Below are positions 1-64,000 of a stretch of 64,000 nucleotides of DNA, piece after piece. Under the pieces are notes generated by a model. The model ran no database searches, was not told where the DNA came from, and worked only from the letters and a program-made list of their open reading frames with translations. The DNA is from an uncultured Gammaproteobacteria bacterium (lineage in GTDB: Bacteria > Patescibacteriota > Patescibacteriia > UBA9934). Position 1 is the stretch's first letter; each line of letters opens with the position of its first letter. Where the stretch lies: contig CAZREA010000001.1 in NCBI GenBank assembly GCA_964599455.1, positions 269,183-333,182 on the forward strand, in the 5' to 3' direction. The position numbers and the translations under genes were made by a program.

Positions 1-784
1 CTCGAGCACTGATGATTTCACCAAGTGTAGGCTTGTTCACCGCAATGCCGCGTAATTGTACCCAGGCTTCATCGTCAGCTCCGCCTTTATCGGTGAGACG
101 GATAATCCAAAAGGCATCACTGCCTTCCAGATAAAAAACCGACTCGCCAATAGCTAGATCTTTTGCCGACACTAACCACACCGGCAGATCCTTCACTAAA
201 AAGACGCCGAGATCTCCCCCATCCACCGCTGAACTGTCTTCAGAAAAATAGCGGGCAACATCGGCAAAGGGCATACCTAGCTCGAGCTTTTGTTGAATAG
301 CATCAAGACGCATGGCGGTTGGCGAGCCGTTGAGCTCAGTCTGTATGCGAACCTGTTCTTGCGCGACGCGGGCTCTGACAAGAGGCTTTACGATCCACTG
401 ATCAATCTCTTTTTCGGAGAGATCGGCGGCGAGAAGCGCCTGATGTTGCACATCAGAGAGAACCGAATAATCTTGCCAGACAATTTCTTGCTCCTTGGTT
501 CCCAAAATAGCCTGAATACGTGCATCGCGCACTGCAAAACGCAACGATAACGGAAAGGCCTCGTCATATGATGATGTGATGCCAAGTGCGACAAATGCAT
601 GCGCTCCTTCACTAACCCGACGATAACCCATCACATCACCTTCTGCTACGGCCGCGGGTAATACCAAACGCGTCAATGGCCGCGTCCAACCGTCACCCAA
701 ATGAAGGAACCAGGAAAAAATTTGAAAAAACAAAAAAAGAAAACCAATGACTACTCCTATTTTCACCAGCACCTTTTTTTGCAT
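1..784 (-). CDS. PpiC-type (parvulin) peptidyl-prolyl isomerase, membrane-anchored (PrsA/SurA-like); 3' end runs off the window
   Basis: My own minus-strand translation from ATG at 784-782 gives MQKKVLVKIGVVIGFLFLFF (a TM anchor) and later ...SAVDGGDLGVFLVKDLPVW..., which is the parvulin GGDLG signature. The ORF track omits it because it has no stop inside the window. Its ATG overlaps the TGA of the upstream FtsB-like gene. Confidence 0.5.
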   Translation of the reverse strand, partial: MQKKVLVKIGVVIGFLFLFFQIFSWFLHLGDGWTRPLTRLVLPAAVAEGDVMGYRRVSEGAHAFVALGITSSYDEAFPLSLRFAVRDARIQAILGTKEQEIVWQDYSVLSDVQHQALLAADLSEKEIDQWIVKPLVRARVAQEQVRIQTELNGSPTAMRLDAIQQKLELGMPFADVARYFSEDSSAVDGGDLGVFLVKDLPVWLVSAKDLAIGESVFYLEGSDAFWIIRLTDKGGADDEAWVQLRGIAVNKPTLGEIISAR

Positions 785-1191
785 CATAGAGCATCTTGCG
801 AGGATGGATAAAAGAAATAGTGAAACCACTTTTTTGGATTACTCATCACATTCGCCGAGGAGTCAACCTGTCCTTGTTGCATTTTTCCATTCTCCGCCGC
901 TTCTCCATCCTCAACAACGTAAACCGTTTCACCTGGGCGAGCAAGGTTCAACTTGAGGCGGCTGTTTTCTTCGACATACGTTTCCGTCGCTAACTGATCA
1001 ATCAATTCAACCGACTGTAAACGCTTGCCCTCAAGCGCTGCATTTTCTTTTTGCAATCGCGTAAGTTCAGCAGCAATATCCATATTGCGCACATATTCCC
1101 GACCAAATGACACCGTCACAAAAAGCACACCACCGACAACGGCGATGGTAATCCAGGTGATAAGAGAAAAATTAAACTGTGGTCGATCCAT
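784..1191 (-). CDS. Septum formation initiator family protein (FtsB/DivIC-like)
   Basis: 135 aa with an N-terminal TM helix (ITWITIAVVGGVLFV), a coiled coil (AELTRLQKENAALEGKRL) and EENSRLKLNLARPGETVYVV, which resembles the FtsB C-terminal motif. It lies immediately upstream of murE. Confidence 0.55.
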   Translation of the reverse strand: MDRPQFNFSLITWITIAVVGGVLFVTVSFGREYVRNMDIAAELTRLQKENAALEGKRLQSVELIDQLATETYVEENSRLKLNLARPGETVYVVEDGEAAENGKMQQGQVDSSANVMSNPKKWFHYFFYPSSQDAL

Positions 1192-2497
1192 AGCCCAATT
1201 GTGCCAAAGATTTTCTTACCTGCGCCCGATCATCCCAAGGAATGGTTTTGCCATCAGCAACCGCCATCACTGGCTCAGAACCTTTGCCCGTAACAAGCAC
1301 CACATCACCAGGACGAGCAAGTGACAAGGCATACGCAATTGCCTGTGCACGATCTTCAATCAAAAAAAGATCGAGATTATCACACTTCCCTTCTTTGCGT
1401 GCGCCGTCAGCAACCGCATCGATAATACTGCGTGGATCTTCGTCATATGAATCTTCATTGGTGACAATAACCACATCTTCATGTCGTGCAGCAACTTGTC
1501 CAATAAGTGGTCGACGAGCCTTGTCACGCCCACCACCAGCAGAACCATGAATACCAATGATGTGATTCGGTTTTAGAGCCTCACTCGCCGCAAATAATGC
1601 CCGCAAGGCATAGGGTTCATAGGCATAGTCCACAATCACCGTAAACGGCTGTCCTGCGTCAATCCGCTCAAATCGTCCGGCTACTGCCTGCAGACGCTCT
1701 GCAGCCTTCATGACCTCGGCAAGATCAAAACCCAAACTTGCTACCGTTGCTACTGCTGCCAACGCATTATACCGCTGAAATGCTGCCAACAAGGGCCAAT
1801 AGGCCATCTCGTCATTCACATAGACGGTCGCGCCTTGTTTATCGACCGTTTCTTCATGCGCAAAAAAGATTGGCTTGCGATACACACTCCAGCCAAAAGT
1901 CATGTGCCTGTCAGCAGGAAACTGCGAGTAATAGGGCGAATGTTCATCATCAACATTGATCACTGATACTTTATCAATCCGTTTGCCGTTGAATATTTTG
2001 TGCGAACGTTTGGTGAGATGAGTAAATAAAAGACCCTTCGCTTGCTTATAAGCCTCGAAACTTCCATGTGATTCGATATGTTCAGGTGTGAGATTGGTAA
2101 AAACCGCGACGTCGTAGTTGATACCCACATGACGATATTGCGCGAGTCCTTGTGACGAGGTTTCGACAATTGCATAGGTACAGCCCGCATCAACCATGTC
2201 GCGCAGCATTTTCTGTAGCACGAATCGACCCGGCATGGTCATCTTCATCTTGTTTTCAATCTCTTTACCGGCGATGTTAAATCCCGCGGTCGACGTATAG
2301 CCTACCGTTTCACCAAGGGACGTGAGGAGTTGTGCAATAAAATTTACGGTTGACGACTTCCCATTCGTACCCGTCACGCCAATCACGATCATCTTCTGCG
2401 ACGGCGAACCATAAAGAACCTCAGCAAGTCGCGCGAGGAGAAAGTGATACGCCAACAGCAATGGCGGTGGGACGAGCTTTTTCAGCATCGACGCCAT
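1172..2497 (-). CDS. murE: Mur ligase, MurE-like (UDP-MurNAc-L-Ala-D-Glu : diamino acid ligase), short N-terminus
   Basis: VIGVTGTNGKSST P-loop. GRFVLQKMLRDMVDAGCTYAIVETSSQGLAQYRHVGINYDVAVFTNLTPEHIESHGSFEAYKQAKGLLF aligns to the E. coli MurE core as I recall it. The C-terminal VIVTNEDSYDEDP aligns to the MurE VVVTDDNPRTEEP region, so the DNPR specificity motif is replaced. TAA stop. Confidence 0.75.
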   Translation of the reverse strand: MASMLKKLVPPPLLLAYHFLLARLAEVLYGSPSQKMIVIGVTGTNGKSSTVNFIAQLLTSLGETVGYTSTAGFNIAGKEIENKMKMTMPGRFVLQKMLRDMVDAGCTYAIVETSSQGLAQYRHVGINYDVAVFTNLTPEHIESHGSFEAYKQAKGLLFTHLTKRSHKIFNGKRIDKVSVINVDDEHSPYYSQFPADRHMTFGWSVYRKPIFFAHEETVDKQGATVYVNDEMAYWPLLAAFQRYNALAAVATVASLGFDLAEVMKAAERLQAVAGRFERIDAGQPFTVIVDYAYEPYALRALFAASEALKPNHIIGIHGSAGGGRDKARRPLIGQVAARHEDVVIVTNEDSYDEDPRSIIDAVADGARKEGKCDNLDLFLIEDRAQAIAYALSLARPGDVVLVTGKGSEPVMAVADGKTIPWDDRAQVRKSLAQLGYGSTTV

Positions 2498-2499
2498 AC

Positions 2500-3960
2500 T
2501 TACAGATTGCGAACTTCTTCACGGAACTGTTCCCCACGATCAAATTCATTTTTAAACATGTTAAAGCTGGCTGCACCTGGCGACAACAAAACAATATCAC
2601 CCCCTTCGGCAATCTTGCGCGCCTTTTGCACCGCTTCTTTCATGGAGTTTGCATCGTACAGCTGAACTTTTCCTATTAATTGCTTTTGCAAGATATCAGA
2701 TGCAGTTCCCGGAAAAAGAATGACGGCCTTGCAGAAATTTACAACCGCCTCCGCCAAAGTTTCGTAAGGCAAATTCTTATCTTGCCCGCCAGCAATCAGG
2801 ATAAGACGTTGTTTATCACCAAATCGTTTAAGAGCGGCAACAACGGCCTCAGGAGCAGTGGCGGCTGTATCATTAATGTATGCGATTTCATCAACCTCGC
2901 GGACAAGCTCCTGTCGATCAGGTACACCCTTAAAGTTTCGCAACACGGTTGCAATTTGCTCAGGTGCAACACCACGAAGCATTGCCGCACAGGCCGCTGA
3001 CAAAATATTTTCCAAATTATGATCACCCTGCAACGCCACATCTTTTAACGGCAAGATGCTCGTCTCTTTTCCTTCTCTTCTAAAGAGAATGACGCCATCT
3101 TTTACAAAACAGCCATCGCTACCGTCATCCGTTCGCGAGAACCAGAAGAGTTTTCCTTTCACACGTGGCGCCATCGAACGAACGAGATCGTGATCTTTAT
3201 TGAGCAAAGTGAATTGATCGGGATTTTGATAAGCAAAAATAATCTCTTTGGATTTGACGTACTCTTCAAACGAATTGTAGCGATTAAGGTGATCGGGATA
3301 GACATTCGTGAGCACTGCAATGTCTGGACCTTTTTTGAGATCGGTAAGGGCACCGGGAAGACTTTCAAGTAACCATGATGAAAGTTCAAGCACGATGGGT
3401 GTAGCGGCGTTGTTTTCCAGAAGTTCATCGAGAAACTCAAGTGGGGACACACGAATATTACCAGCAGTGATCGCTTTCGGATCGAGCGCTTTCAACATTT
3501 CTCCGAGCAAGAGCGTCGTAGTAGTCTTCCCCTTTGTTCCGGTGACCGCAATAATAGGATGATGGAAATAGCGGAAAAAGAGACTCACATCGGATTCGAT
3601 GCTAACTCCATTCTTTTTGGCGAGTTGAATATATTCAGATTCACTCGGCACACCCGGATTCTGCACCACACAATTCACACCTTCAAAATCCTCTTTACGA
3701 TGCTGACCAAGCACAAAGAGCGGTTGATAAATCGTTCGATCAGGATACATATCGTGATACTTGTGATACCACTCCATCACCAAATCGACCGATTCCTGAA
3801 GCTCTTGAGCGTCCTTGAGGTCGGTAATAACCGTTTGCGCACCGTGACGCATGAGCCATTTAGCAGTACCGAGTCCGCTTCCCTGTTTATAACGGCCAAG
3901 ACCCATAACCGTAACCACCGCATCGCGGAAATGTTCTATACGATCAAGCTGCATATGCAC
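2500..3960 (-). CDS. murD: UDP-N-acetylmuramoylalanine--D-glutamate ligase
   Basis: 486 aa with an N-terminal Rossmann GLGRYKQGSGLG motif, IIAVTGTKGKTTTTLLLGEML P-loop and Mur-ligase C-terminal domain. Directly upstream of murE. Confidence 0.85.
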   Translation of the reverse strand: MHMQLDRIEHFRDAVVTVMGLGRYKQGSGLGTAKWLMRHGAQTVITDLKDAQELQESVDLVMEWYHKYHDMYPDRTIYQPLFVLGQHRKEDFEGVNCVVQNPGVPSESEYIQLAKKNGVSIESDVSLFFRYFHHPIIAVTGTKGKTTTTLLLGEMLKALDPKAITAGNIRVSPLEFLDELLENNAATPIVLELSSWLLESLPGALTDLKKGPDIAVLTNVYPDHLNRYNSFEEYVKSKEIIFAYQNPDQFTLLNKDHDLVRSMAPRVKGKLFWFSRTDDGSDGCFVKDGVILFRREGKETSILPLKDVALQGDHNLENILSAACAAMLRGVAPEQIATVLRNFKGVPDRQELVREVDEIAYINDTAATAPEAVVAALKRFGDKQRLILIAGGQDKNLPYETLAEAVVNFCKAVILFPGTASDILQKQLIGKVQLYDANSMKEAVQKARKIAEGGDIVLLSPGAASFNMFKNEFDRGEQFREEVRNL

Positions 3961-6564
3961 TTATGATAGCAAGGAGCGTTCGGGAAGGCGATGTGGTGCG
4001 AGGATAAATCGGCGTGCCAGTTCCAAACCGACCATTTTTAACACACTCAATAGGCCAACAACCATAATCCACGACCAGGTTGGCCAAACAAAACCAAAGA
4101 AACTCGCAACCGCAGGCCAAACCAGCAAACCAACCAACAATACGCCGCTCATCATGACAAACATCCATAATTCTTTGTTATAGGGTTGAGACATCTGTCC
4201 CAATCCCTGATCAAGACGTCGAAAAACAAAAATGAGCAACAGAGCATCAAGACCGATAGCAAAAAAGAGTATAGTCTGCATCATAGACAGAGGGAGTTGT
4301 CGCAGGGACAATGCGTACATGAGCGATAGCATTATCCCAGAAACAAAGATGCAAGCAATAATCGTAAAACGACGTAAAGATGGTTGTAAAATATGTTCAT
4401 GAGAAGAACGCGGCAACGAACGAGCAGTATTTTCCGTCACCCGTTCAAAAGCAAATCCAAGCGCCGGAAGTCCATCGCACACCACATTGAGCCATAAAAT
4501 TTGCAGGGCTGTAAGCGGCAACGGCAATCCCGTTAATAATGCGCCCGTGATAAGGAGAATTTCACTCAAACTAAAGGTTAATAAATACGCCGTCATGTTA
4601 CGGATATTGCTAAAAAGCAAACGCCCTTCACCAACGGCATCTACCAATGTTTGCAGCCGATTATCAAGAAGCACGATATCGGCCGTTTCTTTGGCAACAT
4701 CAGTCGCGCTACCCAAACTCACCCCAATATCAGCACGCTTCAGTGCTGGCGCATCATTCACTCCATCACCCGTCATGGCCACCACTTCTCCTGCCTGCTG
4801 CAATAATTGCACAATACGCATTTTATCTTCGGGATTGATGCGGGCAATAATATTGGCATACCGCAAGGCCTGTGTGAGTTCTCGATCAGCCATGTTGCGG
4901 ATCATTTCTCCGGTCAAGGCCGTACCGCTTTCAGAAAAACCTAAATCTTTAGCAATGCGCCAGGCAGTATCAGGATGATCACCAGTCAGCATCATGAAGC
5001 GAATTCCCAATGCACGAACGTTGGCAATCATCTCCTTGGCATCAACACGCAAGGGATCGATAAAACCCAAAAAACCAATAAAAGAAAAATCATGCAATGC
5101 ATCTTCGGATACTTCTCCATCTTTCGCAATCAACAACAAAACACGAAATCCTTTGGCGGTAAGATCTTTATGGCGATCATGTAATTCTTGCAATCGTGCA
5201 TCAGAAACATCGAGCGCAGGAAAAAGTATCTCCGGTGCCCCCATGAGCACCGTCTCCTTTTTCTGTGCACGCCCAAGAATCACGCCAGAATATTTTTTAT
5301 GACTATCAAACGCTATTTCTCGAAAAACTTCTCCTTCAACAAATCCTGCATGCAGCGCAACATATTGTGCAATCGCCTGCTCGGTTAATGACGATGCAAA
5401 CTGTGCATGCGTAGCTGCACCGCGCGACAAGGCATGTAAATACGTGAGCGACCGTGTTGATTGAGCAGTATCAAGCATCTGAAGCGTCATGTTGCCAGTA
5501 GTGAGTGTGCCCGTTTTATCGATACACATAATCGTCACCGAACCCAGTGTTTCCGCTGAAAGCAGACGACGAACAAGCGCTTGTTTTCCCAACATGCGAC
5601 GCATGCCTACTGCGAGCGTCATGGTAAAACCGATCAACAGGCCTTCGGGCACCGCCGCAACGGCAAGCGCGATACTCGTACTTAACATTTGCGAAGGATG
5701 AATCTCTTTCAGTACACCAAAAAGAAAAATAATGGCCGCAATCGCCAACGCAATAAGCGTGATTTGTCGTGAAAGGTGATGAAGATCTTTCGTGAGCGGT
5801 GTCGCCTGTTCACTAGCAGTTGCCGTCAACACGGCAAGTGATCCGAAAACGGTTTTTATTCCCGTAGCTACGACAATCGCCTCAGCCTTACCTCGTGCAA
5901 CGGTGGTGCCAGCAAAAATCATATTTTTGTGCTCTGCGTAGGCGGCAGAGGCGGCAACAGGTTCAATGCTTTTTTCCACTTCCGCACTCTCACCCGTCAA
6001 CGCCGCTTCATAGGTTGCAAAACTATGCACCGACAGCAATCGGGCATCAGCCGGAATCTTTGCACCTGCCGATAATAAAATAATGTCACCAGGAACGATG
6101 TCCGCCGCCTCAATCGACCGCACCTCTCCATCACGACGAACCAACGCCTTTTCTGAAATTAAATGTTGCAACGCAAACAGCGCTCGATCAGCACGATATT
6201 CCTGAAAAAATCCCAGGCCTGCATTAAGAAGCACAATGCACCCCGTTGCTATCGCATCCCACCATTCATGCAACAATAACGAGATGATAACCGCGATAGC
6301 GAGCAAGAGCGTAAACGGACTTTGTAATTGATGCCAAAAGATTTTCACCACCGAGGTCGGTCGAGAAATTTTCAAAATATTCCTCCCCGATGTCCGCAAT
6401 CGATTTACTGCTTCTTGATCAGAAAGCCCCAACACTGCGCCCTGTTGCAATCGAATAACATCAGCACTCTCGAGCACATGCCACGCATGACGTTCCTCCA
6501 TATAGGCAAAGTATAGCAAGGAAGCGCGTTGACAAAAACCGTTCTCAAGACTATAAACTTTCAT
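3961..6564 (-). CDS. P-type cation-transporting ATPase (P2-type, Ca2+/Mg2+-ATPase-like)
   Basis: 867 aa with TGES, CIDKTGTLT (phosphorylation site), PEGL and MTGDGVNDAPALKRADIGVSLG motifs, and about 10 TM helices. Confidence 0.85.
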   Translation of the reverse strand: MKVYSLENGFCQRASLLYFAYMEERHAWHVLESADVIRLQQGAVLGLSDQEAVNRLRTSGRNILKISRPTSVVKIFWHQLQSPFTLLLAIAVIISLLLHEWWDAIATGCIVLLNAGLGFFQEYRADRALFALQHLISEKALVRRDGEVRSIEAADIVPGDIILLSAGAKIPADARLLSVHSFATYEAALTGESAEVEKSIEPVAASAAYAEHKNMIFAGTTVARGKAEAIVVATGIKTVFGSLAVLTATASEQATPLTKDLHHLSRQITLIALAIAAIIFLFGVLKEIHPSQMLSTSIALAVAAVPEGLLIGFTMTLAVGMRRMLGKQALVRRLLSAETLGSVTIMCIDKTGTLTTGNMTLQMLDTAQSTRSLTYLHALSRGAATHAQFASSLTEQAIAQYVALHAGFVEGEVFREIAFDSHKKYSGVILGRAQKKETVLMGAPEILFPALDVSDARLQELHDRHKDLTAKGFRVLLLIAKDGEVSEDALHDFSFIGFLGFIDPLRVDAKEMIANVRALGIRFMMLTGDHPDTAWRIAKDLGFSESGTALTGEMIRNMADRELTQALRYANIIARINPEDKMRIVQLLQQAGEVVAMTGDGVNDAPALKRADIGVSLGSATDVAKETADIVLLDNRLQTLVDAVGEGRLLFSNIRNMTAYLLTFSLSEILLITGALLTGLPLPLTALQILWLNVVCDGLPALGFAFERVTENTARSLPRSSHEHILQPSLRRFTIIACIFVSGIMLSLMYALSLRQLPLSMMQTILFFAIGLDALLLIFVFRRLDQGLGQMSQPYNKELWMFVMMSGVLLVGLLVWPAVASFFGFVWPTWSWIMVVGLLSVLKMVGLELARRFILAPHRLPERSLLS

Positions 6565-6679
6565 TGATTACGCTTCTCTTTCTTTTATTGATCGGATGAT
6601 AAAGAAAGGCAGAGGAGGGCAATTGCGATAGTCGCATTGACTTTTATTCTCAACAACAACTGATAAGGAGTAACGAGTC

Positions 6680-7537
6680 ATGAGGTTCTTTATTCTGTTT
6701 TTTGTGAGCGTGGCCTTTGCCGCCACCGGCACGACGATGTCGACCTGTAACAACGGGTCCAAGCCCATCACCGAAGAGGCCGAGGAGAAACCCTGTTATC
6801 AAGACGACGATGGTGATGGCTTTGGTGGCGAGGAGTACACGGTTCGCCCGTGCAGCACCATGACCGAGTCCGAGGCTATCGTCAGCAACAATGACGACTG
6901 TGATGACGCGGATCCGAACGTCAATCCCGACGCTGACGAGTATTGCGACAGTATCGACAACGACTGTGATGACGAGGTGGATGAAGACAGTGCCAAAGAC
7001 GCCGATACCTGGATGCCAGACCTGGACGGCGACGGCTACGGCATCTACGAGGACTACGTGGTCACCTGCTATCGCCCGGCGGAAATGGCCAATCGAGGCG
7101 GCGACTGCGATGACACCGATCCCGAGGTCAACCCCGGGGAAAAGGAGCAGTGCGACGCGAGCAGCATCGACGACGACTGCGATGGTGCTGTGGACGAAGA
7201 ACAGGACGCCGATGAGGATGGCGCCAACGCCTGCGATGACTGCGACGACGACAACGATGATGCCTATCCAGACGCCGAAGAGGTGCCATCGGACATCAAC
7301 GATGTCGACGAGAACTGCGACGGCGTGGTCACCTGCTATCGCGACAACGACGGTGACGGCTACGGCACCGACGAAATTGTCGACGGTGACGGCTACTGCG
7401 ACACCTGGGACAATGAAGCCATCGAAAAGCAGACTGGGGATTGCGACGACTCACACGTCAACGTAAACCCCGGCGCCGAGGAGCTATGCAACGGCATCGA
7501 CGACAACTGCAATGACTACATCGACGAGCTCTGCTGA
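6680..7537 (+). CDS. Secreted, highly acidic Cys/Asp-rich repeat protein (putative metal-binding MopE-like DxDGDGYG / CDDxDPxVNPGAxExC repeats)
   Basis: Signal peptide MRFFILFFVSVAFAATG with AAGGAG RBS 8 nt upstream. Three repeats of [D-x-D-G-D-G-(Y/F)-G ... C-D-D-x-D-P-x-V-N-P-G-x-x-E-x-C-x-x-x-D-x-D-C-D...]. Locally GC-rich, driven by GAC/GGC codons. Confidence 0.6.
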   Translation: MRFFILFFVSVAFAATGTTMSTCNNGSKPITEEAEEKPCYQDDDGDGFGGEEYTVRPCSTMTESEAIVSNNDDCDDADPNVNPDADEYCDSIDNDCDDEVDEDSAKDADTWMPDLDGDGYGIYEDYVVTCYRPAEMANRGGDCDDTDPEVNPGEKEQCDASSIDDDCDGAVDEEQDADEDGANACDDCDDDNDDAYPDAEEVPSDINDVDENCDGVVTCYRDNDGDGYGTDEIVDGDGYCDTWDNEAIEKQTGDCDDSHVNVNPGAEELCNGIDDNCNDYIDELC

Positions 7538-8042
7538 TCTTTACTTTTTTTCCCATTCATCTAGGCTATCTCTGAGAGATTTTCATGACAGAAGTTCCTG
7601 ATGGCCACGGGAATAGACGTCGGGTCGAGATGTTGCCGCAACAACATCTCGGAAAAACCAGTGAAAAATCTCTCGGAGGTTAAGCCCTTATCCTTTTGTA
7701 AACCTATCGCCAACGTAAAGATTACCAGCGTACGATGACGGCTGATAGGAATGCTCGGGGAAAGGCAAGCTGCAAGGATCCAGCGGTTGGAGGTCCCGAA
7801 ATGGGACAGAGAACACGCGACAACGGTGCGTGACCCAACCAAGATTCGCCCGATGAAAGTTCGGGGAGGCGGCATCTTGAGGATGTCGTCAGGGGAATGA
7901 TGAAAGAAACTGCAGTGCGGATGCAGAACCAAAAGTCGTTCCCTCGCGTTTACGCGTTACGTGAACTCGCTCTCCCAAGGAGCGGGTTTCTTTATTGGCC
8001 GAGGTTGCAGAAGAAAACAGTTTTTGTTATCCTATCGACCGC

Positions 8043-8117
8043 GCGCTGGTAGCTCAGTGGTAGAGCAAAGGCCTTTTAAGCCTGTGGTCGTGGGTTCGAT
8101 CCCCACTCGGCGCACCA
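8043..8117 (+). tRNA. tRNA-Lys (anticodon UUU)
   Basis: Cloverleaf read by hand. Acceptor GCGCTGG / TCGGCGC (GU wobbles), D-arm GCTC-AGTGGTA-GAGC, anticodon stem-loop AAGGC-CTTTTAA-GCCTG (UUU at positions 34-36), T-arm GTGGG-TTCGATC-CCCAC, encoded CCA end. Confidence 0.85.
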
Positions 8118-8187
8118 AGAATATCTCTGGGAAAACCCCAGGGATTTTCTTTATTTCCCCATTTTTTTGTGAGAAAATAATCATCAT

Positions 8188-8841
8188 ATGAAAACCGTTG
8201 TTATTACCGGAGCAAGTCGCGGGATTGGCAAAGCGTTAGCCGAGAAATTTCTTGCCCAAGGTGACTTCGTGATCGGTACATCTCGCACCGGAACGTCGAG
8301 CAGTGAAGATGCCAATTTTCTGATGTTGCCTCTTGAGCTGAGGGACGCAAAGAGTATCGACCAATGCATCAATACTCTGATCGCTCTTAACAAGCCAATT
8401 GATATTCTTATCAACAATGCATGGACTTGGCATGAACAAGATAATGAAGCGACCATTGCTATCCCTGTATTGCGAGAGACGCTTGAAACCAATGTTTTTG
8501 GCGTGATTGCTTTAAGCGAACAAATCTCCGCTCTGATGAAGGACGGGTCCCAAATCATCAACATCAGCTCTCGCCGAGGATCGTGCGAACAAACAACAGA
8601 TACCCTCTATCCCTGCTACAGCATCGCCAAAGCCGCACTCAATATGTACACCAAAAAATTAGCCATGCGATTAAAAGAAAAAGTAACGGTGTCATGTGTG
8701 CATCCGGGATCGGTTCAAACCGACATGAATCCCGACGGAGAAATATCTGCAAAAGAATCAGCAAATGATATCTATCAACTCATCATGAACAACAAAGAAA
8801 CCGGGCAGTTTTGGTATAAGGGAGAAAAATTTCCTTGGTAG
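8188..8841 (+). CDS. Short-chain dehydrogenase/reductase (SDR) family oxidoreductase
   Basis: MKTVVITGASRGIGKALAEKF (TGxxxGIG) and YSIAKAAL (YxxxK catalytic motif). Confidence 0.85.
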   Translation: MKTVVITGASRGIGKALAEKFLAQGDFVIGTSRTGTSSSEDANFLMLPLELRDAKSIDQCINTLIALNKPIDILINNAWTWHEQDNEATIAIPVLRETLETNVFGVIALSEQISALMKDGSQIINISSRRGSCEQTTDTLYPCYSIAKAALNMYTKKLAMRLKEKVTVSCVHPGSVQTDMNPDGEISAKESANDIYQLIMNNKETGQFWYKGEKFPW

Positions 8842-8850
8842 ACTTAAAAA

Positions 8851-9333
8851 TCATCCAAAATCTTGACGAAAACAGTAAAAAGCCAAGGTCACTACATCGT
8901 GTTTTAAACCTATCGGCCAGATACCTATACGATCAAAAATTCCAGTAGAAAAATGTTTGTGATTACGAGTCAAAAGAAAAAGATTTTTTCCGTATCTTTT
9001 AAGCTGTGCAGCGATACAGCAGTCAGCTAATTCTGGTTCTGGCAATTTTCTAGCAGTATAAAAATGAGCGATATCTATAGCATCTTGAAATAATTTCTTC
9101 TCTCCGGCGATTGGTAAACATGTACATCCAAGAATAGCAAGATAATCAAGAATTCTCTTCTTATATTCTTCTTGATAAGCAGTTCTTAAAAATTCAAATT
9201 CAATAAAAGGATTATAGTGGAGCGAACAAGAAGAATCATCAAGAAATTGGAAAAGTTCTTTAAAGGGTTCAGGCGTCTGAAATGATTCGATAAGAACATT
9301 CGTGTCAAGAAGAACCGCTTTATGCTTCAACAA
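8851..9333 (-). CDS. PIN-domain ribonuclease (VapC-like toxin)
   Basis: ...KHKAVLLDTNVLIESF... classic PIN N-terminal motif. The longest ORF (to 9450) overlaps the upstream small gene by 130 nt. In-frame TTG TTG codons at 9333/9330 would give MLKHKAVLLDTNVLI and a ~14-nt overlap with the antitoxin stop. Start is uncertain (9333, 9369, 9393 or 9450). Confidence 0.6.
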   Translation of the reverse strand: MLKHKAVLLDTNVLIESFQTPEPFKELFQFLDDSSCSLHYNPFIEFEFLRTAYQEEYKKRILDYLAILGCTCLPIAGEKKLFQDAIDIAHFYTARKLPEPELADCCIAAQLKRYGKNLFLLTRNHKHFSTGIFDRIGIWPIGLKHDVVTLAFYCFRQDFG

Positions 9334-9490
9334 ATTCTTCAGTGTATTTTCCTGAGCGATATTGAGCATAAACCTCTCGACGAATTTTCTCATTTTCTTT
9401 GTAGAGCCGTTGCAAATCTTTTGCAACGACAAAATACTGATCCCAATCAATGGTTTTTTTCTCGACAGCTTTTTGAGAAAAAGTATTCAT
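9320..9490 (-). CDS. Small protein upstream of the PIN gene, candidate antitoxin (VapB-like)
   Basis: MNTFSQKAVEKKTIDWDQYFVVAKDLQRLYKENEKIRREVYAQYRSGKYTEEFVEA (~56 aa, start uncertain; longest ORF to 9523). It overlaps the PIN gene, which is typical type II TA architecture. Confidence 0.35.
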   Translation of the reverse strand: MNTFSQKAVEKKTIDWDQYFVVAKDLQRLYKENEKIRREVYAQYRSGKYTEEFVEA

Positions 9491-9562
9491 ATACCTAATC
9501 ATAACACAAAAAAAATTAAACACATCAAAAAGAAAAAGCCCCCGATGCGGACGGAACCGCTA

Positions 9563-9630
9563 TAAAACAACAAACCCCGCGTCGGAAACGACGAGCACTC
9601 CCGAGTTGGGGCTTGTCGTTTGATGCGGGG
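9563..9630 (-). terminator. Rho-independent terminator (nested GC hairpin plus U-run on the minus strand) downstream of gene 9660..10445
   Basis: ccccgcgtcggaaacgacgagc...gcttgtcgtttgatgcgggg inverted repeat, followed on the minus strand by TTTGTTGTTTTAT. Confidence 0.5.
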
Positions 9631-9659
9631 CTGAGAGATAGAAATTGCTCGTTGTCGAC

Positions 9660-10445
9660 CTACAGCTTCAGCAGCTCGCGCGCCTCCATGTGCGTGAACT
9701 GACGGCCGACGATACGGCGAGTGTAAGCGCCCTCTATGATCGAGACGACGAGGAAAATCCCGCCGTCCGAGGTGACGATGATTCGACGCACGTAAGTGGT
9801 GAGATTGATGAACGGATGCGCCGAGAAAACCTCGTCAAGGGTGAGCTCCACACGGTCAAGTGACGTATTGAACTCGATCCCGTCGGGGATGCCGAGGAGC
9901 TGAATGAGACGCTCGTCGGTGCAGTTACGGAAAAACTGCTCGTGGTTACTGTAGAAGAACTCGTCGTCGGGATTGATGGCCCGGCAATGAGCGAGTACGC
10001 CCCGATATCCCTCCGGTCCGGTAATCGGGAGCATGACGATGTCGTCGTCGCCCAGGGCGGCCTCGGCCTCCTTCTTGGTCAAGAAAATGCGGATCACCCG
10101 CCCGGTGCCGCGGGTCTGCACCCACTCTTCAGTGGACAGGATGACCCAGCGTGGAGCATCGTCGTCCTTGCCGGCATCGTCCCAGACGACGAGGACCTCA
10201 CGGCCATCGTCGTCTTCGTTGATTGCCAGGAAGAAGTAGACCGAACCCTCGTGGTCCTCCGCGTGAAGGACATTGCCCGTGGGGACGTTGTGAAACAGCT
10301 CGTTGTGACCGATAACGACGATCGTCAGCTTATCGTCGTCAGGGACTCGCGTTTCCCCTTCGCCGATCAGCTCGATCGCTTCGTAGAAGTCCTTGGAACC
10401 TTCCGGGAACACAAGCTCACCGTTACGAATGCGCAGCAGAGACAT
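9660..10445 (-). CDS. Hypothetical protein (GC-rich, acidic)
   Basis: Probable start MSLLRIRNGELVF at 10445, preceded by GGAGG. The longer ORF to 10547 is less likely. No motif recognised. About 60% GC versus the flanks. Confidence 0.5.
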   Translation of the reverse strand: MSLLRIRNGELVFPEGSKDFYEAIELIGEGETRVPDDDKLTIVVIGHNELFHNVPTGNVLHAEDHEGSVYFFLAINEDDDGREVLVVWDDAGKDDDAPRWVILSTEEWVQTRGTGRVIRIFLTKKEAEAALGDDDIVMLPITGPEGYRGVLAHCRAINPDDEFFYSNHEQFFRNCTDERLIQLLGIPDGIEFNTSLDRVELTLDEVFSAHPFINLTTYVRRIIVTSDGGIFLVVSIIEGAYTRRIVGRQFTHMEARELLKL

Positions 10446-10609
10446 GGGCACCTCCAAAGGTTTCGACACACCAGCGACAGCTGCTGTGGCCCTTAAGATT
10501 CTCGATTTCTTCAAGAACCCTGAGCGCGAAACGGCATACGTTACCAAGAAATGCTATTCTTGTCTACCTTTTACAAAAGATGAAATTTGATATAAAAGAG
10601 TAGAGAGGC

Positions 10610-11140
10610 ATGCAGCTGCATAGCGTAGCGCAATTACCTCGCATATCAGGAGTAACCGTGTCACGTGTATCTCTTCTCGTCCTTCTTACTGGATGCTTCA
10701 CCCTTCCCAAACCACAGGCGGTAGTGCTCGTCGAAACCACACCGCAATGGCCAACGGCGACGATCTTCCTCGAGATCGACGGACAGATGAGGAAGTGGGA
10801 AGGCGAGGATCTGACCTACGACGACCTGATGAGTCTCGACGACAACACCGTCGACACCGGTTCCTCGGTTATCACCGAGGCCGACCTGGCCATGGTCACC
10901 GCGTATGGCAACGACAAGGGCCACTACGGATGGGCGGAGCTCGCCTATTCGAATTGGACTGCGGAAGGTGGCGTGGTGAACCTCTGGGTCGACTATGCCG
11001 ATAGGGAGGGTAAACCCGACCCCACCAACCGGACCCGGGTCGCGTACCTCTACTGGGACGCGGAGGTGGAGTCGTGCTACAGCTTCCACGGGGCAAAAAA
11101 CCACGTGGTCATCTGCGGTGCTGATGAGGTCGCGGAGTAG
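10610..11140 (+). CDS. Putative lipoprotein (GC-rich), divergent from 9660..10445
   Basis: N-terminus VSLLVLLTGC gives an L-L-T-G-C lipobox after a hydrophobic stretch. No other motif recognised. Confidence 0.45.
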   Translation: MQLHSVAQLPRISGVTVSRVSLLVLLTGCFTLPKPQAVVLVETTPQWPTATIFLEIDGQMRKWEGEDLTYDDLMSLDDNTVDTGSSVITEADLAMVTAYGNDKGHYGWAELAYSNWTAEGGVVNLWVDYADREGKPDPTNRTRVAYLYWDAEVESCYSFHGAKNHVVICGADEVAE

Positions 11141-11264
11141 CCAGATCGTCTTCGAAGCCGGTCGTGTTGTCCGATGACACGACTGGCTTTTTGAAAACTT
11201 CTACATTCTCATCAAGCGCGACCGGTTCTTCGCAAAAAAGTATGCACGTGTTACCCTTTGTTTT

Positions 11265-12428
11265 ATGCAACGCTTTGAAACTCTCGTTATTGGCTTGGGT
11301 GCAATGGGAAGTGCGGCAGTCTATCAACTCGCAAAACGCGGCGCACATGTACTTGGCATTGATCAATACGCTCCTCCGCATACAATCGGTTCAACGCATG
11401 GGGAAACGCGTATTACGCGCCAAGCGATTGCCGAAGGTAAAGAATATGTTCCGCTTGTCCTCCGGGCAAATGCAATCTGGCGAGAGACCGAACAGCAAAC
11501 CGGCGCATCTCTTTTTGTTGCCAATGGGGGATGAATTGTAGGCGATGCTCACGTCACAAAAGGCAGTCACCAAACATACAATTTTCTTCTTGAAACTATC
11601 AACGCTGCAAAACACTACGCCATTCCTCATGAGATTCTTGATGCCCCTGCTTTGCAACAGCGCTTCCCGCAATTTCATTTTCATGGAAACGAAACAGGGT
11701 ACTATGAGAAGGGCGCTGGTTTTCTTCGTCCAGAACAATGTATCGAAACTCAACTTGCACTCGCAAAACACCATGGCGCTGAAATACATGTCAATGAAAA
11801 AATGATCTCCTATGCGTCGTCCGATAAAGGTATTATCGTTAAAACCAATAAAGATGAATATATAGCGCAAAAGATTATTCTCACTCTTGGTCCATGGATT
11901 CGGGAATCATTACCCGAGCTTGCACACTATTTTTCCGTTTATCGCCAGGTACTGTATTGGTTTAAAGTACATGACCGTCACGAACACTATTCACCTGATC
12001 GTTTCCCTATTTTTATTTTTGATTTCGGGCATGAAGCAGAATTTTACGGATTTCCGATTGTCGATACAGAAACGGGCGGATTGAAAATTGCCAAAGAAGA
12101 ATATCTTATCGATACTTCCCCCGAACAAGTCGATCGAAAAGTGTCGGCAGAAGAAATCGATCGCATGTTTATGCAGGCAAAGGAATATCTTCCCAATCTC
12201 AAAAACGAATGCATAAAAGCAATTTCGTGTCTCTACACCGTGACGCCCGATACAAAATTCGTCATTGATACCCATCCGCAAGACAAACGCATAATTATCG
12301 CCTCACCCTGTTCGGGGCACGGTTTTAAACATTCAGCTGCAATCGGTGAAGTACTTGCAGAATTAGCGACTACAGAAAAAAGTTCTCTCGATATTTCTTC
12401 ATTCTCTCTGCAAAGATTTACCAAGTAA
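11265..12428 (+). pseudogene. Monomeric sarcosine oxidase / N-methyl-L-tryptophan oxidase (SolA/MSOX) family FAD oxidoreductase interrupted by one in-frame TGA (11532-11534)
   Basis: N-terminal part [68 protein letters not shown] aligns to my recollection of SolA (IIGSGSVGAAAGYY...[32 protein letters not shown]). Both ORF pieces (11265..11534 and 11652..12428) are in the same frame (coordinate mod 3 = 0). The stretch between them translates cleanly (IVGDAHVTKGSHQTYNFLLETINAAKHY...). The C-terminal part carries the GHGFKHSAAIGE motif (SolA GHGFKFASVLGE). Confidence 0.55.
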
Positions 12429-12459
12429 GCATGAAAGTAATGGCAATAAAAAGAACGGG

Positions 12460-13017
12460 CTAGACTTGCTGTACAGAGTTACTTTTTTTCAATCGTTCCA
12501 TAAACGTCACATCTTTTTCATCAGCCGACGTATAGACACCTGTTTTGCTATCCAAATATCCCCACCCATTATGTAACACCGCGGGACCACAAGTCATACG
12601 AGTAACTGTGCCCGGCTGCACATTGATGACTCGATGAAACATATCGCGCGTAATGGTATTTACATCCCCCGCCCCAAACACCAGAACTTCATGGCAAACA
12701 TCACCATCATCACCAATCCAATACCGTTCTTCGGTATACCCACCGGAAAGAATCTCAGATGAAAAATCCCAAGGATGATTATGCGGCTCACCGCGATCAT
12801 CATCTTCATGCCACCAATTGATTTTAATGGTGCGCACGACAGCGTTGCGCTCAAGGACCAGCTGCGTTTTAAACGTATGCTCATTTGCGGTAGGAATGTA
12901 TTCAGGAGAAAGATTGGGATGTTGAATATGGTATATATCGATTGTCTCGCGAATCAGATGATCACACACGTTACACATTTCATAAATACTTTCTTGCGAG
13001 CAATACTTACAAAGCAT
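12460..13017 (-). CDS. Cupin-fold protein, thiol dioxygenase-like (PCO/ADO/CDO family), with an N-terminal C4 zinc-ribbon-like motif
   Basis: EPHNHPWDFSSEILSGGYTEERYWI matches the HxHP...(S/K)xL.G pattern of cysteamine/cysteine dioxygenases. N-terminal CKYC...CNVC. Confidence 0.4.
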   Translation of the reverse strand: MLCKYCSQESIYEMCNVCDHLIRETIDIYHIQHPNLSPEYIPTANEHTFKTQLVLERNAVVRTIKINWWHEDDDRGEPHNHPWDFSSEILSGGYTEERYWIGDDGDVCHEVLVFGAGDVNTITRDMFHRVINVQPGTVTRMTCGPAVLHNGWGYLDSKTGVYTSADEKDVTFMERLKKSNSVQQV

Positions 13018-13129
13018 AGAGATATTGTTATAAATACACAGAGTAGTATAGCCGATGAAAGGTATTCATCAAGAGGAAAGAAACAGGCAGCCCCGCAACC
13101 ACTCAAGGCGCGGGGCTTCGATGACGTGT

Positions 13130-13828
13130 TCACGTTGACAAGGCGATCCGTTCGGCGATCGTTTGAGCTTGGGCCAGACCCGCCAGCAAGGCGAACTGCT
13201 GGTCGGCGCGGTCGATGTTGTGACCGCTCATGTGTGCGCTGCCATCGATATGAAGAAATTGCCCGCAATAGAGAGCAGTGGCATTCCCAGGAATGGTGAG
13301 CGAGAGCCTGCCGTCCGTGGTCGCCTCGCTTTGGAAGGGATACTTCAGCCTACCATCGCCACGGACTCGATCCATGGTCTGTTTCATCATCAAGGCGATC
13401 GCGCCATGATCCTCTGCGGTGAACCGCTTCACGAGGCCGACCATACGACCCGACAGGGTTACCCCCACGTCATATCCGCTGTTGCCGCCCTGCGCCAGAA
13501 GACCCGTGAACGCCACGAGTGGCGCGTCCTCTTCGCTCCACTCCTCAAGCATCAGCGCAAGGCGAAGAACATCCAATGACCGGCTCGTCGCACTCGCAGA
13601 CTTTGCAGCAAAGGTGGCGGTGAAGACCAGTACTCCTTCGCGTGCTTCTTGACGCAAAACACCACGAAAGCCCCAGCGCCGAGGCCCTACGAAAAACGGC
13701 TCTTCTCCTTGGCGCAGATGGCGAACGATGGGAGCCTCTGCGGTGACACGCTTCACCAAACCCTCGAACGTCTTGGGAATCTCGGTCGCGATTCCCTCCT
13801 CCGTCGGAATCAATCGATATCGTTGCAT
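13130..13828 (-). CDS. Hypothetical protein (GC-rich)
   Basis: 232-aa ORF with protein-like composition. The antisense ORFs look spurious. No motif recognised. Confidence 0.45.
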   Translation of the reverse strand: MQRYRLIPTEEGIATEIPKTFEGLVKRVTAEAPIVRHLRQGEEPFFVGPRRWGFRGVLRQEAREGVLVFTATFAAKSASATSRSLDVLRLALMLEEWSEEDAPLVAFTGLLAQGGNSGYDVGVTLSGRMVGLVKRFTAEDHGAIALMMKQTMDRVRGDGRLKYPFQSEATTDGRLSLTIPGNATALYCGQFLHIDGSAHMSGHNIDRADQQFALLAGLAQAQTIAERIALST

Positions 13829-13901
13829 GAATGGCTATCCTCCGCCAAAAAGACTAGCCAAACAGCGTCAAAACAACAAGCCCCATTAGTCGCGGCAAGA
13901 T

Positions 13902-15707
13902 CTATCTTTTTAACACCTTTAAATAGGCATCTCCAGGAATATCAACATTCCCCACACCTAAAGACATCATCTTTTTCTTTCCTTTCTTTTGTTTTTGTAA
14001 TAATTTTAATTTTCGCGTGGCATCTCCACCATACAATCCCGCCGTCACATCTTTGCGCAACGCCGAAATTCGCTCACCGGCAACAACCTTGCCACCGACC
14101 GAGGCTTGCAACTTGATCACAAATTGGGTGCGAGGAATAGTCTCTTGCAAAATTTTCAAGATGCGACGACCGACACGCTCAGACTCATCGCGATACACCA
14201 AAGAGGAAAACGCATCCACCGGCGCGTCGGCAACCATAATATCCAGACGCACAATATCAGCTTGTCGATAGGCAAAGATTTCGTAACTCAATGACGCATA
14301 CCCTGCAGTTGCACTTTTGAGCTTATCATTAAAATCAACAATGATGGCAGATAATGGCAACTCATAATGCAACATGGCACGACCTTCAGAAAGATATTCG
14401 GTTGTTAAATACGTTCCATGTCGCTCCTGACACAATTGCATAACGTTCCCGATATAGTCCGACGGTGTGACAATCGCCACTTTTGCCCACGGCTCTTCGA
14501 TATGTTCGATGTGTGCGGGATCGGGCAAATCAAGCGCACCTTTCACCACATGATATACAGATTCTCCATTACGAAAGACACGATAAGCCACCGATGGCAA
14601 TGTCACGACCAAATCGATAGTATATTCACGTGAAAGACGCTCCTTCAAAATCTCTAAATGGAGCATGCCCAAAAATCCGCAACGAAAACCATATCCCAAT
14701 GCAGGCGAATGTTCGGGCTCGAATACCAATGCGGCATCGTTGAGCTTTAATCGATCCATGGCATCGCGCAGCGCACTGTATTCATCACCTTGTGCAGGAA
14801 AAACACCGGCGAAAACCATTGGTTTGACTTCACGATATCCTGAGAGGGGTTGGGCATACCCGACTCCTACATTCGTCGTCATCGTATCACCAACACGACA
14901 AGCACGGATATCTTTCAATCCGGTCACAATATAGCCGATTTGTCCGGTCTCTAATTCTTGAAGCGGAGAAAGCTTTGGCTTGAGTGCGCCAATTTCTAAA
15001 ATTTCGCCTTCACCGTTGGTTGCTAACATGTGCAACTTATCGTGTTTGCGGAATGCGCCATCAATCACGCGCACATAGGCAATAACACCTTTGTAGTCAT
15101 CGTATGCGGAATCAAAAATAAGTGCTCGCGGCGCTGATGCTACTTCACCTTTTGGTGATGAGATGCGTTCAACAACCGCATCAAGCAGTGCCGGCACTCC
15201 TTCACCCGTCTTTCCCGATACAGCAAAAATTTCTTCTGGTTTGCATCCGAGTAATTTTACTAATTCAGCAGTACGTCGCGGAATATCCGCAGCCGGAAGA
15301 TCAATTTTATTAAGGACCGGAATGATTTCCAAATTTTCTTCCATCGCTAAAAATAAGTTCGCGACAGTCTGTGCCTGAATACCTTGTGTTGCATCAACCA
15401 ATAGCACAGCTCCGTCAACCGCAGCCAGCGACCGCGACACTTCGTAAGTAAAATCGATGTGGCCAGGAGTATCGATGAGATTGAGCGTATATTCGACGTC
15501 ATCTTTTTTCCAATTCATGCGTGCAGGAGCAAGCTTGATAGTAATACCGCGCTCACGTTCAAGATCCATGGAGTCGAGCAGTTGATCTTTCATGTTGCGA
15601 CGCTCAACGGTACCCGTAATCTCAAGCAAACGATCGGACAAGGTAGACTTACCGTGATCAATATGCGCGATAATGCAGAAGTTACGAATGCGATCCTGAG
15701 GAACCAT
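13902..15707 (-). CDS. lepA: Elongation factor 4 (translational GTPase LepA)
   Basis: NFCIIAHIDHGKSTLSDRLL G1 motif, DTPGHIDF, NKIDL, and the LepA-specific C-terminal domain. 601 aa. Confidence 0.9.
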   Translation of the reverse strand: MVPQDRIRNFCIIAHIDHGKSTLSDRLLEITGTVERRNMKDQLLDSMDLERERGITIKLAPARMNWKKDDVEYTLNLIDTPGHIDFTYEVSRSLAAVDGAVLLVDATQGIQAQTVANLFLAMEENLEIIPVLNKIDLPAADIPRRTAELVKLLGCKPEEIFAVSGKTGEGVPALLDAVVERISSPKGEVASAPRALIFDSAYDDYKGVIAYVRVIDGAFRKHDKLHMLATNGEGEILEIGALKPKLSPLQELETGQIGYIVTGLKDIRACRVGDTMTTNVGVGYAQPLSGYREVKPMVFAGVFPAQGDEYSALRDAMDRLKLNDAALVFEPEHSPALGYGFRCGFLGMLHLEILKERLSREYTIDLVVTLPSVAYRVFRNGESVYHVVKGALDLPDPAHIEHIEEPWAKVAIVTPSDYIGNVMQLCQERHGTYLTTEYLSEGRAMLHYELPLSAIIVDFNDKLKSATAGYASLSYEIFAYRQADIVRLDIMVADAPVDAFSSLVYRDESERVGRRILKILQETIPRTQFVIKLQASVGGKVVAGERISALRKDVTAGLYGGDATRKLKLLQKQKKGKKKMMSLGVGNVDIPGDAYLKVLKR

Positions 15708-15796
15708 AGAATGCAGGTAGTGTAGCGGATATTGTCCATTTTCCGCAACTAAAAAGACGAGGCCAAGAGACCTCGTCTTTTTTTCTTTCTTTACTT

Positions 15797-18160
15797 TTAT
15801 TGACCTAACTCTACACGTGTCTTCATGATCGAAGTATCGATACTGATATCTTCTTCATCAATATCATCACCCATTTCGAATCGAGTAAAGAGCGTAGGAG
15901 CAATATCGATGACATAGTCAGCCCAGTATCCACCATAATTATCAACGGCAACTTCTTCAGAAGCGATCCAGCGAAGTTCCACCGCACCACCATCACCAGC
16001 AACAAGAGCAAAGACGCGTGCATCGGATTGAATCTTTACGAGCACTACACCTGGATTTGGCAACATTGGACTACCCAGCGTAAGCGTTGGAAGCGTCGCA
16101 TCAGTCACCTCAACAACTCCATCAAAATCATCCTCGTAAGTAAAATACGTTTGCGCATCGTAGAATGGGCGACGAACAAGATCGCCGTCAACATCTTCGA
16201 TGAAATACACAGTAGCGTAATTTTCACCACGGATATAGTCGCCAGCTTCTACCACATTAATATCTTCTTCTTCACCAGAGTACGGGGAAACGCCCGTTTC
16301 ACCAGTGGTCTCAGCTTCCTCTTCTTCACTATCTTCATCTTCACTGTCCTCATCAACGGTACCAACCGAGAATTCACCGGAAGTATCGGTAGCAAGTTCG
16401 TCAACCAAATCAGTTCCCACGATCTTCAACCAAACATCTCCCAGCGCTTCTTCAGGCGTCCAGGTATAGACACCGTCGTTTTGTTGATTCTCGGCAATCA
16501 ATATCCAGCTCTCACCATCATCATCGGAATAATAAAGATTCACATAGGCCATGAGCGTACCTTCATAGGTCCAAGCGACATCAATCACATCACCAACTTC
16601 GTAGGCGTCATCTTCAGCCGGAGAACTAATTTCGAGAGAAAAGTCTTCATCCGAAGAAACCGTTTCCGATGCGGATGAACCACCATCTGAAGAACTATCA
16701 GAACTCTTCACCGTAAAGTGCAATGGACTTTCAACGGTTGTATCGCCCGCTTCCGCTCCAGCAAAGGCATTACTTGCAGAGTCGGGTGCGGTTGAAATTG
16801 TCAAGGTATTCAAACCGCTTGCCAGCACACCCGTATGCGTGATGGTGACCGTTACCGTAGAAATACTCGTTGAAAGGGTAACGCTTGGACTAACAGAGGC
16901 AGTGATGGAAGCAGGTTCCTCAGAGAATGTGAGCACGATGCTTGCGGTCTTCAAAATAGCCGCCTGATCTTCGGTTGGACTGCTGGAGATAAGAACCGGA
17001 CCGGCGCCATCCGAAACGGTAATTTGAGCTTGCGCTCCAAGGGTAGAGTTTGTATTCGTGCCTTCAGTGAGTGAGAAACTACTTTGAGATGAAAACGCTA
17101 CCGTTACCGCACTTGCAGTATCTTGAGCAGTTGATTCTGTTCCTAAATCAATAGTTGTTGAGGATACTGATCCTGTAATAAGATCGGTTGTCGCACCTCC
17201 AAATAACATTCCATCAAAATCGCCATCGTTGGTAAAAAGAAGGTCTGCCGCGCGCAATGTGCTTGCCGCAGTAACGGTTTCCGAATAGGCGAGAACAAAA
17301 CGATCAATCTTTCCATCAATATCATTATCTTGATATGTGGCAGTAATAATTTGCGGAGCCGCTCCGTCAGCAAACGTGGCTTGCGTCTGAGCTTTAACAC
17401 TGGTGTTCGCTGTCGTTCCATCAGTGATGGACAAAGTTCCATCACCCGTAATGGTACTAAAAGCAATGGTACCAAGTCCTTCAGCTGTATCTTTCGCTGT
17501 CGATTCCGTACCTAATGTCACGCTATCAGTCGTTCCCCCATCGGCAATATCAGTGGTAGCAGAGCCAAATGCCGCAGCAGTAAAATCTCCGACGGTCGTA
17601 AGAGAAAGATGTGAAGCTTTCAATACACTACCAGCAGCAGTTGATTCAGTATACGTGATAAGGAACGTATCAATCTTTCCATCAGCGTCTGCATCTTGAT
17701 AGGTCATCGTTTTAATTTGCGGAGCAGCACCATCGGTTGCGGTCGTGTTGGCACCATTTGCCATTTGGTTTGAACCAGCTGCATCACAAATGGAAGCAGC
17801 GGTTGTACAGTTTGCAACTGCGGTATAGGTAACCGTTGGAGTAATACTAGTATCACCCGACGTACAACCCGTCAGACCGCTAAGCGTGAGTGTCGTCGTG
17901 CTGTCGTTGTTGTAATCACCGGCAGCAATCGTGCAACCCGCGCTTAATGCAAGACTCGGAAAACCGTCACCTGCGTTGCCGTCGTCAAGATCTGCTGCTT
18001 CACTAAAGGTGATCGTAATTCGATCAACTGTTCCGTTGCCATCAGTGTCCGCAGTAACCGCAGTCATCGTTGGCGCTGCGGCGTGCGCAGGCTGTACCCA
18101 AAAAAGTTGCACCATGCCGGCAAGAAGACATGCAGCGGCAACACTCAGTGCCAATGTCAT
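15797..18160 (-). CDS. Large secreted repeat-containing surface protein (Thr/Ala/Asp-rich; DxDxDGxxD calcium-binding-like repeats)
   Basis: Signal peptide MTLALSVAAACLLAGMVQLFWVQPAHA; the longest ORF extends to 18271. Repeated units TDGNGTVDRITITFSE / DADADGKIDTFLITYTE / DNDIDGKIDRFVLAYSE and a C-terminal acidic EDSEDEDSEEEE tract. Confidence 0.55.
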   Translation of the reverse strand: MTLALSVAAACLLAGMVQLFWVQPAHAAAPTMTAVTADTDGNGTVDRITITFSEAADLDDGNAGDGFPSLALSAGCTIAAGDYNNDSTTTLTLSGLTGCTSGDTSITPTVTYTAVANCTTAASICDAAGSNQMANGANTTATDGAAPQIKTMTYQDADADGKIDTFLITYTESTAAGSVLKASHLSLTTVGDFTAAAFGSATTDIADGGTTDSVTLGTESTAKDTAEGLGTIAFSTITGDGTLSITDGTTANTSVKAQTQATFADGAAPQIITATYQDNDIDGKIDRFVLAYSETVTAASTLRAADLLFTNDGDFDGMLFGGATTDLITGSVSSTTIDLGTESTAQDTASAVTVAFSSQSSFSLTEGTNTNSTLGAQAQITVSDGAGPVLISSSPTEDQAAILKTASIVLTFSEEPASITASVSPSVTLSTSISTVTVTITHTGVLASGLNTLTISTAPDSASNAFAGAEAGDTTVESPLHFTVKSSDSSSDGGSSASETVSSDEDFSLEISSPAEDDAYEVGDVIDVAWTYEGTLMAYVNLYYSDDDGESWILIAENQQNDGVYTWTPEEALGDVWLKIVGTDLVDELATDTSGEFSVGTVDEDSEDEDSEEEEAETTGETGVSPYSGEEEDINVVEAGDYIRGENYATVYFIEDVDGDLVRRPFYDAQTYFTYEDDFDGVVEVTDATLPTLTLGSPMLPNPGVVLVKIQSDARVFALVAGDGGAVELRWIASEEVAVDNYGGYWADYVIDIAPTLFTRFEMGDDIDEEDISIDTSIMKTRVELGQ

Positions 18161-18301
18161 GGTTCTTTTACTCTCCGACAAGAGAAATCCGTTTCTCAGT
18201 TGCATAATGAAATAAAGAAAAGTTAAGTCTTTGCAAAAGAGTATAGAACACTTTTTCTCTTCTTTATACAAAAAGCATGAAAAGCTGTGGAAAGAAAATA
18301 T

Positions 18302-19387
18302 TTATCCATCGATAATTCCTGAGCCTAAAAGCTCATCACCGTCATAAAAGGCAATGAATTGGCCGGGAGCGATGGCGCGTTGGGGTGTCGAGAAGGAGAC
18401 GGCCCACCGGGCCGTCTGTACGTCGTCAGAGGCTACAGTGATAGAGCAATCAGCCAAAGGCTGGCGATAGCGGATGCGAGCTCGAATCTGCTTTCCTTCT
18501 TTTTTAAAAAGCTTGCCCGGGATCGTTTCGGTGATATTTGTCGCGAGAAGTTCTTTCTTATATAAGGATGGGTCATCCTCACCCACCGCAACCACGATCT
18601 CATTCGTTTCCGACCGACGCCCAACGACAAAATAGGGCGTGCCTCCTCCGATTCCCAAACCTTCACGTTGACCAACGGTATAAAATTCAAAACCACGATG
18701 CGTACCGAGAATCTTTCCCTCTGTCGTTACTACATCTCCTTCATGCTCCTCAATGCGTTCCTTGAGAAAATCACGCATGTTTACCTTGCCAACAAAACAG
18801 ATACCCTGGCTATCCTTTTTTTCCGCAACAGAAAGACCGTGTTTCCGCGCAATATCACGAACTTCACTTTTCAAAAGATCACCGATAGGAAAAAGTGCAC
18901 GAGCGATCTGTGCTTGCGTGAGCTGACAAAGAAAATAACTCTGATCCTTGTTCGGATCTCGCCCGGCAAGAAGATGTGTTACACCATCATCGTCACGCTG
19001 GACTCGAGCATAATGTCCGGTAGCAACAAAGGCACATCCGAGCTCATCGGCCATGCGCATGAACAGATCAAATTTCATGTACTTATTGCACAGCACATCA
19101 GGATTTGGCGTTCGCCCGGCCTTGTATTCGGCGATCATGTATTCGTACACGCGAGCACGATATTCGTCTTCAAAATCGAAAGTGTGAAATGGGATTCCTA
19201 ATTGTGCCGCCACGCGCATGGCGTCACGGCGTTCGGCGCGCCAGCCGCAATCCTCTGATTCATCATTTCCTCCCCAATTTTTCATAAATCCCCCAATCAC
19301 TTCATACCCCTGCTCCAACAACAATACCGCCGACACACTGCTGTCGACACCACCGCTCATTCCGAGTAGAACTCTTGTTTTGGGCAT
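18302..19387 (-). CDS. mnmA: tRNA-specific 2-thiouridylase
   Basis: MPKTRVLLGMSGGVDSSV PP-loop plus MnmA catalytic and C-terminal domains. The longest ORF starts at 19435. Confidence 0.85.
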   Translation of the reverse strand: MPKTRVLLGMSGGVDSSVSAVLLLEQGYEVIGGFMKNWGGNDESEDCGWRAERRDAMRVAAQLGIPFHTFDFEDEYRARVYEYMIAEYKAGRTPNPDVLCNKYMKFDLFMRMADELGCAFVATGHYARVQRDDDGVTHLLAGRDPNKDQSYFLCQLTQAQIARALFPIGDLLKSEVRDIARKHGLSVAEKKDSQGICFVGKVNMRDFLKERIEEHEGDVVTTEGKILGTHRGFEFYTVGQREGLGIGGGTPYFVVGRRSETNEIVVAVGEDDPSLYKKELLATNITETIPGKLFKKEGKQIRARIRYRQPLADCSITVASDDVQTARWAVSFSTPQRAIAPGQFIAFYDGDELLGSGIIDG

Positions 19388-19476
19388 AAAGAATATTGAA
19401 GAAAAAAGACCCCGACGATAGGAGGGGCCTATCAAACCCCTGTATAACGAAGAAATTTTCTAGACCCTTCCTCACG

Positions 19477-20253
19477 TCAGGGTCTCTCCACATTAAAAAT
19501 ACTTAACTCCGACTCTGCGATCACCGTGACTCTTTCCTTTGTGATCGGATGGTCAAAACTGAGCGATCGGGCAAAAAGCGCTAAGGCCTTTCCACTTTCC
19601 AAAGATTCTTTTGATCCATACTTGACATCACCAGCAATCGGCATACCGAGTGAGCTCATCGCCACACGAATCTGATGCGGCCGACCGGTTTTGGGTTTGA
19701 TTTCGACCAGAGCATGATCGTGATCCTGTTTCAAAATCTTGTACGCGAGCTCGGCACGCAATGATCCGGGAACTTCGTGATCAAATGCCTCGACAAAATT
19801 CTTTTGCTCGTCTTTGCGTAACCATTGAATCACGGTTCCGGATGATGCATTCGCAAGGCGATTTGCGGAGACGGGTCGGCTTGCCCTGAGCGACGGCGAA
19901 GGGCGCCCCGTCTCTACGGCGCCATTTCGCGCATCTGTCCTATCCGTTTTCGATCTGTCATTATCTGTTCCCACCACCGCCCAATACGTTTTCTCAATCG
20001 TATGATTCCGAAATTGCTCCGACAACCGCGATGCGCCCTTGCTCGTTTTCGCAAACAACACCACACCACCAACCGGACGATCGAGACGATGCAATAATCC
20101 GAGAAATACATTTCCCGGTTTTTGATCACGATCTTTGATGAATATTTTTACTTCATCAAGAAGATTGGGATCGTTTGTATCATCGCCTTGCGTAAGCATG
20201 CCATGCGATTTTTGCACGGCGATGAGATGATTATCTTCGTAGAGAACGTTCAT
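19477..20253 (-). CDS. RluA-family pseudouridine synthase (with a low-complexity internal insertion)
   Basis: HRLDRPVGGVVLFAKT catalytic motif. GC-rich R/S/A-rich insert (...RSKTDRTDARNGAVETGRPSPSLRASRPVSANRLANASSG...). Confidence 0.75.
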   Translation of the reverse strand: MNVLYEDNHLIAVQKSHGMLTQGDDTNDPNLLDEVKIFIKDRDQKPGNVFLGLLHRLDRPVGGVVLFAKTSKGASRLSEQFRNHTIEKTYWAVVGTDNDRSKTDRTDARNGAVETGRPSPSLRASRPVSANRLANASSGTVIQWLRKDEQKNFVEAFDHEVPGSLRAELAYKILKQDHDHALVEIKPKTGRPHQIRVAMSSLGMPIAGDVKYGSKESLESGKALALFARSLSFDHPITKERVTVIAESELSIFNVERP

Positions 20254-20261
20254 AAATCTGA

Positions 20262-21005
20262 TTATGTTACCCGTTCTTCAAGACGTGCATACAACGCCTT
20301 ATGAATCGAACGTTGAAAATCAGCAAGACGAGGATTCTGGATAACAATCGCCTTTTCGGCAACGTAATCAATAAATGCAACTTTGTCGCGAAAGATCAAT
20401 TCAGCAACACCATATGCAAAACGATCTTCTTTAACCGGCAAGGTTTTCCACAAACACCCCATGCCTTTTTTGTACGGCTTCCCCTTCATCTCCGCACTCG
20501 TGATCGCACATTGCTGCACACCTTTCTTGTCACGCATCGGTCGATACGTTTCTGGCACAAACTGCTCGATGTCGATTGAGGCATCACAGGCAATATAACG
20601 ATAAAAGATTTCATCACGCCCCAATGTTTCTACAAGTTCAGTAAAAAGATTTTTGATTGCCTGCTTCCCTTCTAATTGACGCAAAGCAAAGGCATCTTTC
20701 TTTTGAGAAAACTTTTCTTCCAGTTCACGAATGACGCTTGTCCCTTCTTGCACGATGTTATCAAGTTCTCGACGAAAAACCGCTGGTGACGCCGCAATAT
20801 AAAACATTCGCTTCCCTTGCTGCTGCATCTCAACCGCATGACGCGCAGCAAGATCGTCGAGCGCACGGGCAACGGTAGGACGATGCAAATTGATACGGTT
20901 TGCGAGCGTTGCCAATGTCGTCGGTCCATCAATAAACAGGCTTTGATAGATAGTGGCCTCCTGTAAAGTGAAACCAAAACAGGCAAAAGGATTCTTTTTT
21001 GTCAT
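20262..21005 (-). CDS. HTH transcriptional regulator, TrmB-like
   Basis: N-terminal winged-helix FGFTLQEATIYQSLFIDGPTTLATLANRINLHRPTVARALDDLAARHAV resembles the TrmB N-terminal domain. Confidence 0.5.
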   Translation of the reverse strand: MTKKNPFACFGFTLQEATIYQSLFIDGPTTLATLANRINLHRPTVARALDDLAARHAVEMQQQGKRMFYIAASPAVFRRELDNIVQEGTSVIRELEEKFSQKKDAFALRQLEGKQAIKNLFTELVETLGRDEIFYRYIACDASIDIEQFVPETYRPMRDKKGVQQCAITSAEMKGKPYKKGMGCLWKTLPVKEDRFAYGVAELIFRDKVAFIDYVAEKAIVIQNPRLADFQRSIHKALYARLEERVT

Positions 21006-21218
21006 ACGAAATTTGGCCTAGACTAGCATACTTTCTACCGAAGTGCAATATCATCGTACATTTTATCTTGCTTAAAAACACAACAATCGCTTTTCTTTTT
21101 ATTGTGTGTCTGCACACAAGGAGCTCACATGTGTACTGCTACTTCGTTCGATTGTCAGATTAGCCCCATCCTCTTGCTCGGAGAGAACAAGGCTCCGCCA
21201 CTGCCGCCCATCGAGGTG

Positions 21219-21638
21219 ATGGCAAATCAGGTGGAGCCGCGCATCGCCGCCGTGGCCCTCATCCGCGTGAGCGGTCGCGTCGTTCTCGTGCGGCGCACGG
21301 TCTGGCCGCAGATCGGTACCCTCGTCCTGCCGGGGGGATTCAAGGAACTCGGTGAATCCGAACCCGAAGCCGCGGCACGGGAGCTGTTCGAAGAGGCGGG
21401 CATGTTCTTTGACCCGAAGAACCTCACGTACTTGTGGGAATTCCGGGTCAAGGAAGCACCCATCATCGTGAAGTTCTACATCGGCAACTGGGACTTCGAA
21501 CGCGACGGCGAAATCCCTACATTCGTGCCGACCGACGAATCAAGCGAACGGGCGATCGTTTCCCTCAGCGAACTGCCGGCTCTTGGGTTCAGCAGTCACG
21601 CCGAGGCAATCATGCGAGCGTTCGATTGCAAAGGGTAA
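21219..21638 (+). CDS. NUDIX hydrolase (canonical Nudix box)
   Basis: LPGGFKELGESEPEAAARELFEEAGM matches GX5EX7REUXEEXGU. GAGGTG precedes the ATG at 21219; the longest ORF starts at 21102. About 65% GC. Confidence 0.65.
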   Translation: MANQVEPRIAAVALIRVSGRVVLVRRTVWPQIGTLVLPGGFKELGESEPEAAARELFEEAGMFFDPKNLTYLWEFRVKEAPIIVKFYIGNWDFERDGEIPTFVPTDESSERAIVSLSELPALGFSSHAEAIMRAFDCKG

Positions 21639-21790
21639 TGACTCAAAAATCGTGCTCGTCGACCCGCGCGTCGGCGAGCTTTCTTTTTATGTGTACATAC
21701 CTATTACACTTTTCTCCCATTTTTCTGTACATTTTTCCTTTTTCCTCTAGGATAGTTGTGGGTTCAACCACCATACCTCAGGAGAATCTC

Positions 21791-22420
21791 ATGAGGAGAA
21801 GAAAACTCCGCCTGTCTCTTTCATTTCTGCTTCGTGCCGCTGATCCCGAGAACGATCTGGACTCTCCGACGCACTCCACCGGTCGACGAGCCTCACCTGT
21901 CATCCTTGGACCCCGGGGAGAAGACCTCTCGATCGCCAGCTTCCCTCCTCCCACTTTCCACAAATCCTTCGAAACCGGAGGTTTTCTGTGCGCCGTCTTT
22001 CTTATTTGGCGAGGAAAGGTTCTGCTGTTCCAGCTTGATGAGCGTTGGGGAAAGGCAGCAGGTACCTGGTGCCCGCCTTCACTGCTTGTTGCTAGCAACA
22101 AGCAGCGCTACACCACCGGCGAGTCTACCTTTGTGGAAGAGGGGCGAGCCATTGCGCGACGTACGCTCAAGGAAGATACAGGCCTGGAACTGCCGGGCTA
22201 TCGTTTCAGGTCCGTAGCATGGATCCTGGGAACGTCTGCTGTCGAAGATACATATCATGGATTTATGGTGAGGTGGAATGAAGATCACGATGGCCCTCTC
22301 CCGACGATCTCCCTTCCCGTGGGAGCAGTGGGCTACGATTTCTTCGACCCTGCTCAGCCGCCGAATATGGAAGATACGTACGAATACACACTTCCGTTCG
22401 TCATCGAGGAAATCTCGTGA
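21791..22420 (+). CDS. Nudix-fold paralog with degenerate Nudix box
   Basis: AGGAG RBS then ATG 21791. ...TGESTFVEEGRAIARRTLKEDTGLEL keeps the G-x5-E-x7-R spacing, but REUXEE has become RRTLKED. The ORF-track ORF 21434..22420 overlaps the previous gene in another frame, so it is trimmed. Confidence 0.45.
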   Translation: MRRRKLRLSLSFLLRAADPENDLDSPTHSTGRRASPVILGPRGEDLSIASFPPPTFHKSFETGGFLCAVFLIWRGKVLLFQLDERWGKAAGTWCPPSLLVASNKQRYTTGESTFVEEGRAIARRTLKEDTGLELPGYRFRSVAWILGTSAVEDTYHGFMVRWNEDHDGPLPTISLPVGAVGYDFFDPAQPPNMEDTYEYTLPFVIEEIS

Positions 22421-22430
22421 ATAAAACGTG

Positions 22431-22467
22431 GCCCGCTGGCACTTGTCGGCGGGCCTCTGTCTTTGTA
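22431..22467 (+). terminator. Rho-independent terminator (repeat copy 1)
   Basis: gcccgctggcacttgtcggcgggc perfect hairpin followed by ctctgtctttgt. Confidence 0.6.
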
Positions 22468-22574
22468 ATAAATCAATGTGTACTCTATCCTTACACTTTT
22501 TTACTCCTTTTTCAGCGTCTTTTTCTCTTTACCTTTAGTGTACTCATCGGCACAGCGGACAACTTCTCCTCCGC

Positions 22575-23042
22575 ATGTCACCAAAGTTTCTCATGAAAAT
22601 CCGTATCGCGGTCATCGCCTTCATCGGCGTCAATGGACATCTGCATAAATCCGTTCACACTCAGTACGTGATTGCCAAAACCAAAGAGCATCACTGGTGT
22701 CTTCCCGAAGCAGATCTCCTTGAAAAAGAAAGATTCGACGATGCAGCAGCGCGCATCCTGCTCGATGAAACGCAAACATGGCTGCCAAACTACAAGTTCG
22801 ACTACTTCGCTCATGAAGTGGAACCAGATGGCATCATCACAATCTTCATGACTACAGTCGGATGGGACTCAGCCCTTCCTCCATCACCGAGAAAGGAGTG
22901 GCCAGCCTTTATTCGCGAGGTCCACGATATTCATAGACAGAGAGGAGACATAGGTCTCGTCAATAAAGGTCTTGTCCACGTAGAGAAGTACCGCGACGCC
23001 GTGATACAAGCCTATCTGAAGTACTTCGTAAAAACTAAGTGA
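22575..23042 (+). CDS. Nudix-fold paralog (degenerate)
   Basis: ...HHWCLPEADLLEKERFDDAAARILLDETQTWL... parallels the Nudix-box region of the upstream paralog (GTWCPPSLL...). Confidence 0.4.
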   Translation: MSPKFLMKIRIAVIAFIGVNGHLHKSVHTQYVIAKTKEHHWCLPEADLLEKERFDDAAARILLDETQTWLPNYKFDYFAHEVEPDGIITIFMTTVGWDSALPPSPRKEWPAFIREVHDIHRQRGDIGLVNKGLVHVEKYRDAVIQAYLKYFVKTK

Positions 23043-23059
23043 CACGTGTCACCCTCATA

Positions 23060-23095
23060 GCCCGCTGGCACTTGTCGGCGGGCTTCATCTTTTCC
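23060..23095 (+). terminator. Rho-independent terminator (repeat copy 2, identical hairpin)
   Basis: gcccgctggcacttgtcggcgggc followed by ttcatcttttcc. Confidence 0.6.
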
Positions 23096-23175
23096 TGGAA
23101 GAATAAAAGTGAAATAAAATATTACATTTTAAAAAGCTTTTTCCACATCATTTCCCTTTTTCTCTTACTGTATGT

Positions 23176-23655
23176 TTGCGAGACATGAACATCATCTTCC
23201 TCATGCCTCGGGAGTTCACCATGAACGTTCATATCATCGTCATCGCCTTCTTCGCAAAAGAAGAAAAAATGGGTACACAAATAATTACTCGGGAAAGAGT
23301 GATCACAAAAAACGGTGAGGAAAAAGGATTACCCAGAGGAAGCATCCAGAACACCGAAACGCTGGAAGAGGCTGCCTCTCGCATTCTTCACGAGTTGAGT
23401 TGCGTACGAATTCCATCTCCTTGCTTTACGTATGCAGCAAATCACAGAAGTAAGGAGGGCATCGAGATCTACATGGTAACGCACGGTTGGCAGGCATCTG
23501 ACGCCACCGATCTTTCCGCGAACTGCACACTCACCATTCCCGCTCTCGTTCATACAAGCGAGCGAGGGATCGTAGAGCGTACCTTCGAACAACATCACGG
23601 TGACGCCACCACGCTCAATATGATCGCACGTGCCTATCAACGGCATCAGTCATAG
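23176..23655 (+). CDS. Nudix-fold paralog (degenerate)
   Basis: ...GLPRGSIQNTETLEEAASRILHELSCV... Alternative start MNVHIIVIAFF at 23221. Confidence 0.4.
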   Translation: MRDMNIIFLMPREFTMNVHIIVIAFFAKEEKMGTQIITRERVITKNGEEKGLPRGSIQNTETLEEAASRILHELSCVRIPSPCFTYAANHRSKEGIEIYMVTHGWQASDATDLSANCTLTIPALVHTSERGIVERTFEQHHGDATTLNMIARAYQRHQS

Positions 23656-23688
23656 GAGATCAACTTGTTCCGTTAATCATTGCGTGGT

Positions 23689-23724
23689 CCGCCGATACGT
23701 TTGTCGGCGGGCTTATCTTTTTAA
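23689..23724. terminator. Terminator hairpin (diverged copy 3), overlapping the bgl stop codon
   Basis: ccgccgatacgtttgtcggcgg followed by gcttatcttttta. Confidence 0.5.
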
Positions 23725-24960
23725 TTGATATCTCTCAAGTACATCTTCATCAAATCCATTGTGCAAACAAATATCGCGATACACAAAACTTGACGGACGC
23801 GGTGTACGCTTCATGTCTTTATCAACTGCAATCAATCCAAACTTCGGCCAAAAGCCTTTGTCCCATTCAAAATTATCCAACAACGACCAATGCAAATATC
23901 CACGCACATCAACACCCTCTTGAATAGCGCAATGCACATACTTCAAAGACTCAAGGATAAACCAAGAACGCTTTTCATCAGTCGCATCAGCAAGTCCGTT
24001 TTCCGTGATGATGATTGGTTGTTGATATTTTTTGAGATTCTTTAATGCGTGATAGATGGCTTCCGGATAAAGCTCCCAGCCAAGATCCGATACGATGGCA
24101 TTTTCATTGCGTACTTTTCCGTAAATAAACCGTTCGTGAAAATAATGATTGAGTCCGATAAAATCTTGTTTATCAGCAATACGATTCAAAAACAAACGGT
24201 TGTGCCACCAGTCATATGTTGATGCCAATACACGATTGAGCATGGTTGCAGGTTGCGGATCAACAAAACTATTATTCTTGGCAATGCCGACTTGAGCATC
24301 TGGCTTGATGTGGTGAATGACATCATAAGCGCGACAATGAGCGACGATGAGATTTTTCATCACGACAAGATAGCGAGAAATACTTTTTTGTTGCGGTGGC
24401 CAAACACCGAGTTGATAGGCGTGCTTTGCATACAAGTCCGGTTCATTCAGCGTGATCCAAAAGCGCACTTCAGATCCTAAAACAGACATCACGCGTTCGA
24501 CATAACGTACAAAATACTCAACCGTCTTTTTCTTTTCCCATCCTCCCCTATCACGAATCCATAACGGCAAGGTCCAGTGCCAAAGTGTTACAAAGGGCTC
24601 AATCCCAAGACGACGACATTCTTGAATCACTTTGCGATAATACTGCAATGCTTCTTCATCAAACTTCCCTTCTTCTGGTTCAATCCGCGACCATTCAATT
24701 GAGAATCGCGTCGCCGTATGCCCGAGTTTTTTGGCTAATTGTAAATCTTCTTTGAAAAATTTTTGATGCTCAACTCCTTTACCAGAGATAAAATTTTCTA
24801 AGCCATATTTTTCTAATTCCCCTGTTGTACGTAAATATTCTGCTCGTTCCGAGGAAGATTCCCAATCGGTCCAATCGTTGCTCAAGCCACCCTCGACTTG
24901 ATGACTCGAGGTTGAAGCCCCCCAGAAGAATCCTTGGAGAAATTGAAAGACTTGAGGCAT
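23713..24960 (-). CDS. Glycoside hydrolase family 1 beta-glucosidase
   Basis: FFWGASTSSHQVEGG N-terminal GH1 signature. ITLNEP (acid/base) and IIITENG (nucleophile) motifs. Confidence 0.85.
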   Translation of the reverse strand: MPQVFQFLQGFFWGASTSSHQVEGGLSNDWTDWESSSERAEYLRTTGELEKYGLENFISGKGVEHQKFFKEDLQLAKKLGHTATRFSIEWSRIEPEEGKFDEEALQYYRKVIQECRRLGIEPFVTLWHWTLPLWIRDRGGWEKKKTVEYFVRYVERVMSVLGSEVRFWITLNEPDLYAKHAYQLGVWPPQQKSISRYLVVMKNLIVAHCRAYDVIHHIKPDAQVGIAKNNSFVDPQPATMLNRVLASTYDWWHNRLFLNRIADKQDFIGLNHYFHERFIYGKVRNENAIVSDLGWELYPEAIYHALKNLKKYQQPIIITENGLADATDEKRSWFILESLKYVHCAIQEGVDVRGYLHWSLLDNFEWDKGFWPKFGLIAVDKDMKRTPRPSSFVYRDICLHNGFDEDVLERYQLKR

Positions 24961-25021
24961 ATTTTTGCAAATACTAGACAATTTTGTTAAAGTCTTTGCG
25001 CATCTTTATCAGGAGGATCTG

Positions 25022-25546
25022 ATGCAACACATCCCCGTTCATCGAACACCGCGTTTTTGCCCCCTCTGCGGCAAGACGCCAACCGAACTACCAGCACCCA
25101 ATCACGATACGTTCGAGTGCCCCGAGGGGCACAGGCTGATCATACAGGCGAGGTTGGAGGCGGCTGCAGCGCTGTGGCTTGCAGGACCTCGCTCGCCCAG
25201 GCTGATCATCATCCGCAAAGCGGATGGCAAGCTCTATCTGCCGCGCGGTCGCGTGCGCGTTTGGGAGACCACGCAGAGAGCGGCAGAGCTCGCGCTCACG
25301 CAGCAGGGCCAGGTCAATCCGGGGATCTTCCTCAATGACCACTTCTACGAGAAGGCAAACACCGCGGGAGTCCTGACCACATACTTCGGTGGAACGGTAA
25401 TCGCGCACCCCCAACCCTTCCAGGTCAGCGCCGAGATTCCCGAGCGACTGATACTGCCGCGCGAGGAAGTGTGGATGCGAGGGATCCTTGCTCTGTCTGA
25501 AGATCAGGAAGCGGTAGACGTGTGGTGCAGCGTGGAGCGCAGCTAG
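25022..25546 (+). CDS. Zinc-ribbon protein with possible degenerate Nudix fold (GC-rich)
   Basis: AGGAGG RBS then ATG 25022; the longest ORF starts at 24965. CPLCGK...FECPEGH ribbon. ...LPRGRVRVWETTQRAAELALTQQG has G-x5-E-x7 spacing but no REUXEE. Confidence 0.35.
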   Translation: MQHIPVHRTPRFCPLCGKTPTELPAPNHDTFECPEGHRLIIQARLEAAAALWLAGPRSPRLIIIRKADGKLYLPRGRVRVWETTQRAAELALTQQGQVNPGIFLNDHFYEKANTAGVLTTYFGGTVIAHPQPFQVSAEIPERLILPREEVWMRGILALSEDQEAVDVWCSVERS

Positions 25547-25565
25547 GACAACTTCTAATCCCGCA

Positions 25566-25605
25566 GACGCCGCCTTTCGTACAAGGCGGCGTCCATGTTT
25601 TTATT
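25566..25605 (+). terminator. Rho-independent terminator between convergent genes
   Basis: gacgccgcctttcgtacaaggcggcgtc followed by catgtttttatt. Confidence 0.6.
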
Positions 25606-26461
25606 ACCATCGCGCTCGTACAACCACTCCCGTCGGCAACAAAAGTTTTCGCTTGTTGTGTTCTTGGAGCGTCAACTCAGCACTCGTAATAATGGTCGAC
25701 CAGGACAATGCGCTCTGCACCATATTCTCAATTGCAAGCGCGGGATAACCAAGCGAATAGGCGTTCACGAGCAACAAACCTGATTCTTCTTTTAAAAGCT
25801 TCGCACAATCATCCAAAAGTATCGGCAAATGTTCTTCAAATTTCCACAATTCCCCTTCTGGTCCACGACCAAAGGCAGGTGGATCCATCAAGATCGCATC
25901 GTAGGTATTTCCGCGTCGCAGTTCGCGAGCAATAAATTTTTGTACGTCATCCACAATCCAACGTACTCTCTTATCTGCAAGTCCCGAAAGTTCAAGATTC
26001 TCTCTTCCCCACGTTACCACCGGCTTACTCGCGTCCACATGCGTCACTTCGCATCCCACAGACGCTGCAGCTACAGAAGCTCCGCCCGTATAGCCAAAAA
26101 GATTGAGCACCGACATGCCTGCACGGAGTTCTTTTTTCAGATAGGCCCAATTGCTTGCTTGTTCCGGAAAAAGACCCGTGTGTTTAAACGATGTAGGGCG
26201 AATATGAAACGATAAATCCTCCCACGCAATCGTCCAAGCATCTGGGGTTGTTTTATGCGCCGTCCATTCTCCATCTCGACCTTCGCGAGTGTACACCAGA
26301 TGCGCATCAGTCCAACAATCGGCATGGGGATTTTCCTTCTTCCAAATTGCCTGCGGATCGGGTCGTATCATGACGATATCGCCAAAACACTCCGCCTTTT
26401 CTCCATCACCCGAATCTAAAAGCTGATAGGATTTCCACTGTGCGATTTCACGTTCGAGCAT
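25604..26461 (-). CDS. Class I SAM-dependent RNA methyltransferase (RlmI/RlmK-like, DPPAF motif)
   Basis: LNLFGYTGGASVAAASVGCEVTHVD (SAM motif I) and AILMDPPAFGRG (motif IV). Start MLEREIAQW at 26461; the longest ORF runs to 26536. Confidence 0.55.
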   Translation of the reverse strand: MLEREIAQWKSYQLLDSGDGEKAECFGDIVMIRPDPQAIWKKENPHADCWTDAHLVYTREGRDGEWTAHKTTPDAWTIAWEDLSFHIRPTSFKHTGLFPEQASNWAYLKKELRAGMSVLNLFGYTGGASVAAASVGCEVTHVDASKPVVTWGRENLELSGLADKRVRWIVDDVQKFIARELRRGNTYDAILMDPPAFGRGPEGELWKFEEHLPILLDDCAKLLKEESGLLLVNAYSLGYPALAIENMVQSALSWSTIITSAELTLQEHNKRKLLLPTGVVVRARW

Positions 26462-26472
26462 ACCAAAAGATC

Positions 26473-27270
26473 TTACCCGTAGATCGTAACCCAAAGCAAG
26501 AACACACCAAGCGCAATGCGATACAGGGCAAACCAACGGAAACCACCTTTTTCAATGACCGACAACAAAAATCTGATCGCAAAAACACCCGACAAAAAAG
26601 CAGTGACACAGCCAACAAGCAAAGCACCCACCGAAACATCAAGTCCCGTTTGTGCAACATCAACCGCAGTCAGCAATCCTGCTCCGGCAATCGCCGGAAT
26701 GGCAAGGAGAAAAGAAAACGTCGCTGCCGTTTTTCGATCAAGTCCCGCCAACAGTCCAACGCTCATGGTTATGCCCGAACGTGAAACGCCAGGAATAAGG
26801 GCGACTGCTTGCGCAACACCAATCCCAATTGCTAACGGCCACGACGTTTTATCATCACGCATCACCGATCGCGGATAGTGCGCAGCTACATAATCCGCAA
26901 TCCACAACACCATTCCCCACACAATCAACATCGTCGCCACAACCGATAATGTCCGCTGCGCTTCAAGCCAATCGCCGGCAAGAACACCAAAGACGGCCGC
27001 AGGAATGGTAGCAAGGATGATTTTGAGCAAAAACCGCTGCGCTCCTTTGTCACCTTTTTTAATCTCGTACCACCACGCACTGATGCGCGGCCAAAGAGCA
27101 ACGAATATTGCTCCGAGCGTTGCCAAATGCACCGCTACATCAAACGTTAAACTATGAATATCCCATCCTAACAAGTCAGGAAATAAAATAAGATGACCAG
27201 AACTGGAGATAGGTAAAAATTCCGTGAGACCTTGTACTATTCCAAGAATCGCGGCTTGGAAGAGCGTCAT
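26473..27270 (-). CDS. uppP: Undecaprenyl-diphosphatase
   Basis: MTLFQAAILGIVQGLTEFLPISSSGHLIL and 8 TM helices, as in the BacA/UppP family. Confidence 0.9.
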   Translation of the reverse strand: MTLFQAAILGIVQGLTEFLPISSSGHLILFPDLLGWDIHSLTFDVAVHLATLGAIFVALWPRISAWWYEIKKGDKGAQRFLLKIILATIPAAVFGVLAGDWLEAQRTLSVVATMLIVWGMVLWIADYVAAHYPRSVMRDDKTSWPLAIGIGVAQAVALIPGVSRSGITMSVGLLAGLDRKTAATFSFLLAIPAIAGAGLLTAVDVAQTGLDVSVGALLVGCVTAFLSGVFAIRFLLSVIEKGGFRWFALYRIALGVFLLWVTIYG

Positions 27271-29228
27271 ATATCTTTTAGTGAATGATCGTTTTGCAAC
27301 GGTGTTGCATTTGGGATGGTGGGATGCGGAAGCGAAGCTAAAGGATTCACCATCAATGGTGAAGACGATCCACTCATTGCACTTCCTGGCTTCTTTTTGC
27401 GGCGACGTTTACGTTTTTTCTTCGCTCCATCATCAACATGATTGTTTTCTGTACGCTCAGAACTAAAAGAAAGATCGTCACGCTCTTGCTGATGATTGTA
27501 TTCAACAGTTGATGACGTGGATGGTATTTGTGTCGACCGAGGTTCGGATTGCAATGCCGATAACGGCGCCGAGGCTGCAACTGGTCTTTCAATTATTGCC
27601 CCATCGGACACTTTTGCCGGAGCAAAAATAACCGGTCCTTTTTGTACTTTACGCATGTCCGCTTTTTCTTTTGCCTTTTGGCGTTCGGCATCAACGATAG
27701 GCTTGCATTCTTCACAATAAATCGGACGCGAACGATCGAGTTCAACCGGCAATAAGAATTTTTTGCCACATCGCGTACAGTCGTATTCGTGACTGTAACG
27801 CAACTTCTTGGCTTCTTTTTTCGCATCACGCACTTCGGCAAGTTTTTCTTCAACATTCACATCATCACCAAAACCACTCCACGTTACCACATGGTCTTCA
27901 ATCATCTTGCGATTGCCGCCGTAACGCTCACGTGATTGTTCAATAACTTTTTGCGCACTGAAAGTTCGCTGTGCAATGGGAGGTAAAGTAGTAGCGGAAA
28001 ATGGTTGACTCGTCACGCCATCAATCATGAGTTTGACGTAGATACCAATTTTTGGCAGCTCAATAAGATCCTGAGCCGTAAAGCGGGGCATGAATTCAGG
28101 TTCAAGGAAAAGACTATCCGGCGAACCCACACGAAAAGTGATCATGGTACCCACGTTACCGAACACCGCATCGCGCACTTCTTCGGACAGCTGGGCAATG
28201 TATTGATGCGCCAAAATAAGATTCAATCGATATTTACGCGCCTCAGACAAAATCGTCGCAAATGATTCAACGGCAAAGTTTTGAAATTCATCAACGTACA
28301 AGTAAAAATCTTTGCGATCTTTTTCGGGCATGTCGACCCGTTCCATGGCAGAAATCTGCACCTTGGTAATGAGCATGCCGCCCAACAAGCGCATCGCTTC
28401 GTCACCATTTCGTCCCTTTGATAAGTTCACAATAAAAATCTTTTCATTGTCCATGATGTCGCGCAAATTCAAAGAACTTTTTGCCTGCGCAACAATATTG
28501 CGTATAACCGCCGATGAAATAAATTGTCCGACTTTATTTTGAATTGGCGCTACAGCTTCTGAGGCGAACTTTGAATCGTAGGCTGCAAACTCTTGCACCC
28601 AAAATTGCTTCACGATCGGATCTTTGATGTTTTTAATGATCTCGAGACGATAATCCTTGTCCGACAACATGCGATTGATACCAAGAAGTGTGGAGCCAGG
28701 CGTATCGAGTAATGCCTTCACGGTGTTATTGAGAATATATTCCATGCGCGCGCTCCACACATTTTCCCAAATCTTTTTAAAGACCGACAACAATGATGAT
28801 GCAATACGTTCTTTTTCTTCCGTAAGTAAATCAACCGGCAAATCATGATTTACCTCAAGAACGTTGAAGGCGATCGGATTATCAAAATCAGCAGGATTGA
28901 AATAGACAACATCATTAATGCGCCACGAAGGAATGAAGTCAATCAATTTTTCGGCCGTGTCACCGTGCGGATCAATATAACAGCAGCCGTGCCCCGCATA
29001 GACGTCCGACAAAAACATGTTCTCCATGAGCGTGGTTTTGCCCATACCCGTCTTACCGATAATGTACATGTGGCGACGGCGATCATCGGTTTTGATGCCA
29101 AACTTGCGCATGGCATTGCGAAAATTTGTTTGGGCAAAATGCGTAACATGCTGCTCATGATCATACTGAAACGAACCATCTCCTGATGGTTTTGTGGGCT
29201 TTACTGCATCGTCATGGACATCGTGCAT
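27267..29228 (-). CDS. FtsK/HerA/TraG-superfamily P-loop ATPase, T4SS coupling-protein-like (TraG/VirD4/TraD family), soluble, with C-terminal zinc ribbon and basic S/T-rich tail
   Basis: YIIGKTGMGKTTLMENM (Walker A). YLYVDEFQNFAVESF (Walker B D-E). ARKYRLNLILAHQYIAQL matches the TraG-D_C-like sensor. YDCTRCGKKF...YCEECKP ribbon. KKKRKRRRKKK tail. No TM segments. Confidence 0.55.
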   Translation of the reverse strand: MHDVHDDAVKPTKPSGDGSFQYDHEQHVTHFAQTNFRNAMRKFGIKTDDRRRHMYIIGKTGMGKTTLMENMFLSDVYAGHGCCYIDPHGDTAEKLIDFIPSWRINDVVYFNPADFDNPIAFNVLEVNHDLPVDLLTEEKERIASSLLSVFKKIWENVWSARMEYILNNTVKALLDTPGSTLLGINRMLSDKDYRLEIIKNIKDPIVKQFWVQEFAAYDSKFASEAVAPIQNKVGQFISSAVIRNIVAQAKSSLNLRDIMDNEKIFIVNLSKGRNGDEAMRLLGGMLITKVQISAMERVDMPEKDRKDFYLYVDEFQNFAVESFATILSEARKYRLNLILAHQYIAQLSEEVRDAVFGNVGTMITFRVGSPDSLFLEPEFMPRFTAQDLIELPKIGIYVKLMIDGVTSQPFSATTLPPIAQRTFSAQKVIEQSRERYGGNRKMIEDHVVTWSGFGDDVNVEEKLAEVRDAKKEAKKLRYSHEYDCTRCGKKFLLPVELDRSRPIYCEECKPIVDAERQKAKEKADMRKVQKGPVIFAPAKVSDGAIIERPVAASAPLSALQSEPRSTQIPSTSSTVEYNHQQERDDLSFSSERTENNHVDDGAKKKRKRRRKKKPGSAMSGSSSPLMVNPLASLPHPTIPNATPLQNDHSLKDI

Positions 29229-29237
29229 AGCAGAAAA

Positions 29238-30827
29238 CTAAAAAGGGAGATTCTCGGGAGGTTCAGCGGGATCGGTAGATGGATGCGTAGGAGTCGGGGT
29301 CGTCGGCGAGACCGCTGCATGCTCGACTGCCGCAGATCGCGGCCAAAGACCATCCGCAGTCGGCTGTTGCACCATCGATCCTGCGTGATGACCTCCCATG
29401 GCCGGATTTTCATAGGTATTGACGGCGGTACCACGACGATCTAAATACACTCGCTTCCAATCATCAGTCGATGGTTCGCGACTTTCTTCGCCCATAGGAG
29501 CCAAAGGTGCCGAAGGTAATTGAAAAGGCGCTTCAGCACGTCGTGCGCCCATAGCCGTGAGCACCGGCGTTCGCGCGTCAGCCGAGGGGAAGTGAAAAAT
29601 CGTTGCCAATTCTTCTGCATTCAAAATACAGGGATTCGCACCCGCGCCAAACGAACGCGATGCATAGCGCTGTGCAAGAATCGATTGTTTTTTAGCGTAT
29701 GTCCATTCCTGATAAAAATAATCATTCTTTGGCACCGATGGACCATGCGTGGAAAGTTGGTTTAGTAGCGGATTAGTAAAAGGCTGGAATGCACCCTTCA
29801 TGCCAGCAGCAAAAATACCCTTGCGGAACTTTCCTTTTGGCCCAACCCCAATCCAACGAATCTTCGCTTTCCATCCCACTTTTGAAACCTTTTCAGCAAC
29901 GGCATCAATCTGTTTTTTATCAGCTGGTGTGAGCTTGAACATGCGAAAATCATCGCTCTTTTTGGTATCGGCTTTTTCGGCCCCACCACCACTACCCATC
30001 AACTGCTGCGCGACACCTACCGGAAACCACATAATGCCCTCCATCATGGCATCAAGGCCGCTTTTTTTAGGAGCTTTGGTTTCCTTGCCCATAATGGCCG
30101 CCAAAAAGGCGAGTCCATCTTTAATCCAGCCATCATCAGAAGGTGGTTTGATGATCAGCTGTATCCACAAATGCTCGCCCGGTTGCATTTTACCCATCAG
30201 CTCTAAAATCGGCAGGAGCGGGTCTTTGAACCGATTTTCTTTTTCGCCCATGTGTTCAAAATCTTCGAATGTGCGAATAGGCAAATAATCAGGTTTGCCA
30301 AGCACAATCTCGCCACCAAATAATTCCTGATCGTCATTCGGATATCGCTTGGCTACCAAGCCTGTATAATCAGGGACTTCGGTAATTTGCGCTTCCGGAT
30401 ACTGTGCGTACAAATCAGCCTCGATCAAATCACGATATTTATCCTGCGTACGAATAACAAAAGAAATATCCCCACCATTACTGATAATTTCAAACGAAAA
30501 ACGTGCCTGATCTTTCCCCAACAACCAAATTTCTTTCCAGGTTAAACCACTTTTAGCGCCAGCCATGTTGGAAAAAAAGTTTTCCATACCTTTTGGCGTT
30601 TGAATGCTTGTTTGCGGCACGCGGACTTCGAGATTAATCCAATGCAAATGATGCTCGTATTGCTCCATTTTGTAGTCGAGCCACAAGTGGGAGAATCCCC
30701 AAACGATAATAGCCAAAATAGGCAGCGGTCCAATAATCAGGAGCACATAGGCCAGCAATGTATCGGGAGGAATGGTATCTAAAAACCGTGTTACTTCCGG
30801 AGGAATGTTGAGCACGATGGCAAGCAT
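29238..30827 (-). CDS. Membrane-anchored protein of unknown function, co-operonic with the ATPase (10-nt spacing)
   Basis: N-terminal TM LLAYVLLIIGPLPILAIIVWGF followed by a large ~480-aa domain. No motif recognised. Confidence 0.45.
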   Translation of the reverse strand: MLAIVLNIPPEVTRFLDTIPPDTLLAYVLLIIGPLPILAIIVWGFSHLWLDYKMEQYEHHLHWINLEVRVPQTSIQTPKGMENFFSNMAGAKSGLTWKEIWLLGKDQARFSFEIISNGGDISFVIRTQDKYRDLIEADLYAQYPEAQITEVPDYTGLVAKRYPNDDQELFGGEIVLGKPDYLPIRTFEDFEHMGEKENRFKDPLLPILELMGKMQPGEHLWIQLIIKPPSDDGWIKDGLAFLAAIMGKETKAPKKSGLDAMMEGIMWFPVGVAQQLMGSGGGAEKADTKKSDDFRMFKLTPADKKQIDAVAEKVSKVGWKAKIRWIGVGPKGKFRKGIFAAGMKGAFQPFTNPLLNQLSTHGPSVPKNDYFYQEWTYAKKQSILAQRYASRSFGAGANPCILNAEELATIFHFPSADARTPVLTAMGARRAEAPFQLPSAPLAPMGEESREPSTDDWKRVYLDRRGTAVNTYENPAMGGHHAGSMVQQPTADGLWPRSAAVEHAAVSPTTPTPTHPSTDPAEPPENLPF

Positions 30828-30847
30828 ATCGCTTCATAGCATAGCAT

Positions 30848-30889
30848 AAAACAGAAAAATCGATCCGAGGTTATTAAGGATCGATTTTC
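30848..30889 (-). terminator. Rho-independent terminator downstream of secF
   Basis: aatcgatccgaggttattaaggatcgatt hairpin, then TTTTTCTGTTTT on the minus strand. Confidence 0.55.
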
Positions 30890-30908
30890 ATGCTTCGGAT
30901 TTTGCATT

Positions 30909-31808
30909 TTACTTCTTTTTCGCACTCCACTCATGCCACAACACCAACAATGGACTTGCCAAGAAAATGGAAGAAAAAGCTCCGGCTAAAATACCAATGA
31001 TAAGCGCCAACACAAACGGTCGTGTCGTCTCACCACCCACGATAAAGATCGCCAACAACGGAAGCAGTGTCGCGATCGTGGTATTAAATGAACGATTTAA
31101 CGTTTCATTTACACTTGCATTGACGATGGCACGAAAATCTTGAGAGTCCCGATGACGCAAGAGGTTTTCACGCGTACGATCAAAAACGACGATCGTATCG
31201 TTAATGGAGTACCCGAGAATGGTCAGAATTGCAGCCACAAATGACGTATCAACTTGATAACCCCACACATGTCCCAGAATGGCAAAAATGCCAAGCGGAA
31301 TAATAACGTCATGAAATGAAGCAATAAGAGTCGCGATACCGTACTTCCAAGAAGGCACGGGTTCGGAAACCTTGCGGAAAGCCCAGGCAACGTACAAACC
31401 GATCAAGGCCAATAAGATGATGATAGCAAAGACAGTTGCGCGCTTGAGTTCAGCACCCACGGTTGGTCCAACCGCCGTAAATTGCGTCTCAGTTACATCA
31501 GGATACGCCGTCTGCAAAGTGCCAATGATCCGCTGATGCTCTTCTTCAGAAACAACTGGCAAACGAATAAGATAGGCGTCGCCTTCACCTTTTTGCACAG
31601 TCGCTTCGAATCCGCTTTCGGCAACATGCGCACGCAACTCTTCGGTACTCTGTGCGGAACTCGTACGTACTTCAACCAAACTTCCACCACTAAAATCAAT
31701 ACTCCACTGCAATCCAAGGGTCCCGAGCGCAATCAACGATGCGGCAATCAACGTGAGAGAAAGTCCCAGCCACCAACCACTATAACGAAGGATAGGTAAA
31801 GTTTTCAT
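30909..31808 (-). CDS. secF: Protein translocase subunit SecF
   Basis: 299 aa with SecF topology and motifs (DFSGGS..., 6 TM). Confidence 0.9.
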   Translation of the reverse strand: MKTLPILRYSGWWLGLSLTLIAASLIALGTLGLQWSIDFSGGSLVEVRTSSAQSTEELRAHVAESGFEATVQKGEGDAYLIRLPVVSEEEHQRIIGTLQTAYPDVTETQFTAVGPTVGAELKRATVFAIIILLALIGLYVAWAFRKVSEPVPSWKYGIATLIASFHDVIIPLGIFAILGHVWGYQVDTSFVAAILTILGYSINDTIVVFDRTRENLLRHRDSQDFRAIVNASVNETLNRSFNTTIATLLPLLAIFIVGGETTRPFVLALIIGILAGAFSSIFLASPLLVLWHEWSAKKK

Positions 31809-31813
31809 AGAGA

Positions 31814-33847
31814 TTAGAGGCCAAGAAAGAAGAGGCGTGAACGAATGCGTTTCACCGGCGCGAGTAAGAACAAAATGCTGCGGGTGATTTTAAAGGTGGT
31901 GAAGATAGAAAGCAGCACACCAATACTGAGTGTTAACGCAAAGCCACGAATAAAGCCCGTGCTCATGCTATACAACACCGCCGTCGCAATCAGCGTGGTG
32001 AAATTTCCATCACGAATAGACGGCCAGGCACGACGGAAGGCTTCATCGAGTGCCGTGGGCAAATCTCGTCCAGCACGAAGCTCTTCTTTCAACCGCTCAA
32101 ACACCAACACATTTGCATCAACGGCAATGCCAAGCGACAAGATAAAGCCCGCAATACCCGACAAGGTCATGGTGACACCAAAAATCTTATAGAGCACAAT
32201 GTTGAGTCCTGCATACATCGCCAACGCAATCACCGCTACCAAACCGGCCAGGCGATAATAGGCGATCATGAAAACGGCAATCAGCGCAAAACCTACAAGT
32301 CCAGCCATCACACTTTGATCAAGTGATTCCTGACCGAGTGTTGGTCCAATCGTTTGCTGAGAAAGCAGATTGATAGGAACTGGCAATGCACCGGCATTCA
32401 AACGCTGCGCCAAAAGCTTTGCATCTTGTGGAGTAAAATCACCGGTAATACTTGCCTGACCACCATAAATTGCCTGCTGTACCACAGGAGTAGTGATCGG
32501 CTCACTGTCTAGGAAGATTCCAATCACATTGCCCACATTTGCCGCAGTGAGGTCGGCAAAAAGCTGGGCACCTTCATCGTTAAACGTTAGAGCAACATAC
32601 GGCTGGCCAGTGGTCGGATCAAATGCAACTGCTGCGGTCTTAATATGTTTTCCGGAAAGCTCCGTATTTTCCCACGGGTCGATCGATACGACATCAGATA
32701 CCGTTGTCCAGGGCATTTCGATGTGGGAAATTTCGTAGGCCTTGATCGTTTTACTATCTTGGCGATAGATGAGGTGATAACCAAAATCCGTTTCAACGAC
32801 TTCAGAAATACGACCGTCACGTAGTGCAAAAAGCGCATCATTGAATGACTGCACCATATCGCCTTCATTTACCCATCCCAAATCCCCACCCACATCTTTA
32901 CTGCCCGGATCATCAGAATGCTCTTTGGCAAGATCAACAAAATTTGCTGTTGTGGCTTCGATCTTTAATGAGTCAATGAGCGCACGCGCCTCATCACGAC
33001 TACGGTCTTGCGTACAGCCCTTGGCTCCCATGTAACAAATAAGAATATGAGAAGACTGCACCTGTGTACGATTTTCTGAGCTCACATAATTCACAATGTG
33101 CATGCGTGAGGTACCTTCGTACAATCCATCAATCACGCCGGTACGCAAACGATCTGCAGCAATACGATCTGCTAAACCTCCATACTCTTCATCTTCCGAG
33201 GTCACGAAACCGACGTAGCCATTGGCGTCTTTGGTCAGTGTATCAATGGAATACTGTTTGGCGAGAGCACTAAAATCGGCATTCTTTTGCAAGGCCTCGT
33301 CAAGAACTTTCAAAGCAGCTTCGCGTTCATTCTTTTGCGCTTCGTCAACTTTTGCTTGATCATCAATAGTTGGCTCAGCCGTAACATTCTCTTTGGGAAT
33401 TTTGAATTCAAGAACAGGAGTTTCACCAATTTGCGCCACCGCATCGGTTACATTGGTCAGTCCAGGAAGATCGACGATCACGCGATATCCGTTCGTCGAA
33501 TTCGTTGCTTGCACGTATGCCTCAGAAACACCAAAAGCATTCACACGGCGCTCAATGACGTCGCGTACGCCTTCGAGTGCCTGCGATCGATCAGTTTCGG
33601 TAATATTGCCCATGTCGGCCTCATACACCAAATGGGCTCCGCCTTGCAGATCAAGACCGAGTCGCAGACCTTCATCAGGAATATACGGGAAATGAAAACC
33701 AACACGCTCATCAAGCCATTGCATGGCTGCATTATATGGCCCAGGAACACTTCCTACGCCCGCAAAAAGAAAGATGACAAGTAACCCCACCGCTGTCCAC
33801 TTGGCCCGGCGGCGACCAGCCGCAGCCTGCTGCACATACTTATTCAT
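31814..33847 (-). CDS. secD: Protein translocase subunit SecD with an embedded PpiC-type (parvulin) PPIase domain
   Basis: SecD periplasmic and TM domains. Internal ...DVGGDLGWVNEGDMVQSFNDALFALRDGRISEVVETDFGYHLI... parvulin domain. Start MNKYVQQ at 33847; the longest ORF runs to 33946. Confidence 0.8.
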   Translation of the reverse strand: MNKYVQQAAAGRRRAKWTAVGLLVIFLFAGVGSVPGPYNAAMQWLDERVGFHFPYIPDEGLRLGLDLQGGAHLVYEADMGNITETDRSQALEGVRDVIERRVNAFGVSEAYVQATNSTNGYRVIVDLPGLTNVTDAVAQIGETPVLEFKIPKENVTAEPTIDDQAKVDEAQKNEREAALKVLDEALQKNADFSALAKQYSIDTLTKDANGYVGFVTSEDEEYGGLADRIAADRLRTGVIDGLYEGTSRMHIVNYVSSENRTQVQSSHILICYMGAKGCTQDRSRDEARALIDSLKIEATTANFVDLAKEHSDDPGSKDVGGDLGWVNEGDMVQSFNDALFALRDGRISEVVETDFGYHLIYRQDSKTIKAYEISHIEMPWTTVSDVVSIDPWENTELSGKHIKTAAVAFDPTTGQPYVALTFNDEGAQLFADLTAANVGNVIGIFLDSEPITTPVVQQAIYGGQASITGDFTPQDAKLLAQRLNAGALPVPINLLSQQTIGPTLGQESLDQSVMAGLVGFALIAVFMIAYYRLAGLVAVIALAMYAGLNIVLYKIFGVTMTLSGIAGFILSLGIAVDANVLVFERLKEELRAGRDLPTALDEAFRRAWPSIRDGNFTTLIATAVLYSMSTGFIRGFALTLSIGVLLSIFTTFKITRSILFLLAPVKRIRSRLFFLGL

Positions 33848-33920
33848 AGTTGGAGGGATAGTAGCAGAGGAAAGAAAGACGGGTAAAGAGGAATCAGGGG
33901 ATGAAGAGAGAAAATTTGTT

Positions 33921-34349
33921 TTATGTTGGCGAGATATGCGCATCAATCGTCACATTTACCAAAGCATCTGCTTCTTTATTTGCCTCGCGACGAACATGGG
34001 TGAATGTTACTTGGCGAAAGTGTTGCCGCAGATCGTGTACCTCAATAAATCTCTTGGCGATTTCTGGATTCTTCACCTTATACTGTCCATTCAATTGACG
34101 CACGGCGAGTTCCGAATCCATGCGCATGTCAACGACGTCGTATCCGAGTTCATGTGCTTTTTTTAAGCCCTCGATAATACCGGTGTATTCCGCTTGATTA
34201 TTGGTGGTTGCACCAAGATAACGTGCAGCTTCGGCAATTTGCTCGCCGCGCGATCCGTCTTTGCGTTTCTCGAATAATACCGCCGCGCCAGCTGCAGGTC
34301 CGGGATTACCCCGCGATCCACCGTCTGTATAGATGATGCAAGTTTTCAT
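33921..34349 (-). CDS. rnhA: Ribonuclease HI
   Basis: MKTCIIYTDGGSRGNPGPAAGAAVL and other RNase H motifs. 142 aa. Confidence 0.85.
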   Translation of the reverse strand: MKTCIIYTDGGSRGNPGPAAGAAVLFEKRKDGSRGEQIAEAARYLGATTNNQAEYTGIIEGLKKAHELGYDVVDMRMDSELAVRQLNGQYKVKNPEIAKRFIEVHDLRQHFRQVTFTHVRREANKEADALVNVTIDAHISPT

Positions 34350-36070
34350 ATATGTGCAGATCGTATATCAACAATACGACATTGTACCTCTCTTTTACCA
34401 TTCCATTCATTAAGAGAAATTTCATAGGCAATGTCCAGTTTTTCCCCTATGCGCAGTACGCCAAGTTTATTCCCAAAACCAAAACCGACAAAACGATAAC
34501 TCTTTCCCTCGCCATCCTCAACACGCAAACGCAAGTGAGAACCTGTTGATCCCATAGCTGAGGTTTCAACAACGGTCATCTGTGTGGCCGCAAAAATAGG
34601 CGGTCGGTTCCCTTCGCCAAATGGTGCGCATCGTTGAATTTCCGCGCACAATGCAAATGATGCTTCGGCAGGATGCAGCTCGGTATCAATGTGTAAAAGA
34701 TCGCGAACGCCTTCGTCGCCATAAAACTTTTCTGCAAATATATTCGCGCGTTCGCGAAAATGCGATACTTCAGCTTCTGTGTGCAAAGTTAATCCACATG
34801 CCTGCGGATGTCCGCCACGCTTTACATACAATTCATCACCACATGCATTCATCAGTTCAACTAAATGGAGTCCGCCCAGACTTCGCCCCGAACCAACCAC
34901 ATGCTCGCCAACTTTCGTAAACGCAAATGCTGGACGGCCAAAATCGCTCACCAATCTACCCGCAATTAATCCCACAATACCCGGCAACCAATGCGATGCA
35001 TATACCGAAAGCACGGGTCCAAGTGCAAGCATTTCTTTCACTTGTACGACCGCTTCTTCATACGCAGCCGTAAACACCGATTGCCGCTGACGATTCAATT
35101 GTTCGAGCGTTAATGCTGCTTCTTGTGCTTCGATAACGGTTGTCGCCGACAACGCACGAAATGCCGCTTGCGCAGAAGTCATGCGCCCAGCCGCATTCAA
35201 ACGCGGACCAATACGAAAACCAATAGTTTGGGTATCGATATCGGCAAAATTTGTTCCAGTCGCTTCAATGATTGCTCGCAATCCCGGTCGGCGGGTTTTT
35301 TGCAGCACACGCAAACCGTAATACTCCAGCACCCGATTCTCCCCGATCAATGGCATGACATCAGTAACGGTTGCAATGGCAACCAGATCAAGAAACCATT
35401 TTTCGTAGCCTTCAGGAAAATGTGCACCACGCTTTTGTGCTTCGTGAATAAGTGCTGACGCAAACTTAAAAGAGACTCCGGTTCCGCATAACGTTTTGTT
35501 AGGATACGTTTCACCAGGAGCCAGGGGATGCAGAATAATTGCCTGTTCGGGAAAATGTTGGCCAAGTTGATGATGATCGCACACAATCACGTCCATACCC
35601 AACTCGTGCGCGCGACCAAGTTCAAGACCATTGGCAATACCGCAATCAATGGTTACCAGGAGCTTTATCCCTTCTTGGCCAAAGCGTTCGATAGTGTGCA
35701 TCGATACACCGTACCCATCATGCTCGCGATCGGGCAAAAAAACCTCAAGCTGTATGGGAAAGGACAATGCTTTGGCGATATCGTGAAGCGCTCCATGCAA
35801 AAGTGTCGAGCCACTCACGCCATCAGCATCGTAATCACCATGAATGACAATGTGCTCTCCCTGTTCGAGGGCTTGGAACATACGGTTCACTGCCTGTTCC
35901 ATTTTTGTGAATAGATAAGGGCTATGCATGCCCTCTTGCCAATTGGGAAAAAGAAAATCTTGTTGTTTATCAATCGACAATCCTCGATTATGCAAAAGCT
36001 GTGCCACGAGATCATCGTGCACACGCGGCGCAATATGCCAAATTTTATTTGTTAATTCCTCCGTCTTCAC
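34346..36070 (-). CDS. recJ: Single-stranded-DNA-specific exonuclease RecJ
   Basis: DHH family with HIVIHGDYDADGVSGSTLL, DHH and GGHPQACG motifs. 574 aa. Confidence 0.85.
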   Translation of the reverse strand: MKTEELTNKIWHIAPRVHDDLVAQLLHNRGLSIDKQQDFLFPNWQEGMHSPYLFTKMEQAVNRMFQALEQGEHIVIHGDYDADGVSGSTLLHGALHDIAKALSFPIQLEVFLPDREHDGYGVSMHTIERFGQEGIKLLVTIDCGIANGLELGRAHELGMDVIVCDHHQLGQHFPEQAIILHPLAPGETYPNKTLCGTGVSFKFASALIHEAQKRGAHFPEGYEKWFLDLVAIATVTDVMPLIGENRVLEYYGLRVLQKTRRPGLRAIIEATGTNFADIDTQTIGFRIGPRLNAAGRMTSAQAAFRALSATTVIEAQEAALTLEQLNRQRQSVFTAAYEEAVVQVKEMLALGPVLSVYASHWLPGIVGLIAGRLVSDFGRPAFAFTKVGEHVVGSGRSLGGLHLVELMNACGDELYVKRGGHPQACGLTLHTEAEVSHFRERANIFAEKFYGDEGVRDLLHIDTELHPAEASFALCAEIQRCAPFGEGNRPPIFAATQMTVVETSAMGSTGSHLRLRVEDGEGKSYRFVGFGFGNKLGVLRIGEKLDIAYEISLNEWNGKREVQCRIVDIRSAHI

Positions 36071-36265
36071 AGTGCGTGTACCTTACTGGGGAAAGAGGAA
36101 AAGTTGAAGCAAGATATCCAGAAGATCGGAATTCTCCTAGCGGGACGTAGTGGAACGGGTGAGGATATATTCGATGTGCGTTTCTCATGCCCACTGTGCG
36201 AAATGATGTATTTTTGGAGGCTATTAAGATAGAATGGGAAAGATTATTCGATATGGTAGGCAATT

Positions 36266-37069
36266 ATGGGTATTAATTCCACCTCAAGTATTGAAAAAGA
36301 ATTAAAAAATTCTCGGGAGCGTATTTTTTGTGAAAGAAAAGATGTTGCCAGAGAGGCCGAGAATCGCTTAAGGATAGCCTTCGAACGATTGAACATTTCT
36401 TATCCGGACCTTCCTGAAATTGAGGTGAAGTTTGTTGATTCCCCAGATCAACCTGAGCTCGGAAGGACATATGTTGATATGCGCTCCGCTCAGGTGCTCT
36501 TTGATTCACGATTCGCTGCTCAAGCTCAGGAGGATGTGCTCGTGAATAAACTGAGAGAAGGTGGTTTGGAGTATCCCGGAATGATACAGGTACTTACGCA
36601 CGAAGCTGGCCATATTGCATTATGGTCTGTACTCGGAAACGGAAAACGTCCAGCGACACGGCTATTAGATGAAGGTTGGGCGACATTACTTGAAGAGGCC
36701 GGATCGCAAGAGGATTTTGAAGCAACCCTAAAGCAACGAGCTAGAGAAGGATTTTCTTCCGAACCCGAAATTTTTGAACGATGCCTTGATTTCCGAAAAG
36801 TTATTCTTCCAGAAGAAAATCTCAACGGCGTAGAATATATTGTTGGAGCAACTATTTTATTATGGATTCGAGAAACATTTAATAACGAGATCATGCTCAA
36901 TGCACTACGAGCTACGCTAGCTCTTGCAGAGAGAGATGATTCGGTGAAACAAAATAATTCTGACACACAAGATGGGGACGAACGGCTTGAAAATGTTCTT
37001 CGGCAGATCTTCGCCCCCAGGGAAATAGCTGACGTAAAGCGTAGCTATCTTGAATGGTTAAAAAAGTAG
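36266..37069 (+). CDS. Hypothetical protein with HExxH motif (putative zinc metallopeptidase); lower GC than neighbours
   Basis: LTHEAGHIALW. No further family assignment possible by eye. Confidence 0.4.
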   Translation: MGINSTSSIEKELKNSRERIFCERKDVAREAENRLRIAFERLNISYPDLPEIEVKFVDSPDQPELGRTYVDMRSAQVLFDSRFAAQAQEDVLVNKLREGGLEYPGMIQVLTHEAGHIALWSVLGNGKRPATRLLDEGWATLLEEAGSQEDFEATLKQRAREGFSSEPEIFERCLDFRKVILPEENLNGVEYIVGATILLWIRETFNNEIMLNALRATLALAERDDSVKQNNSDTQDGDERLENVLRQIFAPREIADVKRSYLEWLKK

Positions 37070-37081
37070 TACGCCGTACTA

Positions 37082-37116
37082 AATAAAAAATCTCAGCGCG
37101 AGCTGAGATTTTTTTC
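37082..37116. terminator. Bidirectional rho-independent terminator between convergent genes
   Basis: aaataaaaaa-tctcagcgcgagctgaga-tttttttc. Confidence 0.65.
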
Positions 37117-37148
37117 ATGACAGAATGTCGGGTACGAAGTTGGAATCT

Positions 37149-37697
37149 TTATGATACGTTCGGAAAACGCTCAATGCCCTGAGCATACGCTTGGGCAAAA
37201 AGATCATCAAGGAGCGCACTCACTCCTCTACATTCATCGGCCAACAATTTTGCACCTCGTATGTAGTAGTAACATTCTTCCGAGGTCATGCTATCAATCG
37301 GATCAATAGCAAGCCCGCGCACATTCGAAACCTGATCAGCGATTTTTATTCTTCGCACACTTGAACTTTCTTTTCGAAGTCTTTGAGCTTGAAGGAGTTT
37401 TCGCTCTTGGACCGGCAAATCTTTAAAAAAATCATAATCGGTCAAACCTTCCACAATATCCCGCACTTCTTTGCCAAACTCCTTTTCTATATCATCTAAA
37501 CTCACTTCGGTATCTTCCACACTATCGTGAAGCCATGCCGCGATGATTTCATCGTCAGTCCCGCCAGAGATCCACACTAAATCTGCAACTTCTTGTATGT
37601 GATGCATCTGTGGTTTTTTAATCCCGGAAACACAAGCTCCAATGATGTGCGAATGGGCATTGCGAGCAAATTCTTGAGCGCGATTTAATCTAGCCAT
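37149..37697 (-). CDS. HD-domain (p)ppGpp hydrolase-like protein (RelA/SpoT N-terminal HD family, small alarmone hydrolase type)
   Basis: HSHIIGACVSGI...HHIQEVADLV...IIAAWLHDSVEDT matches the SpoT HD signature AALLHDvvEDT. Confidence 0.6.
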   Translation of the reverse strand: MARLNRAQEFARNAHSHIIGACVSGIKKPQMHHIQEVADLVWISGGTDDEIIAAWLHDSVEDTEVSLDDIEKEFGKEVRDIVEGLTDYDFFKDLPVQERKLLQAQRLRKESSSVRRIKIADQVSNVRGLAIDPIDSMTSEECYYYIRGAKLLADECRGVSALLDDLFAQAYAQGIERFPNVS

Positions 37698-37808
37698 ACA
37701 GTTGATGAAGGTACAAACTCTATACTAAACGTTTTCACTTTACCAGGTAGCCCCCTAGATCTCCGAGAGCTTCCTTGTGCCGCTGAGAGCAGAGCGGAAT
37801 ATCTTTTT

Positions 37809-38888
37809 TCATTCTTTCAAAATCCCCATCGCGCCCTCAACAATGCGCTCTTCGGCATTCAAGGGGAAAATAGCACAAATATTTCGCGCCAATGCTTGTC
37901 GATCCTCCGGATGATGAAGTAATTTTTGTATTTCTTGCAGCAGAATTTGTGGGGTGATCTCACGAATAACATTGGCGGCACCAAGATTTTGCAACGCGGT
38001 TGCGTTCGCTTCTTGATCAGTGGCGACTCGAGGAACAAGAATGGCAGGTTTACCCAGCAGAGCAAGTTCGGCGATTGTACCCATACCGGCGCGGCAAACG
38101 ACAATGTCGGCAGCGGCAAAAGCATCAGCCATACCTTCTTGCAAAAATTCAAGCGCTACATACCCTCGCTCAGCCTCATGTAATTTTTGCAAATCCGGAA
38201 GCATTTTTCCTTGACCGGTTAAGTGGATAACATTCACCTTTTGTAATAACTCTTCGGCGATTATCGTCATGGCATGATTAATCGAAGTCGCACCCGTGCC
38301 GCCACCAATAACAAGCACCGTTGGCAAATGCGATCGCAAGCTGTAGCGCTGATACGCAGTTGAACGATTACCAAATGTTAACGCCAATCGCGCCATACCA
38401 CCAACAACCGTCGTTTTCTTTTTAGGAAATGCGTCTGCGCTCTGGCTCCACGCTACGCTAATATGCGTCGCAAACGGCGCCATGAGTTTATTTGCAAGAC
38501 CAGGCGCAACATCAAGTTGATGAATCCACACCGGAATACGTCGCATCCAGGCAGCGATCACAATCGGCAAAGATACATAAGCACCGGCAGACATTACCAA
38601 ACTTGGCTGTAATTCTTTAAGACGATTCCATGATTTAATAAAACTGATTAAAAAGAAAAACGGTACAAACGGCAATGTCCATTTTCTGCTGCGATCAAAT
38701 TTGGGAGCTGACAAAGAAAAAAAGGGGATTTTCGCGCCCTCGATCAGAGAGCGTTCAGGTCCATGCGGCGTACCTATCCATGAGAATCGAACATCTCCTT
38801 CATGCTTACGCCACTCGGCTGCGACCGCCAAAAGCGGCGTCACGGGGCCAAGCGTTCCTCCTCCGGTAAATAAAATATGATGCGCCAT
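37809..38888 (-). CDS. murG: Undecaprenyldiphospho-muramoylpentapeptide beta-N-acetylglucosaminyltransferase
   Basis: GT28 N- and C-terminal domains. ILFTGGGTLGPVTPLLAV. 359 aa. Confidence 0.85.
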   Translation of the reverse strand: MAHHILFTGGGTLGPVTPLLAVAAEWRKHEGDVRFSWIGTPHGPERSLIEGAKIPFFSLSAPKFDRSRKWTLPFVPFFFLISFIKSWNRLKELQPSLVMSAGAYVSLPIVIAAWMRRIPVWIHQLDVAPGLANKLMAPFATHISVAWSQSADAFPKKKTTVVGGMARLALTFGNRSTAYQRYSLRSHLPTVLVIGGGTGATSINHAMTIIAEELLQKVNVIHLTGQGKMLPDLQKLHEAERGYVALEFLQEGMADAFAAADIVVCRAGMGTIAELALLGKPAILVPRVATDQEANATALQNLGAANVIREITPQILLQEIQKLLHHPEDRQALARNICAIFPLNAEERIVEGAMGILKE

Positions 38889-39386
38889 AGATACGCATCA
38901 TATTTTAACACTCTTTTCTTCCACAATCTTTCTTCCGATATACATCAGAAAAACGATGATGGAGGGAAGGCGGTATGACACACGCCTTCCCTCACGTTGA
39001 GTGTCTCTTGCATCTTGCGCATAACTGGTTCATCCCCACAACCCTTCGTGAGGCAGTTTTCGCAAGATCAAGATTACTCTCCCGTTATCCCCAGGGATGG
39101 GATGCGGTATTGCAACAAGTGGCGTTGTTGCCGCTCTCGTCCGCATAAAGCGCCACACACGGAGCCACGTCATGTTTCAATGGGCTTTGAAACATCCAGG
39201 AGAACTCCGTGTTCCAAGGTCTCCCCTGTTTTCCCGCCTGCACCACCAGGCAGGTGAAGAGGCATATGCCCATCGGCACGCGTGGCGCCTTACAGCACCA
39301 CCCACAGGCGCCGGTCTCTTCGGAAAACTATTTACATTCCTCTGCGAGACCAAGAAGCCTATCATCTTCTTTAACTATTGTACAGC

Positions 39387-41030
39387 CTATGCTCTTTTCT
39401 TCTTCCCTTTCTGTATTTTCGCTGCCTTAAGAAAGGCGACAAACAGTGGATGTGGAGAAAGGGGGCGAGATTGAAACTCAGGATGGAATTGTACACCAAT
39501 AAAAAACGGATGATCCTTCACTTCAATCATTTCAACAAGTCGACTATCAGGAGAGGTACCGGCGATAACAAGTCCAGATTCGATTAATTGCTCACGAAAA
39601 TCATTATTCACTTCATACCGATGACGATGACGCTCAGTGATCTCGTCTTGAACATAAGCCTTGCGCGAAATCGTACCCTTTGCAAGCACACAGGGATATG
39701 ATCCGAGTCGTAATGTGCCGCCGATTCCCTTCCCTTTTAATTTTTCGTCCTGATCGTTCATGAGATGAATGACGGGATGGGTAGTTTTTGCATTGATTTC
39801 AGTTGTATTGGCGTCTTTCCACTTGAGCTCAGTGCGAGCAAATTCAATCACCGCACATTGCATGCCGTAGCAAAGACCGAAATACGGAATCTTATTTTTG
39901 CGCACATAATTGATGGCCGCAATCTTGCCTTCAATGCCGCGAGAACCAAATCCACCGGGAATCAACACACCATGATACCGCGAGAGTTCCGTAAGCTTCT
40001 TTGGATCTTTTTCAAATTCTTCGGCATTCAACCATTCAATAACCGGCTTTTGCCCCGTGGCCCAAGCTGCATGTTTAATCGCTTCAAGAACAGAGAGATA
40101 GACATCCGATAAAATAAAATCTCCTGTTGAAAAATATTTTCCAATAACACCAATACGTACCTCATCTTTTACCGTAGCGATGCGATCAACGAGTTTTCTC
40201 CAATTCTCTAAATTACGTTTCTTTGTGCGCAAACGAAATGTTTTCAACATCGATTCTGCAAAACCTTGTTCTTCAAACAACAGCGGAACTTCGTAAATGG
40301 ATTTGGCATTTGAAGCGGTGATGACATGCTTTTCCGGAACCCCACAAAAACGACTGAGTTTTTCTCGACGCGGTGCATCGAGTGCATATTCCGATCGACA
40401 CACAAGAAAATCGGGATTGATGCCGATACGATTTACTTCACGCACCGCATGTTGCGTAGGTTTTGTCTTCATTTCCCCTAGTGAGGGCGGAACGGGAAGA
40501 TAACTCACCAGCACCGTACGCACGGAATCAGGATCGCGCAATTTCATCATGCGCACCGCTTCCAAAAAAAGAATATTCTCGTACTCTCCCACCGTTCCAC
40601 CAATCTCGATCAAAACAATGTCAGCCTTTGATTGCTTCGCTACACGTTCAATGCGCTCAATCACTTCTTCGGGAACACGCGGCACTACCTCGACACACTT
40701 TCCTTCATATCCACCTCGTCGTTCACGTTCAATAACCGATTGATACACGCGGCCTGTAGTCATGTAATTGCTACGCGTAATATCTTCATCAAGAAAACGT
40801 TCGTAATTGCCAATGTCTTGATCGGTTTCATCACCATCAACCGTTACAAACACTTCACCATGTTCAATGGGATTCATCGTCCCCGCATCAACGTTCACGT
40901 ACGGATCAATTTTAATGGCGGTCACTTTATAGCCACGTGATTTCAGTGTCAGTCCAAGCGCCGCCGTGGTTGTACCCTTTCCCACGCCACTCATGACGCC
41001 ACCGATAACGAAAATATAATGAGATTTCAT
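39387..41030 (-). CDS. pyrG: CTP synthase
   Basis: IFVIGGVMSGVGKGTTTAALG synthetase domain plus a GATase C-terminal domain (GLCYGMQ). 547 aa. Confidence 0.95.
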   Translation of the reverse strand: MKSHYIFVIGGVMSGVGKGTTTAALGLTLKSRGYKVTAIKIDPYVNVDAGTMNPIEHGEVFVTVDGDETDQDIGNYERFLDEDITRSNYMTTGRVYQSVIERERRGGYEGKCVEVVPRVPEEVIERIERVAKQSKADIVLIEIGGTVGEYENILFLEAVRMMKLRDPDSVRTVLVSYLPVPPSLGEMKTKPTQHAVREVNRIGINPDFLVCRSEYALDAPRREKLSRFCGVPEKHVITASNAKSIYEVPLLFEEQGFAESMLKTFRLRTKKRNLENWRKLVDRIATVKDEVRIGVIGKYFSTGDFILSDVYLSVLEAIKHAAWATGQKPVIEWLNAEEFEKDPKKLTELSRYHGVLIPGGFGSRGIEGKIAAINYVRKNKIPYFGLCYGMQCAVIEFARTELKWKDANTTEINAKTTHPVIHLMNDQDEKLKGKGIGGTLRLGSYPCVLAKGTISRKAYVQDEITERHRHRYEVNNDFREQLIESGLVIAGTSPDSRLVEMIEVKDHPFFIGVQFHPEFQSRPLSPHPLFVAFLKAAKIQKGKKKRA

Positions 41031-41095
41031 AGTTTTCAGAGAAGGCCAGTTGGGCCAGAAGGCCGGATGTAAAATCTTTTTCTCTGAATGCTGGC

Positions 41096-42250
41096 CTATT
41101 GGCTCTTCTGGCCGACTTTATTGTACTTCGACACATTCAACACAATTCCCACCGCTGTGAGTGCAACCGCAAGTGCCGTTCCGCCATAACTCACAAACGG
41201 CAACGGCACACCGGTAATCGGCAAGAGTCGCACCATGGCGCCCATGTTAACAACTGCCTGAATTCCCAGCCAGGCCATAATCCCCACCACTAAATATTTC
41301 CCAAATGTATCGGGCGATTGCTCAGCAATATGCAATCCTCGAAAAAGAAAAGCGATATATAGCATAAGAAATGCCGAGGTCAACAAAAATCCTAATTCTT
41401 CACCAATCACCGCAAAAATACTATCCCCTGCAACTTCGGGAAGATACTGAAATTTCTGCAAACTATGCCCATAGCCGCGTCCAAAAAATCCTCCCGAACC
41501 AATAGCCAGAAGTGCTTGCGTAATTTGATAGCCCGAACCCTGCGGATCATGCTCGGGATGCAAAAATGCCTCTAAACGATCGGCACGATAATTCTTTTCC
41601 TCATTTTCCGCAGTTGTGCCGGTAGAAAGCGTGAGCAACCACAACAAGGCAATACCTCCAAAACCCAGCATGACAAAATACTTCAGCGGTGCACCAGCCA
41701 CAAAATACACGGCCAGTGCCATCAGCACGATAATACCCATAGTTCCCGTATCAGGTTGCAACAACAACAATCCCATCACTGCTCCTAGCACCACCAAAAA
41801 CGGCAACAAACCCTTGGCAATATCTTTCACATTTTTCGCCAAGGTTCCCTCCATCCACGCCGCGACATACATTAAGAACGTAAGCTTTACAATTTCTGAC
41901 GGCTGTAAAGAGAAGGCGCCCAGCGAAATCCAACTGTGCGAACCTTTAATTTTGAGACCAATCCCCGGAACGAAAACGAGAATCAATAATAAAATAGTGA
42001 GAAGAAGCATCGGTATGGCGAAGCGACGATAGGCGGTATACGGCAGCTGATAGGCAACGACAAAACCTACGATGCCAGGCAGTAATCCGAAGAGAAGTTG
42101 ATGTTTAAAAAAGTAATACCCGTCATGAAATTTATCAAAACCCACGGGCCATGATGCCGAGGTTAACATGAGTAAACCAAAAATAACGAGCATGCCCAGC
42201 AAAAGTGCAAAAATAGGATCTGCCGCAAACTTCCTTTGGCGGACATCCAT
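41096..42250 (-). CDS. ftsW: SEDS-family peptidoglycan polymerase FtsW/RodA
   Basis: 384 aa, 10 TM, SEDS motifs. Confidence 0.8.
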   Translation of the reverse strand: MDVRQRKFAADPIFALLLGMLVIFGLLMLTSASWPVGFDKFHDGYYFFKHQLLFGLLPGIVGFVVAYQLPYTAYRRFAIPMLLLTILLLILVFVPGIGLKIKGSHSWISLGAFSLQPSEIVKLTFLMYVAAWMEGTLAKNVKDIAKGLLPFLVVLGAVMGLLLLQPDTGTMGIIVLMALAVYFVAGAPLKYFVMLGFGGIALLWLLTLSTGTTAENEEKNYRADRLEAFLHPEHDPQGSGYQITQALLAIGSGGFFGRGYGHSLQKFQYLPEVAGDSIFAVIGEELGFLLTSAFLMLYIAFLFRGLHIAEQSPDTFGKYLVVGIMAWLGIQAVVNMGAMVRLLPITGVPLPFVSYGGTALAVALTAVGIVLNVSKYNKVGQKSQ

Positions 42251-42253
42251 ATG

Positions 42254-43309
42254 TTAAGAAAGAAGTCCTTTGTCAAGAAGTGCGACCACAATACCAATAC
42301 CTGCGCCCATCCACGATATCACCCAAAAACGCATGACTACTTTTGGTTCGGGCCAACCCTTGGCTTCAAAGTGATGATGAATAGGCGCAATGAGAAAAAC
42401 TTTTTTACCAAACAATCTTTTCGATGCTAATTGTATCGTCGTGGTCACGGCTTCAGCAACAAAGACGATGCCAATAATCGGCAACAAGAGCGCCGCATTG
42501 GTGAGCATAGCAACGATTCCCAACGTCACACCCAAACTCATGGCTCCGGTATCGCCCATAATGAAACGAGCTGGATAAATGTTAAACCACAAAAAGGCGA
42601 GCAGTGTTCCCACGATCACTGCACAAAACGTTGCCAAATCAACTTTGCCCTGCAACAACGCAATGACTGCATACGCCGCAAATGCCGAGGCCATGGTTCC
42701 TCCTGCCAAACCATCAAGTCCATCGGTTTGATTAACGGAAAATGATGTCGCCACGATGATGGCCACAAAAAAAGGAATGTACAGCCAGCCAATACCCACA
42801 TCACCATAAAAAGGAACATGCAGCGAATTCCAACCCAGCTTAAAGTAAAACCACCAGGCACCGATCAAGGCCACGATGGTGTAAAGAATCAACCGGTGCG
42901 AGATACGAATACCGCCACCTTTAGGTCCAATCTTCAATACATTAAAAATATCATCAGCAACACCAATGAGCCCTGCGGCCACCAAAGCACCAAGCGGCAA
43001 CCATGTTTGCGAACGCGAAAAGAAATTCAAATACGACAGCACATGATCAGGAAACACCCAGGCATATCCAGCAAAAAAGAGTGCGAGCACGCCGGTCGTT
43101 ACCCACATGAGCAATCCACCCATCGTTGGCACACCCGCTTTCTTCTTATGAAGTTCAGCAAAAAGCGGCGCCGTTACTGCACTGCGAATACTCTTCCCCA
43201 TTTTATATTTATACAAAAGATGGGTAAGGAGTGGTGTCCAAGCCATGGCAACAACAAATCCTAGTGTTGATAAAATTAACAATTTAGAAAGAGAAAAGAC
43301 ATCAACCAT
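42254..43309 (-). CDS. mraY: Phospho-N-acetylmuramoyl-pentapeptide transferase
   Basis: DGLDGLAGG and other MraY motifs. 351 aa. Confidence 0.9.
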   Translation of the reverse strand: MVDVFSLSKLLILSTLGFVVAMAWTPLLTHLLYKYKMGKSIRSAVTAPLFAELHKKKAGVPTMGGLLMWVTTGVLALFFAGYAWVFPDHVLSYLNFFSRSQTWLPLGALVAAGLIGVADDIFNVLKIGPKGGGIRISHRLILYTIVALIGAWWFYFKLGWNSLHVPFYGDVGIGWLYIPFFVAIIVATSFSVNQTDGLDGLAGGTMASAFAAYAVIALLQGKVDLATFCAVIVGTLLAFLWFNIYPARFIMGDTGAMSLGVTLGIVAMLTNAALLLPIIGIVFVAEAVTTTIQLASKRLFGKKVFLIAPIHHHFEAKGWPEPKVVMRFWVISWMGAGIGIVVALLDKGLLS

Positions 43310-43694
43310 AGGCGATATTTACGAGCACGACGCTGGCACAGGCCAGGAAAAGGAGCGGCGCAATAGCCGCGGTTGTTACCCACAACGTTATCGCCAGTGC
43401 CGGAGCACGTCGGCGAATACCTTGTGCAACCAGCCCATTGAGAATAGCCCAGACTAGACCACATGCAGGAATAAGAAAAACCTGCCACCAAGGGCCAGTC
43501 ATATCAATACCCACATGCACATTGTAATGCAACGGGACCGATTCCTGACCATACACCAACGGCACTACTCGCCAAACCAGTAAACCAATACCCAACAACC
43601 AAAAGAAGAGAAAGATACCAGTCGAAATCGAAGCAACCCGGGAAAGTAAATCGGTATCTTTAAACGGCAGAAAAGGAAGGCGTTTTTTAGACAT
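43302..43694 (-). CDS. Small integral membrane protein, unknown function
   Basis: 130 aa, 3-4 TM helices, overlaps the mraY start by 8 nt. Confidence 0.35.
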   Translation of the reverse strand: MSKKRLPFLPFKDTDLLSRVASISTGIFLFFWLLGIGLLVWRVVPLVYGQESVPLHYNVHVGIDMTGPWWQVFLIPACGLVWAILNGLVAQGIRRRAPALAITLWVTTAAIAPLLFLACASVVLVNIAYG

Positions 43695-43706
43695 GCGTTT
43701 TTCCTA

Positions 43707-43931
43707 TTATACTGCACGAACCACTCGTACCCCCGGCACCGCTCGTACCAAGGCCGTTTCGATCCCTTCTTTTAAAGTAACAGAGGCCATGGAGCATCCT
43801 TGGCAGGTTCCCGTAAGATGCACCTGCACTTCGCCCGTCTGTTCATCGCAAGCTACCAGCTCAACCCCACCCGCATGAAATTGCAAGGCTTTTTCGATCT
43901 CTTTTAATGCCTCTCTCACCTCATTTTCCAT
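43707..43931 (-). CDS. NifU-like (Nfu-type) Fe-S cluster scaffold domain protein
   Basis: GGVELVACDEQTGEVQVHLTGTCQGCSMASVTLKEGIETAL. Start MENEV at 43931; the longest ORF runs to 43979. Confidence 0.55.
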   Translation of the reverse strand: MENEVREALKEIEKALQFHAGGVELVACDEQTGEVQVHLTGTCQGCSMASVTLKEGIETALVRAVPGVRVVRAV

Positions 43932-44117
43932 ACGGTGGACAGTATAGCCGAATCTATTTGACTTTTGGAAGGATTCCACGTACTCTTATCGCCGTCTAAA
44001 CACGAGAAAGCTCTTCTTTACTTTCGCAGAAAAACGTGAGCCGCGGAAATGTGAATTCGTTTTTCAAGAAAAAAGAAGAGCTTTCGAAGTGTTATTGAGA
44101 AGATAAATAAGTAATGT

Positions 44118-44390
44118 ATGGCACACAAGCTAGCCCAAGGCTCTACACGTAATGGTCGCGATTCCAAGGCCAAGTACCTCGGCACCAAACGCGCCGATGG
44201 TCAAACTATTCAAATCGGCCAAATTATCGTCCGTCAACGCGGCACGCGTATTCATGCCGGTAAAAATGTTGGTATCGGCTCTGACTACACCCTGTTCGCC
44301 CTGAAAGATGGCGTAGTCAAATTCAACAAACGCAAAGCGCCAAACTTTGTCGGCGCACTCAAGTTGCGCACTTACGTATCGATTGTTTAA
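44118..44390 (+). CDS. rpmA: 50S ribosomal protein L27
   Basis: [16 protein letters not shown]...[20 protein letters not shown] is the L27 signature. Confidence 0.85.
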
Positions 44391-44395
44391 CAGAT

Positions 44396-44433
44396 ACAAA
44401 AACTCCTCGACGCGTCGAGGAGTTTTTGTTTTA
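44396..44433. terminator. Bidirectional rho-independent terminator between rpmA and rplI
   Basis: caaaa-actcctcgacgcgtcgaggagt-ttttgtttt. Confidence 0.65.
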
Positions 44434-44434
44434 T

Positions 44435-44854
44435 CTACAGAGCCTCAGCAATAACCGTAAGTGTTGCTTCGTAACCAGTAGAAAATTCAATAATGATCTC
44501 GTGATTACCCGGTTCAGTAATAGGCGACATGACAATAAGATCTTCGTCCACTTTATATCCCATCTCTTTTAAAGATGAACGGACATCTTTTGGATTTAAT
44601 GATTTGGTAAATTTCCCTTTTTCCGTTTTACCAGCAACGATAACTTCTAATCCATCGAGGTCTGCGGCAAGCTTCTGTTCTTCGCTTTCCTGTTTTTTAT
44701 TTTTTTGGGGTGCTTCCTTTTCTTGCTGTTCAGGCAAGGCCACAAAAGCAAGGTGTTGGGGAAATAAAAAATTTACCGCGTAGCCTTCGGGGACTTCCAC
44801 CGTCGAGCCCGCCGAGCCAAGGGATTTAATGTCTTGTGTAAGGGTAACCCGCAT
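44435..44854 (-). CDS. rplI: 50S ribosomal protein L9
   Basis: MRVTLTQDIKSLGSAGSTVEVPEGYAVNFLFPQ matches the L9 N-terminal domain. 139 aa. Confidence 0.85.
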   Translation of the reverse strand: MRVTLTQDIKSLGSAGSTVEVPEGYAVNFLFPQHLAFVALPEQQEKEAPQKNKKQESEEQKLAADLDGLEVIVAGKTEKGKFTKSLNPKDVRSSLKEMGYKVDEDLIVMSPITEPGNHEIIIEFSTGYEATLTVIAEAL

Positions 44855-45366
44855 AAGCGCAAAGCTTTTTTAATTATACCAACCATATCCCGATAACTCG
44901 ATCGTTTGAGCAATTCGTCTGCGGATATCCAGGCAACGCCGTGAATAGTCTCCCCTTGTTCTTGTGGCTGCGGTGGACGAAGCGTGGCCTCGGGCGGAGC
45001 TTCGAAGAGGAAGTAATGGATGTATTTATGAATAAGTTGGCCCTTGTGTACAAAACGATCACGGAACCAAATATCGATATGATCGAGCTTAGCTACATAG
45101 CGCAAATGACTAAGCCCCATTTCTTCATGAATTTCACGAATAGCGGTTTGTCGATATCGCTCTCCAACACGAACGTGGCCTTTGGGAAAGGCCCACTTTC
45201 CATACGAATCAATAACCATGGCAAAGAAAAAACCCTCACGCGTACGCTTAAAAACCAAGCCTCCGGCAGAGACCTCAATGCGATGACGCTCTTTTTCACC
45301 TTCACTTCTGCGTGAGGAAATTGAGCGCCGCGGAGAATTGGGGATCATTTTTTGCATGAATGTCAT
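44773..45366 (-). CDS. NUDIX hydrolase (canonical)
   Basis: FPKGHVRVGERYRQTAIREIHEEMGL Nudix box. The 3' end overlaps the rplI start by ~80 nt. Confidence 0.65.
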   Translation of the reverse strand: MTFMQKMIPNSPRRSISSRRSEGEKERHRIEVSAGGLVFKRTREGFFFAMVIDSYGKWAFPKGHVRVGERYRQTAIREIHEEMGLSHLRYVAKLDHIDIWFRDRFVHKGQLIHKYIHYFLFEAPPEATLRPPQPQEQGETIHGVAWISADELLKRSSYRDMVGIIKKALRLCGLPLHKTLNPLARRARRWKSPKATR

Positions 45367-46561
45367 CTAAAGTCAAAGTGACTTCTTGGTCAGGGGTGAT
45401 GCCTGCTTTATCGATAGAGCGACCGTTTGGTGTTAACCAACGGGCCACGGTAATTTTGATAGCACTTCCATCGGCAAGATCTTCATATTCCTGCACACTT
45501 CCCTTGCCAAATGTTTGTTCACCGATAATGATTGCCTTTTGATAATCCTGCAATGCACCGGCAAGAATCTCTGACGCCGAAGCACTACCACCATTCACCA
45601 ACACTACCGTGGAAATGTTTGCAAATCGGCTATCGCCCATGGCATCGAGCGCCGAGCGTTCACCCCGTACTTCCTCCAAAACTGCCGATGATGTACCAAT
45701 CCAATACCCCGCCAAATCAAGCGCACCATCAAGATAGCCGCCAGGATTATTGCGCAAATCAAGGACAATCCCTTTTACTTGCGCTTTTTCCAGTTCATCA
45801 GCAGCTTGCGCAAACAACGCGAAGGTATCTTCATTAAACATGCTCACCGTCACAACACCGATGCCATCATCACGAACCGTCCATTTTACGCTATCAACAT
45901 GAATTTCCCGTCGAGTGATCGAGACATCACGAGGCTCTTGCATGCCGTCAGAAAGAATCGAAAGCACAACGGTCGTTCCCTCCTCTCCTCGGATACGCGA
46001 CACGGCCTCATTTACCGTCATACCCGTAGTCACAATCCCATCAATAGCCAAAATACGATCACCAGCAACCAAACCCGCGGTACTCGCTGGCGTTTCTGGC
46101 AACGGCGCAATAACGGCAATTTCACCATCGGCATTCAAGCCAATCTCCGCACCAATCCCAAAAAATGAACCGGACAATTCTTGTTGAAAAGATTCAGCCA
46201 TTTCGGGAGTGAAGTAGGTTGAATAGGGATCTTCCAAACCATAGACTAAGCCTTGCAATGCGCCGTAAAAAAGATCTTGATCGGAGATAGGCTGATCAAC
46301 ATATTTTTCCCGTAGCAAAGCCCATACCTGCCAAAAAAGCGAAAAATCTACTTCGTCGGCAATACTCGAAGGGATAACCCGAACATGACCCAAAAGCGAG
46401 TCATTTCCCGCAGCCTCGAGAAGACCCGGCCCCCGTCCATACCCGTAGCCAATAACAAAAAAGAGCACCGCACCACCGCAACCCAACAAAACACGTACCG
46501 GCGTGGTTAAGACCCCGCCTTGCCCCAAAGACTTCAACGACATATAGAAAAAGTGTACCAT
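45302..46561 (-). CDS. Carboxyl-terminal processing protease (S41, CtpA-like) with PDZ domain
   Basis: GIVLDLRNNPGGYLDGALDLAGYWIG S41 active-site region. N-terminal TM. Confidence 0.85.
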   Translation of the reverse strand: MVHFFYMSLKSLGQGGVLTTPVRVLLGCGGAVLFFVIGYGYGRGPGLLEAAGNDSLLGHVRVIPSSIADEVDFSLFWQVWALLREKYVDQPISDQDLFYGALQGLVYGLEDPYSTYFTPEMAESFQQELSGSFFGIGAEIGLNADGEIAVIAPLPETPASTAGLVAGDRILAIDGIVTTGMTVNEAVSRIRGEEGTTVVLSILSDGMQEPRDVSITRREIHVDSVKWTVRDDGIGVVTVSMFNEDTFALFAQAADELEKAQVKGIVLDLRNNPGGYLDGALDLAGYWIGTSSAVLEEVRGERSALDAMGDSRFANISTVVLVNGGSASASEILAGALQDYQKAIIIGEQTFGKGSVQEYEDLADGSAIKITVARWLTPNGRSIDKAGITPDQEVTLTLDDIHAKNDPQFSAALNFLTQK

Positions 46562-46591
46562 AGTAGAAGCTCCTCTTCCACTCTTTTTCTT

Positions 46592-47566
46592 ATGTCATCT
46601 CCTGTTCGAAAAATCCTCTTTTTTGTTTTTTGTCTCATCTTTTTTATCTCTGCACCCCTTATCGTGCTTTATACTGCGGGATACCGCATCAACCTTACCA
46701 ATCGAGTCGTGAGCCAAACCGCCGCCCTTGCGCTTGCAAGCACTCCCAAAGGAGCCATGATCTCTATCAATGGCACACGTACAAAAGAAAAAACTCCAAC
46801 GGTGTTCCAGCGTCTTTCTTCCGGAACAATCACCGTTCGTTTCGAAAAAGAAGGATATCACTCTTGGGAGCGAACCATTTTTCTTGAAAGCGGAAAAACA
46901 AGCTATATCACCGCTCCTCTTTTTCTCGATACGAACGCGACGCCTCTTCTCGCGGGAAGTCGCGCCTTCAACCTTGCGCAAGCTGCACGTACAGATAGTG
47001 AAATATCCGCAACAGATATTTTTCTTGTGGATAACGGAAAAAATGTCGAGATATCTGTAGTGACGATTGTGGGCACAACACTCATCGGTCTTTTGCCGCA
47101 AGAGACGTATACGATTATCGCCAGAACTGCTACCGATATCGTACTTCTTGATCAGTCACAAAAACCGTACATGCTTTCCCTCACTGCCAATAGCGAACCC
47201 GTCGCTTTATCGATGACCGCAGTCGCATGGGCGTGGCTTGAGGAAGATCGCTTATTTGTCTGGTCTGACGGTAATGAAATTCGGCTATATAATGCCACCA
47301 CTCGGGAAACAAATTTTATTACCCGCCAAGGCGATACCATCACCCATCTTGCGTTTGCGCAAGATGGGTATGGCATTCTTGCCGCTACCGCACATACTGT
47401 CGTAGCCTGGGATCGCTACGTGTATGAAAACGGACGTTTTTCTACAACCATTATCGATAACCACACCATCGATGATTTTTGGTGTAATGAGACAGGTGAT
47501 CGTTGCTATTTTGCTACGAAGCAAGAAGGAGGTGAGGAGATTTGGGAGTACGAATTAGTAAAGTAA
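46592..47566 (+). CDS. Membrane-anchored PEGA-domain protein
   Basis: TM anchor, then PKGAMISINGTRTKEKTPTVF...GTITVRFEKEGYHSWERTI (PEGA domain). The longest ORF starts at 46520. Confidence 0.55.
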   Translation: MSSPVRKILFFVFCLIFFISAPLIVLYTAGYRINLTNRVVSQTAALALASTPKGAMISINGTRTKEKTPTVFQRLSSGTITVRFEKEGYHSWERTIFLESGKTSYITAPLFLDTNATPLLAGSRAFNLAQAARTDSEISATDIFLVDNGKNVEISVVTIVGTTLIGLLPQETYTIIARTATDIVLLDQSQKPYMLSLTANSEPVALSMTAVAWAWLEEDRLFVWSDGNEIRLYNATTRETNFITRQGDTITHLAFAQDGYGILAATAHTVVAWDRYVYENGRFSTTIIDNHTIDDFWCNETGDRCYFATKQEGGEEIWEYELVK

Positions 47567-47651
47567 CAGCGAGCTTTTCTTCATTGACAGCAAGTGACTT
47601 TTCCGCTACAGTCAGCGGTCTTCTCTTACAAAAACAAGGAGGGAGAGAGAC

Positions 47652-48652
47652 ATGACACTTACTACGCAGGAACAACTGAATCGCTTCATCGGCGGCCAGC
47701 TCCAGATGGTCATGGACGGTCTGGAGATCCGGATGAACGTTGAAACGATTGCGACCTCTCCCGAGGGGGTCTTGATCGGTAGCGACGTGTACTGGCGGAA
47801 GAAGAGGGACGATGCGGATTTCACTCCCAGTCCCGGGGGAATCCATCTCCTCATGGAGGCGAGGATCGACGAGGACGAGCTCCTTGTCGGCGAAATCCGG
47901 ATACGGTGGTACTCGAAGCCCATTCAGGGCACGGTGTATCCGCCCGGCTACGCGGACATCCTCAGATTCGAGTTGCCGACTACAACGCTTGAGGAGGTCG
48001 TGCGCGAGCACGGCACCGTTGCCGTGAAATCGGTTTTCACAGACAAGGAGATCATCGTCCACCGCGTACTGGTCGACGACGAGAAGTGGATCGGGGTGGT
48101 GAGAACAGTATTCCCCTGCCCCTTCACCAACCTCGTCAACACCGGCATAAAGTCGATCAAGCTTGAGGAGGGCGGGATCTTCCGGGTAGACGGCTTCCTC
48201 AAAAGCGAGGACGGGGGTATGAGCCACGCAAGCTGCCCAATAAAGGGCTGGGGAAAGACCATCGCGGAGGCCGTCGCCGCAGCCTACAATTCGGAACCGG
48301 TGGCGAGCTACCGGGCCACGCATCCCGACCACGAGGTCGAGGAACGGGTCATCGTCGAAAAGTACGACATCGTCGTCGTCTACGCCACTCCGGACGGCAC
48401 GATCTTGGAGCAAAAATACTCGCGCCGCAAACGGCATCAACCGAAGTGTTTACCTTACAACGCGAAGCTCGCGAAAAGCAGCGGTTATTTATGGAAGCTG
48501 AGGCAAAGGCAAATGCGGACGGCCTCATCCACTTGACCTGCATGGTCGGTAAGGGAGCCGACCAGCACGAGTACTCGGGCGCCGGAAGCACACCCGAGGA
48601 AGCCCTCAAGAACGCCATGGCCCAGGCGTCGCAACCGTCAAAGTCCATCTAG
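47652..48652 (+). CDS. GC-rich hypothetical protein, paralog A (possible frameshift around 48440; alternatively two genes 47652..48536 and 48446..48652)
   Basis: GGAGGGAGAGAGACATG RBS. Contains ...DGGMSHASCPIKGWGKTIAEAVAAAY.... The overlapping +2-frame ORF ends ...HLTCMVGKGADQHEYSGAGSTPEEALKNAMAQAS. The same G-x-G-x-T-x-E-(D/E)-A-(I/L/V)-x-x-A motif recurs in paralog B. The antisense ORF 47514..48440 is judged spurious. Confidence 0.45.
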
Positions 48653-48666
48653 GACTACGACTCGAA

Positions 48667-48712
48667 ACCCGCTATGTCGTTCGCGAACGATATGGCGGGT
48701 TCACTGTCTTAA
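48667..48712 (+). terminator. Rho-independent terminator of paralog A
   Basis: acccgctatgtcgttcgcgaacgatatggcgggt (17-bp stem including GU pairs) followed by tcactgtctt. Confidence 0.55.
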
Positions 48713-48808
48713 AAAGAGATTGCTGGATCCCCGTAACATTGACGAAAGGGGATTTTTTATTTACCTTAAATAGTCTTCTTGAGTTCACAGAAACGAAGGA
48801 GTGAAGAC

Positions 48809-49273
48809 ATGATACGTATGCCAAGAAGGCCGTCAGAGCTCAGACCGCCGCCGAACACAGAGCCAGAAGGAAATACGTCACAAGACACAGGAACACCAAC
48901 CATCACGCTCATGGCGCTTCTGCAGGAGCACCGCGAGCTCGAGGTCTACTCCACTTCCGACAAGGCTACTGGTACGGTGACCATCATCGCAGCCATGGTC
49001 AACGACGAGCTGACGGACGTGATCCCTCTCACGTTCTCGCACTACATCGCCAACGTGACCATGACGTCCATCCAGGGAGTGCAGCTGCGCGACGGGACGA
49101 TATACGTCGACGGCTCCATCACGATCGAAGGTCGTGGAAGCATCCGTATCCGTGGATACGGAGAGACGATCGAGGACGCAATCGCGACCGCGTACTGCAA
49201 CTTCGACCATCTTTCGCCGCCCCCACGAGGAACAACCGAGCAATCCGTCCAGACCGCGCCCAGTTCGGTCTGA
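48809..49273 (+). CDS. GC-rich hypothetical protein, paralog B
   Basis: AGGAG RBS then ATG 48809; the longest ORF starts at 48779. ...LRDGTIYVDGSITIEGRGSIRIRGYGETIEDAIATAYCNF... Confidence 0.45.
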   Translation: MIRMPRRPSELRPPPNTEPEGNTSQDTGTPTITLMALLQEHRELEVYSTSDKATGTVTIIAAMVNDELTDVIPLTFSHYIANVTMTSIQGVQLRDGTIYVDGSITIEGRGSIRIRGYGETIEDAIATAYCNFDHLSPPPRGTTEQSVQTAPSSV

Positions 49274-49306
49274 ACATAGCCACTCCCGGACTTGGGAGTG
49301 GCTCGA

Positions 49307-49350
49307 CCCGTCACGTCGTTCGCAAACGATGTGACGGGTTCACTGTTTTT
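49307..49350 (+). terminator. Rho-independent terminator of paralog B (homologous to 48667..48712 with compensatory changes)
   Basis: cccgtcacgtcgttcgcaaacgatgtgacggg followed by ttcactgttttt. A second perfect hairpin, agccactccc-ggactt-gggagtggct, lies at 49278..49303. Confidence 0.55.
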
Positions 49351-49399
49351 AACGAACAAAAAATCACGAGATCCTCGTAATTTTTTTACTTCATATTTT

Positions 49400-49840
49400 T
49401 TACCATTCGTACGCGATATCTTTGATGGGAATATTTTTCGCTTCATTCGGTGACCAAGCTTCGGTTGCACAATTCGCTACAAGCGCAACCGTTGGCAATA
49501 AATTTTTCCACGCATACGCGACACCAGGAGGAATCGTGAGTAATGCGTAACGATTATCTCCTAAAAGAATTTCTTGAAACGCACCTTTGGTTGGAGATGC
49601 TTCGCGCGTATCGTGCAACACGAATTTAATACGTCCTGTTGGCACCGCCATGTTACTCCAACTTGCCGAATGTAATTTCCAACCCTTCACCACCCGAGGA
49701 TAAATGCAAGAAAAATAGATTTCGCCAAAGCGACGGAAATGCGCAGCGTCGGATCGCAGCATATGCATAACTTGCCCGTCTTCACCCGGAACAATCGACA
49801 GCGGAGTAATAACAACGCCTTGAATATCCGCTTTATTCAT
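49400..49840 (-). CDS. RmlC-like cupin (NDP-4-dehydro-6-deoxyhexose 3,5-epimerase family)
   Basis: VKGWKLH...TGRIKFVLHDTREASPTKGAFQEILLGDNRYALLTIPPGVAYAWKNL aligns to my recollection of RmlC (LRGLHFQ...[47 protein letters not shown]). Confidence 0.65.
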   Translation of the reverse strand: MNKADIQGVVITPLSIVPGEDGQVMHMLRSDAAHFRRFGEIYFSCIYPRVVKGWKLHSASWSNMAVPTGRIKFVLHDTREASPTKGAFQEILLGDNRYALLTIPPGVAYAWKNLLPTVALVANCATEAWSPNEAKNIPIKDIAYEW

Positions 49841-49842
49841 AT

Positions 49843-50892
49843 TTAGGACGATCGTTCATCATTCGAGATTGCCACAGCGCCCAATCGTTTCGTGCGATCA
49901 AAATACTCACGATACCAGGCAACGGTTTCTGTCAGGCCTTCTTCAACCGTGTATTCCGGACGCCAGTTCAGCAAACGCAATGCCTTTTCACTCGAAAGCG
50001 TTTGTTCAACAATTTCTGCTTTGGCTTGATTGAGAATAACCGGTTCAAGATCAGTACGACCCATGGCTTCGGCAACTTTTTTCACAATATCAACAACCGT
50101 AAAACGATTGCCGGTACTAAAATTGAAGGCTTGCCCCACAATCTCCGGTCGATCCATTTCTTCGGCCAAACGAATGTATGCATGCGCAGCATCACGCACA
50201 AAGAAATAATCGCGAATAAATTTCCCGTCACTGCGAATCACCGGCGATTCACCATCATAAATATGTTTGATGGTTTCGGGAATCACGCGCTGCCAGTTTA
50301 AATCTCCGGGACCATATAAATTTCCACAACGCGTTACACACACCGGAAGTTTATAGGTATTCCAATACATCCGCGCAATCAAATCCGTGCAAGATTTGGA
50401 AACATCATACGGATGCGTTCCGTGCAATGACGCTTCTTCGGTATACGGAAGAATCGGCTGCGGTCCGTACGCTTTGTCGGACGACGCAACGAGCACGCGT
50501 TTTACAAGTGGCGACAACCGCGCCGCTTCAAGCACATTCGCGGTGCCCATGATATTAATCCGCAACGTCGGTAACGGCGCACGGTTTCCTACTGGTGCAA
50601 TCGGCTGGGCGCCAACATGAAAAATGGTATCGATTTCGTACTCATTAATGGTGCGATACACCAAATCATAATCTTCAAAATCTCCGGTAACAATATCCGC
50701 ATGATGATAAGCGGGAAGAGAAAAAAGACGGCTCGAAGCCGCATGGTCGCGTTTCAACAACACAATCCGTGCCCCCGCAGCGTGGAGCTCCTCAACCAAT
50801 GCTGACCCTAAAAGACCAAACCCTCCGGTCACAAACACATTGCGATTGCGCCAAAAGGCAACCCGATCAGCAGTAAGAAAAGACGATTTCAT
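49843..50892 (-). CDS. NAD-dependent sugar-nucleotide 4,6-dehydratase, CDP-glucose 4,6-dehydratase-like (extended SDR)
   Basis: NVFVTGGFGLLGSAL Rossmann motif, YDVSKSCTD (YxxxK), and my recollected alignment to RfbG/DdhB (GDFEDYDLVYRTINEYEIDTIFHVGAQP vs GDIRDFEKLRNSIAEFKPEIVFHMAAQP). Start MKSSF at 50892; the longest ORF runs to 50964. Confidence 0.7.
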   Translation of the reverse strand: MKSSFLTADRVAFWRNRNVFVTGGFGLLGSALVEELHAAGARIVLLKRDHAASSRLFSLPAYHHADIVTGDFEDYDLVYRTINEYEIDTIFHVGAQPIAPVGNRAPLPTLRINIMGTANVLEAARLSPLVKRVLVASSDKAYGPQPILPYTEEASLHGTHPYDVSKSCTDLIARMYWNTYKLPVCVTRCGNLYGPGDLNWQRVIPETIKHIYDGESPVIRSDGKFIRDYFFVRDAAHAYIRLAEEMDRPEIVGQAFNFSTGNRFTVVDIVKKVAEAMGRTDLEPVILNQAKAEIVEQTLSSEKALRLLNWRPEYTVEEGLTETVAWYREYFDRTKRLGAVAISNDERSS

Positions 50893-51048
50893 AACGCTCA
50901 GACTTTGCCAGAATGAACCGGTACGGTCAACCCGTTGATTGGTCATTTGGCCAATATTCGACATTCTTTCTTCTTTATGTTAAAAAAGTGGGTCGATCTT
51001 GAGTGATCGATATCCATCCCGCAAACCAGAGGAGCATCGAGAATAAAC

Positions 51049-51903
51049 ATGCAGGCATATCGCTTGTTCCCTCCCGACTGGAAGGGATTCATTCCTTTCG
51101 AGGATGGCGACATCGCCGTCCTCATGGCACGACCGTCCGTCCCACTCATCTACCTGTACGGCCTCGTCGGTCAGCAGGAAGAGAGTGGGGCATTCACCGC
51201 ACAATACCCGAACATCGTTCGGGTGGAAGCCACGGCGGGTATGACCATCCCTGTCGTGGTCGAGGACGGATGGGCGAAGGTGGGCCTGCGGGCCCAGCGG
51301 CGCCTGTTCGTGAACTCGAACACCGAGGCCTTCGATGCGCTGAACGCAGACCTGGAGCGGCAGCTCAAGGAGGCGTTCGGACCGAAGGCCGGACACACGT
51401 TGATCCGGCTTCACCAAGAAGTTAGCGGCGACTGGAAGACCGCTCGAGAGACCTACCTGGCACTCCTTCGGCGATACCTCGATCGTCTGGAACACGAGGT
51501 CGGGTTCGGGCGGACCAGCTACGAGATCCCGGGCGGGTACGGACGGTTCGCGGAGAAGGGACAGGACGCCAGTAAAAGGCAGTTCTACGAGGAGACCGAT
51601 CCAAACACCGCGGTGATCGGGTGGGGGTCGCTCGGAGAAATCGTGGCCAATCGTGGTCACGAAGTCCATACGATCCGGGTCGGCGTCGCGCGCGTCGACC
51701 CGGACAAGCGAGCATCCAAAGCGGCGGAGGTCATCCCCGACCCCTACGAAAGCTTCGTGACGAAGCTCGAGTGGTACGATCTCGACGGCCTCGATGGACT
51801 CCGGGAAGAAGGAAAGCTGATCTGTGGCATCACGGAAGCCGCCCTCGGGCGGTACCTGGCCACATCGATGCGGAATCCGAACATCTTCCCACCCCTGCGC
51901 TGA
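51049..51903 (+). CDS. GC-rich hypothetical protein embedded in the glycan cluster
   Basis: 284-aa ORF with protein-like composition (~62% GC). The antisense ORF 50980..51669 is judged spurious. No motif recognised. Confidence 0.4.
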   Translation: MQAYRLFPPDWKGFIPFEDGDIAVLMARPSVPLIYLYGLVGQQEESGAFTAQYPNIVRVEATAGMTIPVVVEDGWAKVGLRAQRRLFVNSNTEAFDALNADLERQLKEAFGPKAGHTLIRLHQEVSGDWKTARETYLALLRRYLDRLEHEVGFGRTSYEIPGGYGRFAEKGQDASKRQFYEETDPNTAVIGWGSLGEIVANRGHEVHTIRVGVARVDPDKRASKAAEVIPDPYESFVTKLEWYDLDGLDGLREEGKLICGITEAALGRYLATSMRNPNIFPPLR

Positions 51904-51985
51904 GGGGGTGGGATCGTATAACGAAGCCCCGTCTGGACCGAGTCCAGACGGGGCGTTCTGCTTTTATAGGAATACTTTTACCAAC

Positions 51986-52789
51986 TTACGACCACACTTT
52001 CCACTTCGGATCCGTCTTCCACAATTTATCCAAATCTTCTTTATCTTTGTATGTATCCATCGAGTGCCAGAAACCTTCGTGTTTGTACACACCAATCTTG
52101 CGATCTTGGCTTGCTTTGGTGAGTGCATCTTCCGCCATCTCGCCAACTTTACAATGTTGCAAAAAGTCCTTGTGCATCATCATGAAGCCGCCGTTTGTGA
52201 AGTCGGACAACTGAGGCTTCTCGGTAAACGACGTGATGATGTTGTTTTCATCAGGAACAACCAAGCCATATTTTGATTTTGGATGAATGCCCGTAATCAC
52301 CCCATGCACACCATGCTCTTCACGCATCTTTTTATAAAACTGATGAAGCTCGGGAATATTTACGTTCGACACGCCATCACCGTACGTCAACATGAATTCA
52401 TCGGGCAGATGAGGTGCTGCACGCAACAAACGTTCTCCGGTTGGCGTTGCGCCATCACCCGTATCAACGAAGATAATTTTAAAATCATCGTAACTATCCT
52501 CATTAAGCAAATAGGTTGAGGATGTGCGCAAATCCAACTGAAAATCCTGCGTCAATAAGTGATGGTTGAGGAAATATTCTTTGATTTGATGGCCACGATA
52601 GCCTAAACACAAAATAAATTTCTTATACCCATAATGAGCATAAATTTTCATGATGTGCCACAAAATCGGTTTGCCACCGATTTCGACCATGGGTTTTGGG
52701 CGAAACTCGGTTTCTTCACGCAAACGGGTGCCGGTTCCCCCGCAAAAAATGACGACTGGTACCGTTTGACGTTGAGCTGGCATTTCCAT
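51986..52789 (-). CDS. rfbF: Glucose-1-phosphate cytidylyltransferase
   Basis: VVIFCGGTGTRLREETEFRPKPMVEIGGKPILWHIMKIYAHYGYKKFILCLGYRGHQIKEYF closely matches my recollection of Salmonella RfbF. Confidence 0.85.
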   Translation of the reverse strand: MEMPAQRQTVPVVIFCGGTGTRLREETEFRPKPMVEIGGKPILWHIMKIYAHYGYKKFILCLGYRGHQIKEYFLNHHLLTQDFQLDLRTSSTYLLNEDSYDDFKIIFVDTGDGATPTGERLLRAAPHLPDEFMLTYGDGVSNVNIPELHQFYKKMREEHGVHGVITGIHPKSKYGLVVPDENNIITSFTEKPQLSDFTNGGFMMMHKDFLQHCKVGEMAEDALTKASQDRKIGVYKHEGFWHSMDTYKDKEDLDKLWKTDPKWKVWS

Positions 52790-52839
52790 AAAATGCTTCT
52801 AACTTAAATATAGGCCCATTCTGGGGTTTTTCCGGATGC

Positions 52840-53709
52840 ATGTCAAACGAAATCGCTATCAGTATCGTGATTGTGACATGGAATGTGCGCGAACTTTTGC
52901 GCGCCAACCTTGCACGTTTACAAAGCCTTCACTGTCCGTATACCACGGAAATCTTTGTTGTTGATAACAATTCACACGATGGCACCGCGTTCATGGTCCG
53001 CAATGAATTCCCGAACGTGCACCTCATTACCAATAATTGGGACGCCGGTTTTGCCGGACCGAACAATCAGGCACTGCGCTTGGCAACAGGCAAAGTTCTC
53101 ATCCTTCTCAATCCCGACATGCTCGTTGAAGAAGAAGCACTTGAGAAAACCTACGACAAGCTGATGCAAGAAAAGGACATTGGTGTTCTTGGCATCAAAC
53201 TCATCGGCCAAGATGGCAAACCCATCAATAGCGTTCGTCATTATCCCGATTTTCTTTCTCAGCTCTCAGTTATTTTAAAAATCGGTCATCTCTTCCCTAC
53301 TCTTCTTGATTATTATCACTGGACAGATTTTGATTATGGTCGGTCGCAAGATGTCGACCAGGTACGCGGATCATTTTTCGCTTTTCGCCGCGAGATGCTC
53401 GATGAAGTCGGGTACCTTGATGAGAAGTATCACATTTGGTTTGAAGAAGTGGATTATTGTTTACGCGCGAAACAAAAAGGTTATCGAGTGCACTATTTCG
53501 CCGATGCCATTGCACATGACTACGTTGGTAAAAGTGTGGCGCAGATGAAGTATTTGGAAAAACAAATTATTTTCACCCACAGCATGATTCGGTACTTTAA
53601 AAAATGGAAACCGTGGTGGCAAACATTTATCTTAATACTCGCCCGTCCGTTTGGTCTTCTTGCATCGTGGATGATGGATGTACGAAATTCTTTCACGCAA
53701 AAGATATGA
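52840..53709 (+). CDS. Family 2 glycosyltransferase
   Basis: ISIVIVTWNVRELL...VVDNNSHDGT...DAGFAGPNNQAL is a GT2 (GT-A fold) signature. Confidence 0.8.
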   Translation: MSNEIAISIVIVTWNVRELLRANLARLQSLHCPYTTEIFVVDNNSHDGTAFMVRNEFPNVHLITNNWDAGFAGPNNQALRLATGKVLILLNPDMLVEEEALEKTYDKLMQEKDIGVLGIKLIGQDGKPINSVRHYPDFLSQLSVILKIGHLFPTLLDYYHWTDFDYGRSQDVDQVRGSFFAFRREMLDEVGYLDEKYHIWFEEVDYCLRAKQKGYRVHYFADAIAHDYVGKSVAQMKYLEKQIIFTHSMIRYFKKWKPWWQTFILILARPFGLLASWMMDVRNSFTQKI

Positions 53710-55544
53710 AACTCGCCCTGCAACTCAGTTGTTATAACGGTGGGCGGTATTTGCCTTTTGTTTTTGAATCACTCAAAAAACAACATCTCACCGATTGGCA
53801 TCTGTATGTTCTAGATAATGCCTCGGATGAAGAAAACAAACAGCTGATTGCCCAAGCGGTTAAAGAGGCAAAATTACCCATTACGCTTGATCGCGTTGAA
53901 ACAAATATTGGGTTTGCCGGTGCGCACAATTATCTTTTCAAAAAGTACACAAAGCACGCAACATACATTCAATTGTTAAATGATGATGCTTTTTTGGAAC
54001 CAATGTTTCTCAGCGAATGTCTTACCTATCTCGAAAAGCATCCGGAATGCGCAGCATCATCAGGAGTCGTGTATCGCTGGGATTTTGATGCACGGACAAA
54101 TGATCGCGGAGGACGAACACGCATTATTGATACGCTCGGTCTTGATGCAGCAATAACGGGCGGTATCAGCGATCGCGGTGCCGGACAAGATGCGCAGACG
54201 TTAGATATTCCCGAAGTACCGTACGAAGTCTTTGGTGTGTCGGGTTGTTTGCCAATGTATCGCGTGCAGGCTGTACGCGCTGCGAGTCCGGACATGAGTT
54301 TATTTGATGAGACTTACGTTTTATATAAAGAAGACGTTGATCTTACTTATCGATTGCGAGCGCTTGGTTACACCGCAACGATCGTTCCTTCAGCGCTCGC
54401 CTATCATCGCCGCACACTCGGACGAGGTGCGGTTGGCGCAAGCCTTTGGCGACCACAAAATGAAAAAAATTATCTTTCCTATCGCAATCACCTGTGGACG
54501 CTTATGAAGAGTCTTCCAGCTGCTGCTCTTTGTAAAAATCACATCGCCGTCTTGCCTTACGAAAGCGCAAAAATGTTGTACTGGACACTCCATAATCCTT
54601 TGATCATCTGGAGAACATGGCAAGAGACTCGTGCTCATTGGTCGCATCTGAGAGAATGGAGAAAACATATTTCTCTGGCACGACGTTCGCCAAAGCCTTT
54701 TTTCGATCGCCCAGAAAAGCCTAAAACCGATATCGCCATCATCCTTGTTTCACATGATGATTTAAGCGAAAAGTGCCTTACCTCTTTGCAACAGGCACGG
54801 GCAAAAACAACTTGTACCACCACCGTTGTGGTCGTTGACAATCAATCGTCGCACTACGATGCCAATGCTTTTGTTGAACAATATATTCCCGACGCCTGGA
54901 CACTCTTACGCGATGGCGATCATGGTTATGGACGCTCAATGAATCGCGGTGCAGCTCATGTTGATGCCAAATACTATTTTATTCTCAATCCCGACACAAT
55001 GCTTGCTGATGAAGATATTTTCAATAAACTCACGAGCTACATGGAAAAACATCCTGATGTCGGACTTATTGGTCCAAAGGTAGAAGGATTTTCCGGAGAC
55101 TTGCATGAAACCTGCCGCCGCTTTCCTGCATGGTTTCAACCGTTCATTCAACGTACAGCCCTCAAAAACACCTCGCTCGGCAAAAAATATCTGCATACTT
55201 TTCTCATGCAGGATTACGATCACCAAACCGAAAAAGCCGTTGATTGGGTGCAGGGTTCAGCAATGTTCGTTGAGGGCAACCTCTGGAAAATGCTGCGCGG
55301 CTTTGATGATCGTTTCTGGTTGTATTTTGAAGATGTAGATTTGTGTCGCCGCGTGTGGGAATCAGGCAAAAAAGTTATCTATTTACCATCAGTAACCATT
55401 CTTCATCAGCACGGACGACAATCAGCAAAAATTCACAACATCTTAGTTAATCTGATTACCACCAAAGAATCGCGCGGGCATATTTTTAGCTGGATAAAAT
55501 ATACGTGTAAATGGCTTGGTAAAACTCTTCCTCGTCACGAATAA
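53706..55544 (+). CDS. Dual-domain family 2 glycosyltransferase (two tandem GT2 modules)
   Basis: ATGA overlap with the upstream GT2. Module 1 MKLALQLSCYNGGRYL...YVLDNASDEE. Module 2 IAIILVSHDDLSEKCL...VVVDNQSSHYD...DHGYGRSMNRGA. The longest ORF starts at 53604. Confidence 0.7.
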   Translation: MKLALQLSCYNGGRYLPFVFESLKKQHLTDWHLYVLDNASDEENKQLIAQAVKEAKLPITLDRVETNIGFAGAHNYLFKKYTKHATYIQLLNDDAFLEPMFLSECLTYLEKHPECAASSGVVYRWDFDARTNDRGGRTRIIDTLGLDAAITGGISDRGAGQDAQTLDIPEVPYEVFGVSGCLPMYRVQAVRAASPDMSLFDETYVLYKEDVDLTYRLRALGYTATIVPSALAYHRRTLGRGAVGASLWRPQNEKNYLSYRNHLWTLMKSLPAAALCKNHIAVLPYESAKMLYWTLHNPLIIWRTWQETRAHWSHLREWRKHISLARRSPKPFFDRPEKPKTDIAIILVSHDDLSEKCLTSLQQARAKTTCTTTVVVVDNQSSHYDANAFVEQYIPDAWTLLRDGDHGYGRSMNRGAAHVDAKYYFILNPDTMLADEDIFNKLTSYMEKHPDVGLIGPKVEGFSGDLHETCRRFPAWFQPFIQRTALKNTSLGKKYLHTFLMQDYDHQTEKAVDWVQGSAMFVEGNLWKMLRGFDDRFWLYFEDVDLCRRVWESGKKVIYLPSVTILHQHGRQSAKIHNILVNLITTKESRGHIFSWIKYTCKWLGKTLPRHE

Positions 55545-55549
55545 TCTCT

Positions 55550-56710
55550 ATGGAGCTTCCCAAAGTAGCCATCATTTACTTGACGTACAATGGCAAAGAT
55601 TCGTACCGCGACATTACGCGTTGCTTGCAATCAATCGAGAAGATTACCTATCCGCTTGATCAGGTCGAGCTCATCTGTGTTGAGAATCCGTCGCCACATG
55701 GCGCAAGCTGGCCATTCATTGGATCAGAATGGGGACCGAAAAGTGGCAACCAATTTCCTCATCTCACTATCGTGAAGAACCCAAAAGATGTGGGCTATGC
55801 CGGAGCAAATAATGTCGGTATTGCTGAGGCAAAGAAACGGGGATGTTCGTATGCATTTTTACTCAATCAAGATGCAGATGTTGACCCAAACTTTTTAACT
55901 GCGGCGGTTGCACGAGCCGAGCAAGATGAAAAAGTGATGTTCGTCCAATCACTCGTATTGCTCGGTCAAGATAAACAGCTCGTCAACAGTGTTGGCAATC
56001 GATTGCACTTTTTAGGATATGGTTACGCCGGTGGCTTTGGCTGGACGCATGAGCAAGCCAAAGCCTTTTTTGTGCAAGAACAAAAAGAGAACCCCGATCT
56101 TGAAGTTCCGTACTTTAGCGGTGCCGCAGTTCTTGTGCGTCTATCAATGACGGATGAAATTGGATTATTTGATAGTGATTTTTACATGTATCACGAAGAC
56201 GTCGATGCATCACTCAATGCGCGTGTGCACGGTTATAAAAGTGTCGTCGCGCCCGAAAGCATTATTTATCACTATTACGAATTTTCTAAAAGCATCAAAA
56301 AGTTTTACTGGATGGAGCGCAATCGCCTCATCGTCCTTTTGACGTATTACAAATTACCCACGCTCCTCTTGATTACTGTCCCTTTTTTCGGCGTCGAGCT
56401 TGTGTCATTTTTATTAGCAATCAAAAGCGGTTGGTGGAAAGAAAAAATACGAGCCTGGCTTTTCTTCTTCAAGCCTTCATCACTCGCATGGATTTGGCGC
56501 CGACGCCGACAAGCGCAATCGACTCGTCTCATTACTGATCGCGAACTCCTAAAGCGCGCCGAAAGCACCATTCTTTTTCAAAAAAATCCTGTTATAGCAA
56601 ACACGGATCATGCCATTCTCAACGATGTTCGTAGTTCGATCGTCACCCGCGTCGGTAATCCTCTTATGCAAAAAATGTGGGCAGTTATTTATACGCTTAT
56701 TCACTGGTAA
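55550..56710 (+). CDS. Family 2 glycosyltransferase with C-terminal TM segments
   Basis: VAIIYLTYNGKD...LICVENPSP...DVGYAGANNVG...YMYHEDVD. C-terminal hydrophobic helices. Confidence 0.75.
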   Translation: MELPKVAIIYLTYNGKDSYRDITRCLQSIEKITYPLDQVELICVENPSPHGASWPFIGSEWGPKSGNQFPHLTIVKNPKDVGYAGANNVGIAEAKKRGCSYAFLLNQDADVDPNFLTAAVARAEQDEKVMFVQSLVLLGQDKQLVNSVGNRLHFLGYGYAGGFGWTHEQAKAFFVQEQKENPDLEVPYFSGAAVLVRLSMTDEIGLFDSDFYMYHEDVDASLNARVHGYKSVVAPESIIYHYYEFSKSIKKFYWMERNRLIVLLTYYKLPTLLLITVPFFGVELVSFLLAIKSGWWKEKIRAWLFFFKPSSLAWIWRRRRQAQSTRLITDRELLKRAESTILFQKNPVIANTDHAILNDVRSSIVTRVGNPLMQKMWAVIYTLIHW

Positions 56711-57248
56711 TACCAGTGCGTTGCAATATTTCTTTAGCACCAGGAATATCTTGCAATTCCGGATAGCGATAATCATTTTTATTGTAGGAAGTCGAACCGA
56801 CGCCGACCGCTGTCACACGTTCATCCGTCAAAGGGATAATAGCGTGATAGACGCCAGCTGGGATGCGCAATCGCGGCAACGATCCATCCGCAACCACATA
56901 CGTCGGCAAATCGTATGGAGTCGACAATGTATCGATTCCAAGAATGATACCAACGGTCTTTTGAAACGTCGGAGATGTTTCTCGAAAATCTGACAACAAC
57001 CACAACGCACAACCCGATAACGTAAAGAACAATTCGTCGAGTTCGAGATGATAATGTCCACCACGCATCGTGCCCTTTCCCTTTGCGCTACTTGCATAGA
57101 TATCGAGGAGTTTTTCACCAAAACCTTCGGGATTGCCAACACCACCCGGCAGCATATGCCAAACCGCGCCTTCGTGATCGCCGAAACGCGGCTGCAATTC
57201 GACCGTAACGCCATCAATACCTGCAGGAAGAATATTTAGTGTTGCCAT
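56697..57248 (-). CDS. rmlC: dTDP-4-dehydrorhamnose 3,5-epimerase-like (RmlC cupin)
   Basis: Cupin with MRGGHYH and RmlC-family organisation, directly upstream of rmlD. Start MATLNIL at 57248; the longest ORF runs to 57281. Confidence 0.7.
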   Translation of the reverse strand: MATLNILPAGIDGVTVELQPRFGDHEGAVWHMLPGGVGNPEGFGEKLLDIYASSAKGKGTMRGGHYHLELDELFFTLSGCALWLLSDFRETSPTFQKTVGIILGIDTLSTPYDLPTYVVADGSLPRLRIPAGVYHAIIPLTDERVTAVGVGSTSYNKNDYRYPELQDIPGAKEILQRTGITSE

Positions 57249-58087
57249 ACAGAAAGATAATCGTGTAATGCTTCTTGCCATGAACGCATGGGAGGAATTC
57301 TTGTCGAGAGAAGTGTTGAGTATGCAGGACGTTTAGCGGGACGTTGCACTGTTGCTGGATTACGCGGAAAAATCTCGTTTTTCAATCCTAACTGATCACG
57401 AATTTCCTGAGCCCAGCCGAGCCAGGTCACACCTCCACTGTTTGCCATGTGATAGATACCAGGTTCAGGACGATCTTGCAAAAGATAATGCTCTGTATGT
57501 TGTGCGAGATCAGCGACCGACGTTGGCGCAGAATATTCAAAATCATTTACTTCGAGCACTGGTTTTGTCTGCAATTCATTGACGATTACTTCCACAAAGC
57601 TTCTTTTTGCGTTTGCTGATGCTGCAGGCTCGCCGTACAGACGCGATGTTCGGACAATAAAGGCTCCTGGATGTGCAGCAAGTACATGCTGTTCACCCAG
57701 CAATTTCGATTCTCCATAAACACTAATAGGGTGCGCCTCATCGGTCTCAATATATCCCTCTTTTTTGTCACCCGCAAACACATAGTCCGTTGAAACATGT
57801 ATGAAGGGAGCCTCATAATCGGCCGCAGCATGCGCGATCATGCCCGGAACTTCGGCATTTAACCAAAATGCCGCTTCACGTCCTTCACCTTCGGCAGCGT
57901 CAACATTATTATAGGCAGTCGTATTCACGATCATCTCGGGATTTGTCTGAGCAATCAAAGATGCGATCCCCTCTTTCTTCCACTGTATCTCATCACGTCC
58001 TGGTGCGATAATTTCATGACCGCCAGACCACGCCCGTTGCATCGCCGTTCCCAATCGTCCCGATCCACCTAAAAGCAAAATGCGCAT
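57236..58087 (-). CDS. rmlD: dTDP-4-dehydrorhamnose reductase
   Basis: MRILLLGGSGRLGTAMQ Rossmann motif and RmlD-family layout. 283 aa. Confidence 0.8.
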   Translation of the reverse strand: MRILLLGGSGRLGTAMQRAWSGGHEIIAPGRDEIQWKKEGIASLIAQTNPEMIVNTTAYNNVDAAEGEGREAAFWLNAEVPGMIAHAAADYEAPFIHVSTDYVFAGDKKEGYIETDEAHPISVYGESKLLGEQHVLAAHPGAFIVRTSRLYGEPAASANAKRSFVEVIVNELQTKPVLEVNDFEYSAPTSVADLAQHTEHYLLQDRPEPGIYHMANSGGVTWLGWAQEIRDQLGLKNEIFPRNPATVQRPAKRPAYSTLLSTRIPPMRSWQEALHDYLSVWQH

Positions 58088-58090
58088 ACC

Positions 58091-58309
58091 TTACTTTCTC
58101 TTCCCAAGATAGAAAGCTGCTCCCAATAAGACGATGCCTGCCACTGGCAAAATAATCCACCAGGATGATGAGTCGTTATTCGTCGGTAGAATGTTTTCTT
58201 CAGATGGAACATGATTAACATCAAGAAGATCTGCATGAACGACGGATGGAAGAAAGAAAATACCCAGAATGAATGATGCAAAAAAATATTTCATACTAAA
58301 ATTGTTCAC
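58091..58309 (-). CDS. Small secreted protein with C-terminal TM anchor and basic tail
   Basis: Signal peptide MKYFFASFILGIFFLPSVVHA. C-terminal WWIILPVAGIVLLGAAFYLGKRK resembles a C-terminal sorting or anchor signal. Confidence 0.3.
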   Translation of the reverse strand: MNNFSMKYFFASFILGIFFLPSVVHADLLDVNHVPSEENILPTNNDSSSWWIILPVAGIVLLGAAFYLGKRK

Positions 58310-58700
58310 GAATCTTTTGTGCAGTCATTGCCAGCTCATCAGATGAAGGATGCATCTTGGTAAATGTTCGTGGTACGTCGTTTTTACGCGGCATAATGTG
58401 CAGATGCGTATGCATGACTTCTTGCCCTGCGCATTCGCCATGATTCATGCCGAGATTATACCCATCGGCGCCAACTGCCTTAAGGATTTTTGGTGCAAGC
58501 GAATGAATCACATCCATCAACGCCCGTGCATCTTCTCTGGAACCCGCAGAAAGATTCTCGGCATGCGTCTTAGGAATCACGAGCGTATGCCCTTCGCTTA
58601 CGGGGCCAATATCAAGAAACGCGAAGACCTTATCATCCTCATAGACTTTGTGTGCAGGAATAATTCCGGCGATGATTTTGCAAAAGAGGCAGGTTTGCAT
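58296..58700 (-). CDS. HIT-family (histidine triad) nucleotide hydrolase
   Basis: HTHLHIMPR histidine triad. 134 aa. Confidence 0.85.
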   Translation of the reverse strand: MQTCLFCKIIAGIIPAHKVYEDDKVFAFLDIGPVSEGHTLVIPKTHAENLSAGSREDARALMDVIHSLAPKILKAVGADGYNLGMNHGECAGQEVMHTHLHIMPRKNDVPRTFTKMHPSSDELAMTAQKIREQF

Positions 58701-59052
58701 AGGGGTTAACGTGGTTAAGTGGTTAAAATGGTTATTTTTCAGATAATCACTTAATCACTTTAACCATCTTTATCTTTTAAATTCCTTAGTTTCTCATACT
58801 TCACCGTCAAAAGAGCAAAAATGCAAGGGATCACGATCAATACGGGAAACGGAAATACATACGACACAAAACCCGGATGTCGCCATTCAACGATAGCGAA
58901 GATGGGTAGAGCGACAAACCAAGCGAGGAAGTGGGGGTAAAGGCGCATATAAGGTGAGGTAAACGAAGGAATGAGCCTGCGCTTCTCCCTCCTTCCAGGA
59001 GGGAGATTAAGAGGGAGGCTGAGCGAAGGAATCCTCTAGACCCTTCTTTGCG

Positions 59053-60573
59053 TCAGGGTCTGAACACAAATCTCTTCATCGCTCGTAAAATCCCCATCAT
59101 ATCCAAAGGTTCTTTTTTAAACGTTACCTTGATTTCATGAATCTTTGGCTTGTCTTCAACATCTCTAACCCGCGGAGCAGAGAGAACAAGCCTGTAAGCC
59201 CCCTGTTCCTTTGGGGCTCCTTCCAAAGAAAAAGAAGCGTTCGATTGACGCCAACCTGCATCGGTAAATGCCGTTGGCGCAATCGTTGCCAGAACATAGG
59301 ATACACCGGCATCAGCAAGCGAAGGCAGGGCCGTAACTTGCAATGCATCAGGATTGAAAAATGCATCTTCACTGAGTGCAAATTTTCCATCACCAATAAG
59401 CTTTACATCTCCGACCGGCGAAGTGAAAGTAGCGATATCGGCATCCGCGATCACTACAGAAACTTTTTCTTGTACACCAGAAATCGCGAGCGCTTGCGCT
59501 CCAGCCTGCAACGTTTGCAATCCTTCTGCATGCAACGTTTCAGCGGTGAGGTATTTTACATCTGACCAAAAGGTTGTTGCGCGAGGTTGTGGCAAAAAAC
59601 CGATATCATCAGCAATGAAGAGTTGATTTTTAAAGACAAAATATGAACCGCTCTCGGTAATTGATCGCCAAATAATGTCTGAGGTTGAAGATAAGGAAAT
59701 ACGATAAACACCCTCAGGTAAATTATTCTTTTTAAACGTGATCGTTCGTAATGAGGACTGTGTTTGATCTTCAGAAATCACACCGTCATCAAGAAACGGC
59801 TCTTCAAACATCGTTTGCCCGGCTTCATTGATAATTTTCACGAAGCCCTCATCAGGGCCATAGCTGCGATTTACATCAACGAACGAAACCGAGAATGTTG
59901 TCTGTTCATGGTCCTGAACATACATCAATGCTTCATGCGCACCACGCAACGCGACGTCATATGTTCGCGGGGATGCGAGAGAAGTCGCCGAAAAATCACG
60001 AAACGGCTGCGTCCAAGCGGTGCGGTACACAGCAATATCTTCTCGCTTGGGGATGTTGGCAAGAAAAGCATCAACATCTTGCACGTCATCATTTTTTGCC
60101 CAGACTTTTTCTAGCAATCCATTATCCAAAGTCTTTGTTGTTGATGGCCAAGCAAGCGTATCAAGTGCCCGATAAAAAAGAGGTGTAAAAGTAAAACGCT
60201 GCAAGCGAAGATCTTGTAATAGTCCCACTTCAAGCAAATCTTGATCTTCCGCGTCAAAAGAAATCGCTACATCCATCGATGTCCAATCTCCGGGTGGAGG
60301 CGTTAGCGAGACATAAACCGGTTCATCAATAATCGCTATGCATGAGCCTCGGTCATCAGCACATGTTGCATCCATGCGTGCATCAGGCAAAGGGCGGCCA
60401 ATCAGCGGCGAGGCTGCATCTGCATACCAAATCGCTGATCGTTCACCGGTCGGAGCGATATATATCCAAAACAACAGGCAAAAAAGTGCCGATGGAAAAA
60501 GGGCAACAAAAAGAATGGAAAAAATGTTACTTTTGAACGCTCTCGACATATTCAATACGATACAACGTTTCAT
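59053..60573 (-). CDS. Membrane-anchored hypothetical protein (large extracytoplasmic domain)
   Basis: N-terminal TM IFSILFVALFPSALFCLLFWIY. No motif recognised. 506 aa. Confidence 0.45.
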   Translation of the reverse strand: MKRCIVLNMSRAFKSNIFSILFVALFPSALFCLLFWIYIAPTGERSAIWYADAASPLIGRPLPDARMDATCADDRGSCIAIIDEPVYVSLTPPPGDWTSMDVAISFDAEDQDLLEVGLLQDLRLQRFTFTPLFYRALDTLAWPSTTKTLDNGLLEKVWAKNDDVQDVDAFLANIPKREDIAVYRTAWTQPFRDFSATSLASPRTYDVALRGAHEALMYVQDHEQTTFSVSFVDVNRSYGPDEGFVKIINEAGQTMFEEPFLDDGVISEDQTQSSLRTITFKKNNLPEGVYRISLSSTSDIIWRSITESGSYFVFKNQLFIADDIGFLPQPRATTFWSDVKYLTAETLHAEGLQTLQAGAQALAISGVQEKVSVVIADADIATFTSPVGDVKLIGDGKFALSEDAFFNPDALQVTALPSLADAGVSYVLATIAPTAFTDAGWRQSNASFSLEGAPKEQGAYRLVLSAPRVRDVEDKPKIHEIKVTFKKEPLDMMGILRAMKRFVFRP

Positions 60574-62203
60574 CTTGCAAAGTAATCACAGGGACAAATT
60601 GCAATCCCTCACCAATAAGTTTTATTTCCTTCAAATAACGGAGATCTTTTTCAGGTAAGGTGATGCCAAAATAATACGTCGGTGCATTCTGCATCATGAT
60701 TGGAATCGCCTCATAGGTTACATCACTACGCAAAGGCGCGACCACGCGTCGATCGGGCCAGAGATATTTATCAGCCCGATCGACGATAATAATGGCATCG
60801 TTTTCGGTTGCCGCAAGAATCGCTTCTTGTTTTTCTTGGAACGATGCCAGTGCAGCTCGACTAGCAAAGATTCCATCTGCTCCCCAAAAAACCAAACGTC
60901 CCGATAAAATCAACGTTAACACACACAAGCAAGCAAGTACGATCTGACGAGCGCGATCTGATCTTTCTTTTTTAACTAACATTGAAGCTCTATCCACAAT
61001 CCATACACATGCCTGTGCGGCAAAAGGCGTTGCCAATACAAAAAGTGGTAACCAATACCGAACATACGAATTGCCAAGTGAAATTGCCCGAGGATCGGGA
61101 TTGTCATGAAACAACCAACTCCCATACAGCACAAAAAGATAACTACTGATGAGCGTCGAGGAGATCGTCCATGCTTTCCAAAAAAAGGACTGCTTTTTCC
61201 ATGTACTCAGCACGAGCATACTTCCAAATAATGCAGGAATGGTCATCCATGGATACAACAGAAACGCGTAAAAAAAGATATGACGCAGTGTTGAACGCAG
61301 ATGTATGCCAAATGGAAAAAAGAGTTCACTTACTGTCTGCCAATAGTCAATGCTCTGCGTCGTATCAGGTGAAACTCCAGCTTCTTGCACAACAGGTTGC
61401 CATAATTGTTGGCCGACTGTATAGCCAGTTGTAAATGGATTTCCGTATGTCATCCCATTTGCTCCTAACATGAAGAGTATCATCACACCAAAACCGATTC
61501 CTGATGCGAGAAGATCACGCCAGCTCATCCATGTTTTTCGTAAAGCGATGATCACGAGCACAAGCACCGTTGGCAGTATCCACCATAATTCTGCCGCGCG
61601 AATAAACAAGGCCATGCCCACACAAAAACCCGACAATGCCCACAAAAGCATGCGATGACGAACTATGGATACTCGATAGGCAGTCACCGCAATCCACAGT
61701 GCGAATAGAAGGAAAGCAACAAAAGGAATATTCGGCATCAAGGTTCGACTGGTATACAGCCACCATGCCGGATGTATAGCGAGAAGAAATAACGACAGTA
61801 ATGCAAGGCGTTTATCATCTGTGCATTTATAAAGAAGGGAGCCAAGCGCAGATAGAGCGAGCAATGAGAGAAACGGCGTGAATAAGAATGTCAATTGAGA
61901 AGAGATCATGCTGATACCGCCAACCAGATAAGACATGCCCAGAAAACTTGCAGGCACCAAGGATGTTCCGACCGTCAATACACTGCGTGGATGTAAAATG
62001 CCAGAAAGCACGCTGTTCAATGGCTCGCTAAGCATCGGTACTCCCTGTTCAACGATCGCTTGAGTAAAGGTAAACGTCGCATGTTCATCAGGAGAAACGA
62101 AAACATGCGTATTCCAGGCAAAAGGAATTGATAAAAAAAGTGTTGTTAAAAAATACAAAAACAGCAGACCTCCTATTATCAGCCTGGTCTGCACAAAAGA
62201 CAT
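60527..62203 (-). CDS. GT-C fold membrane glycosyltransferase (ArnT/PMT-like, GT39/GT83-type)
   Basis: 558 aa with ~12 TM helices and a conserved N-terminal loop after TM1 (FVSPDEHATF...), as in PMT/ArnT-type transferases. Family assignment by topology and composition only. Confidence 0.5.
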   Translation of the reverse strand: MSFVQTRLIIGGLLFLYFLTTLFLSIPFAWNTHVFVSPDEHATFTFTQAIVEQGVPMLSEPLNSVLSGILHPRSVLTVGTSLVPASFLGMSYLVGGISMISSQLTFLFTPFLSLLALSALGSLLYKCTDDKRLALLSLFLLAIHPAWWLYTSRTLMPNIPFVAFLLFALWIAVTAYRVSIVRHRMLLWALSGFCVGMALFIRAAELWWILPTVLVLVIIALRKTWMSWRDLLASGIGFGVMILFMLGANGMTYGNPFTTGYTVGQQLWQPVVQEAGVSPDTTQSIDYWQTVSELFFPFGIHLRSTLRHIFFYAFLLYPWMTIPALFGSMLVLSTWKKQSFFWKAWTISSTLISSYLFVLYGSWLFHDNPDPRAISLGNSYVRYWLPLFVLATPFAAQACVWIVDRASMLVKKERSDRARQIVLACLCVLTLILSGRLVFWGADGIFASRAALASFQEKQEAILAATENDAIIIVDRADKYLWPDRRVVAPLRSDVTYEAIPIMMQNAPTYYFGITLPEKDLRYLKEIKLIGEGLQFVPVITLQDETLYRIEYVESVQK

Positions 62204-62205
62204 AG

Positions 62206-62790
62206 TTAAAGCGAATAGGTAATAACGGCAACGACGGCAAAAATGAGCGATATACCAAGCACAACTTCACCAATCGCTATGAGCATCGGCAAACTCAACG
62301 TAATCCCTAAAAGGAGAAGAAAAAGAGAAGTACACTGGAGAAACATCTTTATCTTTCCCCACACATTAGCCATCATGATGCTCCCAGCGTATTTCGGTGA
62401 TGCCCAGCGAATAGAAGGAAGAATATCAAAAAAGATGGCCAAGAAAATAATCCATGGATGGTAATATTGCAAAGCAACCAGCAGCGCCACTGAACCGATC
62501 AACAGCTTGTCAGCAATCGGATCAAAAAAGATTCCCCAAGGAGTAATCTGATGACGGACTCGTGCCAACGATCCATCAATCATGTCGGTAAAAGCCGTCA
62601 ATAAAAATAACGGCACAGCAATCATGTACTCGTGTATCGATAACAGCCACAACACCAAAGGCGTCAGCAGAAGTCGCAAAATGGTGACATGATTTGGCCG
62701 AACAAAAGCGGGAATAAACGGCAAAACCACGGCTTTCATGACGTGGTCGTGGGGGTATAATTTTGGCGCTTGATCGACTGAAGTATCCAT
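62206..62790 (-). CDS. CDP-alcohol phosphatidyltransferase family protein
   Basis: DMIDGSLARVRHQITPWGIFFDPIADKLL matches D-G-x2-A-R-x8-G-x3-D-x3-D. Multiple TM helices. Confidence 0.7.
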   Translation of the reverse strand: MDTSVDQAPKLYPHDHVMKAVVLPFIPAFVRPNHVTILRLLLTPLVLWLLSIHEYMIAVPLFLLTAFTDMIDGSLARVRHQITPWGIFFDPIADKLLIGSVALLVALQYYHPWIIFLAIFFDILPSIRWASPKYAGSIMMANVWGKIKMFLQCTSLFLLLLGITLSLPMLIAIGEVVLGISLIFAVVAVITYSL

Positions 62791-62816
62791 GAAATCATGA
62801 TAGCAAAGGCAAGCTC

Positions 62817-64000
62817 GTGCTGCTAGTAGCCAATAAAAGAACAGATCCCGACCCTTCTTCTGTGCCCATTCTCTTCTTCGCTCTTCTCATTCTCAATGTC
62901 CTCATCTTTCAATCACCTTGGCTTGGTCTGGGCAGTTTAGCGATCGGCGCATGGTCCGTGGGGAGACGATACGGGACATGGCTTTTTCCCGAAGAATCTT
63001 TTACAGGAAAACTTTTAGGTGGAGCGTTTTTTTGCGCAGCGTTGGCAAGTATATTGGGAAGTATTGTTTTTTATACAACAACAATAACTGAGCTCACATT
63101 ACTTACTATTATCGCCTGCATGACTTTGTTTTCACTCTTTTTGAAAAATGCAACTCGGTTGCAGTTATCTCTTGCTCAATTTTCATCATCTCCTGTCACT
63201 CTTGCCGCGCTTCTTCTCACGATAACGAGTTTGGGATTATGGTGGCATGCAATTCTTTCCTCCCCCATCACCACCGCTATTCGTTCACCCTGGCTCAGCT
63301 TCTCTCCTGCACATATTCTCTTGTTAGCAGTCGCCTTTGCGACATCATGGTTCATCTATCGTCGAGAAACATCACGCTTGCTTGGCGCGATCGGACTTGT
63401 CGTGACACTCTTTAGTGCGGTGAGTATGGCAGCAGCGCTTTATTCGCTTGGCTATGGATTTGATCCTTTTCTGCATCGTGCCACGGTTGAGCATATCGCC
63501 ACGTTTGGCACGATTACACCCAAGCCCCTGTATTACATTGGTCAGTATGCGCTTGAACTTTTGGCGATGAAACTTTTTTTCTTCCCCCTCTTTATTGTCG
63601 ATATCTTCCTTGCCCCACTCGCCATTAGCCTCATTGGTCTGTTTTTGTTGGTACAAAAAAAAACCACATCTTGGACACCCGCCCTTCTCGCTCTTCTCCC
63701 TTTAGGGGCATGGATTTCAACCACGCCTCAAGCACTTGCCTTTGCCGGAACATTCGCGGTGATCATTTGGTTATGGCAGACGCAAGGATCTTGGACACGG
63801 TCCGCCAGAATCGGCGCATGGATCATCGCCATCGGTACACTCACTTTTCATCCACTCGCTGGCATTCCCGCAGTCGGACTCGTCTTCTTGAGAGAAATTA
63901 CCGCATGGAAACATAACCTTGCAAAACCTCTTTTCATAGTGAGTACCATCGGATTAAGTATCGCTTTACCAATTGCTTTTTTTGCGCAGAGCTATCTAAG
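62817..64000 (+). CDS. Polytopic integral membrane protein, 3' end beyond the window
   Basis: My own translation from GTG 62817 (in-frame TGA at 62790 upstream) gives >390 aa of hydrophobic helices with no stop before the window end. The ORF track omits it because no stop is reached. Confidence 0.45.
   Translation, partial: MLLVANKRTDPDPSSVPILFFALLILNVLIFQSPWLGLGSLAIGAWSVGRRYGTWLFPEESFTGKLLGGAFFCAALASILGSIVFYTTTITELTLLTIIACMTLFSLFLKNATRLQLSLAQFSSSPVTLAALLLTITSLGLWWHAILSSPITTAIRSPWLSFSPAHILLLAVAFATSWFIYRRETSRLLGAIGLVVTLFSAVSMAAALYSLGYGFDPFLHRATVEHIATFGTITPKPLYYIGQYALELLAMKLFFFPLFIVDIFLAPLAISLIGLFLLVQKKTTSWTPALLALLPLGAWISTTPQALAFAGTFAVIIWLWQTQGSWTRSARIGAWIIAIGTLTFHPLAGIPAVGLVFLREITAWKHNLAKPLFIVSTIGLSIALPIAFFAQSYL

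Follow-up and report, generated by a model that had tools for sequence, protein, structure and literature searches.

Does the 505-nt gap (7538-8042) found between a gene for a MopE-like secreted repeat protein and a tRNA-Lys(UUU) gene in the stretch of DNA analyzed here (64,000 nt, the window hereafter) encode a structured RNA, as a sequence-only reading of the locus had proposed, or does it belong to one of its neighbors? The MopE-like gene (6680..7537, plus strand) bounds the gap on the 5' side. It encodes 285 aa with three PF11617 matches, has a GC content of 0.58 and an atypical codon usage, and is preceded by a Shine-Dalgarno sequence, AAGGAG (6665-6670, plus strand), 9 nt before the ATG. 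The tRNA gene on the 3' side (8043..8117, plus strand) is intact and features an unusual GGC/GCC anticodon stem; the gap abuts it at 8043, so that the placement of the block directly 5' of tRNA-Lys was accurate. The description of the block as GC-rich hardly was: its GC content is 0.506, the mean for the window is 0.475 (sd 0.044), and 16% of windows of the same size are as GC-rich or more so. The plus strand of the region is purine-rich, as that of the upstream gene, and is G-rich rather than C-rich, which would make it unlike a Rho utilisation site. Window positions 3680-8071 and 4117-8071 are matched at 100% identity by two independent Logan assemblies derived from different runs and, as not a single difference was found, an assembly artefact is excluded. 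No mention of the source runs, SRR16481182 and SRR16481183, turned up in the literature searched.

The region had been thought to contain no convincing ORF, and six-frame, Pfam, homolog and codon-usage tests were all empty. The concatenated six-frame translation of 7538-8040 had no match at E<=10 in a set of 5.8 billion proteins, the gene calls of the source genome included. Codon-usage log-odds reveal no coding frame in the region, a weak test since MopE itself scores as atypical, and none of the internal ATGs is accompanied by a properly spaced Shine-Dalgarno sequence, unlike the ATG of MopE. The 123-aa antisense ORF singled out earlier exists (7561..7932, minus strand, TTG start), but is better called spurious than low-complexity: it has no Pfam match, no coding signal, and 0 homologs among 1.84 billion cluster representatives, and was rejected as a real protein. 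The minus strand is pyrimidine-rich, and stop codons are therefore depleted there. An alternative genetic code with UGA as a sense codon was rejected as well, MopE gaining only 9 codons before a TAG is reached.

Folded as one 503-nt RNA, the plus strand of the region reaches -179.5 kcal/mol, vs. -152.5 kcal/mol in dinucleotide shuffles (z = -4.6); the z-score of the minus strand of the whole region is -1.8. The predictions partly confirm the proposal of a structured RNA, and suggest two structured modules and a terminator rather than one ornate fold of ~480 nt. The 5' module (7564..7686, plus strand) is predicted to form a three-way junction, in which an outer helix of 23 bp, 3 of them G.U (7564-7586/7661-7686), encloses hairpin A (7594-7600/7608-7614) and hairpin B, a perfect 10-bp stem with the loop CCGCAA (7626-7635/7642-7651). 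The segment 7560-7690 yields z = -5.4 on the plus and -3.6 on the minus strand, with 0/200 shuffles as good on each strand. Both the long-range helix and the perfect hairpin had been placed by the sequence-only reading 1-3 nt away from where they lie: the arms of the former, 14 nt long and 93% complementary, map at 7570-7583/7665-7678 and are part of the 23 bp formed as RNA, and the latter is the CGAGATGTTG-CCGCAA-CAACATCTCG sequence of hairpin B. The central segment (7690..7838, plus strand) has no significant fold on either strand (z = -0.8 on the plus, -1.1 on the minus), and holds an isolated hairpin, GTCCC-GAAAT-GGGAC, at 7794-7808.

The 3' module (7846..7956, plus strand) is made up of four consecutive hairpins. 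Hairpin 1 spans 7846-7853/7861-7867. Hairpin 2 (7868-7877/7881-7890) and hairpin 3 (7892-7901/7935-7944, with a cap at 7910-7914/7922-7926) are both 10 bp long with 3 G.U pairs each, and hairpin 4 is the shortest, at 7945-7948/7953-7956. The segment 7840-7962 scores z = -3.9 on the plus strand (0/200 shuffles) vs. -1.2 on the minus (24/200), and the minimum free energy structure of the module coincides with the centroid, and accounts for 28% of the ensemble. Of the pairs of the 5' module 11% are G.U, a share that reaches 19% in the 3' module and terminator combined; these G.U pairs explain the asymmetry between strands, and point to an RNA of the plus strand. Two hairpins of the GAAA type had been indicated in the sequence-only reading, and both were found, one being that of the central segment, the other CCCGA-TGAAAGT-TCGGG (7849-7865). 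The label hairpin-dense fits 7564-7686 and 7846-7956, but not the central ~150 nt, which fold as shuffled sequences do.

Folding was also monitored throughout the window in 130-nt windows at 983 positions, both strands being scored (1st percentile z = -4.3, 2nd percentile -3.7). Windows 7541-7670 (plus strand, -4.7) and 7866-7995 (plus strand, -4.0) fall in the tail of the distribution, within the top ~1-2%. About 30 other windows share this tail, many of them terminator-like. Other non-coding gaps of the window likewise fold unusually well, and good folding may be a general property of spacers in the host genome.

An intrinsic terminator, supported by terminator scan, inverted repeats and folding, is located at 7963..7996 on the plus strand. 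Its G+C-rich stem (7963-7989) is 11 bp long, GAACTCGCTCT pairing with GGAGCGGGTTT around the loop CCCAA (-14.9 kcal/mol), and is directly followed by the U tract typical of such elements, TTTCTTTATT (7987-7996), the first three T residues of which still belong to the stem and complete it. An identical 10-mer, TTTCTTTATT, occurs 3' of the tRNA-Lys terminator (8123..8155, plus strand). The element at 7963-7996 is the first simple terminator downstream of the MopE stop codon according to the terminator scan. The T-rich spacer directly after the stop codon (7538..7563, plus strand) has no simple terminator hairpin.

Promoters were searched at two levels of stringency. A strict scan of 7300-8400 gave no site, and missed also the tRNA-Lys promoter, which is evident. 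A relaxed sigma70 scan was calibrated on this promoter and on the corresponding sites of relatives; it measures consensus matches only, the promoters of the host lineage being uncharacterised. By eye, the sites upstream of tRNA-Lys in relatives are comparable, TTCACA-17-TATAAT in L015, TTGCAA-17-TATGGT in L014, and TTGCAA-17-TATATT in L017. The relaxed scan finds 2.8 sites per kb over the window, and only two within 6560-8060. One, TTGCGA-16 nt-TATTCT, lies upstream of MopE (6623..6650, plus strand) and is a consensus match only; the other, TTGCAG-17 nt-TATCCT, lies upstream of tRNA-Lys (8005..8033, plus strand). Within 6660-8000 there is no promoter-like site even under permissive criteria.

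As neither a promoter-like site nor a terminator is found in between, the MopE promoter, the MopE gene, a trailer of ~450 nt and the terminator at 7963-7996 can be viewed as a single unit. We accordingly favor, tentatively and with a probability of about 0.45, a reading in which the region is the lineage-specific, long, partly structured 3' UTR of a MopE-like transcript. Transcription itself, co-transcription with MopE, and a stabilising or small RNA role are all inferred. Transcription would start at the MopE promoter (~6623-6650) and run through the gene; past the stop codon the polymerase would transcribe the 123-nt three-way junction, ~150 nt of unstructured RNA and the four-hairpin module, and the transcript would end at the canonical terminator. 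tRNA-Lys would be a separate unit, served by its own promoter and by its own terminator at 8123-8155. Together with the terminator, the cluster of stable hairpins at the 3' end could protect the end of the mRNA against 3'-to-5' exonucleases, and keep read-through away from the tRNA promoter. In its anatomy the segment 7840-7996, the last ~150 nt, is that of a small RNA derived from a 3' UTR, and it could accumulate in this form.

Small RNAs derived from 3' UTRs are known in enterobacteria, CpxQ, SroC and DapZ being examples. As in these cases, the region follows a protein gene of the same strand, with no promoter-like site or terminator in between as judged by consensus scans, its stable hairpins end in an intrinsic terminator, and its last ~150 nt are sRNA-like. 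It differs in length, ~450 nt being above what is typical, in being known here from sequence alone, and in having no conservation by which a seed or a target could be defined. Two considerations weaken the assignment of the region to a 3' UTR. A 3' UTR of ~450 nt is long for a small, compact genome. Moreover, the 5' module, with CCCTTATCCTTTTGT coming after it, might itself end MopE transcription, and the 3' module would be left without an identified promoter. The structure may also be free of selection, no homologs having been found in which its helices could covary.

A different solution would be that the region belongs to a known RNA class, but in a divergent form that the models miss. RNase P RNA, tmRNA, SRP RNA and 6S RNA were considered along with RNAs of the GOLLD/ROOL/OLE/HEARO type and a group I intron hosted by an undetected tRNA. 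The covariance-model search, suggested in the sequence-only reading as a check, was carried out with the 4227 families of Rfam release 15, at gathering score on the whole window, and on 7450-8200 with the filters relaxed and a limit of E<=10. At gathering score, tRNA-Lys is the only match in the whole window. At E<=10, only chance snoRNA-sized hits fall inside the region, and RNase P, tmRNA, SRP, 6S, GOLLD/ROOL/OLE/HEARO/raiA and group I intron models give none. ARAGORN reports tRNA-Lys only, without tmRNA, and no T-arm motif was found in 7400-8042. The earlier opinion that the region is not RNase P, tmRNA or SRP RNA thus agrees with both Rfam and ARAGORN.

The same reading had perceived a loose string likeness to the P4 region of RNase P RNA. 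Indeed, GAUGAAAGUUCGGGG and GCAGAACC loosely resemble CR-I and CR-V, and the length of the region is in the RNase P range. The resemblance is superficial, GAUGAAAGUUCGGGG being one arm and the loop of a local 5-bp hairpin (7849-7853/7861-7865), and CAGAACC being found only ~60 nt downstream. The two strings do not pair, are ~60 nt rather than ~250-300 nt apart, and enclose no specificity domain. The region is also absent from relatives, which is unexpected for a housekeeping RNA and impossible for an essential one.

Large ornate RNAs of the GOLLD/ROOL type (RF01998 and RF03087) occur near tRNAs, and the region recalls their contexts in being an ORF-free, multi-hairpin block of several hundred nt adjoining a tRNA gene. 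It differs from them in lacking a covariance-model match, homologs and covariation, and in the unstructured state of its central third. Viral and phage sequences did not yield it either: viral contigs were scanned three times for exact patterns (two motifs of the region, one tRNA anchor) without a match, and blastn of phages and plasmids revealed no similarity.

Group I introns deserve separate mention, because tRNA genes of Patescibacteria carry introns of a few hundred nt that standard annotation can miss (PMC13011429). The region is a structured block of similar size at a tRNA locus in the same phylum, but the tRNA-Lys gene next to it is intact and uninterrupted, and no tRNA exon halves flank the region, in contrast to the introns described there (PMC13011429). 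RF00028 has no match at E<=10 in 7450-8200, a result to be read knowing that each intron model misses some introns, as noted in the study of the custom gpI_bact_tRNA.cm model (PMC13011429). An intron-split tRNA was rejected, the only GTTCRANYC and TAGYNNAG motifs of the plus strand in 7400-8150 being those of tRNA-Lys itself. On the whole, membership of a known class is hardly credible.

The 5' module taken alone could be a piece of mobile or recombination DNA, either a MITE-like inverted repeat or the attC site that follows a gene cassette. It is a near-perfect inverted repeat placed immediately after the stop codon, stable on both strands (z = -5.4 / -3.6), and the GTTAAGC heptamer in its 3' arm (7679) matches the attC R' core GTTRRRY. 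Yet no R'' partner core (RYYYAAC) is found 47-157 nt away on the same strand, and the whole window contains zero R''/R' core pairs of the attC type; an integron attC site was therefore rejected. Neither integrase nor transposase genes were found among the neighbors in 1172-18271, and neither the 64-kb window nor the related loci, 210 kb in all, contain a second copy of the module. We regard an element of this sort as very improbable. Two further DNA elements were discarded. Short matches between the 3' end of MopE and the region might evoke the template repeat of a DGR, but occur at inconsistent offsets (252, 396 and 403 nt), and the scan of the neighbors in 1172-18271 gave no reverse transcriptase. 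Two TTATCC strings might evoke a replication origin, but full DnaA boxes are lacking, as is an AT-rich unwinding element.

The host has few sequenced kin. Clustering of about 15 billion proteins at 90% identity leaves LepA, the ATPase and MopE each as a singleton, and the best matches of the ATPase in 185,579 reference species are 31-35% identical, with no close relative among them. Wherever a homolog of the downstream SDR bears an organism name, the label is Patescibacteria or one of its lineages. In contigs with SDR or MopE homologs, synteny is not conserved, and no similarity to the region was detected.

A metagenome search anchored on the unusual anticodon arm of tRNA-Lys was more rewarding, and yielded 11 contigs. 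The acceptor stem is shared by eight of them, and the whole tRNA is identical in three. Part of the tRNA-Lys/ATPase/murD/murE neighborhood is kept in nine of the 11, which represent seven distinct loci (tblastn; murD 47-67%, murE up to 77% identity). In L018/L021, murE (77%) and murD (66%) diverge from the tRNA, as they do in the window. The tRNA, the ATPase (38-39%), murD (64-67%) and murE follow in order in L022 and L020, the tRNA, further genes and then murD in L019 and L016. Near the tRNA of L017 only the ATPase (38%) was matched. The MopE-like gene is present in none of the 11 contigs, and in none was similarity to the region detected by nhmmer (E<=10), by blastn of the 600 nt upstream of the tRNA, or by covariance models. 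Two single-sequence covariance models, R1 for the 5' module and R2 for the 3' module with the terminator, retrieved only themselves in 273 kb (window and 23 loci). Within these sequences the region thus occurs once, in the 64-kb window, and has no counterpart in the 210 kb of related loci. What the sequence-only reading had itself named as refuting has largely come about, and a conserved structured RNA family finds no support in these data, there being no covariance-model match and no counterpart in the 11 contigs. What stands of the structured RNA proposed is a strand-specific, better-than-chance fold with G.U pairs, a defined ensemble and a terminator, which make a structured transcript plausible; what does not is a single fold of ~480 nt, and the region has neither a model match nor a counterpart elsewhere.

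An independent ncRNA gene restricted to the host lineage is another reading of the region. It could specify either an RNA of ~430 nt (7564-7996) or an sRNA of ~150 nt (7840-7996), acting in trans and driven by an unrecognised promoter. The strand-specific, well-defined fold with a canonical terminator at its end, the 3' module displaying the classic anatomy of an sRNA (several hairpins, then a terminator), and the non-coding character of the region by every test all fit such a gene, and a compact genome is expected to purge useless DNA. Against it stand the lack of promoter-like sites in 6660-8000 and of Rfam matches at E<=10, and the absence of homologs from syntenic relatives, fetched loci, viral contigs, phages and plasmids; the unstructured central 150 nt speak specifically against a single large ornate RNA. 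The existence of this gene seems to us unlikely. Taken more broadly, an undescribed structured RNA, whether a stand-alone species of ~430 nt or a trans-acting sRNA of ~150 nt derived from the 3' UTR, kept out of sight because close relatives are unsequenced, is a fairly unlikely prospect.

The absence of the region from all relatives suggests, by parsimony, that it was gained together with MopE in the host lineage, and the deviant GC content (0.58) and codon usage of MopE are consistent with a joint arrival of gene and trailer. MopE is probably an acquired gene, and the slot that holds the block is variable within a neighborhood conserved in other respects. The acquired DNA next to the gene need not be functional. 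It may be neutral left-over, either intergenic or degraded in the donor, in which the terminator alone has a function, the hairpins being relics or incidental. All relatives that keep the neighborhood lack both the region and MopE, MopE looks foreign, the middle third of the region folds only as well as random sequence does, conservation was detected nowhere among the sequences searched, and the plus strand is purine-rich like that of the upstream gene, all of which would suit neutral DNA. Small genomes, in turn, delete neutral DNA quickly, and two modules with z about -4 to -5.4 and 0/200 shuffles as good, one of them strongly strand-specific and G.U-rich, are unexpected for random or decayed coding sequence. 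Protein remnants are missing too, targeted searches included. MopE-family homologs are longer solely through more ~70-aa repeats, and a decayed extra repeat was looked for by comparing 17 members of the family with the trailer (tblastn); the best score was 20.8 bits, a control last repeat randomised at 30% of positions scoring 90 bits. Decayed versions of a 133-aa ORF found in the slot of L018/L021, or of the ORFs neighboring the tRNA in relatives, were rejected, all scores being below 19 bits in any frame. Neutral left-over DNA is accordingly a fairly unlikely explanation.

The region is therefore at most a candidate for a structured 3' UTR or a 3'UTR-derived sRNA at an orphan locus, and the main value of the analysis is negative, one candidate for a large ornate RNA or a divergent RNase P having been removed. 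If the region is transcribed as proposed, it would provide an example of a 3' UTR that is both long and structured, and that possibly gives rise to an sRNA, in a bacterium of the candidate phyla radiation type. Little non-coding DNA is expected to be tolerated by genomes as small as these, and post-transcriptional regulation in the candidate phyla radiation is, to our knowledge, essentially unexplored.

The comparison also places the block, beside a probably acquired gene, in the variable slot of the tRNA-Lys/ATPase/murD/murE neighborhood. The content of this slot, 5' of the tRNA, changes from one relative to the other. It is empty in L013, where murD (47%) abuts the tRNA; it contains the 133-aa ORF, which resembles a signal-peptide protein, in L018/L021, and small minus-strand ORFs in L015/L016/L019 and in L020/L022.

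The tRNA-Lys/P-type ATPase/murD/murE neighbourhood found at 1172-8117 of the window is common to the Patescibacteria-like contigs L013 and L016-L022, related metagenome contigs which share the unusual anticodon arm of the tRNA-Lys. The orientation of the tRNA-Lys gene within this neighbourhood is not constant: the window, L013 and L018/L021 show a divergent arrangement, and L016, L019, L020 and L022 a co-directional one. The slot adjoining the tRNA hosts different lineage-specific small ORFs. The ATPase is far more diverged than murD in the same set (38-39% vs. 64-67% identity). The MopE-like gene (6680-7537, plus strand) has no ortholog in the syntenic relatives, and was probably acquired horizontally. 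Its GC content is 0.58 (vs. a window mean of 0.475), its codon usage is atypical, and its closest matches, 36-41% identical, reside in Myxococcota, Deltaproteobacteria and Cyanobacteria MAGs.

A 199-aa ORF of low GC content (0.35; 8851-9450, minus strand), located shortly after tRNA-Lys and the SDR gene, shows no more than sub-threshold similarity to PIN/VapC (19 bits; cut-off 23.6), and may belong to a small island adjoining tRNA-Lys. A 258-aa ORF found farther on (11652-12428, plus strand) matches the N-methyl-L-tryptophan oxidase model NF008425 with 281 bits, covering only positions 124-376 of the 377 of the model. The ORF thus appears to lack the N-terminal third, and may represent either a truncated gene or a pseudogene with a frameshift. 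Independent Logan contigs of this organism are interrupted inside the tRNA-Lys gene, L024 and L025 ending, and L001 starting, there (window 8071 and 8089), presumably because the tRNA sequence is common to other members of the community; these breaks illustrate why short-read assemblies frequently lack tRNA-adjacent regions.

Beside the 7538-8042 region, the window contains a second ORF-free gap of about 500 nt (38889-39386), flanked by minus-strand genes (37809-38888 and 39387-41030). This gap folds much more stably than shuffled sequences, the minus strand most strongly (z = -7.5 vs. -5.0), and includes a perfect 11-bp hairpin near 38955-38996 (GGAGGGAAGGCG...CGCCTTCCCTC). Rfam yielded no match in the gap with either the gathering score or E<=10 as the cut-off; the gap may correspond to a further structured leader, trailer or ncRNA. 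Long structured spacers seem to be common in this genome; strongly folding non-coding stretches are also found at 48441-48778, 49206-49400 and 58701-59052, with z down to -9.6 at 49271-49400 (130-nt windows). Related 47-nt palindromic, terminator-like repeats, 83% identical, are located at 48667-48713 and 49306-49352. Three more terminator-like repeats (GCCCGCTGGCACTTGTCGGCGGGC...), spaced by exactly 629 nt, are found at 22431-23722, and appear to be preceded by tandemly duplicated small genes.

Follow-up and report, generated by a model that had tools for sequence, protein, structure and literature searches.

The closest described systems are the sarcosine oxidases of the MSOX type, represented by the Bacillus structures 1el5 and 1zov and by 7exs, and the N-methyl-L-tryptophan oxidase SolA (MTOX) of E. 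coli, represented by the structure 2uzz and the NCBIfam model NF008425. Cys315 of MSOX and Cys308 of MTOX are the attachment site of covalent 8-alpha-S-cysteinyl FAD, and we take the roles of Cys315 and Lys265 to be those known from the MSOX literature. Members of this family are encoded by an uninterrupted coding sequence of ~370-400 aa, which is lacking in the solA-like gene described here, with its in-frame TGA at codon 90. An in-frame UGA within an oxidoreductase gene also recalls the bacterial selenoprotein genes (e.g., fdhF), in which UGA-Sec is accompanied by a SECIS element and Sec positions align with Cys in homologs.

The solA-like gene lies in a 64-kb stretch of DNA taken from an NCBI contig of 480,967 bp; the whole stretch was analysed and is referred to as the window. 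It is read on the forward strand as a single frame of 388 codons (11265-12428), in which the TGA at 11532-11534 is the lone internal stop and a TAA at 12426-12428 is the terminal one; the frame contains neither a frameshift nor a second premature stop (Table 1). The ORF list splits the gene into an 89-aa ORF (11265-11534) and a 258-aa ORF beginning at TTG 11652, with 39 sense codons between them. This TTG (codon 130) is the first in-frame start 3' of the TGA, and the next is an ATG at codon 180. The initial annotation had described a sarcosine-oxidase-family gene with one in-frame TGA and an otherwise intact frame, and had counted 39 codons from the TGA to the annotated downstream start. The count is correct, and the translation and the Pfam, NCBIfam, and PDB matches bear out the description of the gene. 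A promoter and terminator scan around the gene returned nothing notable.

Table 1. Coordinates of the solA-like gene, its component parts, and the genes and segment that surround it in the window.
Feature	Position	Strand	Remarks
N-terminal 89 codons, MSOX/MTOX (SolA)-family gene	11265..11531	+	Sole part expected to be translated; ATG 11265 aligns with homolog starts
GLGAMG dinucleotide (FAD)-binding motif (GxGxxG), residues 10-15	11292..11309	+	Coordinates computed from the frame
Premature TGA, codon 90	11532..11534	+	116/120 homologs have Leu in this column; TTA inferred as ancestral
Remaining 297 codons and TAA	11535..12428	+	Frame unchanged and family-like; 73/75 strongly conserved columns kept
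Cys322 codon TGT, 3' of the TGA	12228..12230	+	Aligns with the covalent-FAD Cys315 of MSOX
Lineage-specific GC-mosaic segment of 7.3 kb holding the solA-like gene	6565..13901		~1.1 kb in relatives
tRNA-Lys(UUU)	8043..8117	+	Only feature of the LepA-ATPase interval conserved in relatives
LepA (EF4), core gene	13902..15707	-	Synteny and taxonomy anchor
P-type cation ATPase, core gene	3961..6564	-	Opposite flank of the variable segment

When the TGA is read through, the translation matches the Pfam model DAO (PF01266) in one continuous alignment spanning residues 7-367 (149.8 bits vs. a cutoff of 27.9, E = 1.9e-43), and the N-methyl-L-tryptophan oxidase model NF008425 over residues 2-386 with 447.1 bits, against a curated cutoff of 257. 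The score against TIGR01377 (soxA_mon) is 280 bits, under the cutoff of 480. The best PDB matches are chains of MSOX or sarcosine oxidase (1el5, 1zov, 7exs; residues 3-387, E = 1e-70 to 1e-67), and residues 3-385 are matched by E. coli MTOX 2uzz (E = 2.7e-60). Since homology runs through the TGA in one stretch, it is genuine homology and not a chance open frame. Judged by its sequence, the gene is a member of the MSOX/MTOX family.

The residues expected of such an enzyme are encoded on both sides of the stop. In an alignment of 26 sequences, G10, L11, G12, A13, and G15 of the GxGxxG motif are invariant, as is C322, whose context (aisCLYT) pairs with gavCMYT of 1el5/1l9c/1zov; Lys274, which aligns with MSOX Lys265, is intact. 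The solA-like gene resembles SolA/MTOX in its full-length profile match, its GxGxxG motif, and its flavinylation Cys, and differs from it in the TGA at codon 90 and in its host, a CPR bacterium rather than an enterobacterium. MSOX is likewise matched over the whole length, including equivalents of Cys315 and Lys265 in C322 and K274, but the gene scores below the TIGR01377 cutoff, has Glu278 where MSOX has His269, and is cut by a stop. The Glu at the MSOX His269 position is invariant across the solA-like subfamily, in which it sits inside a conserved K-I-A-x-E-x-Y motif. Going by the alignment, Glu278 and this motif may mark a subclass of the MSOX/MTOX family with a distinct substrate or mechanism.

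The closest relatives of the gene are found in the MAG GCA_040384045.1 (60% identity) and in Candidatus Peregrinibacteria CP064962.1 (58%), a complete genome of the CPR type in which the homolog is annotated as N-methyl-L-tryptophan oxidase. Both belong to the same subfamily and length class and carry Leu at the stop column, encoded by CTG and CTT, respectively. In contrast to the solA-like gene, they are uninterrupted, and their neighborhoods are unrelated to it, without synteny with the window. More distant solA homologs are spread across many phyla. The collections searched hold no ortholog above 60% identity save short N-terminal fragments, and protein-guided scans of genome and metagenome contigs recovered homologs at up to 57% identity, plus short N-terminal fragments at 74-79%. 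An exact-DNA search of genome and metagenome contigs with a 39-mer around the stop, its codon wild-carded, gave no match.

The identity of the residue that the TGA replaces is well defined among homologs. We searched 5.8 billion proteins and aligned the best 120 homologs, which range from 377 to 431 aa and share 51-60% identity with the query; the stop column is occupied by Leu (116 sequences), Val (2), or Ala (2), with Cys, Gly, and Trp all absent. It is preceded by Gly-Gly, the first Gly being present in 120/120 and the second in 116/120. The initial annotation had placed the stop between the SGV of SolA and the I that follows it, and this placement is about right: the stop aligns with the hydrophobic residue following Gly-Gly. 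Of 45 homologous genomic loci, one has a gap at the column and the others have a codon for L, V, I, or Y, in no case TGA; all 45 are free of stops within the aligned segment covering codon 90. TTA is the sole one-step neighbor of TGA that encodes Leu, the two being separated by one transversion. It is used at this codon by a homolog from a low-GC CPR bacterium (Gottesmanbacteria), and accounts for 2 of the 28 Leu codons of the solA-like gene. We infer from these codons that the simplest history would be a change from TTA to TGA.

To judge the age of the lesion, we considered columns conserved when at least 95% of the homologs agreed. Of these conserved positions, the query keeps 39 of the 41 that precede the stop and 73 of the 75 that follow it, and its two downstream mismatches compare with a mean of 1.15 and a 75th percentile of 2 when intact homologs are left out one at a time, an absence of decay that fits equally a gene that is still functional through read-through or an error in the sequence. 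With 73 of the 75 downstream positions kept, no frameshift, and no second stop, the stop would be very young, and the lesion looks recent by this measure.

We consider the solA-like gene to be a genuine nonsense pseudogene, fixed or dominant in the sampled population, with a probability of roughly 0.85. The features that characterize such a pseudogene are present: there is same-frame homology on both sides of the stop, the stop replaces a conserved sense codon that is one step away, and the lesion is reproduced in the assemblies of SRR16481182 and SRR16481183. The initial annotation had offered three readings, namely a very recent nonsense mutation, a sequencing error, and a recoded UGA. Only the first is upheld; the second conflicts with the recovery of the same base in two assemblies, and the third with the Leu column, the lack of a SECIS element, and the use of TGA as a stop.

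If the TGA were a sequencing or assembly error, the true codon would be a sense codon (TTA) and the gene would be intact, as might be suspected from the good preservation of the rest of the gene and from the fact that one base change would restore it. However, the 89-aa product is called as a gene in the Logan assemblies of both runs, and the contigs across the stop match the window at 100% identity for 11,808 bases (SRR16481182) and 4,111 bases (SRR16481183); these runs are neighboring accessions that may share a community, and thus represent independent read sets but not independent populations. The literature yielded no publication on either run. The identical base in two per-run assemblies argues against an error, as does the nature of the change, which is a substitution and not a homopolymer indel. 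Moreover, the conceptual intact protein, with L, W, G, C, R, or S at codon 90, has no exact match among ~15 billion catalogued proteins. We regard an error as extremely unlikely. A population polymorphism, in which the TGA is the assembled consensus while an intact allele co-exists and the gene is segregating rather than fixed, is rather unlikely but deserves more weight. A very recent origin of the stop makes incomplete fixation plausible, and a minority intact allele in the population is possible; against this, both per-run consensus assemblies carry the TGA and the intact allele is absent from the catalogued proteins. This reading refines the nonsense-pseudogene explanation more than it competes with it.

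Translation beyond or after the stop might rescue the gene in two other ways. A full-length active oxidase could still be made if UGA were decoded through selenocysteine insertion, a suppressor tRNA, or read-through of a leaky or programmed kind. The lack of any decay signal 3' of the stop would agree with this, termination in model bacteria is not at its strongest when UGA is followed by A, and UGA is reassigned in some sister lineages within the CPR (Gracilibacteria, Absconditabacteria). Decoding is nevertheless very unlikely. The column is Leu, Val, or Ala in every one of the 120 homologs, never the Cys or Sec, Gly, or Trp that selenocysteine or a reassigned code would call for, and TGA occupies the codon at none of the 45 loci. 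The 69 nt from the UGA onward fold no better than shuffled sequences (-9.8 kcal/mol vs. a shuffle mean of -8.85, z = -0.38), Rfam gave no match at E <= 10 besides noise, and tRNA-Lys is the only tRNA in the 64-kb window. Conserved genes of the window make genuine use of TGA as a stop: of the 33 long ORFs, 9 terminate in it, among them the ORFs for RecJ, MurG, a pseudouridine synthase, and an S41 peptidase, all four spanning their Pfam domains in full, as well as the VirD4-like gene, whose end overlaps the ATG of bacA as ATGA at 27267-27270. A scan with only TAA and TAG as stops extended or joined no other conserved gene of the window through a TGA. The initial annotation had noted that many long ORFs stop at TGA, that no obvious SECIS-like hairpin follows the codon, and that a genome-wide UGA=Gly code is unlikely, and the counts, the fold, and a column that is never Gly agree with it on all three. 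Selenocysteine was rejected on the combined lack of a SECIS-like fold, an Rfam match, any Cys in the column, and a window tRNA besides tRNA-Lys. Code 25 (Gly) and code 4 (Trp) were rejected because TGA ends conserved genes, no other conserved gene of the window has an internal TGA, and the column is Leu/Val. Thus, unlike the bacterial selenoprotein genes, the solA-like gene has no SECIS-like hairpin, no Cys or Sec at the column, and no sel genes among the annotated ORFs of the window; no prfB was seen in the window either. That the UGA is read through or recoded usefully in this Patescibacteria lineage, e.g., via a suppressor or near-cognate tRNA or because the UGA reassignment of related CPR phyla is here beginning in a single gene, is exceedingly doubtful.

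Alternatively, the gene could have become a functional split gene, in which the N-terminal 89 aa assemble with a C-terminal piece made by re-initiation into an active enzyme. Gene callers do predict the 258-aa ORF from TTG 11652, and both pieces are well conserved. However, a restart there loses residues 90-129, including the invariant T111, A115, I120, H122, and L125; the best 120 homologs are all single proteins of at least 377 aa; and no split relatives were found in the protein-guided contig scans or at the 45 loci. Shine-Dalgarno evidence is uninformative for the restart, since conserved genes of the window generally lack such motifs: only 1 of 13 has even a 4-mer upstream, a sign that translation in this lineage may initiate without SD motifs. 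We consider a split enzyme unlikely and the least probable of the readings weighed here.

For the nonsense pseudogene, the course of events would be simple. A single T-to-G transversion at 11533 would have turned TTA (Leu) into TGA, and ribosomes would be expected to terminate after residue 89 (Gly89). Of the FAD domain, the released product would contain no more than the first Rossmann beta-alpha-beta element; the catalytic domain and the flavinylation Cys322 would be missing, so that no active oxidase would be made. Overall, the solA-like gene is a new, divergent member of a well-known family (at most 60% identity to anything known), and most likely a fresh pseudogene.

The locus that holds the gene differs from the corresponding one in relatives. 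LepA, whose best catalogued match is 85% identical, has its named matches in the Patescibacteria group and Candidatus Uhrbacteria, and with many ORFans, genes for cell division and peptidoglycan, SecDF, and a VirD4-like ATPase, the window has a gene content typical of the CPR. The closest relatives share the gene order pseudouridine synthase, MnmA, LepA, tRNA-Lys, P-type ATPase, and Mur ligases, and in those with an 85%-identical LepA, the ~1.1 kb between LepA and the ATPase comprises tRNA-Lys and two small ORFs. In the window, by contrast, the corresponding segment (6565-13901) varies in GC from 0.43 to 0.58 and, besides tRNA-Lys and the solA-like pseudogene, encodes a MopE-like protein, an SDR, a weakly PIN-like product, and four ORFans. 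The ORFs of this segment gave no tblastn match to the loci of the relatives, and no solA homolog stands beside LepA in the closest ones. The segment bears no signature of an integrative island, in that neither a repeat of the tRNA-Lys 3' end nor an integrase was found. The solA-like gene is probably an accessory, horizontally acquired passenger of this variable segment, a setting in which its loss would be tolerated.

In one relative, GCA_964582615.1, an unrelated 420-aa flavoprotein of the amine-oxidase type (PF01593/PF01266; 11815-13077) lies directly beside LepA, so that the variable slot is filled there by another FAD oxidase. This related Patescibacteria genome (LepA 85% identical) is also present in SRR16481183, the same run as the window organism. 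The MopE-like gene of the variable segment (6680-7537, forward strand) encodes a 285-aa protein with four putative Cu-binding motifs of the MopE type (PF11617) and internal DNA repeats, and has a GC content of 0.58 vs. roughly 0.46 for the genome.

Several other features of the window were observed outside the variable segment. SecD (31814-33946, reverse strand; 710 aa) carries a parvulin-type PPIase (Rotamase_3, residues 286-397) between the first P1 segment and the P1 head, an unusual arrangement in which a foldase domain is fused to a translocon subunit. The region 27267-30827 on the reverse strand encodes a type IV coupling ATPase of the VirD4/TrwB-like type (653 aa), with a 529-aa ORF without a Pfam match upstream; GCA_964582615.1 shares the arrangement of the VirD4-like ATPase with BacA, and there the neighbor is DUF8128. 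Two GC-rich patches (47500-49300 and 50980-52280, up to 0.61) have long overlapping ORFs on both strands without a Pfam match; either strand may be the coding one, and it is possible that they encode CPR-specific surface proteins.

For annotation, the 89-aa and 258-aa ORFs are best joined into a single entry marked as a pseudogene, and not counted as two DAO-domain proteins. The in-frame TGA of the solA-like gene should not be read as a sign that this CPR lineage uses an alternative genetic code. If codon 90 were read through, the oxidase would still be made, which would explain the preservation 3' of the stop, and only if read-through were demonstrated would the gene have a bearing on how UGA reassignment starts in CPR bacteria. 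As a nonsense pseudogene, it would be dispensable for a reduced-genome organism and would have taken only the initial step of the gene decay typically seen in small CPR genomes. This is otherwise ordinary biology of little wider weight; its main use is correct annotation, and it captures cleanly how gene loss begins in a bacterium with a reduced genome.

Follow-up and report, generated by a model that had tools for sequence, protein, structure and literature searches.

The window, the 64-kb stretch of DNA that was analysed, comes from an ultra-small bacterium of the CPR (Patescibacteria) and carries two adjacent genes on its minus strand, and both open reading frames exist as given in the initial annotation. 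The first gene (29238-30827, minus strand) encodes a 529-residue protein of the Pfam family DUF8128 (PF26449), here called the partner, which combines a transmembrane (TM) anchor, a cytoplasmic core that resembles the VirB4 N-terminal domain (NTD) in its predicted fold, and a disordered tail. The second gene (27267-29228, minus strand) encodes a 653-residue, TM-less P-loop ATPase that Pfam, NCBIfam, hhalign and Foldseek place close to type IV coupling proteins (T4CPs; VirD4/TrwB). The spacer between the two genes, TAG-TTTTCTGCT-ATG, is 9 nt rather than the 10 nt first reported.

Genomic setting of the gene pair

The pair is embedded in the gene order recJ-rnhA-secD-secF-partner-ATPase-uppP-methyltransferase, which is also found in genomes that are only ~50% identical. 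Downstream, the start of uppP/bacA (26473-27270, minus strand), an undecaprenyl-diphosphate phosphatase by its Pfam BacA match of 262 bits, overlaps the stop of the ATPase gene (ATGA). This co-directional arrangement upholds the operon-like run with uppP that had been described and supports a predicted translational coupling of the two genes; uppP lies within 5 kb downstream in 39/63 loci. Upstream lie secF (30909-31808) and secD (31814-33946), both on the minus strand and assigned by Pfam, the latter with an inserted PpiC rotamase domain; secF is found no more than 1.5 kb upstream at 66/74 loci. The 81-nt spacer between secF and the partner contains a hairpin with a 12-bp stem and a U-rich tract (30848-30896, minus strand; MFE -22 kcal/mol, z=-3.98), a possible terminator or attenuator. 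By crude mononucleotide shuffles, the spacer is structured (z<-2) at 22/31 related loci, and 12 of these spacers also carry a U-tail. Because this hairpin stands between secF and the gene pair, the adjacency to secDF may carry no functional meaning.

The GC content of the locus is ordinary, and no T4SS, conjugation, relaxase or phage families were found among the tested ORFs of the 64-kb window, in agreement with the initial annotation. In each of the 57 loci compared, the ATPase exceeds SecD in conservation (median identity 67% versus 58%). These data show that the motor is under very strong purifying selection and that the gene pair belongs to the core chromosome and is non-mobile.

The ATPase and its membrane partner

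The motor core of the ATPase (residues 45-454; 27867-29096, minus strand) contains a Walker A motif, GKTGMGKTT (residues 58-66; 29031-29057), a Walker B motif, YLYVDEFQNF (residues 309-318; 28275-28304), and the sequence LILAHQ (residues 337-342), all of which are invariant in an alignment of 30 sequences, and the enzyme is predicted from these motifs to be catalytically intact. The protein scores above the curated Pfam cut-offs of TrwB_AAD_bind (PF10412; 44.8 bits, cut-off 20.5), T4SS-DNA_transf (PF02534; 32.0 bits, cut-off 20.1), TraG-D_C (PF12696; 27.1 bits, cut-off 22) and DUF87 (26.8 bits, cut-off 23.2), while FtsK_SpoIIIE gave no Pfam match and a gamma/winged-helix domain is likewise absent. 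In hhalign, residues 47-348 align with TrwB residues 119-392 (probability 93.9%, E=1.6e-7), an alignment that begins past the TrwB TMD, whereas TrwK gave only a short match in the P-loop region (residues 53-137, probability 2.4%). The PDB sequences matched were those of DotL and TrwB only, and Foldseek, run with a weak model (pLDDT 54.5), ranked DotL, Cag-beta and TrwB above HerA and HerA above VirB4. No TM segment is present, the maximum hydropathy being 1.08. Thus, the sequence supports the earlier assignment of the protein as a TraG/VirD4/TrwB-type ATPase that lacks the usual N-terminal membrane domain. Its scores against the NCBIfam conjugative equivalogs (38-42 bits) fall well below their cut-offs of 250-366, as does that against TIGR00929 (13.5 bits, cut-off 643).

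Beyond the motor core, the ATPase carries a Cys4 zinc ribbon, CTRCGKKFLLPVELDRSRPIYCEEC (residues 484-508; 27705-27779, minus strand), with the pattern CxxC-x17-CxxC formed by C484, C487, C505 and C508. Profile matches of the ribbon lie below curated thresholds (zf_Tbcl_2, 19.6 versus 27; TIGR04272, 18.7 versus 36), and all four cysteines are invariant in the 30-sequence alignment. The ribbon occurs in 57/63 adjacent split-type ATPases but is gone from distant split forms and from the fused forms examined (0/54; see below). A polybasic tract, KKKRKRRRKKK (residues 603-613; 27390-27422, minus strand), lies inside the disordered tail; runs of at least six K/R residues are found in 34/63 homologues and the tract is thus not conserved. 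Both elements are present as initially described, but given this uneven distribution the nucleic-acid binding that was ascribed to them is something we can only infer.

The partner has a single TM helix (residues ~24-48; 30684-30758, minus strand; Kyte-Doolittle maximum 2.76 in a 19-residue window) with a predicted N-out/C-in topology, and a TM segment is found in 77/79 homologues. The mean number of K+R residues flanking the helix is 0.23 on the N side and 2.17 on the C side. This bias, together with fused forms in which DUF8128 lies on the same side of the membrane as the ATPase, shows that the DUF8128 domain is cytoplasmic. The conserved globular core (residues ~60-440; 29508-30650, minus strand), defined by the alignment A1 and by a structure model that is confident over this region, contains the hallmark motifs QTPKGMENFF, LYAQYPEAQITEV and EELATIFHFP...RTPV; A1 has 67 invariant columns. 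The core is followed by a disordered, Pro/acidic tail (29241-29507, minus strand; pLDDT <50), which terminates in PENLPF (29241-29258), conserved as PxNLPΦ.

The partner had been described as having an unknown fold. Its top 11 Foldseek matches are, however, all TrwK chains (probability 0.95-1.0, TM-scores only ~0.3), and no other P-loop ATPases appear in either structure match list; the partner itself has no P-loop. Since Foldseek does not display the aligned TrwK residues, the VirB4 NTD was singled out by exclusion. The structure model thus suggests that the cytoplasmic core has a VirB4 NTD fold, a likeness at the fold level only: hhalign found no match to TrwK and no detectable similarity to TrsD (probability 0.1%), and 0 PDB sequences matched in a profile search.

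Linkage and natural fusions

Linkage was assessed at 72 loci from CPR genomes, each representing a different GTDB species. In 62 of these, or 63 when locus L020, where the genes overlap, is included, the partner gene is followed downstream within 1.5 kb by a same-strand ATPase gene, the median gap being 6 nt. This linkage is far above chance; only nine Magasanikbacteria-like loci have a partner without an adjacent ATPase. The PxNLPΦ terminus follows the same division, being present in 66/69 partners with an adjacent ATPase versus 2/9 without (Fisher p=1.5e-6, a value that ignores phylogeny).

Moreover, related bacteria encode both halves as one fused protein. Locus L085 contains a single gene for an 849-residue TM-DUF8128-T4CP protein, to which the window proteins align in the order of the split genes, the partner core on residues 91-433 (E=2e-18) and the ATPase motor core on residues 422-833 (43% identity, E=2e-114). 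The fusion has at least 325 metagenomic relatives, and single-ORF fusions were confirmed in 54 of the best 80 metagenomic loci (median 853 residues), 47 of the 54 lying directly upstream of dnaX. The tail motif is absent from the fused forms.

Taken together, the adjacency, the tail motif that tracks the ATPase and the natural fusions support the partner and ATPase forming one unit, as far as comparative sequence data can tell, and bear out the earlier proposal that the upstream membrane protein acts with the ATPase; the two did not prove unlinked in other genomes. The accompanying idea of a split-off anchor holds in part: a separate membrane anchor is supported, but the partner is not simply a detached T4CP membrane domain.

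A candidate membrane-docked translocase

We consider it probable that the two proteins are subunits of a single hexameric translocase that is docked at the membrane, is specific to CPR and combines a VirB4 architecture with a VirD4/TrwB-type motor. In the R388 T4SS structures, the VirB4 NTD holds VirB4 at the inner-membrane complex. By analogy, DUF8128, a single-pass protein with a VirB4-NTD-like cytoplasmic domain and a flexible acidic/Pro-rich tail ending in PxNLPΦ, would recruit the ring of the anchor-less ATPase, with its C-terminal zinc ribbon and basic disordered tail, and position it at the membrane. The tail motif may help to tether the ATPase when the two are separate proteins, while in the fused form covalent linkage would make the motif needless. 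ATP hydrolysis would then drive a polymer substrate to a membrane channel encoded elsewhere.

The window ATPase shares with the T4CPs VirD4, TrwB, TraD and DotL the motor family, a helical insertion at the site of the all-alpha domain and the TraG-D_C motif and, like many T4CPs, has a C-terminal extension. Unlike these proteins, it has no N-terminal TM domain and no relaxase or T4SS linkage, is core-chromosomal and slow-evolving, carries a zinc ribbon, stays below all NCBIfam equivalog cut-offs, and is of a type that is paired or fused with a VirB4-NTD-like domain. VirB4/TrwK of R388 has the same order as the fused CPR proteins, an N-terminal membrane-proximal domain followed by an FtsK/HerA-superfamily ATPase. 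The ATPase half, however, resembles VirD4 and not the VirB4 C-terminal domain, the N-domain shows no sequence similarity, DUF8128 has its own TM helix, two genes encode the system in the window, and VirB3, VirB6 and VirB8 are not among the neighbours. In pGO1, whose T4SS is of the monoderm MPF-FATA type, the gene for the VirB4-NTD-like TrsD directly precedes that for the ATPase TrsE (PMC12102498), a natural split in the gene order of the window pair, but TrsD has 227 residues, TrsE is VirB4-type and both lie inside a plasmid T4SS operon. For pIP501, TraI has been put forward as the separately encoded membrane anchor that recruits the TM-less, VirD4-like TraJ (PMC13037476); these two belong to a conjugative plasmid T4SS, and their likeness to the window pair is one of design. 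Much weaker similarity exists to EccE with EccC of type VII secretion: EccC has TM segments itself and contains three ATPase domains, and no other T7SS genes are present at the window locus.

The pair supplies an anatomy for the "orphan T4CPs" that were described from Patescibacteria in 2025. One of these, Southlakia SEML1_0293 (921 residues), shares the phylum, the NCBI product name and a location away from virB4, and its TrwB_AAD_bind domain (402-719) is positioned as in the fused DUF8128-T4CP protein (422-746), making it a putative relative. As published, the orphan T4CPs are described with no partner, VirB4-NTD-like domain or secDF-uppP locus.

As to the substrate, nucleic acid or nucleoprotein is our tentative choice, an argument weakened by the ribbon and polybasic tract not being universal; protein or other envelope-related cargo seems doubtful, and something else altogether only slightly less so. 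DNA uptake or translocation, as first suggested, is a possible function. Should the substrate be nucleic acid, delivery to a T4SS that Patescibacteria encode elsewhere and a route independent of any T4SS, such as ComEC DNA uptake, appear roughly equally likely.

On the first route, the ATPase would be the coupling protein of the Patescibacterial T4SS, encoded at a distance from the virB4 cluster and equipped with a separate anchor, and would recruit the substrates, effectors or DNA, that are to be exported to the host bacterium. The T4CP family assignment fits this reading, as does the distribution of VirD4-like homologues in Patescibacteria, of which only 148 of 5,713 (in 2,918 genomes) are near virB4 (PMC12102498). 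Furthermore, the Southlakia T4SS cluster has no recognisable coupling protein, and the VirB4-NTD-like partner could use the same VirB3/VirB6/VirB8 docking platform. We nevertheless regard it as rather unlikely: no T4SS gene is present in the 64 kb of the window, nor in the 8-10 kb on either side at the four loci whose neighbours are annotated, conservation above SecD is unusual among T4CPs, and the Southlakia T4SS is essential while SEML1_0293, whose relation to the DUF8128-T4CP family is putative, is non-essential in Tn-seq.

T4CPs are DNA-dependent ATPases. The motor could serve DNA uptake, for competence or nucleotide scavenging, by drawing ssDNA in via ComEC, the role otherwise played by the ComFA ATPase, which was not found in the Southlakia gene tables. 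CPR lack nucleotide synthesis, Saccharibacteria are naturally competent through ComEC, the ribbon and basic tail of the window protein would suit this reading, and the strongly conserved, core-genome status would fit a housekeeping role. The split-type loci are, however, unlinked to comEC, dprA and pilus genes, the fused forms lack the ribbon, and comEC is dispensable in Southlakia, so that constraint this strong would be surprising; we judge uptake unlikely.

Less probable still is an FtsK-like DNA pump for segregation or division. A membrane tether, a long disordered linker and a hexameric FtsK/HerA-superfamily motor do recall FtsK, division and cell-wall genes (ftsW, murG, mraY, Mur ligases) abound in the window, and the fused form neighbours dnaX. 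Yet the ATPase has neither the FtsK_SpoIIIE match nor the gamma/winged-helix domain, its best matches are T4CPs, and Southlakia, the one CPR genome whose complete gene tables were examined, encodes a genuine FtsK (SEML1_0096) that is essential.

The novel defence system initially entertained is poorly supported, and an anti-phage module is very improbable. In PADLOC, the ATPase scores highest against mad8 of the MADS system (E=8e-16, 56 bits), with weaker HerA and DndH matches, and we attribute the mad8 match to generic T4CP/HerA-type similarity; the partner has no PADLOC match, the neighbours secF and uppP are not defence genes, GC is ordinary, and the locus is identical across dozens of species rather than a variable island. 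Conservation above SecD at a core-genome locus makes a defence island or an integrated conjugative element unlikely alike. Finally, a remnant or cargo of such an element with an ordinary conjugative T4CP, although compatible with the T4CP family matches, is scarcely credible given the low equivalog scores, the absence of a relaxase, of VirB4, of an integrase and of a tRNA-flanked island (the pair lies 19 kb from the only tRNA) and, above all, the synteny survey, which effectively refutes it.

The DUF8128-ATPase gene pair and its locus

The initial annotation described two adjacent minus-strand genes, and both were confirmed: a 529-residue open reading frame (ORF) encoding a membrane protein, referred to here as the partner (29238–30827 (-)), and a 653-residue ORF encoding the ATPase (27267–29228 (-)). 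The genes are separated by 9 nt rather than by the 10 nt given there. Each is present in a single copy within the window, and the local GC content is unremarkable. The pair lies in a co-directional run, recJ-rnhA-secD-secF-partner-ATPase-uppP-methyltransferase, in which the ATPase stop codon overlaps the start of uppP/bacA (ATGA), in line with the operon-like arrangement proposed earlier. The remainder of the window encodes mostly envelope and housekeeping functions (Mur ligases, ftsW, mraY, murG, glycosyltransferases, rmlD, pgsA, CTP synthase, lepA and mnmA). As first noted, no T4SS or phage genes, and likewise no relaxase or integrase genes, were found within the 64 kb. The annotated neighbourhoods of four related loci (L001, P0103, L084 and L085) also contained no relaxase or mating-pair-formation genes (VirB4 etc.). 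Three large ORFs in the window, at 15797–18271 (-), 59053–60573 (-) and 60527–62203 (-) (824, 506 and 558 residues), matched no significant Pfam/NCBIfam family, the last showing only a faint glycosyltransferase-like match; these may be CPR-specific envelope proteins.

Linkage was surveyed across 80 loci representing different GTDB species, 72 of which were informative for ATPase adjacency. In 62 of these 72, the ATPase gene is found downstream of the partner gene, within 1.5 kb and in the same orientation, and with L020, a locus with overlapping genes, the count is 63; this bears out the phyletic linkage for which the initial annotation had proposed a check and shows that the genetic coupling is obligatory. 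The median gap between the two genes is 6 nt, secF is directly upstream of the partner in 66/74 loci and uppP follows the ATPase in 39/63. The order secD-secF-DUF8128-ATPase-BacA is kept on 0.6–0.9-Mb contigs whose identity to the window is only ~50%. No other protein of the cluster is as conserved as the ATPase: its median identity is 67%, compared to 58% for SecD, 55% for SecF, 50% for UppP and 49% for the partner, and its identity exceeds that of SecD in 57 of 57 loci. The pair has a core, strongly constrained function and is neither a mobile element nor a defence island. Many GTDB-representative contigs with this CPR synteny (L002, L005, L006, L010, L014 and others; L004; L057) bear titles such as "uncultured Gammaproteobacteria bacterium", "Candidatus Kapaibacterium" or "Candidatus Binatia", presumably reflecting mislabelled MAG submissions. 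The SecD of the window (31814–33946 (-)) carries a PpiC-type Rotamase_3 domain inserted at residues ~286–397, between SecD_1st and the P1-head, an insertion also annotated for the SecD proteins of the related loci L001, P0103 and L084.

The 81-nt spacer between secF and the partner gene contains a 12-bp hairpin and, after it, a U-rich tract (30848–30896 (-); -22 kcal/mol, z = -4.0), and structured spacers are found at this position in 22 of 31 related loci. The hairpin may be a terminator or attenuator that parts secDF from the pair. Because the spacer is terminator-like and secDF was never seen near the fused form of the pair in the verified fused loci, secDF adjacency was considered as a functional hint and downgraded.

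An ATPase of the T4CP type lacking a membrane anchor

The ATPase was identified as TraG/VirD4-like and anchor-less, and both attributes hold. Its Pfam matches are led by TrwB_AAD_bind (PF10412, residues 45–367; 44.8 bits versus a cut-off of 20.5), followed by T4SS-DNA_transf (PF02534; 32.0 versus 20.1 bits) and TraG-D_C (27.1 bits, exceeding the curated cut-off). The Walker A (GKTGMGKTT), Walker B (YLYVDEFQNF) and LILAHQ motifs are invariant in an alignment of 30 sequences, as are the four cysteines of the CxxC-x17-CxxC ribbon. Profile comparison (hhalign) of the ATPase family with the R388 proteins (from NC_028464) gave a probability of 93.9% for the VirD4-type ATPase TrwB, with ATPase residue 47 aligned to TrwB residue 119, so that the alignment begins right behind the TrwB membrane domain. 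By contrast, only the P-loop region aligned to TrwK, the VirB4-type ATPase, with a probability of 2.4%, and the VirB4 model TIGR00929 scored 13.5 bits versus a cut-off of 643. DotL and TrwB were the only solved structures found by sequence. Foldseek ranked DotL, Cag-beta and TrwB above HerA, and HerA above VirB4, which is weak corroboration, as the AlphaFold model is poor overall (pLDDT 54.5); the model contains an all-helical insertion at residues ~132–246 (local pLDDT 57–81), a possible counterpart of the all-alpha domain that T4CPs carry within the nucleotide-binding domain. No hydrophobic transmembrane (TM) segment is present in the ATPase (top 19-residue hydropathy, 1.08), and an N-terminal TM segment is absent from every correctly delimited homologue. 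The KKKRKRRRKKK tract singled out in the initial annotation is present but is not a conserved feature, as comparable tracts occur in 34/63 homologues; the ribbon and this basic tail speak for a nucleic-acid substrate, but neither appendage is universal. A 901-residue homologue (P0210) was considered as an ATPase fusion and rejected, its extra length being only a long low-complexity tail. A conserved C-terminal motif, …(V/L)xPGE(R)ISF(D/E), ends 43 of 63 split-type ATPases; compared with L001 and L007–L056, the window ATPase (C-terminal stretch, 27267–27390 (-)) and its closest relatives (L002–L005) lack this motif and end past (S/T)LPHPT(I/L)P.

Among known systems, the ATPase most resembles the T4CPs (VirD4/TrwB/TraG), with which it shares nucleotide-binding domain profiles and intact Walker A and B motifs. 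Canonical T4CPs are docked at the membrane by their own TM domain. However, the ATPase and its homologues lack this N-terminal domain, and the relaxase/mating-pair-formation linkage of canonical members is missing from the window and the four annotated neighbourhoods. The NCBIfam cut-offs for conjugative T4CPs were also missed (TraD, 41.8 versus 366 bits; CD1115, 38.7 versus 250; TrbC, 31.5 versus 800). For a HerA-type helicase there is a DUF87 match (PF01935; 26.8 bits), which is barely over its cut-off of 23.2 and is outscored by the T4CP models; no NurA-like nuclease gene lies beside the ATPase, the neighbours being DUF8128 and uppP. For FtsK/SpoIIIE, which was among the proposed checks, neither the motor nor the gamma/winged-helix domain (PF01580, PF09397) was found at E ≤ 0.1. 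For the novel defence-type system raised in the initial annotation there is a mad8-like PADLOC match of the ATPase (56 bits), which is generic ATPase similarity; against it stand the core locus, the absence of a PADLOC match for the partner, and the flanking genes, which are secF and uppP and not other components of the MADS defence system.

The partner and its predicted VirB4-like fold

Scans of the partner returned nothing in NCBIfam, PADLOC or a Pfam set without the PF26449 model. Precomputed PF26449 (DUF8128) matches are, however, recorded for all 120 listed partner homologues, at up to 75% identity, and the partner is very likely a member of this family. DUF8128 comprises ~2,500 clusters at 50% identity, its recorded organism names are all CPR or unclassified "bacterium", and no mention of DUF8128 or PF26449 was found in the literature.

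The partner is composed of a TM helix (one strong hydrophobic segment, residues ~24–48), a highly conserved core of ~380 residues, and a variable disordered tail ending in acidic residues and a conserved C-terminal PxNLPΦ motif. An AlphaFold model built from 32 sequences was confident in the core (pLDDT ~90), and Foldseek placed eleven TrwK chains on top (probability 0.95–1.0, TM-score ~0.3). As TrwK was the only P-loop ATPase in either partner fold-match list and the partner itself has no P-loop, the match corresponds to the non-ATPase N-terminal domain of VirB4, and from the model we conclude that the core is predicted to adopt this fold. Sequence comparisons were blank, with no hhalign signal against R388 TrwK or pGO1 TrsD, the latter a VirB4-NTD-like protein, and no matches of the partner profile at E ≤ 10 among all PDB sequences; thus, it is the fold that links the partner to VirB4. 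The mean number of Lys and Arg residues is 0.23 in the N-terminal flank of the TM helix versus 2.17 in the C-terminal flank, which by the positive-inside rule places the core in the cytoplasm.

Among partners encoded next to an ATPase, 66 of 69 carry the PxNLPΦ motif; among those lacking such a neighbour, 2 of 9 do (Fisher p = 1.5e-6, with no correction for phylogeny). The zinc ribbon was considered as the receptor of this motif and excluded, since split loci in which the ATPase has no ribbon still retain the motif. Directly 5′ of stand-alone, Magasanikbacteria-type DUF8128 genes lies an ORF of 52–53 residues with two predicted TM helices (L084:9821–9982, L085:9834–9992), which recalls a small membrane protein of the VirB3 kind. 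No equivalent exists in the window, where the secF-partner spacer is only 81 nt.

Fused relatives and a possible translocation mechanism

The 1.03-Mb contig L085 encodes a stand-alone DUF8128 protein without an adjacent ATPase and, in addition, an 849-residue protein annotated as DUF8128 plus T4CP, the only fused copy among L001–L085. Partner residues 84–462 align to 91–433 of this natural fusion (E = 2e-18) and ATPase residues 45–454 to 422–833 (43% identity, E = 2e-114), which is the VirB4 domain order. A metagenome scan returned at least 325 relatives of the fusion; the best 80 span all 849 residues at 55–78% identity, and 54 of these were confirmed as single ORFs with both hallmarks (median 853 residues). 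Fused proteins retain the N-terminal TM helix and lack the partner tail and motif, the first ~44 residues of the ATPase and, in all 54, the zinc-ribbon tail; this loss is as expected if the tails hold two separate subunits together. Fusion to the motor is also proof that the DUF8128 domain lies in the cytoplasm. The partner and ATPase are one unit, the fusion being decisive among the linkage evidence.

In VirB4, the N-domain and ATPase reside in one polypeptide, which is docked at the membrane by its own N-domain with VirB3 and VirB8. The window pair divides a similar architecture between two genes, which are one in the fused relatives; the partner is of the VirB4 N-terminal type by its predicted fold, whereas the ATPase resembles T4CPs. 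The best reading is a split (or fused), CPR-specific machine of VirB4 architecture that is driven by a T4CP-type motor and belongs to the core genome. The observations of the initial annotation stand, and its interpretation is partly supported. In this machine DUF8128 would dock the ATPase ring at the membrane, and the motor would then push a polymer towards a channel whose genes lie elsewhere. Since six single TM helices would be unable to form a DNA pore, a separate channel (T4SS, ComEC or other) would be needed. Docking by a separate protein has parallels: TrsD plays this role for TrsE in pGO1 (PMC12102498), and in pIP501 the TM-less TraJ is putatively docked by TraI (PMC13037476).

DNA-dependent ATPase activity has precedent in the T4CP family. 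By analogy with it, and given the ribbon and basic tail, appendages that are not universal, nucleic acid is a tentative candidate for the substrate, at slightly under even chances. It is also conceivable, if rather unlikely, that DUF8128 and the ATPase represent a deep third lineage within the VirB4/VirD4 ATPase superfamily, combining a VirB4 N-domain with a VirD4 motor as a possible VirB4-VirD4 intermediate, domesticated in CPR as a T4SS-independent housekeeping translocase. Such a translocase might, for example, supply the missing motor, on the cytoplasmic side, for importing DNA, scavenging nucleotides or moving another envelope-crossing polymer. The Southlakia gene listing contains no ComFA. 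It does include SEML1_0293, a non-essential 921-residue protein with TrwB_AAD_bind at 402–719 (compared to 422–746 in the fused protein), and SEML1_0142, a second long T4CP-like protein, which is essential, as is the genuine FtsK.

CPR/Patescibacteria account for much of bacterial diversity. Across 2,918 Patescibacteria genomes, a survey counted 5,713 VirD4-like homologues, almost none of them close to virB4, and suggested possible exaptation without describing a partner (Quiñonero-Coronel et al. 2025, PMC12102498). Of these thousands of unexplained orphan ATPases, one large group at least now has a defined anatomy: an obligatory DUF8128 partner of predicted VirB4-N-domain fold, a fixed core locus, a fused counterpart and conserved terminal peptide motifs. 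An annotation puzzle thereby becomes a set of hypotheses on interaction, recruitment to the membrane, dependence on DNA and phenotype, which can be tested in the genetically tractable Saccharibacteria. It also touches the VirB4-VirD4 relationship, because the DUF8128-T4CP family mixes features of both T4SS ATPases.

Immediately upstream of the fused gene in 51/54 loci (L086–L165; L085:21112–21416) is an ORF of ~172 residues, which in L086 ends a few nt short of the fused gene, and dnaX is directly downstream in 47/54. The ~172-residue product, which may be a third component, has a C-terminal domain that is helical and strongly conserved (…IEKIMEEGL…LSPIAKQEFKIKGEETA…LLPGINRFFLEQEAKIKTD…), no Pfam match and no homologue in the window. 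Beside the stand-alone DUF8128 gene of L085 (11678–14179) are a bAvd gene and a reverse transcriptase (RVT_1), together with two ORFs whose C-termini are near-repeats (…CNDDDDWFSRCEFVGVVCE and …CNDNDNWNSNYEFVGVVCQ); this region looks like a diversity-generating retroelement with template and variable repeats.

Follow-up and report, generated by a model that had tools for sequence, protein, structure and literature searches.

A hairpin-dense 498-nt spacer between pyrG and murG in the cell-wall operon of an uncultivated Candidatus Uhrbacteria bacterium

The ancestral junction between pyrG and murG is tight in the clade studied here, ranging from overlapping genes to a gap of 23 nt, and one genome alone carries 498 extra bases at that place, with no homologue anywhere that we searched. 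The DNA analysed, hereafter the window, is a 64-kb stretch from a metagenome-assembled genome of an uncultivated Candidatus Uhrbacteria (Patescibacteria/CPR). CPR bacteria have small, compact genomes and are hard to culture, and their gene regulation is little known. With moderate confidence we consider the spacer a lineage-specific, non-coding and hairpin-dense insertion into an operon, compounded of hairpin modules and acting, if at all, in cis on murG, and not a free-standing housekeeping RNA gene.

The pyrG-murG junction

The spacer is placed within a mraY-ftsW-pyrG-murG cell-wall operon on the minus strand, in a dcw operon whose genes otherwise stand close together (Table 1). Its sequence was verified against an independent Logan assembly (SRR16481182, locus L088), which is 100% identical to the window over 35975-42148. 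A previous sequence-only reading of this region had described its GC content as far above that of the flanking genes, which turned out to be an overstatement, as the spacer has 51% GC, with a peak of 58% in 200-nt windows, versus 42-50% in the flanking genes and 47.5% in the whole window. The value does exceed that of the remaining spacers outside a GC-rich island (39-48%). The island itself, at about 47.6-52 kb, reaches up to 61% GC, contains orphan ORFs and is clearly foreign.

Table 1. Positions of the genes, hairpins and repeats at the pyrG-murG junction (window coordinates).
Feature	Position	Strand	Details
mraY	42254-43309	-	upstream of ftsW
ftsW	41096-42250	-	upstream of pyrG
pyrG (CTP synthase)	39387-41030	-	gene upstream of spacer; identified by Pfam
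Direct repeat GAAGAAAAGAG, left copy	39392-39402	-	11 nt, inside pyrG tail
Spacer	38889-39386	-	498 nt, pyrG stop codon to murG start codon; non-coding, lineage-specific insertion
Hairpin A	39313-39351	-	GGUCUC/GAGACC with inner GGAA/UUCC; pair probability 1.00
Hairpin B	39233-39254	-	8 bp, CCUGCCUG/CAGGCGGG, one G-U pair; -14.5 kcal/mol minus, -9.0 plus strand
Hairpin D	39157-39212	-	56 nt, 19 bp; 10-bp base under perfect 9-bp stem AUGUUUCAA/UUGAAACAU
Perfect stem ATGTTTCAA/TTGAAACAT	39172-39195	-	within hairpin D span
Hairpin E	38999-39079	-	81 nt, 31 bp, -32.5 kcal/mol; longest helix of spacer
Hairpin F	38962-38993	-	11-bp perfect GC-rich stem GAGGGAAGGCG/CGCCTTCCCTC, 10-nt loop
27-codon upstream ORF	38898-38981	-	GTG to TGA; crosses hairpin H 5' arm; stop 9 nt before murG ATG
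Hairpin G	38920-38963	-	44 nt, 18 bp; -16.9 kcal/mol minus, -8.1 plus strand
Direct repeat GAAGAAAAGAG, right copy	38911-38921	-	11 nt, about 20 nt upstream of murG
Hairpin H	38871-38907	-	perfect inverted repeat of 14 bp (15 bp counting a G-U pair); arms 38871-38884/38894-38907
murG	37809-38888	-	gene downstream of spacer; Pfam Glyco_transf_28 N and C domains

Related loci were looked for in genome contigs by means of MurG; a scan with a single sequence gave none, and an alignment-based scan gave matches. The comparison of this spacer with those of related genomes had been proposed in the sequence-only reading, and nothing similar was found there: six relatives keep the ftsW-pyrG-murG order, and their junction is overlapping (L005) or measures 2 nt (L084 and L085), 3 nt (L083), 13 nt (L003) or 23 nt (L082). 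In a seventh with the same gene order (L002) the place is taken by an unrelated 210-nt hairpin with perfect arms of 29 bp and a fold z of -12.6, and a scan of metagenome contigs and loci with this arm, carried out as a MITE test, gave no further copy.

Among 80 relatives, the median length of the murG-upstream spacer is about 3 nt, and in only ten does it reach 108-231 nt, with a fold z between -4 and -10.5 in seven of these ten. Enlarged murG-upstream spacers in Uhrbacteria repeatedly consist of long, mutually unrelated hairpins with a fast turnover. Even two loci whose flanks are about 90% identical, as judged by eye in the alignment, have unrelated hairpins (L049 and L056). Perfect inverted repeats of at least 12 bp occur at 3.1 per kb in the murG-upstream spacers (7 events), at 1.19 per kb in other non-ORF DNA and at 0.13 per kb in ORF DNA. 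Foldback elements are repeated in some relatives, and a family of hairpins with GATTAC(A/G)GAT arms was seen in two loci (L075 and L049). The nearest relatives are distant, with MurG proteins 61-63% identical, so the spacer may still, with low probability, be a functional RNA specific to this lineage.

Folding of the spacer and of the murG start

The spacer folds as a string of at least eight stable, independent hairpins, most of whose stems are perfect Watson-Crick palindromes. The four hairpins pointed out in the sequence-only reading are all present. Those at 39172-39195 and 39313-39351 (GGTCTC-N27-GAGACC) were as described, and CCTGC-N8-GCAGG (39237-39254) was also found; read on the minus strand, its stem grows to 8 bp, one of them a G-U pair. 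The one at 38962-38993 had been given as 10 bp around 12 nt, and actually has a stem of 11 bp and a loop of 10 nt. That reading had not reported the inverted repeat 38871-38884/38894-38907 or the hairpins at 38999-39079, 39157-39212 and 38920-38963. Hairpin E, by its predicted helix, is a possible target of a double-strand-specific RNase.

This density of stems is far from that expected by chance. Between 38865 and 39395, 14 perfect stems of at least 6 bp were counted, versus 4.2 +/- 2.0 in 1000 dinucleotide shuffles, and five of at least 8 bp versus 0.25, a count reached by none of the 1000 shuffles. The full 498-nt fold has a z of -6.2 for the minus strand and of -5.9 for the plus strand, and the two 250-nt halves of the spacer rank 3 and 5 among the 510 windows of a fold z-scan over the 64 kb. 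Overall, the excess in perfect stems and folding energy corresponds to a z of about -6 to -7. Such fold scores are by themselves no proof of selection at the RNA level, because a GC-rich coding region of the same window (51139-51388) also reaches -6.4. The z-scan also suggested structure in another spacer (9451-9659), which gave a z of only -1.7 when it was folded whole. The asymmetry of G-U pairs favours the minus strand for 10 of the 11 hairpins; a strand call on this ground was discarded, since base composition accounts for most of the preference.

The start of murG itself is also structured. The loop of hairpin H holds the murG AUG (38888-38886), and its 3' arm is formed by codons 2-6 of the gene. 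With a predicted -18.4 kcal/mol, the start region of murG (-30 to +21) is the most stable of the 52 genes of the window (mean -7.2, SD 3.7), and in seven relatives the same region has values from 0 to -7.5 kcal/mol. Shine-Dalgarno motifs are missing from most genes of the window. When the spacer was compared with its flanks, only one similarity was significant (P 0.003), namely the 14-nt stretch that copies codons 2-6 of murG in inverted orientation. The direct repeat of 11 nt reaches marginal significance (P about 0.05) and is rich in purines; its two copies may be a duplication footprint of the insertion. A duplication of flanking DNA as the source of the spacer was rejected on these two results.

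As for transcription, no terminator-like site was found on either strand between 38600 and 39700, so the spacer would be read through as a part of the minus-strand operon mRNA. A run of five U lies 9 nt past hairpin F, with no U-tract directly after the stem, and this hairpin was not called a terminator. We infer read-through, processing and the strand of the RNA from the sequence.

In the explanation that we favour, the spacer is probably a compound of foldback or hairpin modules that arose from insertion and from inverted duplication of the template-switch type, of which the perfect inverted copy of murG codons 2-6 would be the clearest footprint. Its presence would break the tight junction and abolish the translational coupling from pyrG to murG, and its long helices could be offered for processing or stabilisation of the mRNA. 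Hairpin H would sequester the initiation region of murG in a genome mostly devoid of Shine-Dalgarno sequences, so that translation of murG would be damped or would depend on the opening of the hairpin. The opening could be due to alternative pairing with 38951-38961, as CAUCAUCGUUU, in the 5' part of hairpin G, could leave its partner for the 5' arm of hairpin H, or to ribosomes that complete the 27-codon upstream ORF just 9 nt short of the AUG, an arrangement that makes this ORF a possible translational coupling device. Against this explanation, the spacer is of another kind than the elements of the relatives, being GC-richer and complex in sequence, with many medium-sized hairpins in place of one long foldback; it has no terminal inverted repeats, and its flanking direct repeat is only marginal.

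Coding potential, known RNA families and rival explanations

The short ORFs of the region had been regarded as driven by composition, and we reached the same view: no ORF is credible, and their translations are rich in W, C, R and H, as is typical of translated GC-rich non-coding DNA. Searches of the gap ORFs against Pfam and PHROGs gave nothing credible, the sole match being a PHROG at the chance level (E 0.11), and for the three longest (64, 86 and 125 aa) collections of 5.8 billion sequences and of 1.84 billion representatives yielded no real homologue; one apparent protein match (P0123) was a translated tandem repeat. At the DNA level, tblastx of the spacer against the 80 related loci gave no match, and nhmmer and blastn against the same loci and the window gave only chance 14-15-mers. 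Neither was any match obtained by blastn against phages, plasmids giving a chance one of 28 nt, nor in a 29-mer scan of JGI metagenome contigs, and exact and gapped pattern scans of viral contigs found only a chance terminator hairpin in a GC-rich phage (L087). This lack of DNA and protein homologues in the collections searched argues against a decayed gene, and the gene remnant contemplated in the sequence-only reading is left unsupported by Pfam, PHROGs, tblastx and the large protein collections.

That the spacer is non-coding and significantly structured agrees with the earlier proposal of a structured ncRNA; the families then named as candidates (tmRNA, RNase P RNA and 6S) do not hold. The covariance scan suggested there, with Rfam 15 at gathering thresholds over the whole window, detected a tRNA-Lys at 8043 and nothing else, and at E<=10 over 38700-39600 (901 nt) it gave three chance-level matches, one with a plant miRNA and two with families of C/D snoRNA. 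ARAGORN, also run over the window, found no tmRNA. The earlier inspection by eye had recognised no motifs of RNase P RNA, tmRNA or SRP RNA. The absence of both a covariance-model match and of this spacer in relatives had been named beforehand as evidence against a structured ncRNA, and both absences were observed.

Class by class, tmRNA, which is defined by a tRNA-like domain (acceptor stem plus T-arm) and a tag-peptide frame, was rejected on the lack of an ARAGORN prediction and of an Rfam tmRNA match at E<=10, and RNase P RNA of types A and B on the lack of an Rfam match at either threshold and on a fold of independent hairpins with no P4-type pseudoknot core. For 6S RNA and SRP RNA there was no Rfam match either, the fold has multiple hairpins and no 6S-type rod, and relatives lack the spacer. 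A riboswitch or another conserved cis-regulatory leader was discarded because no Rfam family matched, 64 of the 80 relatives have less than 80 nt upstream of murG, and the larger spacers are unrelated in sequence. TRF detected no tandem repeats or periodicity in the spacer, its direct repeats are of just 8-13 nt and its similarity to the rest of the window is limited to chance 14-15-mers, which speaks against a CRISPR, DGR or tandem-repeat RNA locus. The search for inverted repeats linking the two ends of the spacer, as in a MITE, was negative, and no second copy was found within the window. An oriC with DnaA boxes or an attC site was rejected by eye, since a single imperfect TTATCCCCA was seen, an AT-rich region is lacking and the surroundings contain no integrase.

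Among the rival explanations, the identity of the spacer as a housekeeping RNA (tmRNA, RNase P RNA, 6S or SRP RNA) diverged beyond the reach of the models is effectively refuted: its size and GC enrichment are compatible, and CPR RNAs may diverge, but no relevant match appeared even below threshold, the fold lacks the hallmarks of these RNAs, and relatives have nothing at a position where a housekeeping RNA would stay conserved. We give hardly more credit to a TIGR-type stem-loop guide-RNA array, or the RNA of another RNA-guided system. TIGR arrays consist of successive hairpins whose palindromic stems vary and whose repeats are not conserved, and are present in Patescibacteria (PMC12045711; bioRxiv 10.64898/2026.09.09.750476). 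Such systems are common in CPR bacteria, and two C/D-box families were among the sub-threshold Rfam matches; however, a scan of proteins encoded between 23.7 and 55.5 kb found no Nop-domain (Tas) gene, a simplified version of the published rule (boxC-N9-boxD twice within a loop closed by a stem of at least 5 bp, in tandem) gave zero units on either strand, tandem periodicity is lacking, and the hairpins are mostly fully paired, versus the loops of 28-43 nt expected of guide units. It is also very improbable that the spacer encodes one or more small orphan proteins, of which a 57-aa plus-strand, a 64-aa minus-strand and the 27-aa upstream ORF would be the candidates. The first (38975-39148) is on record in the NCBI and Logan gene calls, and the last, whose core LPSIIVFLMYIG is hydrophobic, stops 9 nt short of murG. 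All of them are nevertheless singletons without homologues, and no gap ORF but the 57-aa one is on record. They run across each other in several frames, show the biased compositions described above and have lengths that, by our own estimate, are expected by chance at 51-58% GC. The 57-aa "hypothetical protein" called inside the spacer is thus probably spurious.

The remaining rivals accept a non-coding spacer. One is neutral junk, that is, functionless decayed foreign GC-rich DNA or a fragment of a mobile element, which we hold to be unlikely, if worth keeping in mind. It would fit with the foreign island in the same window, the singleton nature of the spacer, the possible direct repeat at its flanks and the repeated foldback elements known in relatives. 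Against it, no leftover protein similarity was seen in any frame tested, terminal inverted repeats and a second copy in the 64 kb are missing, and the inverted copy specific to murG suggests local remodelling after the insertion; from general knowledge, a neutral 0.5-kb insert burying the start codon of an essential gene would also be expected to be costly in a compact CPR genome. A novel, lineage-specific structured ncRNA gene of about 400-480 nt, acting in trans and located between pyrG and murG by chance, appears rather improbable to us. Strong predicted structure in both halves, a GC content higher than in other spacers, the lack of a coding signal and the minus-strand G-U pairs, which become A-C mismatches on the plus strand, are in its favour, but no relative that shares the gene order has it and none of the collections searched contains it; moreover, it has no promoter-like or terminator-like boundaries and is made mostly of perfect palindromes, as expected for young inverted repeats at the DNA level. 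Equally doubtful in our opinion is a stronger version of the cis effect, a functional lineage-specific regulatory RNA gating the essential lipid II glycosyltransferase MurG, in which the helices would mark the mRNA for processing and the start-codon hairpin would be opened by the alternative pairing or by the 27-codon ORF. In a broader form of this idea, the murG-upstream junction of Uhrbacteria would be selected for structure and not for sequence, which would explain the recurrence of unrelated long hairpins that differ even between genomes with similar flanks (about 90% identical by eye).

If the preferred explanation, a hairpin-dense operon insertion, is true, the spacer would represent ordinary genome "wear", an orphan hairpin-rich insert in an operon, and its main value would be negative, in that it should not be annotated as RNase P RNA, tmRNA or 6S. 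The scarcity of Shine-Dalgarno motifs, a murG start within a hairpin of -18 kcal/mol and the recurrent hairpins of fast turnover would together offer a testable handle on post-transcriptional control in CPR bacteria, and the same observations bear on the origin of new RNA structure, by template switching or by foldback elements.

Comparison with known systems

Intercistronic palindromic elements co-transcribed with operons are known as REP/BIME in enterobacteria and as Correia repeat-enclosed elements (CREE) in Neisseria (PMC2649163, PMC3733652). They share with the spacer their nature of non-coding, hairpin-forming DNA between operon genes, and a presence or absence at each junction that depends on the lineage. 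Being transcribed with the operon, they can change how neighbouring genes are expressed, by stabilising the mRNA, by RNase III cleavage or by supplying new promoters, and by analogy the predicted helices of the spacer might do likewise. However, they measure 35-155 bp, number from tens to hundreds in a genome and show conserved sequences and terminal repeats, whereas the 498-nt spacer is single-copy in the 64 kb, has no terminal inverted repeats and gave no homologue.

Start regions are also sequestered by 5' leader hairpins in RNA thermometers, in the expression platforms of translational riboswitches and in erm-type leader-peptide control (PMC11264731). By its predicted fold, the spacer would have in common with them a start region in a stable helix, an alternative pairing partner upstream and a short upstream ORF across the sequestering arm. 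It differs in that it has no conserved aptamer, no conservation and no sign of a ligand or of a stalling signal, and in that the AUG lies in the loop and not in the stem.

With respect to its origin, template switching has been documented to give rise to perfect hairpins (PMC8794818), which coincide with those of the spacer in their perfect Watson-Crick stems, their short loops and the inverted copy of adjacent sequence, here that of murG codons 2-6. The mechanism accounts for single stems, not for around 470 nt of new sequence. The other comparison is with the long foldback hairpins of Uhrbacteria (L002, L007, L048, L049, L056). These are single, near-perfect hairpins of 110-210 nt, often AT-rich and of low complexity, whereas the spacer is GC-richer and complex, has at least eight shorter hairpins and lacks the GATTACAGAT arm motif. 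Nevertheless, both occur in the same taxon and just upstream of murG, show extreme fold z values and consist of sequences unrelated to one another.

Position, sequence and folding of the pyrG-murG spacer

The spacer (38889-39386, 498 nt) separates pyrG from murG, the next gene in the reading direction, and as both genes are on the minus strand, with ftsW and mraY upstream and an HD_4 gene downstream, it is intercistronic in a dcw-type operon. Its sequence is no assembly artefact, since an independent Logan contig from a different run (L088, SRR16481182) is 100% identical to the window over 35975-42148. The sequence-only reading had placed its GC content far above that of the flanks, which was overstated: GC is 51% over the spacer and at most 58% in any 200-nt stretch, compared with 47.5% in the whole window and 42-50% in the flanking genes.

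Features of the window, with helices A-H of the spacer lettered from pyrG to murG
Feature	Position	Strand	Remark
mraY	42254-43309	minus	upstream of ftsW
ftsW	41096-42250	minus	upstream of pyrG
pyrG	39387-41030	minus	Pfam CTP_synth_N and GATase
Helix A	39351-39313	minus	pair probability >0.8
Helix B	39254-39233	minus	pair probability >0.8
Helix C	39228-39215	minus	pair probability >0.8
Helix D	39212-39157	minus	56 nt, 19 bp; pair probability >0.8
Helix E	39079-38999	minus	81 nt, 31 bp; pair probability >0.8
Helix F	38993-38962	minus	pair probability >0.8
Helix G	38963-38920	minus	44 nt; pair probability >0.8
Helix H	38907-38871	minus	pair probability >0.8
Perfect inverted repeat, 14 bp	38871-38884 / 38894-38907		around murG start codon
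murG	37809-38888	minus	Pfam Glyco_transf_28 N and C domains
HD_4 gene			downstream of murG
Orphan ORF	47652-48536	plus	GC-rich region; no Pfam match
Orphan ORF	48446-48652	plus	GC-rich region; no Pfam match
Orphan ORF	48779-49273	plus	GC-rich region; no Pfam match
Orphan ORF	51049-51903	plus	GC-rich region; no Pfam match

The four hairpins already read by eye are all present, the first having 11 bp and a loop of 10 nt instead of the 10 bp and N12 given before, and four further elements (14-bp, 81-nt, 56-nt and 44-nt) were found. Dinucleotide shuffling (1000 shuffles) gave 4.2 ± 2.0 perfect stems of at least 6 bp and 0.25 of at least 8 bp, where the spacer has 14 and 5, respectively; none of the 1000 shuffles matched the observed number. 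Most stems are perfect Watson-Crick palindromes. The predicted fold energy of the 498 nt is -203.5 kcal/mol for the minus strand (z, the fold energy relative to shuffled sequences, -6.2) and -169.6 kcal/mol for the plus strand (z -5.9). When the entire 64 kb was scanned on both strands in 250-nt windows (n=510), background z was -0.5 ± 1.5 and the spacer's halves, at -7.1 and -6.4, ranked 3rd and 5th. Helices A-H are predicted as well determined on the minus, or operon, strand, with several competing pairings around GGCGCC/GUGGCGC motifs in the segments 39312-39262 and 39156-39082. The minus-strand RNA is more stable in 10 of the 11 modules (G-U pairs, 15 versus 9); as its G-rich composition explains most of the 34 kcal/mol difference, folding does not fix the RNA strand.

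Elsewhere in the window, the stretch 47650-51950, among dTDP-sugar/rhamnose-type genes, is GC-rich (up to 61%) and looks horizontally acquired; even its coding DNA reaches fold z-scores between -6 and -8.5. A long ORF without Pfam match (47514-48440, minus) overlaps the first orphan ORF almost fully on the opposite strand. Two similar terminator-like hairpins, CCCGCTATGTCGTTCGCGAACGATATGGCGGGTTCACTGT (48667-48705) and CCCGTCACGTCGTTCGCAAACGATGTGACGGGTTCACTGT (49305-49352), follow consecutive GC-rich ORFs, and the differences between the copies largely keep pairing. A 267-aa protein encoded at 36266-37069 (plus) keeps its position in both Logan contigs of this organism, and matched no Pfam family and, by sequence, no solved structure.

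Hairpin H and the start of murG

In hairpin H, murG codons 2-6 supply the 3' arm, opposite a 5' arm that copies them perfectly over 14 nt in inverted orientation, and the murG AUG lies inside the 7-nt loop. This inverted copy is the sole significant similarity between spacer and flanks (P 0.003). The murG region from -30 to +21 folds at -18.4 kcal/mol, the most stable among 52 window genes, in which structure around the start is mostly weak (mean -7.2 kcal/mol, sd 3.7), and the same region in seven relatives folds at 0 to -7.5 kcal/mol. Direct reading of the 20 nt that precede each start codon shows no Shine-Dalgarno-like motif for most of the 52 genes. Without such a motif, initiation depends on an unstructured start region, and this is presumably the case in this genome. 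A start-codon hairpin on an essential gene of a genome largely without Shine-Dalgarno motifs is a point of modest interest. Two ways in which a putative block on murG could be relieved are leads and not findings: an alternative pairing of CAUCAUCGUUU (38961-38951), 82% complementary to the 5' arm, and a 27-codon ORF (38981 to 38898) that crosses this arm and ends 9 nt short of the AUG.

The junction in relatives and hairpins in Uhrbacteria intergenic DNA

MurG homologues bear Patescibacteria names, and the related genomes are named as Candidatus Uhrbacteria; the best matches among 5.8 billion sequences are only 61-63% identical, so no collection holds a close relative. We compared 80 dcw loci (L002-L081) and five more obtained by exact-protein look-up (L082-L086). 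In most relatives murG follows ftsW directly. The order mraY-ftsW-pyrG-murG, with pyrG between ftsW and murG, was seen only in an Uhrbacteria sub-clade (the window, L002, L003, L005, L082, L083 and L084/L085); in many other relatives a pyrG 3' end is found about 1.1 kb upstream of mraY. In sub-clade members pyrG and murG overlap (L005) or are separated by 13 nt (L003), 23 nt (L082), 3 nt (L083) or 2 nt (L084/L085). Only L002 has a sizeable spacer (210 nt, 3782-3991). It forms a single long hairpin (z -12.6) whose terminal arms match perfectly over 29 bp, with a 14-bp repeat nested inside; it is unrelated in sequence to that of the window, and no further copy was found in the loci or metagenome contigs. 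These comparisons support that the 498 nt are an insertion specific to this lineage. An 11-nt purine-rich direct repeat, GAAGAAAAGAG, occurs in the pyrG tail (39392-39402) and around 20 nt upstream of murG (38911-38921), where its context resembles the pyrG-tail/murG junction of L003; with marginal significance (P about 0.05), the pair may be an insertion footprint.

In the 80 relatives the median length of the murG-upstream spacer is about 3 nt, and in 64 of them it is shorter than 80 nt. In 10 it measures 108-231 nt, and 7 of these fold far below shuffles (z -4.0 to -10.5). Each of the five inspected (L002, L007, L048, L049, L056) is a single long near-perfect hairpin, mutually unrelated in sequence. 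Between L049 and L056 the ftsW 3' ends and murG 5' ends are about 90% identical (alignment judged by eye), but entirely different hairpins of around 100 nt lie between them (L049:3893-4000, L056:3884-4000), one of them AT-rich, the other GC-rich and with about 35 bp in its stem. This indicates that hairpins at this one site are replaced rapidly or were inserted independently. Such recurrent, rapidly replaced hairpins at one junction are also of modest interest.

The motif GATTAC(A/G)GAT, absent from the window, recurs in hairpin arms at two places of L075 and in L049, so there looks to be at least one repeated foldback family in Uhrbacteria. The arms at L075:1025-1145, L075:5688-5791, L049:3905-3990 and L024:779-854 consist of quasi-tandem ACAGAT/ACGGAT units and have this motif in common across loci and genomes; those in other loci consist of repeats of GTAAAA, ACGAAAC or GCGAATTAG. 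Across the 80 loci, the density of perfect inverted repeats with arms of at least 12 bp is highest in murG-upstream spacers (3.1/kb); other non-ORF DNA has 1.19/kb, around 9 times the 0.13/kb of ORF DNA. Stems of 17-29 bp are common. Hairpins are therefore a general property of Uhrbacteria intergenic DNA, with only modest enrichment at this junction.

Alternative readings and the preferred explanation

The sequence-only reading had proposed a housekeeping RNA (tmRNA, RNase P RNA or 6S) or a decayed gene. Rfam 15 at gathering thresholds found only a tRNA-Lys (8043) in the whole window, and at E<=10 on 38700-39600 only plant miRNA and two C/D-box snoRNA families (E 0.02-2, far below gathering scores); ARAGORN found no tmRNA. 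The spacer ORFs have odd compositions, rich in W, C, R and H, and gave no credible match to Pfam or PHROG (a single PHROG match, E 0.11, is at chance level); tblastx of the spacer against all related loci was empty, and its DNA had no meaningful match in phage, plasmid, viral-contig or metagenome collections. Both proposals are thus unsupported: no family matched, the large protein collections held no credible homologue, and the spacer is lineage-specific and missing in relatives. A divergent housekeeping RNA has a practically negligible chance, and small orphan proteins are quite improbable. A 57-aa ORF (38975-39148, plus), antisense to the operon, is a called gene in NCBI and Logan records, yet it is a singleton without homologue, the only spacer ORF on record among 15 billion proteins, and probably a spurious call; correcting this likely mis-annotation is of modest interest. 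The 64-aa (minus) and 86-aa (plus) ORFs have no homologue, and among 1.84 billion representatives a 125-aa plus-strand ORF matched only itself and one translated tandem repeat.

That the spacer is neutral junk of foreign or mobile origin is unlikely; this reading fits the presence of a GC-rich foreign island (about 47.6-52 kb), but the spacer has no protein remnants or terminal repeats, and no extra copies in the 64 kb. Within 15 kb of the spacer, the only mobile-element genes seen encode a TrwB/TraG-like type IV coupling ATPase (27267-29228, minus) and, in the same minus-strand gene string, a 142-aa RNase H/RVT_3-like protein (33921-34349). An independent lineage-specific ncRNA gene is somewhat less likely still; the fold z-score proves little, as a GC-rich coding region of the window reaches -6.4, and no sigma-70-like promoter was called in the spacer on either strand. 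TIGR-type stem-loop guide arrays are hairpin strings without repeat conservation, common in CPR (PMC12045711; bioRxiv 10.64898/2026.09.09.750476), and this reading is very remote; it was rejected, as the flanking DNA, about 15 kb in each direction, showed no Nop/Tas gene and the spacer neither boxC-N9-boxD units nor periodicity; the spacer also lacks tandem repeats.

It is highly probable that the spacer is a lineage-specific structured non-coding insertion and no known RNA gene; with the proposed cis effects included, we lean slightly towards this explanation as a whole. The spacer's presence, uniqueness, structure and context are directly shown by the sequence comparisons and folding, whereas its transcription, RNA strand, processing and influence on translation are inferred. 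The insertion would have entered an ancestrally tight, probably translationally coupled pyrG-murG junction, and may be of one general kind with the relatives' foldback hairpins, though larger and composite. Template-switch mutation yields perfect palindromic stems and inverted copies of adjacent sequence (PMC8794818), and the perfect stems and inverted copy of murG coding sequence would point to such an origin. As no terminator-like site was called on either strand, the spacer is probably co-transcribed with the operon and would act in cis, through loss of pyrG-murG coupling and sequestration of the murG start region; a real effect on murG is held only tentatively.

By kind, the spacer is an orphan of a familiar class, the structured intercistronic inserts, and by sequence it is new, like most CPR intergenic DNA; it would not greatly surprise a specialist. 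Its long helices could be open to mRNA processing or stabilisation, as in REP and Correia elements (PMC3733652, PMC2649163).
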